Shown here one piece after another: positions 1 to 64,000 of a stretch of DNA of 64,000 nucleotides. The position numbers and the translations under genes were made by a program. The notes under the pieces were generated by a model that did no database searches, had not been told where the DNA came from, and saw only the letters and a program-made list of their open reading frames with translations. Source of the stretch: Mobula hypostoma (taxonomy: Eukaryota); NCBI RefSeq assembly GCF_963921235.1, contig NC_086097.1, forward strand, positions 170,874,001 to 170,938,000, read 5' to 3'. The stretch's first letter is position 1, and the number at the start of each line of letters is the position of its first letter.

Positions 1-1592
1 ATGCGAGAGTGTCAGGGGACAGAAGTGAGTGTTGTTGCTATTACTAAGGAAAAGGTGCTTGGGGAGCTGAAACGTCTGAAGGTTGATAAGTCACATGGAC
101 CATTTGGACTGCATCCCAGGGTTCTGAACGAGGTAGCTGAAGAGATTATGGAGGCATTAGTAATGATCTTTCAAGAATTACTAGATTCAGGAATGGTTTC
201 AGAGGATTGGAAGATTGCAAATGTCACTCCACTTTTTAAGAAGGGAGGGAGGCAGAAGAAAGGAAATTATAGGCCTATTAGCCTGACTTCAGTAGTTGGG
301 AAGATGTTGGAGTCCATTATTATGGATGGGCTTTCAGGGTACTTGAAGGCACATGACAAAATAGGCATGGTTTATTTAAAGAGGATTTTTGCCTGACAAA
401 CCCGTTGGAATTCATTGAGGAAATATCAGACATGTTAAACAAAGGCAAGTCAGTGAAAGTTGTTTACTTGGATTTTCAAAAGGCCTTTGACAAGGTGTTG
501 CACATGAGGGTGCTTAACAAGATAAGACCCTACGGTATTACAGGAAAGATGGATAGAAGGTGGGCTGACTGGCAGAAGACAAAGAGTGGGAATAGAGGGG
601 CCTTTTCTGGTTGGCTGCCCGTGACTTGTGGTGTTCTGCAGGGGTTGGTGTTGGGACCACTTCTTTTCACATTATATGTCAATGATTTGAATGAAGGAAT
701 TGATGGCTTTGTGACCATGAGTGCAGATGATATGATGATAGGTGTGGGGGGGGGGCGGGTAGTCTTGAGGAAGCAGGGTATATGCAGAAGGACTTAGACA
801 GATTAGGATAATGGGCAACAAAGTGGCAGATGGAATATAGTGTAGGCAAGTGCATGATCGTGCATTTTGGTAAGGATTAAAGGACTATTTTTTAAAAGGG
901 GAGAAAATTCAAAAATCAGAGGTGCAAAAAGGGACTTAAGAGTCCTCGTGCAGGATTCCTTAAAGGTTAATTTGCAGGTTCATTTGGTGGTAAGTAAGGC
1001 AAATGCGATGTTAGCAATCCTTTCAGGTGGACTAGAATGCAAAAGCAAGGATATAATGCTGAGGTTTTATAAGGCAATTGTCAGATCGCACTTGGTGTAT
1101 TATGAGCAGTTTTGAGTCCCTTATCTAAGAAAGGATGTGCTGATATTGGAGAGGATTCAGAGGAGGTTCACGGGAATGATTGGGAATAAAGGAGTTTTTG
1201 TATGAGGAGTGTTTGCTGGCTCTGGGCCTGTATTTGCTGGATCTTAGAAGAATGAGGTGGGGATCTCATTGAAATGGATTGAATATTGAAAGGCCTAGAC
1301 AGAGTGGATGCTTCCTACAGTGGGGGAGTATAGGAACAGCCTCAGAACAAAGGGATATCCATTTAGAACAGAGATGAGGAGGAATTTCTTTGGCCTGAAG
1401 TTGGTGAATCTGTGGAATTCACTGCACAGACAGCTGCGCAGGCCAACTATTGAGGGATATTTAAAGTGGAGGTTGATAGGTTCTTGATTAGTCAGGACAT
1501 CAAAGGTTATGGGAGAAGACAGGGGAATGGGGTTGAGAGGGATAATAAATCCACCATGATATTATGGTATCTGACTGATGGGCCAAATGGTC
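1..1592 (+). mobile_element. CR1 LINE, degenerate ORF2 (RT) 3' part, cut by the window edge
   Basis: ORFs 1..396, 405..797 and 867..1115 give [37 protein letters not shown] and GVLQGLVLGPLLF, with frameshifts and a CR1-type 3' end. Confidence 0.9.
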
Positions 1593-1719
1593 TACGATTT
1601 TATTTTCACTGTCTTATGATATGAAATTTGTTGTTGAATGGCAGTGGTGCAGGGCAAAGACATAAAATTGCTATAAGTTACAAAAATGTAAATAGTGCAA
1701 AAATGAAATAAAAAGAGAA

Positions 1720-2130
1720 AGCTAGGGCTTTTCTCTTTGGAGCAAAGGATAACGAGAAGCAAGTTAATCAACATGTGTTAGATTGTAAAGGATGTGGACA
1801 AAGTGGACAGCCAGTGCCTTTTCCCCAAGCCGGCAATGGTTAATATTAGAACATGTTTGAAGGCATATTTTAAAGTGAATGGAGGAATGTTTAGGGGAGA
1901 TGTCAGATGCAGGTTTTTTTACACAGAGTGGTGGATGTGTGGAATGCACTGCTAGGGGTGGTGGTACAGCTGACACATTAGGGACATTTAAGAGACTCTT
2001 ACATAGACACTGGGATGAAAGGAAACTGGAGGGTTATGGAGGGAAGGTTTTGATTGAAAAGGTTTAAAGATTGGCTCAACAGCGTGGGCCAAAGGGCTTG
2101 GACTGGGCTGTATTGTTCTATGTTCTATGT
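1720..2130 (+). mobile_element. CR1 LINE 3' fragment
   Basis: Resembles the 3' ends of the other CR1s; ends in a tgttctatgttctatg tail. Confidence 0.75.
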
Positions 2131-2663
2131 TTACAATGTAATGTTCATGGGTCTATGTATCATTCAGAAGTATGATGACAGAGGGGAAGAAGCTGTTTCT
2201 GAATCATTGTGTAGGTCTTCAGGGTCCTGTACCTCCTCCCTGAGGGTAATGTAGTTCCTGAATTTGGCAGCAAGCCCTTGAGATGCAAATATTCCCCATC
2301 TTTGTCCACCAGTGAGTCCAGTGTGACTCAGTAATCTAATCATTGAGACCCGATTTAAAGGGAGGAATTGCAGACGCTGTCCTGTGGGAGCTGTGGATTC
2401 TTTCCCTACTCTTCTCACTCATGCCATTCCTCTTTGAGGGCAAAATGGATCTCTTTGAAGGAGGTGTTGTGAACAGAAGTCACAACACTATTGAGACTGG
2501 TTGGTGGCTTGTTCACCTTAGTTCTTAACTAAATCTATTTTCTTGAGGCATGCTTTCAATGTGTCTTGATCAAGTTCAAAGTTGAGTTTATGTTCATATG
2601 CACGAGTACTCTATGCACAAGTACAATAAAAACATCACAGGCACTTAGCATCAGATAAGCAGC

Positions 2664-2864
2664 AATCACAAGAATCACACACAGAATGCTGGAGGAACTC
2701 AGCAGGCCAGCAGCAACTATGGAAAAAAGTACAGTTGATGTTTCAGGCCGAAACATCAACTGTATGTTTTTCCATAGATGCTGCCTGGCCTGCTGAGTTC
2801 CTCCAGCATTTTATGTGTGTTGCTTGGATTTCCAGCATCTGCAGATTTTCTCTTGTTTGTGATT
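2664..2864. repeat. Fold-back element made of two head-to-head Penelope-type termini
   Basis: Arms of about 70 bp (2677-2744 and 2750-2820) are reverse complements around gtttc-AGGCC-gaaac. They resemble the terminus of the Penelope element at 11643-11780. Confidence 0.8.
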
Positions 2865-5800
2865 CACAGGAATCATTCATAATTAAAACATAAATTATGC
2901 ACAAAATTACAAGAAAGATCACAATAGAACATAAAAGACCATTTTAGTGCAAACTGATCAAAGTAGTGATTGTTTTGCTAAACTGTAGTGATCAAGGTTG
3001 TGCCTGTTGCCTCCTGAACTTGCTGGTGTAGGACTTCAGGCTTCTGTACCTCCTGCCCAATGGTAGCTGTGAGAAAATGGCATAGCCCAGATGGGTGATT
3101 ATCTTTGAAGATGGATGTTGCCTTCTTGATGCATTGCCTCCTGTAGATACTGTTGATGTGGGGAGGGATGTGTTGGTGTTATATTTGGCCAAGTCCACCA
3201 CCTTTCCCTTTGTCTGTCAAGTGATCTGTGGCTAGGACTAAGTTTGTTTGGGAAGTTTTAAGTTGGGCATGTCCAGAGGAATTGAAGCTTGACATTGTCA
3301 TGCTCAAAGACACAGATGTTTGTGCTTTACCATCTGTTTTGCTTTTGGAATATCAGATTTTTTTTCTCACTGCAGCGATGAAGTCTATAACAAGTTAACA
3401 AGTTTTTAGATGACAGATTACACGTTAATTTTCAGCACTGTCGCATATAGTTACTATCTCTTTTGTTGCTCACTGGTTTATCAGTTATAGCACAGCACAC
3501 TGGCTGATTTCCAGTTTGTCTATAAATCTATAAATAACTCATATTGTCGATGGCAGTCTGACCCTGCCTTTCCGTCAATAAACCCACATCCAAACACTGT
3601 ATCAAATCATCCAATTATAACTTGAAATGTTTATCATGAAATCTTAAGCACCTCAAAGGCTGAGGTATCCTGGAAACTAGTCTAGGACTTTGACACGCAT
3701 CTATGTTGACATTATACAGAATTTACAGTCAGCAGCAAGTCAATGGATCTTGGACTGATTTTAATGAAGGCTGTGCATTTAGATCTAGCAATCACATAGC
3801 AAGAATTTCCCCTATGCTTATAAATGTTGCTATCATGAATCATTTCAAAGAAACCATAGAATCCCCTTTATGTCTACACTTCTCACTGCCTCAGTAAAGC
3901 AGCCAGCATAATCAAAGTCTCCACCTGCCCCAGACTCTTCTCCTGCCTCCCATCCAGCAGAAGATACAAATACCTAAAAGTGCATACGACTAAGCTCTCG
4001 GAGAGTTTCTACCCCACTGTTATAGGATTATTGAATGGTTCTCTCGTACGATCAAGTGAACTCTAGACTTCACGGTCTACTTTAATATGATCTTGCATCT
4101 TACAGTTTACCTACACTGTCTTTCTCTCTAGCTGTTGCACATTTTCCTACGTTGTTGTTTTACTTTGTACTACTTCAATGCATTGTGTAGTGATTTGATC
4201 TGTGTGAAAAGTATGCAAGACAATCTTTTCACTGTATCTTGGTTCATGTGACAATAATAATAACCCAATAAATTAACCCAATAAACAGCTGTGATGTCAT
4301 CTATCTGAATAGCTGTCACTTCGAAAAATTCTCAAAGGCATCAGACCAGGAGGGAAAATAATGATGCAATTTTTAATTAAAATAGAGAATGCTGGAAATG
4401 GCAAGCCAGGAAGCATTTGTAAAGAGAGGAACAGGGTAAAGGTTTCAGGCTGATGAATTTTCCAGAAAATTCAAAGATTTTGGGCTTTTTCATTTCAGGA
4501 AGGGGGCCTGTTCCTGTGCTGTACCATTCTATTTTTTTGTTTTTATATCAGATTTCCAGCATCTGTAATATTTTACTTTATGAAAGTCAAAGGTCATCAA
4601 CTTAAACACAGCACTTCTTAAAGAAATAAAACCCTTTATTCTCTGAAACTTCTGCATGAATTATAATTCATACAGAAGTAGTTATTATATTTTGATGTTT
4701 ATTTAATAGGAAGACTTACTCCGCAGAGGACTTTAATGCTTGACATTACTGCTTGTCTTGCGGGGAGGGCGGTTGGAGGAGGTAGGTGGAGGCAGATATC
4801 CTCACAACTTTTAAGGAGCATCTAAAAACAAAATATTTTTGTCGCAGGACCAAGGACTGGTAAATGGGATCAGTGTAGACAGGTGCTTGAGCTTTAGTGT
4901 AGACATACTAGGACAAAAGGCCTTTTGAGGCATCTTCAAACAACAATACCTCAAGAAGGCAGCATCTACCAAGGGCCCCTATCACCCAGAAAATGCTCTC
5001 TTCTCATTGCTATCATCAAGGAGGAGGTGAACGAGTCTGAAGAGAAACACTCTACTGCTTTTTCCCTTCTGCCATCAGATTTCTGAATGGACAACGAACG
5101 CTACCATGAAGAGTGCGAGTGGAGGCCTGACCACTATTTCTTCCACATCCCTGTCCCTAAACCCTAACCTAACCCCCATCTCCACTTTCTGTCTCCAAAA
5201 CCATTCCTATGAGCTGAAAAAATAAGGAAGTCTGAGCCACGATCTCGACAGAGACCGCAGCTTGCTTCTCTCTTGTCAGGATAGCTAAAACTGAATACAA
5301 TATTCCAAATTCACCAATGTCTTGTACGCCTGCAGGACATCCCAGTTTCTTTACTCATGCTAAAAGACTACTTTCAAAGGACCATGCCCTTGTACTCCTA
5401 ATTCTGATAAAGGGTTACAGGTCTGAAACATTAACTGTTTCTCTTTGCACAGATTCCGCTTAACCCGCTAAGCTTTGGAGCATAATCTGTTCTCATATCA
5501 GTTCAGAAGGGACTTGCGGGTGAGCAAACTGCTAGTCTTCCCTGTGATGTCCTGTGAATAAGTAATAAAACAAGATGCGTTAATATATAAAAACCCACTG
5601 TTGTGAGGTACCAGCGGGGAACTGCATTTTGCAGCAACAACTTTCATTTGGGTTTGCCACCCAGTCAGGGTTTGTGCACAGGAATAATGAGTTGTTGCGG
5701 GTTGGATGGGTACATCCATCTGAAGGCAGTGGGCTCACAGATTAATGGCAAATAGAATTGCCTTACAAGGACGTCCTGTCAAATTAAGTATTATTTGCGT

Positions 5801-8800
5801 CAAGCTGGATGACAGAAGAATTGAAGCTGATCCCCTTGATTGGTTTTTATTTTGCCAAACTTTAAGTGCTGCCAAGTAAGAAAATAAAAGATGAATTCTG
5901 AAACCGTTAGTCGCCAAAGCAGCTTTTAAAGGCCTCCAGAACACAGGATTAATGTCTAACGTTTCCTAATGAAAGCACAGACTACATTAAGAAGCACATA
6001 TATTTGGATTAGATACTGAAAGCTTTTGGCAAGTAAGGCTTCTATTGTGTTTGATTTGTTGTCCTTTGCAGCAAGATGCTTTGCAGTTGAGTCATAGTTT
6101 GCTCATGCACTTTAGTTGCACTGTTCAACGTCACCTTGAGTGAAGCCGTTCTTCTGCTCTGAAGATCTTTCATGCAGAAATGATGTCAGCAACTTTCACC
6201 CTATCCTTGGCTTCACAGTAGTGTTACCCAATAATTGTGGCTGTCAAGCCATTTAAGGAGATAACAGAGCATTTGGCCAAAAGTTGGGCCAAACTGGTAG
6301 TCTTTTAGATGCATCTTAATGAGAGAAGGAGGAGAGTTTGTGGAGGGAATTGCAGAGCTTGAGGTCCAGGCCACAATAAACAGTGGAACAATTATGTTCA
6401 AGTGTCAGGTCAAATCAAATTGAGTTTATTGTCACGTGCACATGAATGGTGAGGTAAAGATACAATGAAAGCATGCTTGCAGCAATATAGAAGGATGCGG
6501 GCACAGACAACACTCAGAATATAAATTATATGTAAATTATACAGGACAGTTAAAGGAAAGAGATAAAAGGTCTGTACAAAAACAAGACCTTTTTGCAAAG
6601 TATACACAATCAAATTACAATCTACCATAGTCTATGCCAGTCCAATAAATGGTCCAAAAGGTTCAATTTCTGAGGTAGGGCTAGGGTTGTTCAGGTTGAT
6701 TCAAGAACCAGATGGTTGTAGGATACAAGCTGTTCTGAATCAGGTGGCGTGGGTCTTCAACTTGTATGCCCCCTGCCTGATGGTAGCAGTAAGAAGAGGA
6801 CATGACCCTGATGGTGGGGATCCTTGATGATAGATGCTGTATTCTTCCTATGGAGGCTGTCAATAGTATAGAGACATTGGAGAATAATAGGATCTATAAT
6901 TCCCTTCCTGAACCTTTGTCCTCCCTATATTGTTTCCTTTTTAAGCGGCGACATTTTTGTGTGACAGATTAGAAGGAGCTGAGGATGATTTTCCATTCTG
7001 AAGGCAGGGTCAGATATAGCCACGCTTTCCCTTTGCTGAATTCCCATCCGTGGTAAAGGTCGCAGATGGACATTGGCCAACTGATGACTTCCTGGAAAAT
7101 TTCTACCACAGGGCTCTTAATCCTTGGCCCAAATCCTACACTTTAGGAGAAGAACATTGTTTGGAAAGGGGCAGGGATGGAGAAAGGGGAAGATTACTAA
7201 AATCCACTCGACACTTGTGTTTCAAAAACAGGTTTGACTTTGAGAGCAGCTGGTGTACAGAAGTTGGTGAAGATTGCTCAGTGTTGTGGTACATCCAGAC
7301 TGCTAGGAGAAAGGAAGCTGTGTTTTTTAATCATCCGACAGCATAGAGTACTGTGGGAAGCAGATGGACTCTTTGCTAGGGAAAAGATGTTGCCCAGATG
7401 GCCAGACTGTGTGAATCTAGACCTTGTGTTGACTGACATGCAGCGAGCAATACTTGTAGCTGAAGTGAATACAAGGGCTGCAGCAGGATGTTGATGGAGC
7501 GAGGCGAGCTAATTGTCAGTCCAACTGTGCGAGGTTATTTTAAAGCCATGCAAACATTGGGAGTATTCCCCAAGCCACTAAAGACAAAACACACTAACAG
7601 CATCATCACCACATTGCTGGCTATAGAAGGTGGAACATACAACTTTAAAAGTTTGAGGAAACATCATCTGTAATCATCATATTACTTTAGACAACTGTGA
7701 GGGAAAATAAATATTAAATCAGCTTTGAGCAATTAATTTAATGTTCCTATAAATTTGCATTTTTTATACCAATTTTGGATCAAAAGGATTGAGAGGAAAC
7801 TCATTCTGTCTGAGGATAATCCAAGTTTTATTGACTGGAAGATTAGCCAGAGCATTTACTTATTCACCGTAGTTAATGTCGTACCCTTATTTAGGACACA
7901 CAGCAGAAATTGCCAGGGAACAAGCATTATATCAGTGTTGGGATATTTATTGAGAGGGAGCATGAGAGATGGGATGTATTGCAAGAACTAACACACGGGA
8001 CTGAGGATGAGCAACCCATGGTTACAAAGTAGTCCTGGTGGTAGGATGTACAGATGGAAGTGGAGGGGTGTTTCTCTGATCGGATATCTGTGATCAATAG
8101 TGTTCTGCAGTGTTGGTGCTGTCATTTTTTTTTGTATTATATATGATGCCAGAGGCCTTGGGCAAATTATCATTCCAGTTTAATTATCATTGAACCATAC
8201 ATATATATAGCCAGACAAAATAGTGTTCCTTTAGGGCCAAGGTGCAAAACACATTACCAACAGCACACGGCACACTACAGATAGTGCATAGCACAAACAG
8301 CACATATGGTTACAATTTCAGAAAACAAACAGTCACAATGAAGAAAAAAATACCAGTATCACTAAATCCCTGTGTGGAATAACTGGATAGGTGATAAATT
8401 GTCCTGGTCCAGCATGTTTTTTTTTCCACAGTCTCAACACTGGGCAGCAGCGAATGAACAATGGAGGGCAGCACTGTGTGAATACTGGAGAGCAGCCCTG
8501 ACCAAACACCTCAGGGCAGCAATGAGTGAACACCAGTGGGTAGCACCGTCTCAGCATCTCCACCCCAGGGCACTGTCATAGGTGACCGTGATGCTTCAGG
8601 CTAGGTCTAGTCCTCACCACAACTGAGGCAACGCAGCTCTCCCACCACCAAAATCGCCAACAAACCATTGAATCGGGCTTGTAATGTTCTATATTACCAA
8701 TGTCCAACAGCATCTTGTGATTACAATCAAAACATCCAGATCAACCACTCACACCTTGCACCGTCTCAGCCCAATGATACACAACAAGTCCAATCAACCA

Positions 8801-9944
8801 CACAACAATAGTATGCAAAAAGTCCAGCTCCATCACTATTAAGCAAATTGCTGACAGGATAGCCCTGCAGTGCTTGATGTTCTTAGTATCCAGTCGTGGC
8901 TTACAATCATAAAAGAACAGAGGAGAAGAAGAAAAGCACCCAGAATGCTGTGTCTAAATGTGCTGCCAATTTAGTGGATGAACTGGAAGATGATGTAAAA
9001 AGCAGAGACAACGGTTATTCTTGATCTCCAGACCAACATTTATTCCTCAAGTCAGTTGTCACCAATGCATCAGCTGATTATCAGACAATTGACTGTGGAA
9101 GCTTGCTCTGCACAAAATGGCTGTGTAGGTTTCTCTGACACAGTAGTTAGCTATTTGCAAAGTATAGCAAACTACGTGCTATGTCCATTTGTGAATTTGC
9201 CTTTACACAATTCACAAATTTGAGATACAGAATAAATCTGCTCTGCTGGAGTTTAAGTGAAAATGATAATTAAATAAACTGTTTCTTTTCAATTCGAATT
9301 TCTTGACACTTGCATGAATGATGTGGCTTCCTGTTATGGAAAATCGTGATGCCCAACATTTTCACAGAATGTCGACTCCTCTTCTTATTTCAGAGAGTAA
9401 CTATACTTCATTGGCTATCTGATCTTTAGGAGAAATTGAAAGGGACATCAGAGGCACTATAGAGAAGTAAACCTGTACATTTTATACCTGGGATTAGATA
9501 GCACAAACTGACGAAGTAAAGGTGGAACCAAGTTGAGGTTTTTAATGAGATCAAAATTTGGGTTCCATGGTGCATACTTCAGAACTGTATAATTGTTCTG
9601 CTTTTGTCAATTTTCCCAAGACCAATTTACTGTGGTAATAAGACAAAAAATACAGTTCAGCACTCACTCCTGACAGAGAATATCACTTTCTGGTAGGTAA
9701 AGATTTCAGGGATCTATTCAATTCATCTATTGGAAGAATAAGTGAGGATTTTATGGAAACATATAAAATCATAAAAGGGATAGATAAGATAGAGGCAGGA
9801 AAATTGTTTCCACTGGCAATTCAGACTAGAAGTTGGAGACATACCCTCAAAATTTAGTGGAATAGATTTAGGATCGAGATGAGGAGAAACTGCTTTCGCA
9901 GGGTAATGAATCTGTTGAATTCTCTGCCCAGCGAAGCAGTGGAG

Positions 9945-11480
9945 CTTACAACTGGAGTGACAAATGGATTTCAATGCAGATAAGTGTGAGGTGATGCATT
10001 TTGGAAAGTTAAACCAGTGTAGGGTTTATACTATGAATGGAGTGCAATGGAACTGAGGACTTAGGAGTAGAAATGTGTAATTCATTGGAAGTGGCATCAG
10101 AAATAAATAGGATAGTGAAAAGAGATGTTTTGTACACTGCTCGTTTCTACCTCCTACCCAAGATCCACAAATCTGACAATATGTGTAGGCTCATTGATTT
10201 TGCCTGCTCCTGCCCCACTGAACTTGTCTCCATTTTATCCTTTTTGTTTCAGACCCTTCCCATCTAGATCCATTACACTTCACGTGCTCTTGATCTCCTC
10301 AATAACTTTTAATTCCCTGGCCCTGTTTGCCTCATTTTCACTCTGGATGTCCTGTCTCAATACTCTTCTATTCCCCATCAAGAAGGCCTTAAGGCTCTCT
10401 GCTTATTTCTCAACAAATGACCCAACCAGTTCTCATCCACCATGAGCCTTCTCTAACTGGCAGAACTGGTCCTCACCCTCAGCAATTTCTCCTTTGGTTC
10501 CTCCCACTTTATCCAAACTCAAGGGGTTGCCATGAGCACCCACAAGGGCTCCAGCCATGCCTGTCTTTTGTTGGCTATGTCCCAATCTCAACACCTCATA
10601 TTCCATCAAAGTAGACTCTAACCTAATGGTATGAAAATTGATTTCTCCTTCCGATAATTTTCTCCCTCCCCTTTGCTCTTCTATTACCCACTCTGGCCTC
10701 TTACTTATTCTCCTCACCTGTCTATCACCTCTCCAAGGTGTCCTGTCCTTCTTCCCTTTCTCCCATGATCCATTCTCCTCTCCTATTAGATTGCTTCTTG
10801 GGTCTCGACCCAAAACGTTCATTGTTTATTCATTTACGTAGACGCTGCGGAACTGCTGAGTTCCGCCAGCATTTTGTATGTGTTGCTCTGGAGTTCCTGC
10901 ATCTGCAGAATCTGTTGTGTTTGGTGCACCGGCGTTCATCAGTCAGGGCATTGAGTGTTGAAGCTCGGATGCAACGTTGCAGCTGTGTAAGTTGTTGATG
11001 AGGCCGCACTTGGACTACTGTGTACAGCTTTAGTCATCCAGCTGTAGGAAAAATGTGGTTAAACTGGAGAAAAGGCAGAGATTGATGAGGATGTTGCCAG
11101 GACTAAAGGGCTTCAGTTATAGGGAGAGATTAGTCAGGCGAGGTCTTTTTCCTTGGAATATGAGAGAATGAGAGGTGACTTAATAGAAATGTTTAAAATT
11201 ACGAGAGGCATAATTAAGGTGGATGGTACGTCTGTTTCTTGAAGAAGGGGAATCAGAAACTGAGGAGCACTGATGTAGGGTGAGGGGGAAGAGATTGAAA
11301 GGGATCCTGAGAGGCAACGTTTTCATGTAGAGGTGTTGACTATATGGAAAGAACTGCTGGAGGAAGTGGTTGAGGCAGATACAATAGTATCACTTAAGGT
11401 GCACTTAGATAGGTATATGGCAGGGCAGAGTTTGGAGAGATATGGACCGAATGATTGTTCTGTGTCTCTATGATTTTAAA
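9945..11480 (+). mobile_element. Old CR1 LINE fragment, interrupted by a Penelope fragment
   Basis: CR1 RT-like DNA (gatttcaatgcagataagtgtgaggtgatgcattttgg) at 9950-10125 resumes at about 10925 and runs to a CR1 3' end. Confidence 0.75.
10132..10920 (+). mobile_element. Penelope-like element, internally deleted RT fragment plus terminus
   Basis: ARFYLLPKIHK (PLE RT motif) and degenerate downstream RT sequence, then a pyrimidine-rich region and the same terminal repeat seen at 11643-11780. Confidence 0.8.
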
Positions 11481-11742
11481 CATTGTCAAATGTGGCTAGC
11501 TTAATCTATATGGATAGCATGTTAAACATAGTTTTTCACTCCACTTCAGTATATATGGCAATCATAAACCAATATACCAACTTACCATTTTAGCATCTTT
11601 GTCAGCATTTGAGCAGTCAAGCCAAAACGGTCTGTTTCTATACGTAAACAACAGGAGTTCTGCAGATGCTGGAAATTCCAGCAACATACATCAAAGTTGC
11701 TGGTGAACGCAGCAGGCCAAGCAGCATTTGTAGGAAGAGGTG

Positions 11743-11780
11743 CAGTCGACGTTTCGGGCCGAGACCCTTTGTCAGGACTA
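11743..11780 (-). ncRNA. Minimal type I hammerhead ribozyme motif, one core substitution
   Basis: Minus strand UAGUC-CUGACAA-A-GGGU-CUCG-GCCC-GAAACGUC^GACUG; CUGANGA is changed to CUGACAA. Confidence 0.65.
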
Positions 11781-12903
11781 ACTGAAGGAAGAGCTAGTAA
11801 GACATTTGAGAGGGGGAGGGGGAGATCCAAAATGATAGAAGACAGGAAGGGGAGGAATGGAGCCAAGAGCTGGACAGGTGATTGGCAAAGGGGATATGAG
11901 AGGATCATGGGACAGGAGGCTCAGGGAGAAGGAAAAGGGCGGGGGGAAACACAAAGGATGGGCAAGGGGTATAGTCAGAGGGACAGAGGGAGAAAAAGGA
12001 GAGTGAGAGAAAGAATGTGTGTATATAAATAACGGATGGGATACGAGGGGGATGTGGGGCATTAGTGGAAGTTAGAGAAGGCAATGTTCATGCCATCAGG
12101 TTGGAGGCTACCCAGATGGAATATAAGGTGTTGTTCCTCCAACCTGAGTGTGGCCTCATCTTTACAGTAGAGGAGGCCGTGGATAGACATGTCAGAATAG
12201 GAATGGGATGTGAAATTAAAATGTGTGGCCACTGGGAGATCCTATTTTCTCTGGCGGACAGAGCGTAGATGTTCAGCAAAACGATCTCCCAGTCTGCGTT
12301 GGGTCTCACCAATATATAAAAGGCCACATCGGGAGCACCGGACACAGTATATCACCCCAGCCGACTCACAGGTGAAGTGTTGCCTCACCTGGAAGGACTG
12401 TCTGGGGCCCTGAATGGTGTTAAGGGAGGAAGTGTAAGGGCATGTGTAGCACTTGTTCCGCTTACAAGGATAAGTGCCAGGAGGGAGATTAATGGGGAGG
12501 GATGGGGTGACGAATGGACAAGGGAGTCGTGTAGGGAGCAATCCCTGCGGAAAGCAGAGGGGGGGAGGGAAAGATGTGCTTAGTGGTGGGATCCCGTTGG
12601 AGGCGGCGGAAGTTACGGAGAACAATATGTGGACCCGGAGGCTGGTGGGGTGGTAGGTGAGGACCAGGGGAACCCTATTCCCAGTGGGGTGGCGGGAGGA
12701 TGGAGTGAGAGCAGATGTGCGTGAAATGGGGGAGATGCGTTTGAGAGCAGAGTTGATGGTGGAGGAAGGGAAGCCCCTTTCTTTAAAAAGGACATCTCCC
12801 TCGTCCTGGAATGAAAAGCCCCCAACATATTATTCTCCGTAACTTCCGCCACCTCCAACGGGATCCCACCACTAAGGCCAAGCAGCATCTGTAGGAAGAG
12901 GTG

Positions 12904-12941
12904 CAGTCGACGTTTCAGGCCGAGACCCTTCGTCAGGACTA
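12904..12941 (-). ncRNA. Minimal type I hammerhead ribozyme motif, intact core
   Basis: Minus strand UAGUC-CUGACGA-A-GGGU-CUCG-GCCU-GAAACGUC^GACUG: stem I UAGUC/GACUG, CUGANGA, stem II, GAAA, palindromic ACGU in place of stem III, GUC cleavage triplet. Confidence 0.8.
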
Positions 12942-14901
12942 ACTGAAGGAAGAGTGAGTAAGGGATTTGAAAGTTGGAGGGGGAGGGGGAGATCCAATAT
13001 GATAGGAGAAGACAGGAGGGGGAGGGATAGAGCTGAGAGCTGGACAGGTGATAGGCAAAAGGGGATACGAGAGGATCATGGGACAGGAGGTCCGGGAAGA
13101 AAGACAAGGGGGGGGGGGTGACCCAGAGGATGGGCAAGGGGTATATTCAGAGGGACAGAGGGAGAAAAAGGAGAGTGAGAGAAAGAATGTGTGCATAAAA
13201 ATGAGTAACAGATGGGGTACGAGGGGGAGGTGGGGCCTTAGCGGAAGTTAGAGAAGTCGATGTTCATGCCATCAGGTTGGAGGCTACCCAGACGGAATAT
13301 AAGGTGTTGTTCCTCCAACCTGAGTGTGGCTTCATCTTTACAGTAGAGGAGGCCGTGGATAGACATGTCAGAATGGGAATGGGATGTGGAATTAAAATGT
13401 GTGGCCACTGGGAGATCCTATTTTCTCTGGCGGACAGAGCATAGATGTTCAGCAAAGTGGTCTCCCAGTCTGCGTCGGGTCTCGCCAATATATAAAAGGC
13501 CACATCGAGAGCACCGGACGCAGTATATCACCCCAGTCGACTCACAGGTGAAGTGATGCCTCACCTGGAAGGACTGTTTGGGGCCCTGAATGGTGGTAAG
13601 GGAGGAAGTGTAAGGGTATGTGTAGCACTTGTTCCACTTACATGGATAAGTGCCAGGAGGGAGATCAGTGGGGAGGGATGGGGGGGACGAATGGACAAGG
13701 GAGTTGTATAGGGAGCGATCCCTGTGGAATGCAGAGAGATGGGGGAGGGAAAGATGTGCTTAGTGGTGGGATCCCGTTGGAGGTGGCGGAAGTTACGGAG
13801 AATAATATGTTGGACCCGGAGGCTGGTGGGGTGGTAGGTGAGGACCAGGGGAACCCTATTCCTAGTGGGGTGGTGGGAGGATGGAGTGAGAGCAGATGTA
13901 CGTGAAATGGGGGAGATGCATTTAAGAGCAGAGTTGATAGTGGAGGAAGGGAAGCCCCTTTCTTTAAAAAAGGAAGACATCTCCCTTGTCCTAGAATGAA
14001 AAGCCTCATCCTGAGAGCAGATGCGGTGGAGACGGAGGAATTGCGAGAAGGGGATGGCGTTTTTGCAAGAGACAGGGTGAGAAGAGGAATAGTCCAGATA
14101 GCTGTGAGAGTCAGTAAGCTTATAGTAGACATCAGTGGATAAGCTGTCTCCAGAGACAGAGACAGAAAGATCTAGAAAGGGGAGGGAGGTGTCGGAAATG
14201 GACCAGGTAAACTTGAGGGCAGGGTGAATATATTATGACTCTATGAATCCCCATGAAAGAGAAAAGCTTCTGCAATTCTGGGGCTACCTTCTTACTTGCA
14301 TGGCTTTATGGAATATGTGTAATGAAATAGACAAATGTGTGTCCAATGATGATGTACAATAAGCTTAGAAACTTGGTTAAGATGAGGCTAAAGGCATTGG
14401 GGAATTGTCACCTGGGCAACTTTGATTGATACCTAAGTAGAAGAGTGGAGGGAAAATTACAAATAATAACATTATTATTAGTTCCAGCAGATGGAAATGT
14501 ATATCATGTCTGCAAAATTAAACCTCTAGGATTATGTTACTAGGGATGATTATGAAGAATATCTTATGGAGAATGAATGGGATTGGAACAGTTAGTTTAT
14601 TCTGCAATAAATGAAAAAGAAGCTGTAGATTCTGGAAATCTGAAATAAAAAGAACAGATGCTGGAGATGATGGAAACACTCAGTATGTGAGCCAGCATCC
14701 ATGGAGAAAGAAACAGTTATTGTTTCAGGTTGAAGACTTTTTGTCTGGACCAATGTTTTGTGTCTTATGATGACAATTTATTTGTGCCATAAGTGAATTA
14801 CTTCCTGATCTCTCTTTGTTTATCATTCTCAAGTTCAAGTTCAGTTTATTACAATTCAACCATACACTTATACTACCAACAAAACAATGTTCCCCTAGAC
14901 C

Positions 14902-16110
14902 TTCTTCTTCTTCGGTTGTCCATCGAAATCCAATGACAACATCCACTCCTTTAACGGTGAGATCTTTGATGACTATACAGTCCTATCCTGGACCCACAAG
15001 CTCTATTGCAGGTGGGACATGTATATGTAGTAGTGGTGGTGGTACTGATGGTCGTGGTGGCAACCATGGCTGCATTTCTCCTGGCTCTCTTCTGCTGTCT
15101 TCTGGTTGTTCTTTCCATCTCCAGAATACCAACACCGTCCCTACACAGCTGTCGCCAAGTGGTACGGTCAGCAGCAACATCCTCTGGGTCCTCGGGTCTG
15201 ATCTTGCACTTCCTTAAAGCATTCTTCATCTGATCCTTATAGCGCTTCTTTGGCCTTCCAGCTGAGTGTCGACCATGATGCAGCTGGCCGTATAACACTC
15301 TGTGGGGTAGCCGACGTGGGGCATCTTTATCACGTGCGCCAGCCACTGCGTCTGGCGCTGGGTGATCATGGCCTCAATACTCCTGCAGTTGGTCTTTACA
15401 AGTATTTCAGTGTGAGGCACCCGCTCACGCCAGGTAATTCCCAGGATGCGCTGGAGGCAGCTTATGTGGAAGCTCTCCAAGGACTTGATGTGATGGCTGT
15501 AGGTTACCCAAGCTTCACAGCTGTAAAGGAGGGTGGTGACACAGACCGCTTGGTATACGGTGACCTTTGTGGAGGGACGAAGGCTCCTGTTCTGAAAGAC
15601 TCTATGCCGAAGTCTCTCAAAGGTAACTGATGCCTGTTTAATGCGGCTCTTTATGTCATTGTTAATGCCGTTATCCTCAGAGAGAATGCTCCCAGATATT
15701 TGAAAGATGGCACTACCGTCAGCTTTTCATCACCAACGGTGAAGGCAGGTAGAGTGGTGGGACACTGGTACTCAATTGGCAAACTACTTCTGTCTTAGTG
15801 GTATTGACAGTCAGCTCCATCCTGCTGTACGCTCTCACCACCACAGCAAGGACAGTCTGAAGATCCTCCGGAGTATGGGCCACAAGAGCACAGCCGTCCG
15901 CATACTGCAGCTTCAGGACCCGCTCTCTACGGAGTTTTTTGGTTGCGTGGAGCCTCCTGATGTCAAAGAGGTTGCTATCTAATCTGACATCCAGTGCCAC
16001 ACCGCTGCTGTCTTCAATCCCGTTGTGGAGAAACTTGGTAATGCACAAGAGGAAGATGTTAAAGAGCACTGGCGCTAGCACACACCCCTGCCTCACCCTT
16101 GTATGTACAA
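14902..16110 (-). mobile_element. RTE-clade LINE, 5'-truncated
   Basis: RQGCVLAPVLFNIF, LQYADGCAL, LYGQL, C-terminal CPTCNRACGSRIGLYSHQRSH zinc finger and (GAA)n tail. Inserted into another repeat that resumes at about 16118. Confidence 0.9.
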
Positions 16111-16409
16111 GGAAGCATCAAGGTACACAACAGAGTACGTACATAAAACTTACACATATAACACATAAAGTAATATCAGCACTAGTAAATTAATAAATAA
16201 TAAGGTGCATTTATGACACAAGTTAATTGTCCATTTGTCCATTTCCTTCATCTCTCACTTTCTATCTCCGTGCATTTCCCTGAACTATCTTGCGCTCTCT
16301 GTCCCCTGCACACTGTTCATTTATCTACATTTCTTTCTTTCTCTGTCCATGTTGCCCTCAATATCTTTGCCTCTCTACCTCTTTGCCCTGGACTTGAACA
16401 GATAGGAAA

Positions 16410-16730
16410 GAGTGGCACCGTCATATAACGGCTGTGTAAGCCTATTTACAGTGCCAGTGACCCAGGTTCAATTTCAGTGCTGTCTGTAAGGAGTTTATAT
16501 GTTCTCCCCATGACCGCATAGGTATTTGCCAGGTGCTCCAGTTTCCTCCCAAATTCCAAAGGTGTACGGGATAGTAAGTTGTGGCATGCTATGTTGGCAC
16601 TGGAAGCATGGCAAGGTCTGCGGGTTGCCCCCAGCATATCTTTGGACTGCGTTGGTCAATGTAGCAAGCAACACATTTCACTCAATGTTGCAATGCATAT
16701 ATAACAAATATAGCTAATCTCTAAATCTCT
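16410..16730 (+). mobile_element. tRNA-derived SINE (V-SINE/HE1-like)
   Basis: B-box-like ggttcaatt, then gctgtctgtaaggagtttatatgttctcccc and ggtgctccagtttcctccca body. Confidence 0.6.
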
Positions 16731-18719
16731 TGTCGCAGGTGGGACTGAGGGATCCCAGATCTGAATGTAAGAAATAAAAGGAGTAGGAAGAGGCTATTCA
16801 GCCCAACAAACCCATGGTACCCTTCAGTAAGATCACAACTGCCCTGATCTTGGCCTCAATTTCATTGTCCTTCTTCATTCCCCAAACTCTTGACCAAAAT
16901 TCTGTCTGACTTTTCCCTGAATGACTGAACAAACTCTCTCTAAGAAGAAATTCCTCATTTCCAACTTTCATGGGAAGCCCTTTATTCTGAAAATATGCTT
17001 CTTGGTGTCAGTATCAACAATGGGGCAAACATCCTCCTAAGACCATGGTCCAATTGCCACTCCTCCCTTCATATTCATGCAAAGATTGAGGTCTTAATAA
17101 CTGAATCCTGATATCAATATCAGTGGCACAATGTCCACAGTGATACTCAGTCATGACAGATGCATTCAGACAAACAGGCAATGTATGGAATTTTCTGATC
17201 CTAATCCGAATGCAGATCAATGATGTAATGTCCTGGTTCATATTTTTACTGTTATGCTGTACGTATTTCATTCAGTGATCTGTAAGAGCTATTTGTTCTG
17301 TTTTCAGCTTGTTTAGGTTATTGATGAAGACAGGAGATGAGGAGAATTGTGTGCCTTCCAATTAGGATAGTCGAATTAAAGGGAGGTTTCTCTTGTGAGG
17401 TACACTAAGGTTGGGCTTGGAGTTTTGGTTCGAGAGGATATAAAGAGGGAAGATGCAGGAGAGAAAAGGTCGTAGGATTCGACCTGAAGCGGGACCATGA
17501 TTCGATGAAGCCAGGGGTGAGATCGATTGACGATCGATAACTATGGAGAAACTTTGAGCTCCCACTTGTGCATATTTGACTGTTTCATTAAAATGGGCCC
17601 TTTTCTTTTTTTTGTTCTTTTCTTTATGAACCCTTTAGTCAAATTAAGATTCATAAAATAATCTTTTAATCATATATGGTGTACTGTCTGTTGTTTTGTG
17701 GCACTAATTTGTAACAGGGTAACAAATTACTCAGCATCCACACAAACCGAGGCTTGGGGTGGGAGAGGGCCTCAATTTCACGAGTTTGGCGGGGTTGGTG
17801 GACGTCTTCCCTAGGCTTACACAGCCAAGGAAACTAGGGGGTTTCATGAGATTAGTTGAGATGCAGAAAAAGATTGGCATCAGTGAATTGGGTCGAAGAG
17901 CCTGTTTCTGTGCTGTATGACTCTTTGAGAAGTGGCCATAAGTCTGAACATACATATGATTTCAAAGATTCAAAGAATGGTCACTGGGCCCCAGAGACCT
18001 GTTCCAATACTGTACACAGTATGAATGGGGATAATACGATTGTATCTTCAACTCCATGTTCCCTCTGTTCCCAATAATCTTTCATCCCCTTATTTTTCAG
18101 GTATTTGTCTAGAGGCATTGAGTCACAGAGCAGAACAGCACAGAAATCTTCCCTTCAGCCAATCTAGTCCATGCTGGGGAGTGGGAGCAGGAGAGGGAGA
18201 GTCTGTGCTGGCCTGGTTTTCTGCCTAGTCCCACCCATCTCCACCTGGACCATAGCCCTCCATATCTCTTTCATCCATGCACCTATTCAAAGTTCTCCTT
18301 AAAGTTACAATTGAACTCACATCTACCACTTTCCAGGCAGCTGTTGTACATTCACTCCATCTTCTGAGTGAAGAAGTCTCCATCAAAATCCTCTTTAATA
18401 TTTCAGCTTTCACCCTAAACCTGTGACATTTAGTTCTAGTGTCACCCAACCTGCAGGGAAAAAGCCTGCATGAATCTATCTTTAAAAAAATATTTCAATA
18501 CTGCTTCCAAGACCCTTTAAGGAAGACAGTACCAAAGCCTCACAAGCTTTGAACAGGACAAATTGCAGCTCTTATTTTTAAATAGAGCTTTGCTTCCAGA
18601 TTCTCCCACAAGAGGAAACACCTTTCCCACACCCAACCTGTCAAAAGCCCTCTGAACCTGATACAAAACCTCAGAAGGGATCAGCCTCCTAGTAACAGCT
18701 AAAGCAGAAGTAACAAATT

Positions 18720-19380
18720 AGGGCAGCACAGTGTGTCTGAGGTACTGTAGAGCTGCTGCCTTGCAGTTCCAGACACCAGGAATTGATCCTGACCTCTAAT
18801 GTTGTCTGAGAGGAATTTGCTTATCCTACCTTTGACACTGCCAGCTTCCAGGTGCTCTGGTTTCCTCCCAAATACACGTGAGTCAGAAAGTTAGCTGCTA
18901 TGTTGAGTATCCTTTAGTGTAGGTGAGTAGGAGGGAAGTTAAGGTGAAGTTAGAGAAAGAGACATTGGGTGGGGGAGGGAGGAGAGAGGAGGGAGTGAGA
19001 GGGGTAGAAGTTATGGGCAGAGGAAGGAGAAGAGAGAGTGGGGAAAGGGTGAGAGAAGAAGGAGAAAGAAATGGAGAGAAGGAGAGAATGAGAGGGAGGA
19101 GGAAAGAAAAAAGGGGAGGAGAGAGAAAGGGAGGAATGGTGAGAAAGGTAAAAGGAGGGAGGGGAGGGGGAGGGAGTGGACAAAATGGCAAGTGGGAAAG
19201 AGAAGGGGAGAGAGGGGGAAAGACAGAGGATGGGAGGGGAAAGAGTCTTTGGGAATGGAGAGGCTCAGTGTGAGGAGGGAGAAAACATATGACTGGGAAA
19301 TAAATAGGGGGAATGGGATTAATAGAATTTCTCTGAGAGCTGGGATAGATTTAATGAAGCAAATAGTCCTCCTTTTAGGA
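18720..19380 (+). mobile_element. tRNA-derived SINE with an internal GA-rich expansion
   Basis: SINE-like head and body at 18720-18930, polypurine tract at about 18930-19290, CR1-like tail at 19300-19380. Confidence 0.55.
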
Positions 19381-19680
19381 AACATGAAAATAATTAAATA
19401 ACTATTGGCATGGTCTAAAATCACAAATAAATAATTCATTTGGAATTTTATCCATTTGGTGAGTTGTTAGATCAGCACAAAGAGCAAGTGTAACGCAGAT
19501 GGATGTGGAGAGAAGCACACTGCAAACACCTTGTGAATGTTTCTGCCATTTAATTATGTGATGGGATTTACACATCAGCACTGATGTGCCTTGTTCCCTG
19601 GGTAGTTGCCATTCTCTTAATAAGCCCACATTATGCTGAGTTAATAAATAAACATATGTATAATTTCCAATCATTCGCAG

Positions 19681-19934
19681 GAACTGGATTTTGAAAAAAA
19701 GTCAAGTTACAGCCTGAAGATTGAGGTCACCAATACACATGTCGACTCGCAGTTTGAGGCAATGGGACCCTTCGCCGACACAGCTACAGTGAAGCTCGTG
19801 GTTGAAGATGTGGATGAGCCTCCTGAGTTCAGCTCACTGCTGTACAAAATGTCGGTGTCCGAAGCAGCGAGGGTGGGCACGGCCATTGGCACTGTCTCTG
19901 CCCATGACCCAGACAAGGCCAACAATCCTGTAAG
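19681..19934 (+). CDS. CDH7: Type II cadherin (CDH7-like) internal exon, EC3/EC4, 254 bp
   Basis: Acceptor tcattcgcAG, donor TAAG|GTACGT. Translates ELDFEKKSSYSLKIEVTNTHVDSQFEAMGPFADTATVKLVVEDVDEPPEFSSLLYKMSVSEAARVGTAIGTVSAHDPDKANNPV(R), with cadherin motifs LDFE, VEDVDEPP and AHDPD. Confidence 0.93.
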
Positions 19935-20009
19935 GTACGTGCGCACAGTTCCTGGGAGGGAGGGACCGGCCCTTTGCTTTCATTCCTCCCTGAAAAATTT
20001 GCAAAGGTG

Positions 20010-20465
20010 CAAAGGTAAGCCCAAAGCTCTCCACAGACAATGGAGCATTCCTCCCAGTCCATGCACTGCAATAGTCAGAACACACCGGTGGTTGTCCACA
20101 GCTGTATCACTCCAATTAATGCATAGCAAGATCCTGGAATAATCCAATGTGTTGCTCACTGGATCATCCCCTTCGATGTATGCACAAGCTCTCGGGACAC
20201 CCCTATGGTTGCCAAGGGAACACTCCCCATCCAATTCACACACAGGAAGTTCCCAGAATACTCCAGTGGATTTATCACTAGGCCATCTCCTCTGATGTAT
20301 GCACAACGAGCTCTCAGGACAACCTTGTGGTTGCCATGGGAACAATCCCCATCCAATTCACACACAGGAAGTTCCCAGAATACTCCAATTATTTTGCCTA
20401 CTGGAGTATCCCAGTCAGTTAATGCACAACAAGCTGCCAGAAAGCACCAGTGATTGCCCACTGCT
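20010..20465. repeat. Degenerate ~60 bp minisatellite with a 122 bp higher-order duplication
   Basis: tccccatccaattcacacacaggaagttcccagaatactcca is exact at 20224-20265 and 20346-20387; looser ~60 bp units flank it. Confidence 0.75.
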
Positions 20466-21429
20466 TTAGTGAGGTTGACTGAGGGACACATGGCCCAAAT
20501 GCTGAGGAAGAACACCCCTACACATCCTTAGAGGACATGGACTCATTCACACTCATCGGCGTGGAGAAAGGGGACAACATGTTAACAAACAGAAGCACCC
20601 TCAGCTCTTTAGAGATTTCAATGCTCTGGGAAACTGGTGCAGAAGAGGATTGAGGCCAGCATAGATCAGTCATGATCACATTGCAGAATTGAGATAAGAG
20701 GCCCGATGTTTGCGGATCTGCGGCCACAGTCTGGAAGCTGGAGGCCCAGAGGTGGCCTGTGTCTGTTTGCGTGGGAGGCTGGGAAGGGGGTTTGTTTCGC
20801 TGTTGTAGCTTGTTGTATGTGTGTTGTTCTGCTAAACATTATGGGCATGCTATGGTGCCCCCAGCACATCCTCAGATTGTGTTGGATGTTACCATAAATG
20901 ACACATTTCACTGTACATGTGGTCATTAAAAAAATCTAATTAAATAAATTGCAGGGCAGGCTTGAAGGGACAAGCAGTCTCCTCCTGCTCCACGTTTCTG
21001 TACTTCTACTTTTAGCAATATCAGTGTTTGGTACACCGCATCTCAGAGACAGGTCCATTGAGGTCAAAGCTAAATGATATCTCCACTGGCAATGCAGTTA
21101 ATCCACGTCTACGGCAGTTCCATGAGTCATCACCAGCCATTGCTCATGTGAAACATTAGACTAACTGATCTACCAATGACTGCCTGAACACCTGTATCAG
21201 GTTCATAGAAACACAGAAACATAGAAACATAGAAAACCTACAGCCTAATACAGGCCCTTCAGCCCACAAAGCTGTGTCGGTTCAGCTTTCACTAATTGTA
21301 CAAGTCGGATCTTGTTCACTATCTGATCCACGGTGATTAGTGCTACAGCATCACAGCTCCAGGGACCTGTGTTTTATTCTGACACGGTTTGCTATTTGTG
21401 CAGAGATTTCCTTAGAGTCATCCAGTTGT

Positions 21430-21810
21430 ATACTCCATGGTCCATGGTCCTCTCCTAATAGATTCCTTCATCTTCAGCCCTTTACCTCTTTCATCTATCC
21501 CCTCCGAGCTTCTTGCTTCCTCCTCTCACCCTCTCGTTCAAACATCCTCCTCCATCATACCCCCTCCCCCACTCACCCACCTTCCTCCTCACTTGGTCTC
21601 ACCTATCGCCCGCCTGCTTGCTCTCCTTCCCCTCCCCACACCTCCTTACTCTAACTTCTGTCCCCTTCTTTTCCAGTCCTGATGAAGAGTCTCAGCCCGA
21701 AAAGTTGACTGTTTATTCCCCTCCGTAGATGCTGCCTTACCTGCTGAGTTCTTCCAGCATTTTGTGTGTGTGTTTTTTCTAAATTTTCTGTATTTACAGT
21801 CTCTCCAGTG
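21430..21810 (+). mobile_element. Penelope-like 3' terminal fragment
   Basis: Pyrimidine-rich region, then hammerhead-like motif, then gatgctgccttacctgctgagttcttccagcattttgtgtgt. Confidence 0.75.
21674..21711 (+). ncRNA. Degenerate hammerhead motif, sense to the cadherin
   Basis: CAGUC-CUGAUGA-A-GAGU-CUCA-GCCC-GAAAAGUU-GACUG: perfect stem I, CUGAUGA and GAAA, but a stem II mismatch and loss of the ACGU palindrome. Confidence 0.55.
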
Positions 21811-24389
21811 CTGTCATTTATTTACATTATGTCTGTAGTCTTCTAAGTCTTGGCAATTTGGGTACTTGTCCAGATACTTATTAAATACTATGGGAGTATC
21901 TATCTCCTCCTCCCCTTCAGACAATGCCTTGCAGATCCAATCCACTGTCTATATGAATAAAAACCATCACACCCCCTCTAAACGTCCTCGTTCTCATGCC
22001 AACACCCTCTTGTGTCAGACACCTCAACCATGAGTTATAAGGTCATGTAGTATCAAAACATAAGCTTTTCCATGCCAACCAAGATGCCCAACTAAGCCAA
22101 TCCCACTTGCCATGTTTGACCTGTATCCATCTAAACTCTTCCTATCTGTGTACCTGTTCAAGTATGTTAAGTGTTGTTAATGTAGCTGCCTTAACCACTT
22201 CCTCTGGCAGTTTATTCCAAATGTGGACCACCTTCCAAGGAATAAAGATTCTTACTACGGTATCTATCCCTCTCTCAATGTTGATTGGTGCTGGAATACG
22301 TGGCAACACCTGCATTCTGCCCCTAACACAACCTCAGATTTTGTTGGCTGTTAATGGAAACACTGCATTTTGTTGTATGTTTCAATGAACATGTGATTAA
22401 TAAATAAATGTAGATGTAAATCTAAATCTAAATGACTTCCTCCTTCCACTTCCTCTTCTCCAGAGAAAACAAGTCCATCCATTCCATTCCTCCAATGCAG
22501 TCAACTTTCTGGGGTATCTCATGTGCACCCTTTCCAGTGCAGTTATATCCTTCCTGTAGCATAATGGCCAGAAGTGCCCTTTATTTTCCTTACCAATGTG
22601 TCCTCTCATGATTATGTAGATTTCCTTCAGGTGCTCTAATTTCCTCCCACATCCCAAAGACATGTGGCTTGGTAGCTTCATTGGCCACTGTAAATTGGCA
22701 TTTGCGCAGGCAGGTGGTAGAACCTGGGGAAAGCTGATCCAAGTGGCATTAATGAGAAAGGATGTTTGAAAGTTGGCATATACTTGATGGGCTGAAGGGT
22801 CTCTTTCCCTGCTCTAAGATTCAATAATTCTACCTCCAGTGTACCACTTCAAGAGAGAAATCAATGGGGAAACATAAAGAAAATTAACCACTATGGCCAT
22901 AAGTTATAAAACTGATGGGGCAGAGAAAAAAAGAGAAATTGAGCAGTGGCCAATACTAATCTAATTGTGTAACCAAGAGTTTTATTTTTATTAAATTTGG
23001 ACATCATTGTCTGGATCGAAATTTACTGCCCATTCCTAATCAGGCCCCTGAACTGGATGGCTTACTGGGCCATTTCAGAGTGGAGCTAACTGCAAACCAC
23101 TACAAAACTGACAAGAAAAACTTATTTTATGTGGCAGACACCGAAACAAAATGTTCATAATAACAGCATGCCCAGCTTGTGTGTGATTGTGTGATTAATT
23201 ACACAAAGTCACGGATTCACCATGTAGAACAAATAGCTGCTTTACTTATTACCACAGCCAAGAGAATAGCCATACTCAGGACTCAAGAGGAAATAGATAC
23301 AATGTTCATAAAAAGGAAATGACTTATTATGGGGTGACAAAACCATTATTTTTCTGAAGAGTATTTGCATATGATAGAAGTTTATAAAATTATGAGATGC
23401 TTTGGAAAGGATACAGAGATACAGGAGAGGTTTACCAAGATGCTGCCTGTATTAGAGGGTGCAAGTACAAGAAGAGGTTGGTCAATCCTGAGTTGTTTTC
23501 CCTGGAGTATCGGGGGTTGAAGGGAGACCTGACAGAGGTTCACAAAATTATGAATGGTACTGTACCTACAGGGTAGCTGATCTGGACCTTTTCTCCAGGA
23601 TCAAAATGTTGAAAACTAGAGGGGCATAGCTTTAAGGTGAAAAAGGGAAAGTTAAGACGAGCTGTGCTGGGTAAGTTTTTTTATGCAGAGAGTGGTGGCG
23701 TGCTCTACTAGGGGTGTTAGTTTAAGCAGATATGATAGTGACATTAAAGGGGCTTTTAGGTAGATACAGGACTCTAAGGGGATGGGGGTTGGTTATGGGA
23801 TTATGTGCAAGTAGAAGGGATGAGTCTAATTTGGCGTCATATTTATCACAACATCATGTACAGAAGGGTCTGTTCCTGTGCTCTAAGACCATATGATATA
23901 GGAGCAGAATTAGCCCATTCAGCCCATCAAGTGCTGTTCTATGCTCTATGAGTTTATGCTACAATCAGTCGATGTATAGTCATGATCAGCTGCATTATCC
24001 CTTTCACTTCAAATTCATTCGCATAGTTACTCCTTCGCCCTCCACTCCAAAAATGATTTCAGTGGGATATTATAATATCACCACTCTTCAGATTATAATC
24101 CAAATATTCCCCTCTACTGCTCCCTTTTAAGCTGAACCAACAAGGCTTATTGCTTGGACTAAGGACCCAAGGAGTAATTATATGTGGCCGATTCACTCTA
24201 CATAAAGGTCATTTGATGGCACCTCCAACAAAAGTTGGCAATCCAGTCTACACCCAAAACCCGATCGTAGATACCTCTGTATGGATGGAATGACTGCATG
24301 CTGTTTAGTAAGCCAAAGGGATTTGAATAAACTGAAACACGTATATGATCCAAGACTAATAGTCCTTTCTTGAATTTTTTTTCATCTAG

Positions 24390-24526
24390 GTACTCCATAG
24401 ATCGCAACACAGACTTGGAAAGATACTTTAACATTGATGCTAACACAGGAGTTATTACCATTGCTAAACCACTGGACAGGGAGACCAATGAGGAACACAA
24501 TATCACAGTGTTGGCGATGGAGAGTC
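24390..24526 (+). CDS. CDH7: CDH7-like internal exon, EC4, 137 bp
   Basis: Acceptor ttcatctAG, donor C|GTAAGT. Translates (R)YSIDRNTDLERYFNIDANTGVITIAKPLDRETNEEHNITVLAMES, close to CDH7 as I recall it (YSIDRNTDLERYFNIDANSGVIT). Phase matches the previous exon. Confidence 0.94.
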
Positions 24527-24719
24527 GTAAGTGTTTTCAAGAAATTCTTTAAGAAGAGGAAGTCTTGTGATCCCAGCTTTAATAGTGATAGGATGTCTCA
24601 AAGAGCTTTGCAGCTAACCATATAGATTTTAAGGGACAATTTAAAATTGTATACTAAGTGTGTGAGGGAGAAAGCAAGACTGGGGGATTTAGGATTTAAG
24701 GATTAATTATACCACTGGA

Positions 24720-25110
24720 ATTCCATTTTCATTCTGGTGGCCCTCTTATCCCTTCTCTTACCCTCCTTCCCTCATGACCTTCCCATCACCTCCCTCTGGT
24801 CTGCACCTCCTTCCCTTTATTCCATGGTCTATCATCTTCCGCTATCAGATTCCTCGCTCTTCAGCCCTTTTACCTCTTTCACCTATCCTCTCCCAGCTTC
24901 TCACATTATTCCCCCCCTTCCACTTGCCCACCTTCCTCCTCACCTGGTCTCACCATCGCTTCCTCTTCCTACAACCCCACCTTCTTACTCTGGCTTCTTC
25001 TCCCTTGCTTTCCAGTCTTCAAGAAAGGTCTTGGCCCAAAACATTGACAATTTCTCCCCATAGGCGCTGCTGAGTCCATCCAGCACTTTGTGTATGTTGT
25101 TTTTGATTTC
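24720..25110 (+). mobile_element. Penelope-like 3' fragment, old
   Basis: Same architecture as 21430-21810; decayed motif cagtcttcaagaaaggtcttggcccaaaacattgac. Confidence 0.7.
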
Positions 25111-26369
25111 TCAGATGGCAAGCTTGTCATTTGAGGAGAGATTATGTTTTAATAGACGAGGCTTTTACACTCCTGAATTTAGAAGAGCAAGACATGATCT
25201 CATTGAAACATTCAACATTGTTATAGGGCATGACAGGGAAGTACAAAGTTGATGTTTCCCTTTTCCAGGATATATTGAATCAGGGGTCACTGTCTCAAAA
25301 TAAAGGAATGGGATGTTTAAGGCAGAGATGAGAAAAGTTGTTCTTTCACCTAGTTAATCTTTGGAATTTTTCTTCCTAAAGTATGAGGCTCAGTTGCTGT
25401 GTACACTTAGGGCAGAGTTTGAAAGCATTTTAGATATTGAGTGAATCGGGGCGGGAAGGTGGTGCTGTGGTGCAGAATAGCCTCATGCTTCAAGTCCTTA
25501 GGGAGAACACGACTGCTTATCCATGGAACGATGCCGTGGGATATTTCCTGTCTCCCTGAGAAGGGAGAAATGTGGAGTGATTCGTTGCTTCATACTAGTG
25601 ACAGCACAGTGATACCTCAGTAAGTGTGTACTCAAATCCATGGAGGTAGAGTCATTGAGAGAGTAATAGAGTCATACAGCACAGAAACTGGCTCTTCAGC
25701 CCATTCTGTGCGTGCCAACCAAGATGTCTGCAGAGCAAGAACCATTTGTCCCTTGTCTTTCGAAACCTCATGAATACTGTTTATCTGATGCTATGTGCCT
25801 GCAATGCTACTGCAAGTGAGCTTTTCATTGCACCTATGCATGAACTTACTTGTGCTTATGACACTAAACTTAACACTGACTTTGAACCTTTTTTACCTGT
25901 CCAAGTTGTGGAGTTATAGAGCACAGACTGTTTCTTTAGCTCACTGGCTATGTCCTATTATCAACAGCCCACTTACACTAACCCTACACTATTCCTTTTT
26001 AATTCTCCTCAAGTTCCCATCAACTTCTCCTCTCGCCCTCCACCCACCACCCCCAGATACTACCACTCACCTACACATTAGATGCAACTTAAAGTGGTTG
26101 TTCTATGGGATGTGGAAGGAAAATTGAGCACCCCACATGGTCAAAGGGAGAACATGCAGATGGCACCACAGGTTGGGATTGAACCTGGGTCTCTGAGCTT
26201 AGGGGCCAGCAGCTTCACTGGCTGGGTCAATGAGCCTCCCTACAGCCCACAGTCTCAGACAATTTTCCGCTTTATGAATGGAAAGTACTTTGGTTAATGA
26301 ACAATGAAGACAAATTTAAGTTCCCAATGCAGCATTTTTATCCAACATGTCAACCACTTCCTCACCCCT

Positions 26370-26955
26370 CCAGATTCAATTCGACTTCCTAGTCATATAC
26401 TGTCATGTCAGTCCATGGCCTCCTCCACTACCACAATGATTCCAAACTCAGGTTGGGGGAGCAACACCTCACATATCCTCCAACTTCAAGGCATGAACTT
26501 CAATCTCTCTAACTTCCAGGAATTACTCCCCCCTCCCCTCTTCTCTCTTTATCAGTTCTCCATTCTGGTTACCCTCTCACCCTTGCACTTCTCCTCAACT
26601 CCCTATGGTTCCCCTCCTCATTGGCATAATTCTATGGTCCACTGTCCTCTCATATTAGATTTCTTCTTCTTCGGCCCTTTACCTCTTCCCTCCATAACCT
26701 CCATACTTCTTATTTCATCCTGCCTCAACCACCCCTCCACCTTCCCCCTCACATGGTCTCACCTACCTCCTGCCAGCTTGTACCCTACCCCCACCTTCTT
26801 TTCCTGGTTTCTTCACCATCATTTTCAATCCTGATTAAGGTCTTGGCCTGAAACATCATCTGTTAATTCCACTCCGTTGATGTTGCCTGACCCACTGAGT
26901 TCCGGCAGGAGATAGTTTATTTCTCCAGATTCCAGCACCTACATTCTCTTGTTTT
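26370..26955 (+). mobile_element. Penelope-like 3' fragment, old
   Basis: Resembles the reverse complement of 12060-12230, followed by the terminus; decayed motif aatcctgattaaggtcttggcctgaaacatc. Confidence 0.75.
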
Positions 26956-28254
26956 TAAGGTTTGTTGCAATAACTCACCCTCTTATTCCCAGGGTTGGAG
27001 CTGGACAATCTGAGGATTACTTGTGTGAATGTGCCTGCTGCTGACACTGTGACTGCATTGCCACTTTTCACTCCTCACAAAATCCGGCACCTATGACCGA
27101 ACTTCCTATAGTTTTCCAACAGGAGATATTCTGGAGAAACAAGAGACCACAGATGCTGGAATCTGGGGCAACATATACGATGGTGAATGAACAACAGAGC
27201 ATAGACAGGGTGAATGCACTTAATCTTTTTCCCAGGGTTGGGGAATCAGGAACTAGAAGGCATAGTTTTAAGGTGAGAGTGGAAAGACTGAATATGTAAT
27301 TGAGGGTTATTGTTTTTTACACAAAGGATTGTATCTCTGTAAAATCAGTGGCCGGAGGAAGTGGTTGAGGCAGCTGCAGTAATAAGTTTTAGAAGCCGGT
27401 TCGACAGGTACATGATTTGGGAAGGTTTACATAGAAGATCGAACAGTACAACACAGAATGGACCCTTCGACCCACAATATTTTGGATGCCATTTCCAGAA
27501 TCAATCCAACTCTTCCCTCCTATATAGCCCATAACCCTCCCTTTTTTTCATCCATGTGCCTATCTAAGAGTCTCTTAAAAGTCCCTAGTGCATCAGCTCT
27601 ATCACTACTCCCAGAAGTACATTCCAGCCACATAAATCTCTCTGTGTAAAAAAAAAACTACTTCTGATATCTCCTCTGAACTCTCCTCCACTTAAATGAA
27701 TGCCATTGCCTCCTGGGAAATGAAGTGTTCACTGGCCACTCTACTTGCGTTTCTTATAACCTTATACATCTCTGTCAAGTCACCTCTCATCCACCCTCAC
27801 TCCAAAGAGAAAGGCTCAAGCTCACTCAATCTTTCCTTATAAGACATGTTCTCTAATTCAGGCAGCATCCTGGTAAATCTCCTCATCACACTCTCTAATT
27901 CTTCCACTCCTTCCTTTGATAAGGCGACCAGAACTGAACGCAATACTCCAAGTGCAGTTTTATAGATCTGCAAGATTACCTTGTGCTCTTGGACTTAATC
28001 CCCTCAGTAATGAAGGCCAACACATCATATACATCTTCTTAACTATCCTATCAACTTGCACAGCAACTTTGATCTCAAGATCCCTCTGTTCCTCCACTGC
28101 TAAGAATCCTACCATTAACCTTGTACCCTGCCTTCAAATGTGAAACGTAATGGGCCAAATGCTGGCAACTGGGATTAATTTGGATAGGGCATCATGGTTA
28201 AGGTGGAGCAGTTATACTGAAGGGCCTGTTTCTGTGCCATACAACTCTGTAAAT

Positions 28255-28590
28255 CAGTGGGTCGAGTAGCCTCCATGGAGGGGAATGAACAATCAATATT
28301 TTAGGTTGACATCCTTCATCTAGACTGAAAGATGGAGGCAAAATAGCCTGTATAAAGAGGTGAGGGGAAGTGGTGGAGCAAGAGCTGGCAGGCATTAGTG
28401 GATCCAGGTGAGGAGGGGAGAAGGAGAGAGTAGAAATAGCAAAATAGGCTGGTAGGAGATAGGTGATGCTGATGAAGGGCTGCAAGTGGTGGGACCTGAT
28501 TGGAAGGGAATATGGAGCATGGAACTAGATGAGGGTGACGGGTGAAGGAGTCTGCGGCTGATGTGGGAAATATTCTGACTGAGCCCATGG
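28255..28590 (-). mobile_element. Penelope-like 3' fragment, old
   Basis: Reverse complement shows tttcagtctagatgaaggatgtcaacctaaaatattgattg after a pyrimidine-rich region. Confidence 0.6.
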
Positions 28591-29017
28591 CAGGCTGGAC
28601 CAGTTACAGATTCAGTAATTCTATTCATTCTAATCAAGAGGATTATGCAAATTTCCCACAAATTTACACCTTTTTAAAATTAATTGATTTGGATTAAATC
28701 ATTAACTTAGTTTTTTTAAAAAATGTTTTAATTATTTTCAAATATGTATTTTTTAAATTTTTAACCATGTTTAAATTTTTAATAGTGGGTTTAATTATTA
28801 CCAGCTTTATTTTATTTTTGATTATTTGTGAATGTTACAGGTTTTTACCAATTATTTTGACTATTCTGTTTGTCATTGCCTCTGGGGCTGTGGCTTAACT
28901 TGCTGTCTAAGGATCTTTGGGGCTAGATCTTGCCGTTCATAGTGGGATGACCATCAGTCAGGAGTTAGGGCTTATAGGGAGCAGCCTCATTTAGCGTGAT
29001 GCTCAATATGGCTATAA

Positions 29018-30147
29018 TAGAAACATAGAAACATAGAAAATAGGTGCGGGAGTAGGCCATTCGGCCTTTCGAGCCTGCACCGCCATTCAGTATGATCATG
29101 GCTGATCATCCAACTCAGAACCCTGTACCTGCCTTCTCTCCATACCCCCTGATCTCTTTAGCCACAAGAGCCATATCTAACTCCCTCTTAAATATAGCCA
29201 ATGAACTGACCTCAACTGTTTGCTGTGGCAGAGAATTCCACAGATTCACAACTCTTTGTGTGAAGAAGTTTTTCCTCATCTCGGTCCTAAAATGCTTCTC
29301 CTTTATCCTCAGACTGTGATCCCTCATTCTGGACTTCCCCAACATCGGGAACAATCTTCCTACATCTAGCCTGTCCAATCCCTTTAGAATTTTATACGTT
29401 TCAATAAGATCCCCCCTCAATCTTCTAAATTCCAGAGAGTATAAGCCTAGTCGATCCAGTCTTTCATCATATGAAAGTCCTGCCATCCCAGGAATCAATC
29501 TGGTGAACCTTCTTTGTACTCCCTCTATGGCAAGAATGTCTTTCCTCAGATTAGGGGACCAAAACTGCACACAGTACTCCAGGTGTGGTCTCACCAAGGC
29601 CTTGTACAAGTGCAGTAGTACCTCCCTGCTCCTGTACTTGAATCCTCTTGCTATAAATGCCAGCATACCATTCGCCTTTTTCACTGCCTGCTGTACCTGC
29701 ATGCCCACTTTCAATGACTGGTGTACAATGACACCCAGGTCTCGTTGCACCTCCCCTTTTCCTAATCGGCCACCATTCAGATGATAATCTGTTTTCCTGT
29801 TCTTGCCACCAAAGTGGATAACCTCACATTTATCCACATTAAATTGTATCTGCCATGAATTTGCCCACCCACCTACCCTATCCAAGTCACCCTGCGTCCT
29901 CTTAGCATCCTCCTCCTAGCTAACACTGCCACCCAGCTTCGTGTCATCCGCAAACTTGGAGATGCTGCATTTAATTCCCTCGTCTAAGTCATTAATATAT
30001 ATTGTATACAACTGGGGTCCCAGCACTGAGCCTTGCGGTACCCCACTAGTCACTGCCTGCCATTCTGAAAAGGTCCCATTTATTTCCACTCTTTGCTTCC
30101 TGTCTGCCAACCAATTCTATATCCACATCAATACCATACCCCCAATA
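29018..30147 (-). mobile_element. Young CR1 LINE, 5'-truncated
   Basis: ORFs 29916..30110 ([19 protein letters not shown]) and 29115..29885 (256 aa ORF2 C-terminus); (TTTCTATG)n tail; very similar to 53171-54294. Confidence 0.95.
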
Positions 30148-30520
30148 ATGCAAATTGAAATATCAGGAATATGTTATAAACCTGTCAATAAAGAAAATAA
30201 TCGGATGATGTAATCTGCCTCAGCTTCTGAGCTAAGAATTAATGGAAAGTCATATCTGATTACAATTTGTCCAAGCTGATTATCTCCATTTGATCTACTG
30301 TGAAGCCCTTTAAACATTTACACAGCGGCAAGAGTGAGATGTGCACTATGGTGCATCGGACACAAATATGCACAGGAATACCTCGATGAAAAAGTTTGAG
30401 GAAGAAATGCTAGTTCCAGACCATATAACTGTTTCACAGAACATAGAACATTGAACAATACAGTACAGTACAGGCCCTTCATCCTATAAAGCTGTGCCCA
30501 CCTTTCAATCTACACTATGA

Positions 30521-31463
30521 CTGTCTTGTCTCCCTTTCTCTTCACCATTTACACCTCGGACTTCAACTACTACACAGAGTCTTGTCATCTTCAGAAGTTT
30601 TCGGATGACTCTGCCATAGTCGGATGCATCAGCAAGGGAGATGAGGCTGAGTACAGGGCTACGGTAGGAAACTTTGTCACATGGTGTCAGCAGAATTATC
30701 TACAGCTTAGTGTGAGAAAGACTAAGGAGCTGGTGGTAGACCTGAGGACAGCTAAGGTACCGGTGACCCCTGTTTCCATCCAGGGGGTCAGTGTGGACAT
30801 GGTGGAGGATTACAAGTACCTGGGGATATGAATTGACAATAAACTGGACTGGTCAAAGAACACTGCGGCTGTCTACAAGAAGGATCAGAGCCGTCTCTAT
30901 TTCCTGAGGAGACTGAGGTCCTTTAACACCTACTGGACGATGCTGAGGATGTTCTACGAGTCTGTGGTGGCCATTGCTATCATGTTTGCTGTTGTGTGCT
31001 GGGGCAGCAGGCTGATGGTAGCAGACACCAACAGAATCAACAAACTCATTCGTAAGGCTAGTGATGTTGTGGGGATGGAACTGGACTCTCTGACGGTGGT
31101 GTCTGAAAAGAGGGTGCTGTCCAAGTTGCGTGCTATCTTGAACAATGTCTCCCATCCACTACATAATGTACTGGGTGGGCACAGGAGTACATTCAGCCAG
31201 AGACTCATTCCACCGAGATGCAACACAGAGCATCATAGGAAGACATTCCTGCCTGTGGCCATCAAACTTTACAACTCTTCCCTTGGAGGGTCAGACACCC
31301 TGAGCCAATAGGCTGGTCCTGGACTTATTTCATAATTTACTGGCATAATTTACATATTACTATTTCACTATTTATGGTTTTTATTACTGTTTAATTATTT
31401 ATGGTGCAACTGTAATGAAAACCAATTTCCCCTGGAATCAATAAAGTATGACTATGACTATGA
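30521..31463 (+). mobile_element. Rex1/Babar-type LINE, 5'-truncated
   Basis: VLSPFLFTIYTSD, KFSDDSAIVG, KTKELVVD, YKYLG and FLPVAIKLYN; AATAAA followed by a (TATGAC)n tail; ACTATGA at both ends. Confidence 0.9.
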
Positions 31464-32810
31464 TCAACCTAACCTTCCCCTTCAAGATAGCCCTCCATCT
31501 TTCTTTCATCTATTTCAGTTTATTGAAAGCACAATAAGCCATCTTAATGAATTGCTGCATTCCTTCTGCTGAAGATGTTCTGACAGTAATGTTGGGTAGG
31601 GTGTTCCAGGAGTTGGATTCAGTGATGATGAAGGAATGACCAAGTCAGGATGGTGTACCACTTGGAAAGGAACCTGCCTGTTGTGTGTCTGCTGCCCTTG
31701 CTCTTCTTGGTAGTAGATGCTTTGGTCTTGGGAGGTGCTGAGTAACCGCAGTGTGTTTTGTAGATGGTTCACACTATGTGGAGGGATTGCGTGTTTAGGT
31801 TGGTGTATGAGGTGTTCGTTAAGTGGGTGGCTTTGCCTGGGAGAGAGTCGAGTTTCTTGAGAATTGTTGAAGCTGCACTCATCTAAGGTGATGGAGAGTA
31901 TTCCGTCACACTCCTGACTTTTTGCCTTATAGATTGTGGAATGTCAGATGGTAGGAGGTGAGAAAGCCTGCTTCTTATGTGCTCTTTTAACAGTGCAATG
32001 TACGGGGCTCATTCAGTTGCATTTCTGGTCAATGGTATTGGTATTAGTATTGGTTTATTATTGTCACAGGTAGAAAGATACAGAGGAAAGTTTGTTTTGC
32101 ATATTGTGCATTCAGATCATATTATTACACAGTGCATTGGGGTAGAAAAAGGCGAAACAATAGCAGAATTCAGAATAAAGTATAACACCTACTGAGAAAG
32201 TGCAGTGCAAGTAAACAGTAAAGTACAAGATCATCACAAGGTAGATGATCTTGTCGTACTATAGTATATCTTATTGCACTAGTGAACAGTGACTGTGGGG
32301 ACTCAGCAGTGGTAGTGACATGGAAAGGCAATGATCAATGGTTTGTCTCTTTCTTTTTATGGAGATGTTTCCTGCTTGGCACTTCTGTGGTGTGAATGCC
32401 ATTTGCCACATATTGGTCCATGTCCGATTGCTATCTATGAACTGCTGCATACAGGCACCCATTACTTTATTTGCTGGAAAATTTATTATATCAGCACATG
32501 CTCTTGCAAGTGAGAGACAGCTTCTTGGTTCATGCATAACACTGAACCTATTTGATGCATTGTATACACCACTGGTGATAAATATACACAACAATTTCAT
32601 AATTAAAGATTAATGATCCCTAAGATATCACTTTGTATATTGACACAACCACACATAATTTTATCATGGGAAAGCTAGGTGCCATTAACATGAAGCAAAT
32701 TCAAATCAAGGATGTACCATAGTGAGAGGTGAGAAGATTAGGATAACTACAGTGTTGCTTTCCCTGTAATGGGCAAATGCAACACTGCCAATTGCAGTGG
32801 CTGTGAACAG

Positions 32811-33309
32811 AGACACAAGAAATTCTGCAGATGCTGTAAATCCTGAGCAGCACACACAAAATGCTGAAGGAATCCTGTTTTAAGATGCTTGGAAGTAAGT
32901 ACAGGGGAGATGTCAGGGGTAAATTTATTACGTAGAGTGGTGAGTGCGTGGAATGGGCTGTGGTGGAGGCAGACACAATAGGGTCTTTTAAGAGACTCCC
33001 GGATAGGTACATGGAGCTTAGAAAAATAGAGGGCTATAGGTAACCCTAGGTAATTTCCAAAGTAAGTACATGTTCGGCACAGCATTGTGGGCTGAAGGTC
33101 CTGTATTGTGCTGTAGTTATTCTATGTTTCTATGAATTCAGCAGGTCAGTCAGGCTGAGACCCATCATGAGGATCAGAGTCCTGACTGAATTTAATTGAC
33201 CTGAACTCTGACAAATTAGCTCAGCTCAAATGATCTACTGTTCATTTTCCTCAACGAAAGCTGCCTGACCTGCTGGGTTCCTGTAGCATTTTGTGTGTAT
33301 TGCTGAATG
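32811..33309. mobile_element. Penelope-type fold-back element interrupted by a CR1 3' fragment (about 32873-33134)
   Basis: Inverted PLE termini flanked by TGTGAACAG direct repeats (32802-32810 and 33310-33318); internal CR1 end with a tctatgtttctatg tail. Confidence 0.65.
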
Positions 33310-33764
33310 TGTGAACAGGCTAGTTCTGCTGGGAAGAAGCTAGTCAAAGGAGTCGAGTGTGGATTGGAAATATAAATTCAGTGACAATACTTAACGACTG
33401 TTTCAGTTAGCTTCTGATAAAATATGAATAGATGTTTAAGGATTCTTACAACAGCATCAAGGTACTGAAGCTTACAACCATATAAGGTTACCCTGTGTAA
33501 ACCTCAGGCAGAGCCAGTATGATGTATTGGTGAAAGCAGCACTGGGTGATAGAGTAATTCCTGCAGAAGTGGTATCTAATTTAATAAGATTGCTTGGTTG
33601 TACAGATATAGAGTCAGAGAGCATGGAGTCAGGTACTTCAGCCTAACTGGTGCATACTGACCAAGTTTCCATCTGAGTTAGTCCCAGCTGACTGTGTTTG
33701 GCCCATAGCCCTCTAAATCTGTATACCTGAACAAGTGTGTTTTCAATGTTGTTAATAGCCTCTC

Positions 33765-34490
33765 ATGGTCCCAGAACACTTTCTGCACAACCAGGAAAGC
33801 TCACCAATGCCTTTACTTTACGAGGAGGCAGTAGAGAGCTGGCCTTTGCACATCTATACTCACATCACTCTACAGATGTGCAGTAGAGAGCATCCTAACA
33901 AGCGGCATCTGTGCATAGTGTGGAAACTGCACCGCGGCGAGCAGGAGGGCTCTACATATGGTTGTCAAAACTGCCCAGTGCACCACTGGCACTAGCCTAT
34001 CTACCACCAAGGACAGATAAACAGAAAGATGCTAGAAAAGGGCCTGTAACATCATGAAGGATCCCACTCACCCTACATATGGACCGCTTGACCCACTTCT
34101 ATCAGGAAGGAGGCCACATAATATCCACACCAGGACCAGCAGACTTAAAAACAGTTATTTTTCCCGAGGATTAAGGCTGATGAACACCTCCACCCAGTAA
34201 CCTACCCCTCCACACCTCTTCCTCTATCACTGCTTTATCACTTCCTGTCAGTCACCTTAAGTACGGATACTCCAGTGCCTGGTGTCACTTTATAAACATA
34301 CCATCAATCTATGTATATAAGTTACCTTACGCATTTCTAAGTATTTATTGTGTTTTTTATATTATTATTGAATTCTTTATCTTATTGTGTTATTTTTGGG
34401 CTGCATCAGAGCCAGAGTAACAATTATTTCATTCTTCTTTAAATTGTGTACTGGAAATGACATTAAAAAATCTTGAATCTTGAATCTTGT
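33765..34490 (+). mobile_element. Rex1/L2-type LINE 3' fragment inserted in a CR1 tail
   Basis: aaggatcccactcaccc...tatcaggaaggagg...aaacagttatttttccc motif and (ATCTTGA)n tail. Confidence 0.7.
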
Positions 34491-34974
34491 ACTTGCCTCA
34501 ACCACTTTCTGTGGCAGCTTGTTCCATACACTGAACACTCCCTGTGGTGGCTCAAGGATTTCTATTAGATCTCTCCCCTCTCACCCTGAACCTATGTCCT
34601 CTAGTTCTCTAGTTTACCCCTCAGTCTCCAACACTCCAATGAATAAAGTGCCAAACGGCTCAAGCTCTCTCTGTAACACAGTCCCTCGAGTCCTGGTGAC
34701 ATTCTCTTAAATCTCCTCTGCACTCTTTTCAGTCTTATGTCATTTTTCCTATGGCAATATTACATAAAGTTACATATTCCAACTGTGATGTGACCAATGT
34801 CTTGGATAACTGCAACGTACCATTCTAACTTTGATACTTCATGCCGTACTGATGAAGATCAGTATGCTAAAATCCTTCTTTTCCACCTTTTCTACCTGTG
34901 ATGCCACCTTTAGGGAACCAACTACTTGCATTTATAAGTCCCTCTATGTTATAAAATTCTCTTTTAACAGAGCA

Positions 34975-35702
34975 GTAGATGATGAATTTTGCACCCTGCT
35001 CTGATCTCAAGGTTTCATTCAATCATTCAGGTGCCTTGCCGTTCAGCGTGGGCGATCATGTCTCTCCATCCATCACGGTCCCTGACCCTCCGAATTGTAG
35101 TTGTTGCCTCCCCTGTTTCTAACCATGATGTTATTCCATCTATCATTTTCATTCTCTGTCTGCCTCTGCTTCTTTTTCCTTCCAGCTTCCCAGTTGTAAC
35201 TAAATGTTCTAATGTCTCTCTTCGCATGATGTGTCCAAGGAATTTTCATTGCTGTTTTCTGATTTTTTTAAGTAATGTACGTTTTGTTTTCCTTCTCTGT
35301 AGAACTTCTTCGTGGTTATCCTGTCCGTATATGATATGCATAGTATTCTTCTGAGGAGCCACATCTCTGATGCGTTGATTCTTTTTTCCATTGCATTTGT
35401 GATGGTCCATGACTCGCAGCCATACATCAATATAGGAAGAATGTAGCAGCTGAGAGTTCTAAGGCGGATGTCAATTGCTATTTTCTTGTTCGTTAGGATG
35501 TTTCTCATTTCTGTAAATGCTGTTCTTGCCATTGCTATTCTTGCTTTTATGTCTGTTTCGCATTTGCCATCAGATGTTACCCATGATCCAAGGTACTTGA
35601 AGTTGTGAACTTGCTTCAGGATTTCATTTCCCAATACAATCCTACAGTTTGGGATATCAGGTTTAGTTGATAGTACCATTACCTCAGTTTTCTTTTTGTT
35701 TA
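34975..35702 (-). mobile_element. RTE-clade LINE 3' fragment, second family
   Basis: KKTEVMV, FKYLGSWVTSDG, ILMYGCESWT, GKLEGKRSRGRQR and WRDMIAH. Confidence 0.88.
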
Positions 35703-36124
35703 AGGAGTCGGTGCTGTGCAATTGCTCAGCAAAAGGAGGAGTCAGGCGCTCCTTCTGTCCGATAGCCTACAGGTCACCCTTGGGCAAGGTGTAGTACCTG
35801 TTTAGCCTCCCAATCAGGGTCACGTGAAGCCATGATTTGCAGGTGATGGATGGTTTTACAAGCAGATGCTACAATTGGAATTTATGGTTGTAAAACTAAA
35901 AACGCTGGGCAGAGGAATCTGCTGATCAATGGCCAGGTTTACCCGTCCAGTATGGATGCTGCAACTGAAGAAGGCAACTGGAAACCACTTCAATATTCCC
36001 CCCTTGTACAATCATGAACTCAAATCAACTATGGTCTCAAGGTTTATTTGTAGTAATAATCTTCAGTTGACCTCTGTCCCCCACTTGAACTCAGCACATT
36101 GTCAAAGGACAGTGAGAATCACAA

Positions 36125-36870
36125 TCAGAATCAGGTTTAACATAGTGCACGTCATGAAATGTATTACTGTCTGACAGCAGTACCATGCTCAACAAAAACA
36201 ATTGCTGTAAGTTACAATAATTAGTAAATAAATAATGTGAAAGGGGAATACTGAGGTAACATGCATAGATTCATGGACTGGTCAAAAATCTGATGGTAGA
36301 GAGGAAGAAGCTGTTCCTAGTCTGTACCTCCTCCTGGGCAGTAATGAGAATAGAGCATGTCCCGAGTAGTGATGAGTGCCATCTTCCTGAGGCACCACCT
36401 TTAGAAGAGATTCTCAGTGGTGGGGAGGGCCACACCTATGATGGGCCTGGCGGTGTCAACAATCTCTGCAGCCTCTTTCAAACCTCTGTATTGAAGCCTC
36501 CATACAGATGGTGATGCAACCAATCACAATGTTGTGCACAGAATATCTGCAGAAATTTGCTGGAGTCTTTGGTGACATACCAAATCTCCTAGCTCCTAAT
36601 GACGTATAACTGTGCTGTGCTTTCTTCATGATCTCATTTGTGTGGTGGGCCCAGGATAGATCCTGTGAGTTGTTGCCCAGGAACCTGAAGCTGCTCACTA
36701 ATTCCACTTAGGATCCCTCAGTGAGGTCATGTGTGTGTTCTCCTGACCCCCCCCTCCTGAAGATCACCAGCTATTCCCTGGTCTTGCTGATCTGAGTGCA
36801 ACGATGTTGTTGCACACTCCTCAGCCAGCCAGTCTACCTTGCTCCCATTTGCCTCTTCATTGCCATCTTC
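36125..36870 (-). mobile_element. Rex1-type LINE 3' fragment
   Basis: ORF 36456..36707(-) VSSFRFLG...DLSWAHH...RRFGMSPKT; (TCTGAT)n tail. Confidence 0.75.
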
Positions 36871-37273
36871 AATCAACACTACTTGGTAATTAACTTTCAC
36901 CATAAGGTTAAACGTTAGGACAGGTAGCCATCATTTAAACTATTCCTAGCAGCAATGTGGCGAGGGATCCAGAAATGAGTGTGCAGAGTGGGTAATTATG
37001 TATACTGACCATGGAGAAAGAAGATATGTAAAGACAGTAATACTTCACTGATGAAGTATTTGGAAGAGGTCATTAACACAGTTGAGTGAGAGGGAAGCTG
37101 ATACGCTTTCTGCAAAAAAAAACAATATCAGGGAGATGTACGAGGCATTTTTGTTAACTGAGAATGGTAGGTTCTGTAGTTGTGGCAAGGGATGCAATAG
37201 CAACTTTTAAGAAGAGACTATTATAGAGGAACGTAAACATGCAGGGAACTTAGGGATATGAAGAATTAATTTA

Positions 37274-37449
37274 CACATACAATATGTTGGGGGAACTCAG
37301 CAGTTTAGGCAGCATCAATGGAGGGAAGTAAACGGTAGGCATTTTGGGGCGAGACCCCCTATAGATGCTGCCTGACCTGCTGAGTTCCTCCAGCATTTCG
37401 TGCATGTTGATTGAGATTTCCAGTGTCTGCAGAATTTCTTGTGTCAGGG
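37274..37449. mobile_element. Penelope-type fold-back mini-element inserted in a CR1 tail
   Basis: gaactcagcag...gcagcatc is inverted relative to gatgctgcc...ctgctgagttc; ATTAATTTA direct repeats at 37265-37273 and 37450-37458. Confidence 0.65.
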
Positions 37450-39896
37450 ATTAATTTAATTTGGCATCGTGTTCAGCACAGACATTGTGGGTAGAATGGC
37501 TTGTTCCTATGCTCTAGTGTTCTATGTTTTATGCTTTGGTGGATGTCAAAATTAACCAGTAGTGGACCAGTCTAAGATTGGAATATTATCTGGACTAAAG
37601 CAGAGAGAAGTTACAAGAACATGTAGGCCAGGGTATAAAGAATAGGAATTGGCTATTCAGCCCCTCAAACCTACTCTGCCATTCATAAGACCATGACTAA
37701 TCTTTGATCTCAGCACCACAGATCCTACAATATATCCCTTGAGTCCCTGTTGCAGAAAGGGGAACAGAGATTTGGTACATCCAGTGGGGAACTGGAATTG
37801 CTTTACTATTGTCATAGGCACTAAGCTTGTCTTGCATACAGTTCATGCACATCAGATCATTATACAGTTCATTAAGGTAGCACAAGATAATGGAATAACA
37901 GAGTCCAGAATGAAGTGTAACAACTACAGAGAAAGTACAGTGCAGGTAAACATTAAAGTGCAAGGTGATAATGAGGTAGATTATTAAGTTAAGAGTTCAT
38001 TTTATTACACTAATGAACCATAAAGCCTTAAAACAGTGAGGAAGAACTGCCATTGAGCCTGGTGGTATATACTTTCAGTATTTCAGTCTTCTGCCTGATG
38101 GCGGTTGAGGTCTTTGATTATGCTGACTGCTTCACCAAGACATCAAAATGTCTAGACAGTCCATGTAAGGGATATTGGTTCCCATGATGTGCTGAGCTGT
38201 GTCCACAACTCTGTAGTTTCTTGTGGACATGTGCAGAGCAGTTGTCATAACCAGCCATAATGGATCTGTTAAGATGGTGAATGAACAAAAATTAGTGAGA
38301 ACTGATGAGGACAGAACAAATCTCTTTAGCCTCCTGAGGAATTAAAGGCATTGGCAGATTTTTTTGGGAGTGGAATCAATGTGGTTAGACCAGGACAGGC
38401 TATTGGGAAGAGTCACAACTGAGATACACCAAATGTATTGGAAACACTGGAAGTCATAAAGAGCTGATGTTACACCCAAACTCCTTACTGTACCCCTGGG
38501 TGTAAAATGTCCCCTGAACCAGCAAAGTGGAAGGGATCACTGATCATAATCAATTATTGACAGAAGCACAGTAATGGGTTCCTGGAATAACTGAGTTAAA
38601 CCAACTTTGAGCTAAAAATACTGTATGCTCAAGTAATTGCTCTTGTTGGAAGAGCAGTCTGGCCTGTAATTTCATTTGAGTGTGGCCCCAGGGTGTATCT
38701 ACCAAGGATAGCACAACAAACTGAATTTGAAGTCATTTAAGTGGAATTTAAAGTAATTTCAACTAATTGCAGCCACGTTAGAGGAATGATGAATGAGCTT
38801 CAGCTGGCAGTGGTCGATGTGGCTGCAGATATTGAAGGCAGGTTAGTGTGCTTATGATTGCTGTATAACTATGACTCTGGGTGAAACTAGATGAGTGACC
38901 CAGCTTGTGGGCAGGGGTTACTCTGAGAAGGCCGGCATTAATGTCAGTGCAAAAGTGCTCCAGTTACTGGCCCAGGCTACCCTGAGAACACCTCCCTAAC
39001 CTAAAACGTGTGCCACGAAGGTCGATAAGGCAGAGGGTGCATGAGAGCACCACCACCTGAATGTTCTCCTCAGAATCATGCATGGAAAGATAGCACCGGT
39101 GTTTCATTGAGAATTGGAAATGGTTTATCATTGCAACATGCTCTGAAATACAGTGAAAATCTTGTCCTGCGTACTGTTTATACAGATCAGATCATTGCAC
39201 AGTGTATTTAGGTAGTACAAGGAACGAAAATAACAGAATTCAGCTAGTGAAAGTGTGGGGCAGGTAGACAATAAGGTGCTAGATCATAACAAGGTAGATT
39301 GCAAGGTCAAGAGCCCATCTTATTCGCCCATCTCTGCTCCCCAACATGGCTTTAGCAGTATCGTCATCAGAAGGACTGAAGCAGCACAAAAGGCAGCTCA
39401 CCATTTTCTCGAGGGCGATTACGAACAGGCAATAAATGCGGCCCTTAGCAGCAAAGTCCAGAGGCTCAAATGCATAACAAATAAGTAAAGATTTCAGGAA
39501 CCCTTGTTTAAAAGGGTTACAGGCTAGACTTATACTTCTTGTGCTGCCAAGTCAGGTTATTGGTAGGTCTATTGTTGTCATATGTGCAGTGAAAGCTTTG
39601 TTTTACAGATCATCCATGCAGATCATCTTGCAACTTGTGTGCTTCGATGTAGCACAAGGGAAAAACAATAACGGAATATGGGATATGGTGTTACAGAGAA
39701 AGTGCCATGCAAATTAGAAGAAAAAAAGATAACAGTGAGACCTGGATGACTAATAACTACCCATTTATTCTAATCCAGCATTAATCCTATTTTTTATTCC
39801 CCCCACATTCTCTTCAGCTCCCTCAGATTCTACCACTTAGCTGCATGCCCTTGGGATGTGGGAGAGAAAGCCAGCACAGAGAGAAAATCTTCATGG

Positions 39897-42640
39897 TTAG
39901 AATCAGAATCAGGTTTATTATCGCCGACATTTGTTAACTTAGCAGCAGCAGTTCAATGCATAATCTAGCAGAGAGAGAAAAAAATAATAAATTAAATAAA
40001 AATAATAATAAATAAACATGTAAATCAATTACATATATTGAATAGATTTTTAAAAAAACATGCAAAAACAGAAATACTGTATATTTAAAAAAAATTGAGG
40101 TAGTGTCCAAAGATTCAATGTCCATTTAGGAATAGGATGGCAGAGGGGAAGAAGCTGTACCTGAATCGCTGAGTGTGTGTCTTCAGGTTTCTGTACCTCC
40201 TACCTGATGGTAACAGTGAGAAAAGGGCATGCCCTGGGTGCTGGATGTCCTTAATAATGGACGCTGCCTTTCTGAGACACCGCTCCCTGAAGATGTCCTG
40301 GGTACTTTGTAAGTTAGTGCCCAAGATGGAGCTGACTAGATTTACAACCTTCTGCAGCTTCTTTCGGTCTTGTGCAATTAGCCCCTCCATACCAGACAGT
40401 GATGCATTCTGTCAGAATGCTCTCCATGGTACAACTATAGAAGTTTTTGAGTGTATTTATTGACATGCCGAATCTCTTCAAACTCCAAATAAAGTATAGC
40501 TGCTGTCTTGCCTTCTTTATAACTACATCGATATGTTGGGACCAGGTTAGATCCTCAGAGATCTTGACTCCCAGGAACTTGAAACTGCTCACTCTCTTCA
40601 ATTCTGATCCCTCTATGAGGATTGGCATGTGCTCCTTCGTCTTACCCTTCCTGAAGTCCACAATCAGCTCTTTTGTGTTACTGACGTTGAGTGCCAGGTT
40701 GTTGCTGCAACACCACTCCACTAGTTGGCATATCTCACTCCTGTACGCCCTATCGTCACCACCTGAGATTCTACCAACAATGGTTGTCTCATCAGCAAAT
40801 TTGTAGATGGTATTTGAGCTATGCCTAGCCACACAGTCATGTGCATATAGAGAGTAGAGCAGTGGGCTAAGCAAACACCCCTGAGGTGCGCCAGTGTTGA
40901 ATTTGTCAGCGAAGAGGATATGTTATCACCAATCCGCACAGATTGTGGTCTTCCGGTTTGGAAGTCAAGGATCCAATTACACAAGGAGGTACAGAGGCCT
41001 AGATTCTGCAACTTCTCAATCAGGATTGTGGGAATGATGGTATTAAATGCTGAGCTATAGTTGTTGAACAGTCCTGACGTGTTGTCCAAGTGGTCTAAAG
41101 CTGTGTGGAGAGCCATTGAGATTGTCTCTGCCATTGACCTATTGTGGCAATAGGCAAATTGCAATAGGTCCAGGTCCTTGCTGAAGCAGGTGTTCGGTCT
41201 AGTCATGAACAAACTCTCAAAGCATTTAATCACTGTCGATGTGAGTGCTACCGGGCGATAGTCATGCAGACCCTACCAGAGTTGCCATGCATCTGATGTC
41301 ACCTACAACCCTGTTTGAAATTGTCTCCTCACCCTTGAAATAACCCTCTGAAAATCATATCTGGTTTTCTGGTACAGGCCTGGGTTGCCAGATTTGAATG
41401 TCACAGATCTAGCCTTCAGAAGACGACATACCTCCTGGTTCATCCATGGCTTTTGGTTTGGGAATGTACAGTAAGTCTTTGTGGCAGACACACATCCACA
41501 CAGGTTTTAAAGAAGTCAGTATGCAGCATACTCATCCAGGTTTGAAGATGAATCCCTGAATACAGTTCAGTCCACAGATTCAAAGCAGTCCTGTAGGCAC
41601 TCCTGTACTTCCCTTGTCCATACCTTCTTGGTCCTCACTGCTGGTGCCGCAGTCTTCAGTCTTTGCCTGTACTCAGGGAGTAAAAGTACAGCCAGGTGAT
41701 TGGACTTCCCGTAGTGAAGGCATGGAAAAGCACGATAGGCATTCTTGATGGTGGTGTAGCAATGGTCCAGTGTGTTATTTCCTCTGGTATTGCAAGTGAT
41801 CTGTTGATGGTAATTGCTTAGTGATTTTTTTTCTGACTGGCCTGGTTAAAATCTCCCAAAACGATGGTGAAGGTGTTAGGGTGCGCTGTTTCGTGCATGT
41901 TGACCCCATTGCTCAAGTCACTTAAAGCCTGTTTGACATTGGCCTGAGGTGGAATGTAAACTGCTACCAAAATGACCCCAGAGAACTACCGTGGTAGGTA
42001 AAGAGGACGGCACTTTACTGCTAGATATTCCAGGTCTGGTGAGCAGAATTGGGACAGCACTGATATATTTGTGCACCAAGAAGAGTTGATCATGAGGCAT
42101 ATTCCTCCACCTCTGCTTTTGAGAGACTCTATAGATCTATCCTGACGGTGTATAGTAAACCTGTCGATCTGAATCGTTGCATCCGGTATGGAAGGGGTTA
42201 ACCAGGATTCCATTAAACACAGGACACACGCGGTCCTAATGTCCCTCTAATTCAGCACCCTAGCTTTAAGATCATCGATTTTATCCACCAAATACTGCAC
42301 ATTCGCCAGTAAGATCATTGGTATAGGGAGTTTAAAACCCCATTTCCTTAAACACACTTGTAATCCCGATCTACACGCGCCTCCTCCAAAGTGTCCTCTG
42401 GGGGCACTTCCCACCACAATTAGTGTTTTTTCCCATTGGCTTTAAGCAGCGATAATTCATTTAAACGCATTAAGACATCTTTGTTAACTGTACTGACCTT
42501 GGAAGCAGTTGTGCTTTTTAGCTGTCTCAGGCTGAAATGGGAATATTTAATTGTATCGATTGAGAGTACTGCTGCTACTCGAGTCGTGCCTAGGCGCCCC
42601 GGAGAATGTGCAAGCTGCACATTGAGAGCACTGGAGTTCA
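39897..42640 (-). mobile_element. Rex1/Babar LINE, near full-length and degenerate (EN plus RT)
   Basis: ESWLTP...SRGGGICLMINSSWC (APE), [34 protein letters not shown] and SFFPSAI; (TCTGAT)n tail. Confidence 0.92.
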
Positions 42641-42964
42641 GGATTGAACTAGTGAGAATGCTTTTTGTAAGCTTTTCACTATCCGGGCGCAAGAGATCTA
42701 CAAGCTCCTTGTCATTGCCTAGTGAAATGCCCGGAGAACAGCCTTGAATCAATTCAAGAAACAACAGAAAATCTGTGATATTGTATGTTGTGTTGAATTA
42801 TTGTTATGCTGACATTCTTTAAAATCAGAGTTGTCCACAGCTCTGCGCATATGTTCTTACTTTTTTAATGATTTTCTATAATTTATTGTAATATTTTAGA
42901 GTTCTGCTTCTTTTTGAACATTTGGCCTTTACAGCTGTAACAGAGATGAAAGCTTATTGAACAC

Positions 42965-43300
42965 TTGGTGTTCTCAGCTGTAAATGATATTAGTGCTTTC
43001 ATCTCTGAGGCAGGTAGTCCTGAGTTCAATTCTTATTCCAGGCACTTGCTCAGATAGAATCAGGATAACATGCAGAAGTGAGGGAGTCAAGCACTGTCAG
43101 AAGTCTTTTGGATGAGATGTTAAGCCTATGCTCTATTTTATCTCTCAGTTGTATGCAAAGGGTCGCATAGCACTTGTTTGAGGAAGTTCTCCTCAATATC
43201 CCCGCCAACATTTATCCCTCACAAATTATCCTGGTATTATCAAATAGGTTTTGTGGGAGTTTATTGAGCGTAATCTGCCTGGCATATTTCTTACAACACA
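42965..43300 (+). mobile_element. Ancient Deu-domain SINE (SacSINE1/AmnSINE-like)
   Basis: B-box-like gagttcaattc, then gagggagtcaagcactgtcagaag-tcttttggatgagatgttaa and gccaacatttatccctca, recalled as the Deu-domain pattern. Confidence 0.6.
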
Positions 43301-43369
43301 ACAGACTGGCCTGTACATGAAGACATCCTCCAAGCTGATATAAAAACTGTGTTGATTTAAAAACAACGT

Positions 43370-43893
43370 AATGGTATTGGTTTATGATTGTCACACGTAC
43401 CAAGACACAGTAAAATAAGCTTTGTTTGACACACAATCCATACAGATCATTTCAAAACATCAGTACATCAAGGTAGTACAAGGGAAAAGCAGTATGAGGA
43501 TGCAGGATATGGTGTGGCAGTTATAGAGAAAATGTCGTGTAAATAGACCAGAAGGTGCCACAGCCACAACAAAGTAAGTTGTAAGATCACGAATTTATCT
43601 TCATCATGCAAGAGTCTTATAACAGCAGGTGAGCAGCTGTCTTTGAGCCTAGTGTAATGAGTTTTCAAGATTCAGTATCTTCCCTGATGGAAGTAGGGTG
43701 AAGAGAACATGTCTGAGCTGGGTGGGGTTTCCGATGACGTTAGCTGCTCTTTTGAGGCAATAGGAAGTGTAGACAGAGTCCATGGAGGGGTAGCTGATTT
43801 TCTTAATAGACTGGGCTGCATTCACAATTTTCTGCACTTCCCTGTGGTCTTGGGCAGACTAGTTGCCATACCAAGCAGTGACACTCCCAGACA
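43370..43893 (-). mobile_element. Rex1-type LINE 3' fragment ending at the branch point of the 43920 exon
   Basis: ORF 43649..43837(-) QKIVNAAQSI...CLKRAANVI...LFTLLPSG resembles ORF 40115..40390. Confidence 0.75.
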
Positions 43894-43919
43894 CTAATCT
43901 TTCCTTGTCCTTTGAACAG

Positions 43920-44041
43920 AGAATCCTGCACAAGTTGGAAGGGGATCGGTTCACATTAGCTTGGTGGATGTCAATGACAACGTCCCTGAATTTCCAATGG
44001 AGTACGAAACATTTGTTTGTGAAAATACCAACCATGGCAAG
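43920..44041 (+). CDS. CDH7: CDH7-like internal exon, EC4/EC5 linker, 122 bp
   Basis: Branch-like ACTAAT at 43893-43898, pyrimidine tract, acceptor aacAG, donor AAG|GTAAGG. Translates (Q)NPAQVGRGSVHISLVDVNDNVPEFPMEYETFVCENTNHGK, with the DxNDN Ca2+ motif. Confidence 0.93.
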
Positions 44042-44454
44042 GTAAGGAAATTCATTCCCAATCATATAATATTCTTTGGCAGAAGAAGCTGATCTGGCTT
44101 TCCCCATTTCTGATCTCTCCTCCCTATAATCAGCTGATGTAGAGGACCAGCCTTGCTGATTAAATCTCATCCTCAACAATGCAGCGGTAAAAGCTATAAT
44201 AGTTTTCCTATGTAGCGGTTCTTAAACATATTATACAAGAACATTTAGAGACAATTCTTTAAAAGCTATTACCATAGAGTAAATAACTAAGTAATAAATC
44301 CATAAAAAATAAAGACTAACAATAGCTTAAAACACAAATAATAACATAGAATAAAATAATAAATAATAAAGTACCTGTTTTTTCTCTTTCCATGCTCATC
44401 GAATGGTCTACAATACTTGCTGAATATTTGAAGTGTTGTGCTCAGTTTTGTTTA

Positions 44455-44940
44455 CCCTGCTATCAGATAGATGCCATTAAGCTGGAAAGAGTGTGGAAGA
44501 GATTTACAAGGTTGTTGTGAGGACTCTAGGAAGTTATGAAGAGTCGTTGAGCAGGCTGGGACTTTATTCGTTTATTAGAGAATATGGAGTGATCTGAGAG
44601 AGTGTCTGAAATCATAAGGGGCATAAATAGTGTAAATGCATATAATCTCTTCCCTGGGATTGGTGAATCGAGATCTGGAGGGCATAGGCTTACTGTAAGT
44701 TAAGAGGTGAGAAGTAATAGGAAGCTGAGGACTGGAGGGAGGTTAGTGTATGGAATGAACTGCCGGAGCAAGTGGTTGAGGCAGGTACATTAACAACATT
44801 TAAAAGGCACTTGAATAGGAATAGTTAAAGGCATATGAGCCAAATGCATGCAAATGGAAATAGATTGAACAGGAACCTTGGTCAGCATGGACCATTTTGG
44901 CCAAAAGGCCTTTTTCTCTGCCGTACGGCTTTATGGCTGT
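44455..44940 (+). mobile_element. CR1 3' fragment
   Basis: gccattaagctggaaagagtg...gtggttgaggcaggtaca...; CR1-type 3' end. Confidence 0.7.
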
Positions 44941-47142
44941 AGTGGGATCCGAGAGGTGATCTCTCTGAGCAGTGCTGTGGAGCTGCAGCAGGGCTGTGCT
45001 TCATTGCCCATGAGACTATCACCTGCCCAATCTGCTTCAAGGTATTTATGGAATGTGATTACAGTTTACACAGGCTGTGGTTTGATCCATTGAAATCGGT
45101 GCCGTCTTAACCCTCTCTGCTGAAGTCTCATCTCTGAGTCACTCCTCCGTTAGTTCACGTCCTCTGCTAGTCCCTAAACACAAAGTTCTCTGGGAAGAGC
45201 CTCTAGATTCCCATTATCCTGCCTCCTGCAACACCCATTCTCAGAGTGCCTTAGAATTTTAGATTCTATCCTTTCTGTTACAGTCTCCTCCCACCAGAAG
45301 AAATAATTTCTGTGGATCAACTTGACACAACTGTAGGAACAAGGGGAAAGAATAGAACAATTGGCCCTTTAAGCTTCCAATTGTGTCAGTGTCCAAAAAT
45401 GTACGGAGCACCACAGCCCTTGAATCCCTTATTTTCTATTCATTTTACAAGACAAGGGCATTGCTGATAACCTATCATCTTGCACACCTCCACTATATCA
45501 CCTTTTAATCACTGGCTTCTTGGAAGCAAGCTGTCCTCATAGTTTTACACTATAATATTTTCAAACTTCTGCAGTTAGTCTACTGGACAAATCAACCTCC
45601 TTCCCAATTGGTTTTATAATTAAATACTTTCCAGTTGAAACATATCTACTCAATTTATTTCATGGTAAGGAGGGGCAGAAAGCTATACAGCACAGAAGAT
45701 AGGACCTTCAACCCAACTAGTCCATGCCAACCAAGTTCCTACCTGAGCAAATCCCATTTGCCTGCATTCTGCCCAAATCCCTCTCAACCTTTCCTATTCA
45801 TGTACCTGTTTAAATGTCTTCTAAATCTTGTAATGTACCCACCCCTACAACTTTCTCTGGCAGCCTGTTCAATATAACAACCATCCTCCCTCTGTCTGAG
45901 AAACTTGCTCCTCAGATCCCCTTTAAATCTTTCCTTTCTCACTTTAATTTTACGCCATTGAGAAAAAGACTGTAAAAATAAATTTTGTCTATGCCCCTTA
46001 TGATTTCATAAACTTGTATGGGGTCACCCCTCAGCCACCTTCACTCCAGGGAAAACAATGCTAGCCTTTCCAGACTTTCCTTATATATTTCAACTCCTCC
46101 AGTCCCAGAAATATCCTTTGAAATCTTGTCTTCATTGACTCATTATCAGGAAGAGTGTCTCAGTGATGGCACCAGCATTGGCTGAATCAGAAGTGTGTGT
46201 GCAAAACTCACACAGTTCCCCAAAAAATAAGGCAGAAAGGTTTCCATGATCTGTGCTTTTGTCTGCAGTCAATATGTGGGGCAGTGGAAAAACACTGCAG
46301 CTTTCAATCCTTGTCATTCAATGATTGCTGGATCCTTTACTGCTTCGCAAGATCACAAGGAGGTATAATTAGATTAAATCATAGGGCTCTGTGGATATGA
46401 TAGTAATTTAAATTAAGGAATATTCGTTTGAAGCAAATTAAAAATTAACTTGCCAAGTGAAAGATGAACTTGCAGCTTTAAAAGAAATCAGGAAGCTTTT
46501 ATTTGCTGTGATCGCAATTAGAATAAAAGAAATCTAGAAAATAGACCATGAAAGACCATTCAAAATTAGTTATCATGACAGTTCCATTATATGCCCAGAA
46601 AATCCATTATACAGCAATTCTCTACATGTGGAATGAAGATAAATATTATAAGCTTAATTTAATATTCCCTATGCAATGAAAGTAAGACCTGATTTAATAT
46701 CAGGTCTTTTGTGACCTTTAGACCTTCCAAAGCATTTCACGGTCAAATTAAGTATATTGGGTGTGCAGACATTGTTGTAATGTAGAAAACAAGTAAGATC
46801 TTTTACTCAAATCTTTGTCCTCTGGTTATGGACCCTTCCACTATGGGAACAGCTTTTTTTTAATTTATTTTACCGAAATTCTTCATCATTTTTTCATGAT
46901 CTTCAGTTCCTCTGTTGTGCCAGGGTCAAGGTTTTAGATTTGTGGATCATTGGGACCTCTTCTAGGGCAGTATGACCAGTACAAAAGGACAAGATACACC
47001 TGAACTGAAGGGGGACTAAAATCCTTGTGGGCATGTTTGCTAGAGCTATAGGGGAGGGTTTAAGCTAATTTGGCAAGGGTATGGGAACCAGAGTGATAGT
47101 TTAGAAGATGGGGTAGTTGATGTAAAGGTAGATGTAGTGTGT

Positions 47143-47828
47143 GTCCAAGGAAGACTACATTGTGCAGGGTGGTGTGTCTTTTTTTAATGAGGCCGAGTTC
47201 CGAGCTCGACATCAACCCGGCGCGGATGGAGAGCGCGCTCAGGGGCGGTCAGTCACTGGATCGAAATTGGGAATCTCCGTTCTCGAGCCTGGCGCTGACC
47301 TCACTGCACCACCAGCTGACCTTTTACAATGTAACCAGTGTGTGAAAGATATTAAAGTGGAAAAGCCTTGCACAGAGACGATCCCACTCTCTTGGCCTCA
47401 GAAGTCAGGATCCAGTGGCATGAAGAATCGTTATGTCTGGCAACTTCCTTGGCTGCATTGGATGGCCGCGTCTTCTTAAGTGCTCTGCCGCACCCTACGC
47501 ACTCCACAGTGCGCTGCTGCAACGCCTTCTCAGCCGTTGAATCCCCGGGGTTTCCTCCGCCTGATCCACCGAAGCAGTCTTCGCATGCTGGGATGAGCAA
47601 ATTCCTATCTCACCAAGGGTTTCAGACCTGTTGGCTACCCTCACCTGCTTTAGCCGGGCTGTCGAAGCCATTGCCCGGGGTGTGGCTGCTGTTGCATACA
47701 AACAGCTTCAAGGAGCCACAGGTGAGAGCTGGGCGTTGGTGGGGACCAATAGATGACGAGCCACTCCAAGGAGTGCGACAAGCCCCCCATCTAGAGGTGC
47801 TACCCCTCTCATGCACCCCATGCACCTC
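47143..47828 (-). mobile_element. GC-rich non-autonomous retroelement with an internal tRNA-like promoter
   Basis: Flanked by GATG(T/C)AGTGTGT (47131-47142 and 47829-47840). Minus-strand A-box-like TGGTGCAGTGAGG and B-box-like TTTCGATCC from about 47321. Confidence 0.7.
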
Positions 47829-48240
47829 GATGCAGTGTGTAGATAAGGCATAATTGCAGTCAGTTGGATGGGTTGAAATGTGTCACTTTTAGTACAAGGA
47901 ATATCAGGAACAAGGGTGATAAAATTAAAGCATTGATCAGTACATGGAACTACGGTGTTGTGGGCATTGTAGAGACCTTACCGTCACAAGGGCATGAATG
48001 GCTGTTGGATGTTCTGGGGTTTGTATGTTTCAAAAGAGTCAGGGACGGAGGTAAAGGAGGTGGAAGAGTAGCATTGCTAATCAAGGACAGTCTCACAGCT
48101 GCAGGAAGGGGGGACATCATTCATTGAATCACTGTGGATGGATGTTACAAATAGGAAGCAAGCAATCACTCTATTAGGAGTATTCTATAAATTCCCCCCC
48201 AGTGGCAACAGGGTCTCTGAGGTGCTGATCGGGAGGCAGA

Positions 48241-48910
48241 GCAAATGGTTCAATTTAATATCAGAGAACGTATACAATATACAGCCTGAAATTCTTACTC
48301 TTTTGCAGACATTAAGATGCCAAAACCCCTCCCTACCCACCCACAAGCAGCTGCCAAAGTATTGACTCCCCCCTCCCCCCAATGCAACAGCAAAAGCACT
48401 GCCCCCCCCATGCAAGGAATAGCAAAAGCCCTGAAAGAGACCTTGATCTAGAGTCGATCAAAAACTATAGTCCATAACCCAGCATTTTGGTATCTCAGGC
48501 TCTCTCTCACCAATAAGGGAGAGAGAGAGATCACACCAGCAACAACAAAAACAAGAGACCAGCAACTCGCTGTTCCAATGTTTCAATCTTTAACGTTACT
48601 TCTTTGAGCCCCTTGACTAGAGGACTGACAGGCTTTCGTGAGAGAGAGGGAGGGGGGGAAAAGAAAGAGAAAAGAAGAAAAACAACTGCGTCTTCTTCCA
48701 ACAGCAGCACACACTGACTGTTGTCCCGATGTTTCACTCTCCCACGACACTTCAGTCATTGACATCGGCAAGGAACCAGCTGTCTAGGGGGCCGCACTCT
48801 GAAGCTGCACGTCTTCCAGTCCACTCCTAGAGATACCAAAATGCCAGGCCACATAGCCATTGCAAATACCCACCGCTTGCAGAGAACCATAGTTTGAGCT
48901 GTAGCTGTAG
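48241..48910. mobile_element. Unclassified insertion in the CR1 endonuclease region
   Basis: Host CR1 stops at gggaggcaga and resumes at atattggaaaggtacaaaaataa. Confidence 0.6.
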
Positions 48911-50434
48911 ATATTGGAAAGGTACAAAAATAAATGTGCTGTTATCATGAGTGACCAATTTCCCTGATGTTGTTTGGCACCTCCTTAGTACAAAATGCAT
49001 AGATGGGGCGGAACTTATTAGGTGTGTCCAGGATGGATTCCTGACATAATAAGCAGAATTTGGGAGCAAAAATTAGAAATGCATGTACTCAGGGGAAATG
49101 GACAAAGGAAATGTGCAGGTTGTTTAGGGAGCACTTGCATGGGGTTTTGGATAATATGTCCCTTTGAGGCAAGGAAAGGGTAGAAGGGTGAGGAAATAGG
49201 TAGTCAAAAAGAAATAGAAGCATACTTAGGATTTAGAAAGCAAGGACCAGACAGGGCTCTAGAGAGTTAAAAGGTAGCCAGGAAGGAGATTAAGAATGGA
49301 CGTGGGAGAGCCAGAAGGGGTCATAAGAAGATATTGGTGAGTAGGATTAAGGAAAACAACAAGGCATTCTACATGTACATGAGGAACAAGAGGATGACCA
49401 GAGTAAAGGCAGAGCGATCAAGGAAAAAAGAAGGAACATGCACTTGTAGTCAGAGGTGATAGGGGAAGTCCCTGATGAATACTTTGCTTTGATTTTCACC
49501 ATTGAGATGGACCTTAATGAACGCAAGGACTATATAAAACAAGCTGATCTGCTGGAAGATGTTGATGTTAAGAAACTGTATTAATGTTCAAAAACTTCAG
49601 GATAGATAAGTCCCCAGGGCTGGATATACCTCGTGATATTACGGGAGGTGAGGGAGGAGGTTGCTGCATCTTTGGTGATGATTTTTGCATCTTCACTGGA
49701 TGTAGTACCAATAGATTTGAAGGAGGCAAATGTTATGTCTTTGTTCATGAAAGGAAGTAGGGATAATCCTGGGAATTATAGAACTGAATCTTCTGGTAGT
49801 GGTTGGAAAAATATTGGAGAGGATTCTGAGAAACAAGATGTGCAAGTATTTGGAGAAGCACAGTCTAATTAGGAATAGTCAGTGTGGCTTTGAGAAGGGC
49901 AGTTGGTGCCTTACAAGGCTGATTGAATTCATTGAGGATGTGACAATGCACATTGATGAAAGTGGAGCAATGACTGTGGTGTATATGGATTTTACTAAGG
50001 CATTTAATTAGGTACCCCATTAGGCTCATTCAGAAAATCAAGAGGCAGGGTCCAGGGTAACTTCGCTGTGAGGATCCAGAAATAGCTTGCTGACAGAAAG
50101 CAGAGGGCAGTGGGAGATGGTGCATATAGATTCGGCCGAGGGGTTGGTGACCAGTGATGTTGTGCAGGGATCTGTCCCGGGACCCCTGTTCTTTGTGATT
50201 TTTATAAATTACTTGAATGAAGAAGTTGAAGAGTGAGCTAGGAAATTTGCAGTTGACACGCAGGTAGGTGGTGTTGTGGTAGGTAGAAGGCTGTTGCAGG
50301 ATACAACAGGACATTGACATGATGCCGAGCTAGGCAGAGAAGGGGATGATGGAGTTGAGTTTGGAAAACTCTGAAATGAAACATTTTGGAAGGTTGAACC
50401 TGAAGACAGAGTACACAGTTAAAGGAAGGTTTCT

Positions 50435-51834
50435 GTGTGTGACATTGACCGAACAATCATGTATACTCTTTAAACACTCATCCCAGACCTCCTCTGTCAG
50501 TTCTATACCCAATTCATCCACCCATGCCTGTTTAAAACCTGCAGTATTCACCTGAGCTCCATTATGTAGGATCTGATAAAAATAGGATACGGCACTACGA
50601 GTAACAGGATCAAATTTATTTATTGCCTCATGTTTGGGGCTCATGTTTGTCTAAAACTAAATTAGGTATATATTTCCTAACATAATCTCAAATTTGTAAA
50701 TATCTAAAAAAAACTAGATGCAGGGATATTGTAAAATGCTTGTAACTGCGCAAATGAGGCAAATTTCCATTAATATATAGGTCACCTACACTACAGATGC
50801 CTCTCTGTTTCGAGGTAGAAAGAAACAGTATCATTCAGGCCAGGCAAAAAGGAATGACTGTCACAAATCGGAGTGTCAATATAAGTTTTTGGAGCTTTAA
50901 TGTGTAGTTGTATCTGCTTCCAAATTCTTATATTGTTGCCAACCACGAAGCTGTCACTAAAATGTGACTTATTAAACTGCAGTGGGGCTATTAAGGAGAG
51001 CTGGTAAGGAAGTCTTCTTACAAAGCATTCACTCTATGAGTAACCACGCTGGGCACGAGTCTTAGGTAGAGGGTGGGCCTTTTTTCCACCATGCGAGAAT
51101 GGATAGGTGGGCAGCCCAGTAATACATTTTAACGTTCGGTAGGGCAAAATCACCCGCTTCCTTGGGCTTTGACAAGTGTTTTTTAGTAATTCTAATACAG
51201 TTGTACAGTTTGAAACAATACATAGACTCCATTATTCCAAAAAAAAGTTGCACAGTTTCTACCCTGATGTTTCACCAGTTTGTAATAGATGTAAATCTGT
51301 GAACAGTAATTTGTCACGTTCATTCTGGTCATGTTGTAAGCTTTATGCATACTGGGAAAATATTTTTCACTGTTTCTCTGAGGCTTTTGGGAAGCGCTGG
51401 GAACCAGACCCGCTCATAGCCATCCTGGGAGTAACAAGCTCCCTATCTTCAGCCAATATGTATGAAAAATGGCTGTATTATTTGGAATGGTGATTGCTAA
51501 GAAGTTAATCCTGCAAATGTGGAAAATGGACTCTGTGCCTATGTACGATCTGTGGCTGAGAGAACTGGCAAATACTTCACATTTGGAGAGACTGAGACTA
51601 TATAATGAGGACAGAAGGGTCATCTTTGAAAGGATATGGGGCCCTGTACTGGACTTTCTCATGGGGTGAGGACTGAGGTTTTGTGGTGCGGTGCACCTCT
51701 GCTACGTATGTTTACTTGTGCCTTTATATTTTTCTCCCTTTTGCCGCTCAATATTTAATTTGATTTTGTTATGATTGTGGTTTTTGTGGATGTGCTGTAT
51801 TTTTGTTTGTATGTAATAAATAAAAATAAATAAT
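50435..51834 (+). mobile_element. L1-clade LINE, 5'-truncated with a 5' inversion
   Basis: The inverted part (50435 to about 51198) encodes KPKEAGDFALPNVKMYYWAA...WDECLKSIHDCSVNVTHR on the minus strand. The sense part continues VVQFETIHRLHY...CNRC...FWSC...IWGPVLDFL to an A-rich tail. TSD TTAAAG(G/C)AAGGTTTCT. Confidence 0.92.
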
Positions 51835-52448
51835 TTAAAGCAAGGTTTCTTAGCAATGTGGAGGAATAGAGCGATCTTGGGGTTCATGTCCATAAATCCC
51901 TCAAAGTTACAGCATAAATTAATAGAGTTGTTCAGAAAATGTATGATGTGTTGGCCTTCGTTAGTTGGGCAATTGAGTTCAAGGGCTACAAGGTAATGTT
52001 GCACGTCTACAAAACTCTAGTGGTGTTCTGTTCTGAAGAATGTGGAATCTTTAGAGAGGGTGCAGGGGAGATTTCCCAGAATGCAGCCTGGATTAGAGAA
52101 CATGTTTTATGAGAATAGGTTGAGTGAGCTAAGGGCTTTTCTCTTCAGAGCAAAGGAGGATGAGAGGTGACTTCATACAGGTGTATGAGATGATAAGAGG
52201 CATAAATAGAGTGGATAGCCAGATACTTTTTCCTGAAGTAGAAATGACTAATATGAGAGGGCATAATTTTAAGGTGATTGGAGAAAAGTATAGGGGGATG
52301 TCAGAGGTAGGTATTTTACACAGAGTGCATGGAACACATTGTCAGGCATGTTGACAGAGTAAGATACGTTAGAGACATTTAAAAAAACTCCTAGATAGGC
52401 CCTTGAATGAAAGAAAAATGGAGGGCAGTGTAGGATAGAAGGGTTAGA

Positions 52449-54293
52449 AGCTTTTATAGATATGTGAAAAGAAAAAGATTGGTTAAGACAAATGTAGGTC
52501 CCTTACGGTCAGAAACAAGTGAATTGATCATGGGGAACAAGGACATGGCAGACCAATTGAATAACTACTTTGGTTCTGTCTTCACTAAGGAGGACATAAA
52601 TAATCTTTCGGAAATAGTAGGGGACTGAGGGTCTAGTGAGATGGAGGAACTGAGAGAAGTACATGTTAGTAGGGAAGTGGTGTTAGGTAAATTGAAGGGA
52701 TTAAAAGCAGATAAATCCCCAGGGCCAGATGGTCTGCAACCCAGAGTGCTTAAGGAAGTAGCCCAAGAAATAGTGGATGCATCAGTGATAATTTTTCAAA
52801 ACTCTTTAGATTCTGGATTAGTTCCTGAGGATTGGAGGGTGGCTAATGTAACCCCACTTTTTAAAAAAGGAGGGAGAGAGAAACCAGGGAATTATAGACT
52901 GGTAAGCCTGACATCAGTGGTGGGGAAAATGCTAAAGTCAGTGATCAAAGATGTGATAACAGCACATTTGGAAAGCAGTGAAATCATCGGACAAAGTCAG
53001 CATGGATTTGTGAAAGGAAAATCATGTCTGACGAATCTCACAGAATTTTTTGAGGATGTAACTAGTAGAGTGGATAGGGGAGAACCAGTGGATGTGGTAT
53101 ATTTGGATTTTCAAAAGGCTTTTGACAAGGTCCCACACAGGAGATTAGTGTGCAAACTTAAAGCACACGGTATTGGGGGTATGGTATTGATGTGGATAGA
53201 GAATTGGTTGGCAGACAGGAAGCAAAGAGTGGGAATAAACGGGACCTTTTCAGAATGGCAGGCAGTGACTAGTGGGGTACCGCAAGGCTCAGTGCTGGGA
53301 CCCCAGTTGTTTACAATATATATTAATGACTTAGATGAGGGAATTAAATGCAGCATCTCCAAGCTTGCGGATGACACGAAACTAGGCGGCAGTGTTAGCT
53401 GTGAGGAGGATGCTAAGAGAATGCAGGGTGACTTGGATAGGTTAGGTGAGTAGGCAAATTCATGGCAGATGCAATTTAATGTGGATAAATGTGAGGTTAT
53501 CCACTTTGGTGGCAAGAACAGCAAAAACAGATTATTATCTGAATGGTGGCCGATTAGGAAAAGGGAAGGTGCAACGAGACCTGGGTGTCATTATACACCA
53601 GTCATTGAAAGTGGGCATGCAGGTACAGCAGGCAGTGAAAAAGATGAATGGTATGCTGGCATTCATTGCAAGAGGATTCGAGTACAGGAGCAGGGAGGTA
53701 CTACTGCAGTTGTACAAGGCCTTGGTGAGACCACACCTGGAGTATTGTGTGCAGTTTTGGTCCCCTAATCTGAGGAAAGACATTCTTGCCATAGAGGGAG
53801 TACAAAGAAGTTTCACCAGATTGATTCCTGGGATGGCAGGACTTTCATACCATGAAAGACTGGATCAACTAGGCTTATACTCTCTGGAATTTAGAAGATT
53901 GAGGGGGGATCTTATTGAAACGTATAAAATCCTAAAGGGATTGGACAGGCTAGATGTAGGAAGACTGTTCCCGATGTTGGGGAAGTCCAGAACGAGGGAT
54001 CACAGTTTGAGGATATAGGGGAAGCCTTTTAGGACTGAGATGAGGAAAAACTTCTTCACACAGAGAGCAGTGAATCTGCGGAATTGTCTGCCACAGGAAA
54101 CAGCTGAGGCCAGTTCATTGGCTATATTTAAGAGGGAGTTAGATATGGCCCTTGTGGCTAAAGGGATCGGGGGTATGGGGAGAAGGCAGGTATAGGGTTC
54201 TGAGTTGGATGATCAGCCATGATCATACTGAATGGCGGTGCAGGCTCGAAGGGCCGAATGGCCTACTCCTGCACCTATTTTCTATGTTTCTAT
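52449..54293 (+). mobile_element. Young CR1 LINE, 5'-truncated, inserted in the old CR1 3' end
   Basis: ORFs 52641..53453 (270 aa RT) and 53446..54018; (TTTCTATG)n tail; GTTAGA at 52443-52448 and 54294-54299. Confidence 0.95.
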
Positions 54294-57200
54294 GTTAGAT
54301 TGATCTTGAAGTAGCTTAAAAGGTGGGCACAACATTGTGGGTTGAAGGGGCTGTATTGTGCTGTTCTGTTCTATGTTCTAAACAAAAGCTCAGCTTTTTC
54401 CAACACCTCAAATCCCTTCATTCCAGCGATCATTCCTGTGCATCCCTTCTGAACACGACCTGAAATCTCAACAGGCTTCCTGAAGTGCAGTGAGGTACTC
54501 GCCAACAGTAGATCTGATCCTGGATTTGATGAACTTTTACCATAGCAGTCGTAAAATGAAAGAACGTCCGAAAGTTCCAATGCAAATCATGTGAACTGTG
54601 AAAGTAGATCAAAAGCCTGGTACAGCAACCCATAGAAGGATAACAAGAGATAGGCTACCTAACCTATCATTCCTGTTCCATCATTCCATGGCTGACCTGT
54701 GACTAAACTCCTTAAAGTAACCCTTTCCCCACTTCCTTAAAAGCTTTGATTTCTTAAAATCTCTGAATCTAAGGGTTATTATACTTGTCACTACTTCGAT
54801 AAATCAGCCAATATAATCAAAGGTCCTACCCGACCCTGGACATTCTCTCTTCTGTCAATACAAACGGGCAGAAGATGCAAAAGCCCAAAAGCACACATCA
54901 CCATGCTCAAGGACCGCTTCTCTCTCTACTGAGCAGTCTATTGAACAGTTCAGTAAGATGGACTCTTGATCTCAATGTTGTGGCCTTCTCACCTTATTGT
55001 TTACCTGCATTGTACTTTCTTTGTAACTGTAACACTTTAAGTTCAAGTTCAAGTTTAATTACTATTCAACCACACATGAATACAGCTGGATTATTTCCTC
55101 TAGGGCCAAGTTACAAAATATACAATGCACACACAGCACATTCCAGATAGCGAGCAAACATACAGTCAAGCAAAAAGAATTTATCATCCAGGTCCCTGAT
55201 TGACATGTCCCGCGAATTGATGTTGTCCACAGGTGAACTCTGTTACTTTGTAGTTCTGTTGTTTTCCCTTGCATTACCTCCACACACGGTTATAATGAAA
55301 TGCTCTGTATAGATAGCATATATAACAAAGTTTTTCAGTTTACCGATTTACCAATTTAACATTAACATCCAGGAGAGAACCAATGGGTGCTTGGGGAAGA
55401 GAATTCTATTTTCTCACCATTCTCTGACAGCTTTCTCACTTCCTCAACAACTTGGCTCTATTTTTTAAACCAGCAATGAAATATAGTTCTCTCTCTCTCT
55501 GCCGCACTGATCTATAAAAAATGTGAATGGAATCTCCCTTTTCACTTTCTTAATTCCGAGGAGTGCATCCCCAGTTTCTGCATCCCAAGTTACTCCTGAA
55601 AATCCATATGATAAACTACTCCTAATTATGGGTTTAGTGGGATTCTGTTTGGAACAAAGATTTCCTTTTTCATTTTTGTAGAAGTCATGCTCACAAAGTT
55701 TGAAAGTGATTTAGTTTTATTCAAGAATTACACACTCATAATTAATGGGTCTGATTTCCAACATGCAAATAGAACACAGCACCTCAAAATAGAAGCTGTC
55801 TGCCAAATGGTAACAATCTAATTGATCTCATTGACGAGAGCTCAGATTTTTTGATTATGCCAAATAATAGTTCTGGCTAACAAATGTAAATCTGTGGGAG
55901 TTTCTGAATAAATAAATAAACCTATGCATAGGGCTGTCACATCAATCAAATTGGTTGTCCGTTGAAACAGTACATTCATAAAATCACTCATCTATGGGTC
56001 ACTCATACCCACTCCATCTCTGTGAATAAATTTTAATTAGTTCCAAACTACTTCCAACTAATCTACTGAAAGGAAGGTCAGGTTTAGAATCAACGCTGGA
56101 GTTGAGACCAAAACAGAGACTAAGACTGCCACCGCAGTGCAGGGGTTTCAGTGATGAACTTTCCAGCGGGAGTTCATAGAATCTCCTGACCAGGACACAG
56201 GACAGGAATAATCAGTCCACTGTGAGATGATGTTTTCAGGTGAGAGGAGAGAGAGAGATTTAATAGGAAATTTAAAAGTTAAATTTAAAAGGAGATTTAA
56301 AAGTTGCCCGTGGGTGCAACTTTTCCGTGCAGGAAGTGATCAGTAAATGGAATAAGGAAAATGGTTGAGGCAGGTACAATAAAAACATTTAAAAGGTACT
56401 TGGACAGGTACATGGATAGCAAATAGTTTAGAGGGGTGTGTGCTAGTAGCAAGCTGAGTGGTTAATATGGACAAGTTGAACCAAAGGGCCTGTTTCCATG
56501 GTGTTTAACTTCATGACTATATTGACTGTTAAATTCCCTTAAAACAAACCTGACTCACTAATTGGTATTGGTTTATTATTGATTATACGTTCCAAGATAT
56601 AGTGAAAAGCTTGTCTTGCATACTGTTCATACAGATTAAATCATTACACAATGCATTGAGGCAGAACAAGGCAAAACAATAATAGGATGAAGTGTAACAG
56701 CTACAGAGAGAGTGCAGTGCAGGTAAGCAATAAGGTGTGAGATCAAGTGCCCATCTTATTGTACTAAGGAAACACTTAATAGCCTCATTATAGAGGGTAG
56801 AATCTGTCCTTGAGCCTGGTGGAATGTGTTTTCAGGCTTAATGTCCTCATAGAAACAAGCCTTTCAGCCCACCATTCTGACTCTCAAAGCCTATCCATAT
56901 TTGGTCTGGTGCCTTCATGTGCTTGTTATGTGACTTGTGCTTGTCTAGATACTTCTTGTATGTTGTGACACTACCTGTCTCCACCACTCACCCGGACAAT
57001 GTGTTCCAGATTCCAACCACCCGCTGGGAAAACATGTTCTTAAGGGAATGAAATGAATAAGTCAACTTAACCTAGTAGGCCAATATGTGACCCCCCTCCA
57101 TACCCACCCAAATGACCTGCTCCTCAATGCTCTTTGAAATGCTAGGTAAGCTATCCAATCTGAGGGGACAACAAGGGGTGTGCAAAAAGTGCTGAAGAAC

Positions 57201-57639
57201 AGGACGAAGCCATATCAAAGATTTCCTGAAGGCCCTTTTTATGCTGGTCTTCAACAGTCATGGCATTGAATCTTGAAGTTGTGATAATAGGTTGGAATTG
57301 TACAAGATGTAGGAGAGGTTGCACCAGGAGTATTGTGAGCAGGTTTGGTCATCTTGCTGTAGGAAAAGTGCTGTTACGCTGTGAAAAGTACAAAGGAGAT
57401 TTACAATAATGTCTGCAGGTCGTGAGGGGCTGAGGTACAGAGAGAGTTTGGGCAGGTTAGGAGTTAATTCCTTGGAGCATAGGAGACTGTGAGGTGACCT
57501 TATAGGAATGTATAAAATCATAAGGGGCATAAATAAGGTGAATGAACAGTGACTTTTTCCAGAATCAAAAACTAGAGGGAACTTAGGTGAGAGGAGAAAG
57601 ACTTAATCAGACTCTGAGGGGCAATCACTTCACATAATG

Positions 57640-57771
57640 AGTAAACATGAGGAATTCTGCAGATGCTGGAAATTCAAGCAACACACATCAAAGTTGCTGG
57701 TGAATGCAGAGGCCAGGCAGCATCTCTAGGAAGAGGTACAGTCGACGTTTTGGCCCGAGACCCTTCGTCAG
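57640..57771 (-). mobile_element. Short Penelope terminus ending at a hammerhead core
   Basis: Very similar to 11643-11775. Minus strand CUGACGA-A-GGGUCUCGGGCC-AAAACGUC-GACUG at 57739-57771; GAAA is mutated and the 5' arm of stem I is missing. Confidence 0.8.
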
Positions 57772-58396
57772 TCCGTACAGATTGTTTCATTACAACAGCA
57801 TACTGAGGTCATACAAGGTAAGCAATAACAGAATGCTGTATAAAATGTTAGAAATACTGAGAAAATGCAGTGCAGGCAGGCAATAAGGTGCCAAGGCCGT
57901 GATGAAGTAGATTGTGAAGTCAAGAATCATCTGTATTAGGTGATTGGTCACTAGGCTTATAACAGTGGGATAGAGCTTTCCTTGGGTCTTCTATTAATGG
58001 CACCATGCCATCAATTCCATATTCTGTATAGTATTAAGGTAGTATATTGTCAGTAATGAGCCACTGTATGATTATAATTGATGTCACTGCAACAAAGGAA
58101 GTAGTGAATAGCAGGAGTGAGGACTGGATGGAAGATGGTCGGAATTGTATTTCTCAACCATTGAGATGTACTTAGTAAATTGTAAGACTCAGTACGTATT
58201 GTGTGAGGAAAGGCTGAATGACTGTTTCCTCATTCTATGATAGCCAGCATCTTTATCTTACATTATTCGTGGCTCTTCACAAGTTTTTGGAAGTGTACAT
58301 TTGCCTAACGAAGATATATTGACCTTCTGAATTTGACCTGGTATGTCGAATTGTTTCAAGTCCAAAATCAATTCTGATCTTTTACTGTAATTACAG

Positions 58397-58514
58397 ATAA
58401 TACAGAAGATCAGTGCTGTGGACAGGGATAAACCACTCAGCGGTCACCACTTTTATTTCTCCCTTGCTCCTGGGGCTGGTAATAACCTTAACTTCACGGT
58501 GCAAGATAACAGAG
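58397..58514 (+). CDS. CDH7: CDH7-like internal exon, EC5, 118 bp
   Basis: Acceptor ttacAG, donor G|GTATTT. Translates [39 protein letters not shown]; phase 0 start follows the previous exon. Confidence 0.92.
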
Positions 58515-59482
58515 GTATTTATTTATATACTGCTAGATTAATGCCTGTGTATTTCATGGTTTATGACCTTTCTCTAACATGTTTACCGCTGATTCTTGAT
58601 TAACGACTACCCTGTCTGCTGTATATTAATGACAGAGTAATTGGTCTCCATTGTAATTTATATATTGATTAGCTGTCAGGCCAAAAATGTTGCTGTCTTA
58701 ATTATTGCAAATCCCAAAAAAAGGTGGTCTCTTTCTGCAGTTTCTGCTCCCTGAGTTGAATTTGGTAGAACTCCTGTCACTGAACCAGAAGCCCAGGACC
58801 TGAGCAGTAAGTTCAAGCTGAATTCTGAGGGAATGTCATATTGTCAGTGGCACTGGCATTTATTCAAAGAATCATCCTGCATGAGTGACAATGATCCTTT
58901 GGCTCAATTATCCGGAGCAAGGAACCATCTTAGTATTTATTCCTCAGGCATAAAATCACAGAATGATTATAGCCCAGAAGAATGCCATTCAGCCCATTGT
59001 GTCCACGCTGGCTCTTTTGTAGAGCGAATCACTTGTTGCATCCAGCTCCCAGCCTTTTCCCCATTTCACTGTGCTCTTTTATCTTGCAAGGAAATATCAA
59101 GACAGTTGGCAAAATGTTGGTCCAAAGGGGTAGGCTTTAAGGTGTGCCATAATGAGAGGTTGTAGAGAGAGTTTGTGGAGGGGACGTCAGCAGCTATTAT
59201 AACAATGCAGTGATTAGGTACAGGAGTCAAATCAAGTCAAAGCAAGTTTATTATCAAAGCACAAGTAGAGTGAGGTGCATGTATAATTAAAATAATTTCC
59301 AGCAGCAGCATTACAGGCATGTTGATTCAGAAAACACACGGAATATAAATTATATGTGAATTATACTAGACAGTGAAGAAACAAGCCATAAGTGAAAAAA
59401 ACCACAATCAGGGACAGGTCTATAATAGAGCAAGAGGTGGTCCATGGTGTTCCATTGCTGAGGTAGGTTTAAGCAGCACATA

Positions 59483-60024
59483 CACTGAGTGGCCACTTCA
59501 ATAGGTACACCTGTACACCTGTTTGTCAAATATCTAATCAGCCATCCATGTGGCAGGAACTCAATGCAGACATAGTCAAGTGTTCCAGTTGCTGTTCAGA
59601 CCAAACATCAGAATAGGGAAGAAATAGATTCTAAGTGACTTTGATTGTTGCTGCCAAACGGGGTGGTTTGAGTATCTCAGAAACTGCTGATCTCCTGGAA
59701 TTTTCATGCACAGCAGTCACTAGAATTTACAGAGAATTGTGTGAAAAATTAAACAAAGACATCCAGTGAGTGGCAGTTCTGTGGGCAAATACACCTTATT
59801 AACGAGAGTCAGAAGTGGCCAGACTGGTTCAAGATGACAGAAAAGTGACAGCAACTCAAGTAATCATGCGATACAACAGTGGTGTGCAGAAAAGCCTCTC
59901 TGAATGCACAGAATGTTAAACTTTGGAGTGTATGGGCTACAGCAGTAGAAGACCAGACCTGGTTCGACTCCTCTGGCCACTTTACTAGTTACACTCCTGT
60001 ACCTAATAAAAAGGTCACTGAGTG
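59483..60024. mobile_element. Non-autonomous Tc1/mariner DNA transposon
   Basis: TA|CACTGAGTGGCCACTTCAATAGGTACA ... TGTACCTAATAAAAAGGTCACTGAGTG|TA: imperfect TIRs of about 27 bp with TA TSDs. Confidence 0.85.
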
Positions 60025-62189
60025 TATATGTCCAATTACCTCTTTAAGACCACAGTGGAACTTCTCTCCATCACATCTGCAGGTAGTGCATTCTAGATTC
60101 CAACCCAACACTGCATAAAAGAAGTGTTCTGTTGTAATACAATTATTTTCTAATTGTGACCCTCCACCAATAGGAGAAGTCTCCCACTATCCCCACTGTG
60201 TCCTGAGCTCTTTGTGCATAATTCCGTCAGATCTCTTTGCAGCCTTCCTTTCAAAGAAAATGGACCCAGCCAATCAATATGAACTTGCCAGGTACATGGT
60301 AGGAAAAGTTTAGAGTGATATGGGCCAAACACGGCAAAGTGGGACTAGCTTAGGTAGGCATTTCCATCGGCATGGATGAGTTGAGCCAAAGAAGCCATTT
60401 CCATGCCATATGACTTTCTGACTCCATTAGTAAGACGCATATTATTATATTGTGGTTTGTTGGAATTTGTTGTGAACAAATTGGTCAAGTTATTTCCCCT
60501 TTACTGCAATAAAAGGGGAAAAAGCACTTCAAAAATACTTCTCTCTGGAATGACCAGAAAGGGAAGTGTGAGGTGCCATAGAAATGCAGATCTTTCTTTA
60601 TCTCCCTTAGTCAGTGGAAGATACAATATCATAGGTACAGATTTTTTTTGTTGCAGTTCTTATCATCTTCAACAATATAGTTGCTAAGTTATGGTGTGAT
60701 AAGAGATTGACTGAAGGTGACCCTTTTGAACCAAACCGAAAAATTAGACCGACTGAATGAATGAAAAGATATTTTATTTCCTGGTAACTCTGCAAACGAT
60801 TCTGTAAATCAGGTTGAAAAGTCTCCAAAAGAGAGTGACCTCCTTCTAATGTCATGCATTTTACATTCTGATATGACAGCAGGACAAAAATGTTTTTTTG
60901 CTTTGTTAATGGCTTTTCAGTGCAAACATGTTCTTCATTGTGGAGCTGATCAATCAAAGAGTGAAGATGCTGGAGACCTGTGTCACTGAACAACACGTCC
61001 TTGTGTCATGAAATGATGGATGATGACGAGTGCTCCTCCTAATTAAGCAGTGTTGTACTCAAGGGCGTGCTGAGCTACTGAGGAAGGCAGGATTGAGAAC
61101 GGGAATGCAAAGACAAATTTTATGGTGTCCATTTAAAATGAATACAGTTGAAAGAAAACAGAAGTAGTTAACAGTTGAATATATCACATGTAGCAGCTCA
61201 TTGTATTGTGACACTGAGATTAAGCAAAAATACACCTTACTGACAGAGACTGGCACATAATAGGTATCCATTAGAAATGAGGAAAGAGATGCATTTATGT
61301 AATGCTTTTCACATCTTACTTTTGAACACACTGTGATTTAAAGTTAGGTGCTGAAGTTTTGTAAGTAGTTGGTGACATCCAGGCAGGTTAAATAGATTGT
61401 CTCAAATCCACCTTAATATACTTGTTTGGGGCTGGAGATTAAAGTGTTGCTCCTTGACCAAACTGAACATCAGGCTTGTATGAATGATTAAACGGACACA
61501 CATCACTCCACCATTTGAGCCCAAACTGACTCTTCATTGATTTGTCTTTGGCTACATACTCAGCTTGAATCTCCAAAAGAAAAATGCTCACTATTTTTAA
61601 AGTGGATTCAGAAACAGTGACATCACAAGATCAGGCACACTTCTTTCTTTAGACCATTCGGCAATTCCATGATGGCCTATTTGTTCCATGTTCCACAACT
61701 CAGTCCCATAAGGTCCAGTGTGGCAATGGTGGCTCTTCAGCCAAACATTTGTTGCCTGCAGAAGACACTGCAGATGCTTGAATCTGGAACAAGTAAAAAC
61801 AGAAAACACAGCTCTGAGTTCTTTATGAGTGTTTAGCAGTAGATATGTTATCATACCCTTGTAGCGATTAAAGTAGTTTTGAAGTGCAGAACAAAAAAAA
61901 ACTTTTATATTTCTTATTGTCTAAAACTCCATCAGTGAATTCACTGAAACATCCAACAGGAAAATCAGTCACCAATTCCTCTCCAGAGACTGGGTGGAAG
62001 GTGAAATTCAATGCCATAGGTAGAGATTGAGATGATGAACAGAGATTCATTTAAGAAGCTCACTTCATGAGAAGCCAACAGGATGAGGCTTGACAGGCTG
62101 AATGGCCAGAGATTGATGGGCTGAACGGCCTCCCCAAATGCAGTACAGCTGAGCGTGAGGAATTTCATGTGGAACATAAATAGAGTTTA

Positions 62190-62740
62190 TATTATTTGTT
62201 ATACATGATGCTGGTGAGGCTGCACTTGGAGTATAACGTTCAGTTTCAATCATCCTAGTAGAGAAACAATGTTGTAAAACTGGGAAGAGTGCAGAAAAGA
62301 TTTACAAGGATGTTGCCAGGATGCAAAGGACTAAGTTATAGGGAGAGGTTAAGCAGACTGGGACTTTATTCCTTGTAAAGTTGGAGACTGAGAAGTAATC
62401 ATACAGAGAGATGTCTAAAATCATGAAGGACATAAATAAGGTGAATTCACATGTTTTTTCCCAGAGTTGGGGTGTAAGTTGAAAGTAAAGGGGGGAAACA
62501 TTTAAGAGGAACTTAAGGGACAGCTGTTTGGCACAAAGGCTGGTATCTATGTGGGATCAGCTACCAGAGGAAGTGGTTGAGTTTGATACACTAACAATGT
62601 ATAATAAACAGTGGACAGGTACAGTACATGGACAGGAAAAGAGAGATGTTTTCCAAACACTGGCAAATGAGACTACATTGGATGGGGCGTCTTAATTGGC
62701 ACGGAACAGTCAGGGACAAGAGTCTGCTTGTACTGCATGA
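62190..62740 (+). mobile_element. Old CR1 3' fragment
   Basis: ggtgaggctgcacttggagtata...gcagaaaagatttacaaggatgttgccagga, resembling the other CR1 copies. Confidence 0.75.
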
Positions 62741-63169
62741 CTAATGTCAATAAGATGACCCCTCTTCTAAATGAAGAACATAGATTCAACATATTCAGAG
62801 AGCTTAAATAGGTTGGTTCTTATTCTTTGAAGTTTAAAAATATGATAGATATTGTTCATGAAAAAGACAAGATCCAAAGGACCATGGCAAAGTAGATGAG
62901 ATTTTTTTTACTAGTGAGACAGTTTCAGACAAGGGGACAAGGTTTCAGGATAAGGCACTGATCAATTAAAACTGAAGCATTCAAAGATCTATTCTTGCAG
63001 AGAATGGAAAGCCTCTAGAATCATCACCCAGGAGAGTTATTGAAGCTAGTTCATAAGAGGCATTTAAAGGTAAGGTAGAAAAATCTTTGAATGATAGGAG
63101 GATTGAAGGTTATAGGGAACTGGCATTGAAGATGAGTTGAGGCTGTGGTCTGTCAACCTAGTCCATCAG

Positions 63170-63530
63170 GAATAGATAGGGATGATATGGGGGGGATGTT
63201 TCCTATGGTGGGGGTATCCAGAATTAGAGGGCACAGGCTCAAAATTGAGGGGCGACCTTCTAGAACAGAGGTAAGGAGGATTATTTAACCAGAGAGTGGT
63301 GAGTCTGTGGAATGCTCTGCCACAGACTGTAGTGGAGGCCAAGTCCGTGGGTATATCTAAGGTGGAAGTTGATTGTTTCCTGATTGGTCAGGGCATCAAA
63401 GGATGTGGTGAGAAGGCAGGTGTAAGAGTTTGAGTGGGATCCAGGATCAGCCATGAAGGAATGGTGGAGCAGCCTCAATGGGCAGTATTGGCTAATTCTG
63501 CTCCTATGTCTTATGGTTTTATGTTCTAAT
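63170..63530 (+). mobile_element. CR1 3' fragment
   Basis: ccagagagtggtgagtctgtggaatgctctgccacag...tctgctcctatgtcttatgg tail. Confidence 0.75.
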
Positions 63531-64000
63531 GATGATCTGGTAGATCTGGTGACCTACTCTTGCTTTTAGGTTCTGAAATTCTTGGATCTTTACTTAGGGA
63601 TTGACTGCATTTCTGAAGCACCTTATTGGTTGTAAAGGTTTCAGTGTGTCCTGTCTGATCACTCCAGCTCTGAATATGATCAAATGTTTTGGGTGCTTTT
63701 TATCTCTGCCCTGTGAAATTCTATGCCACTATATTTGGAACTGGAATTCCAAATTGGAATTGGCATTGGTTTATTATAGTCAAATGAACAAAGATACAAT
63801 GAAAATCTTGTCTTGCATACTGTTCATATGGATCAAATCATTACATACTGCATCGAGGTAGAAGAGGGTAAAACAGAATAAAGTAGAACAGCTGTAGAGA
63901 AAGCAGGTGAATAATAAAGAGCAAGTTCTTAACGAACTAGATTGTGAAGGTCAACCATTCAATTTATCGTATTAGGGAACTAATTAATAATCTTATACAC

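Follow-up and report, generated by a model that had tools for sequence, protein, structure and literature searches.

The window, a 64,000-nucleotide stretch of Mobula hypostoma DNA (NC_086097.1, forward strand), holds part of a type II cadherin gene; the complete gene spans about 180 kb, and its last exon lies about 7400 nt past the end of the window. In an intron of about 20 kb, flanked on both sides by plus-strand exons (the previous one at window position -548, about 550 nt before the window, and the next near 19680), two truncated copies of a Penelope-like element (PLE), here called A and B, lie antisense to the gene, which bears out the position claimed in an earlier sequence-only reading. 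For one exon, cadherin-8, -7 and -11 (type II) are among the closest solved chains; we take the host gene to resemble cadherin-7, a choice that this comparison does not settle. Among the matches listed, a genome-wide cadherin search returned long-exon genes only, and the neighbouring DNA showed the intron. The window also carries putative fragments of other retroelements with reverse transcriptase (RT), and further copies of the present and older related Penelope families, most of them with decayed hammerheads (Table 1).

Copy A contains the end of RT, a CX4CX2C linker, GIY-YIG, a pyrimidine-rich 3′ untranslated region (UTR) and a hammerhead motif, and is broken by one frameshift and a TAG stop (13420-13418); its 3′ end lies 33 nt past its own cut site, short of the normal ends of the family. 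Copy B, in which the CX4CX2C linker is also present, likewise has an interrupted frame, with frameshifts and the same TAG stop at 12244-12242. The first reading missed both the end of A at 12875 and the 55-nt inverted piece between the copies. It described the stretch between the motifs as a GIY-YIG-coding unit: a GIY-YIG stretch is there (PF01541, E 0.001, below the curated cut-off), but calling it coding overstates the case because the frameshifts and the TAG stop break it.

Table 1. Features of the window. The u coordinates of the element take the cut site as their origin, which places the next cut at u3513/3514.
Feature	Position	Strand	Description
Hammerhead motif A	12941-12904	minus	minimal type I, intact core, predicted cut 12909/12908
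Hammerhead motif B	11780-11743	minus	minimal type I, core G8>A, predicted cut 11748/11747
Copy A	12875..14228	minus	5′-truncated PLE, u2193-3547, young subfamily
Inverted piece, 55 nt	12822..12876	plus	u2608-2662 of the same element; 2-nt overlap with the end of A
Copy B	11646..12820	minus	5′-truncated, u2416-3615, long tail end, older subfamily
Conserved 3′ stretch and tail of copy B	11646..11742	minus	
5′ edge of hammerhead A, initiator-like	12937..12942	minus	u3481-3486 region; start of short family copies
Next cadherin exon	19680..19935	plus	
Further cadherin exons	43916-44089, 58391-58525		
Further copies, present and older related Penelope families	2669-2860, 10135-10918, 21675-21771, 26375-26864, 37358-37439, 57643-57771		most with decayed hammerheads
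Other RT-bearing retroelement fragments	6-1146, 14951-16117, 29115-30118, 30832-31459, 40314-41272, 52629-54018		labels tentative

Two minimal type I hammerhead motifs

Re-reading recovered both minus-strand motifs, with an intact core in A and the core CUGACAA in B, as first read. Motif A combines a stem I of UAGUC/GACUG, the core CUGACGA, a 4-bp stem II (GGGU/GCCU) with a 4-nt loop and a G10.1-U11.1 wobble, one unpaired A, and then GAAA and ACGU; its C17 is 12909. It has the elements of a minimal type I hammerhead (CUGANGA, GAAA and UH, stems I and II, and a palindromic 15.1-16.1), the kind that had been said to need a dimer and that is published for PLEs. The ribozyme class is indeed already known, since hammerheads in Penelope repeats have been described. 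Motif B differs from motif A at two positions, G8>A (11770) and a C for U at position 11.1 (11756); its GUC cut site is intact, with C17 at 11748. Re-measuring the distance between the two predicted cuts again gave 1161 nt. The C3-G8 pair is not intact in both partners, as motif B pairs C3 with A8; a published A8 hammerhead variant is accompanied by U3 (PMC4209133).

Exact matches to a 34-nt version of the motif number 22,524 and 22,615, at least 45,139 in all, in the 3.48-Gb genome, against 0 and 0 for its reversed control; the abundance of the motif is therefore not due to chance. Single-strand folding z-scores of the motifs (-0.61 and -0.48) are not significant, and being so unremarkable they are not diagnostic by themselves. 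An Rfam scan gave no hammerhead model match at either motif and three chance-level hits, which is uninformative because the motif lacks stem III.

The motifs closely resemble the minimal type I hammerheads of PLEs (Cervera and De la Pena 2014, PMC4209133), in which stem III is likewise only the palindrome 15.1-16.1, a base between 9 and 10.1 is unpaired, stem I has 5 bp, the motif sits in a terminal repeat and most genomic copies are solitary. They differ in that stem II has 4 bp here and 7-8 bp in Schistosoma, and in copy number, at least 45,139 exact matches here versus 4,000-9,000 for coelacanth and Xenopus (PMC4209133). In most young-family copies (124/156), unlike the hammerheads described there, G10.1-U11.1 (u3505) replaces the usual G-C pair. 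We found no cartilaginous fish among the hosts in the searched text of that paper, supplements apart.

Across four local groups of copies the 38-nt motif is nearly constant, whereas its flanks, the UTR on the 5′ side and the linker on the 3′ side, differ. Position N7 varies, the stem changes are one-sided (I.5 C-G to U-G, II.1 G-C to G-U) with no two-sided change standing out, and the tail is conserved as well (217/288 aligned segments scored). From these alignments the motif looks maintained in source elements, a claim of which covariation is no part. An intact core is kept in 21/27 whole motifs. The G8>A change was found in 2/55, 3/27 and 3/156 copies (three overlapping samples), and in motif B it is, on sequence grounds, plain CpG decay. 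G8 is the proposed general acid (PMC6155905), and G8C abolishes cleavage by a PLE hammerhead, a reaction that needs the element's protein (PMC11167929); that hammerhead is dispensable for insertion in vitro (PMC11167929). A literature search on the effect of G8>A itself found no paper, and by analogy with G8C and from the C3-G8 pair we predict that it impairs the motif B core. In an older group, 'O2', of a related family, 12/19 copies read CUGCUGA (A6>C); this is an amplified lineage whose core is likely inactive.

An abundant element family and a composite locus

The full unit of the element is seen in a natural tandem (L031:9200-L032:2870 in G000:C63), in which the hammerheads lie 3513 nt apart. 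A 706-aa open frame at L031 contains RT, the CX4CX2C linker and GIY-YIG (RVT_1 E 1.7e-05 and GIY-YIG E 6.5e-04, both below the curated cut-offs) and has 980 homologues, most of them, among the matches listed, with PF00078/PF26215; the nearest named proteins are from Mobula hypostoma (85-93%), Hypanus sabinus (77-79%) and sharks (61-70%). The long N-terminal coding region after the hammerhead gave no Pfam match in the 230 aa scanned. Copies A and B are 96% and 91% identical to this unit, and the assignment of the locus to Penelope is upheld.

As in EN+ PLEs, RT precedes GIY-YIG in one frame at L031 (broken in the window copies), insertions are tandem or partial-tandem and inverted, and the tail has 30-40 nt. 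A linker of the form CX2-5CxxC, which Neptune has in common with Nematis, separates RT from the C-terminal EN in L031 and copy B. On these features, as described in PMC8557442, the element is an EN+ PLE, probably of the Neptune clade. It further resembles the Neptune clade in the CxxC between GIY and YIG, 5′ truncation, inverted 5′ copies, a tail extension of about 35 nt and a repeat hammerhead; unlike the Neptune description, target duplications of about 13 nt are visible at several inverted insertions here (PMC8557442). The 3′ ends of the family are bimodal, at about u3580 and about u3615, which is reminiscent of PAc, the green anole Poseidon element (Frangieh et al. 2024, PMC11167929), where two reverse-transcription starts give two 3′ ends. 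In PAc, a member of the Poseidon clade, the ORF begins within the hammerhead, whereas the open frame here is downstream of the hammerhead in the tandem unit (PMC11167929). A literature search exclusive of Repbase, Dfam, subscription papers and supplements found no account of the present family in rays or sharks.

Copies A and B differ in age and subfamily. Rare (<=5%) substitutions amount to 9/1355 (0.66%) in copy A and 27/1200 (2.25%) in copy B, a roughly threefold difference that points to B as the earlier insertion, and B carries older-subfamily alleles. At non-CpG sites the two are 6.43% apart; their nearest copies are 1.5% (to A) and 5.4% (to B) away. In a tree of 65 arms, A and B stand far apart, and the arms of single inverted insertions (L052, L075, L086) are sisters. 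Inverted insertions (L052, L074, L075, L086, L043) have flanking duplications of about 13-14 nt and usually one long-tail and one short end. Target duplications of about 13 nt, scored by eye, are present at 5/6 inverted insertions examined; none was found flanking A and B as a whole.

These data bear on whether A and B could be halves of one partial-tandem insertion, in which template switching between two RNAs would have produced both copies, and the inverted piece with them, at one time. In favour of this, PLE insertions typically include partial tandems and adjacent inverted copies (PMC8557442), the 55-nt piece matches the family majority throughout (0 differences), as a young copy would, and a rare stop is common to A and B. 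Such an origin is nevertheless unlikely: the excess of rare substitutions in B points to an older insertion, A ends at u3547 and not at the usual u3580 or u3615, the pair lacks a target duplication, and the downstream copy is not full length. The shared stop has another possible source. The TAG-making dinucleotide change is in both A and B and its G>A half is in 0/79 other copies, which suggests local gene conversion; with this stop and two shared 3′ alleles (u3531, u3541), A and B are not fully independent in sequence.

The joins between the pieces are similarly informative. For the join of A to the inverted piece, the window was the sole match among the best 40 of 186 candidates. The junction of the inverted piece with B has exactly two genomic matches, window 12821 and L052:1530; around it (-55 to +57, about 110 nt) the window and L052 differ by one substitution and one 4-nt gap, against an overall identity of 92%, and from this near-identity we infer repair templated from another locus. 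Another junction is shared by L059:3235 and L075:4834, within a 200-nt identical tract in otherwise 97% identical copies; two further inversion junctions tested were each unique. Each junction pair (L059/L075; window/L052) comprises exactly two loci with different flanks and near-identical tracts of 110-200 nt. Judging by these tracts, the sharing of inversion junctions looks like the product of ectopic gene conversion from one palindromic insertion to another. We also considered that the junction shared with L052 might mark an inverted subfamily that propagates itself, and rejected this, as B and L052 are 6.4% apart and not sisters, and the two other junctions tested are unique.

We consider it highly probable that the motifs are the 3′-repeat hammerheads of two separate truncated, frame-broken copies of an abundant PLE, likely joined by a one-off insertion and DNA repair, and that no doubly cut 1161-nt RNA is to be expected from them. 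Copy B would have inserted first and copy A later, beside it; PLEs tend to land inside an older copy or next to one (PMC6765202). A break between A and B may then have been repaired with about 110 nt copied from L052 or a similar locus, spanning its inversion junction, and rejoined to copy A through a 2-nt microhomology. A and B would later have exchanged a short tract by gene conversion. This putative repair history is read from a single shared junction, for which coincidence is possible (rough estimate 1-2%). The locus itself is ordinary, one among tens of thousands of decaying copies.

The sequence-only reading had proposed that the two motifs are set apart so as to release a unit-length, possibly circularisable RNA, and this proposal finds no support. 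The natural tandem unit measures 3513 nt, so the 1161 nt between the cuts do not make up a unit; the two copies differ in age and go back to separate insertions; and a search for their join matched only the window among the best 40 of 186 candidates. An 864-kb contiguous sample (C1, C2, C9, C18; L148-L167 and the window, L198-L257) contains 44 motifs, and its consecutive same-strand pairs less than 6 kb apart have scattered spacings of 663, 1161 (the present locus), 2185, 2979, 3335, 3887, 4079, 4665 and 4881 nt. The 1161-nt spacing was not repeated among these nine or among 14 in 78 further loci, and there was no preferred size. The 1141-nt same-strand spacing at L107 was rejected as a parallel, as the partner there belongs to an older family (85%) and the DNA between the two is not from the element. 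Two hammerheads found together commonly lie head-to-head on opposite strands; the 864 kb, window included, hold 10 such pairs among 52 young arms.

Predicted cleavage at the locus

Minimal PLE hammerheads are thought to act as dimers and cleave weakly in vitro (PMC4209133; PMC6765202). In a double hammerhead the two palindromes would pair, with the GAAA of one copy opposite the UC of the other, and stem I would form between the 5′ strand of one copy and the 3′ strand of the other. Given the geometry of the merged stems III in a 2D structure built in this way, each core should cut its partner's site: the intact core of motif A could cut at B, and the core of motif B (C3 facing A8) would have to cut A. 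Because the core required for the A site carries G8>A, only the downstream B site is predicted to be cut in cis, which would leave the 1161-nt piece still attached at its 5′ side and yield no doubly cut, ligatable RNA. The idea that the tandem supplies a dimer partner in cis is thus retained for one predicted cut and abandoned for release by two. A two-hammerhead transcript is plausible here, since partial tandems are normal for PLEs and published work places the promoter in the upstream repeat (PMC2377424); an antisense transcript driven by A's repeat, if any, would be cuttable in cis at B's site only. Trans dimers with other copies are possible. In the active family, a tandem transcript with two hammerheads 3.5 kb apart would fold as a double hammerhead, probably aided by the protein of the element.

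Could the cis-paired hammerheads nonetheless cut both sites and free a 1161-nt RNA that is ligated to a circle, as a retrozyme-like unit? The motifs lie on the same strand, the GUC site and stem I halves of each are intact, the model has been proposed for PLEs (PMC4209133), circles have been shown for tandem retrozymes (PMC7229834), and any of tens of thousands of copies could in principle cut the site in trans. Against this, the core needed for the A site is mutant, and the arrangement has not spread, its join being unrepeated among the best 40 of 186 candidates and its spacing in the loci sampled. Forcing the double hammerhead on a 1296-nt transcript costs 26.3 kcal/mol in a 2D model, and the isolated active dimer reaches -14.1 versus -29.5 for the best cofold, although the 26.3 kcal/mol argument is weak because the model ignores tertiary contacts and protein help. 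In published work, 8/9 tested Xenopus dimers did not cleave (bioRxiv 10.64898/2026.07.22.740005), and reads of the anole element neither start nor stop at the cut site (PMC11167929). Release of a circle from this locus is therefore very improbable.

Comparison with non-LTR retrozymes (PMC7229834; bioRxiv 10.64898/2026.07.22.740005) leads in the same direction. They also have two same-strand type I hammerheads and are PLE-derived, but their tandem units are non-coding, measure 51-972 nt, carry complete motifs one unit after the next and recur as families; the present locus is a single join of two coding-region relics, 1161 nt, with one core mutant. It departs from the published definition in its motifs, one core being mutant (bioRxiv 10.64898/2026.07.22.740005), and in that no family of such units was found, the join of A occurring only here among the best 40 of 186 candidates. 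The locus works like a published PLE repeat hammerhead and is not a retrozyme on these two counts.

The intronic position, on the strand opposite to the cadherin gene, together with the ability of PLE repeats to drive neighbouring transcription (PMC2377424), might suggest that the locus was co-opted as an antisense regulator in which the single cut ends the antisense transcript. However, the 20-nt tail motif has at least 94,123 copies in 3.48 Gb, so one is expected per 37 kb or less; the 264 kb around the cadherin gene hold many copies, and the core of motif B has decayed as neutral copies do. We regard co-option as having almost no likelihood.

Family 5′ ends at the hammerhead edge

The replication mode of PLEs and the cutting of their hammerheads in vivo are open questions (PMC4209133, PMC11167929), and the 5′ ends of young copies are relevant to both. 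Among 51 young arms of the 864-kb sample (the 52 minus one reaching the reference edge), 12 start on the 5′ strand of stem I (u3481-3486) and 2 at the cut site; compared with a uniform spread of 26 ends in u3400-3560, this pile-up has p 4e-11, with paired arms not being independent. The upstream flanks of the short copies are unrelated. Solo copies consisting of hammerhead plus tail, 100-135 nt long, are common.

The start site reads TTAGTCC, and CCAGTCC in an older group. The initiator consensus is YYANWYY, which both versions fit, and the match would be consistent with a promoter role. We tentatively suggest that the transcript may start at the first hammerhead bases, that reverse transcription from the leader tail site may run off the RNA end after 100-135 nt, and that such cDNAs may integrate as solo copies, about a quarter of the family. 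If this is true, the genome records the transcription start, and uncut RNA is the template in vivo; for PAc, too, uncut RNA appears to be the template (PMC11167929). Alternatively, the enzyme may stall at the folded ribozyme. A spliced leader, suggested by the pyrimidine tract and AG that lie ahead of stem I, was rejected, as the short copies have no common upstream exon. A literature search exclusive of repeat databases and supplements found no description of such a 5′-end pile-up. The family is useful in this respect, being young, with at least 94,000 copies and sharp end distributions, and the pile-up, located at the ribozyme edge rather than the cut site, makes both replication and cutting in vivo testable. 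Elsewhere in the genome, at G000:C66:44503875-44504205, a piece of the element's coding region has given rise to a 28-nt tandem array.
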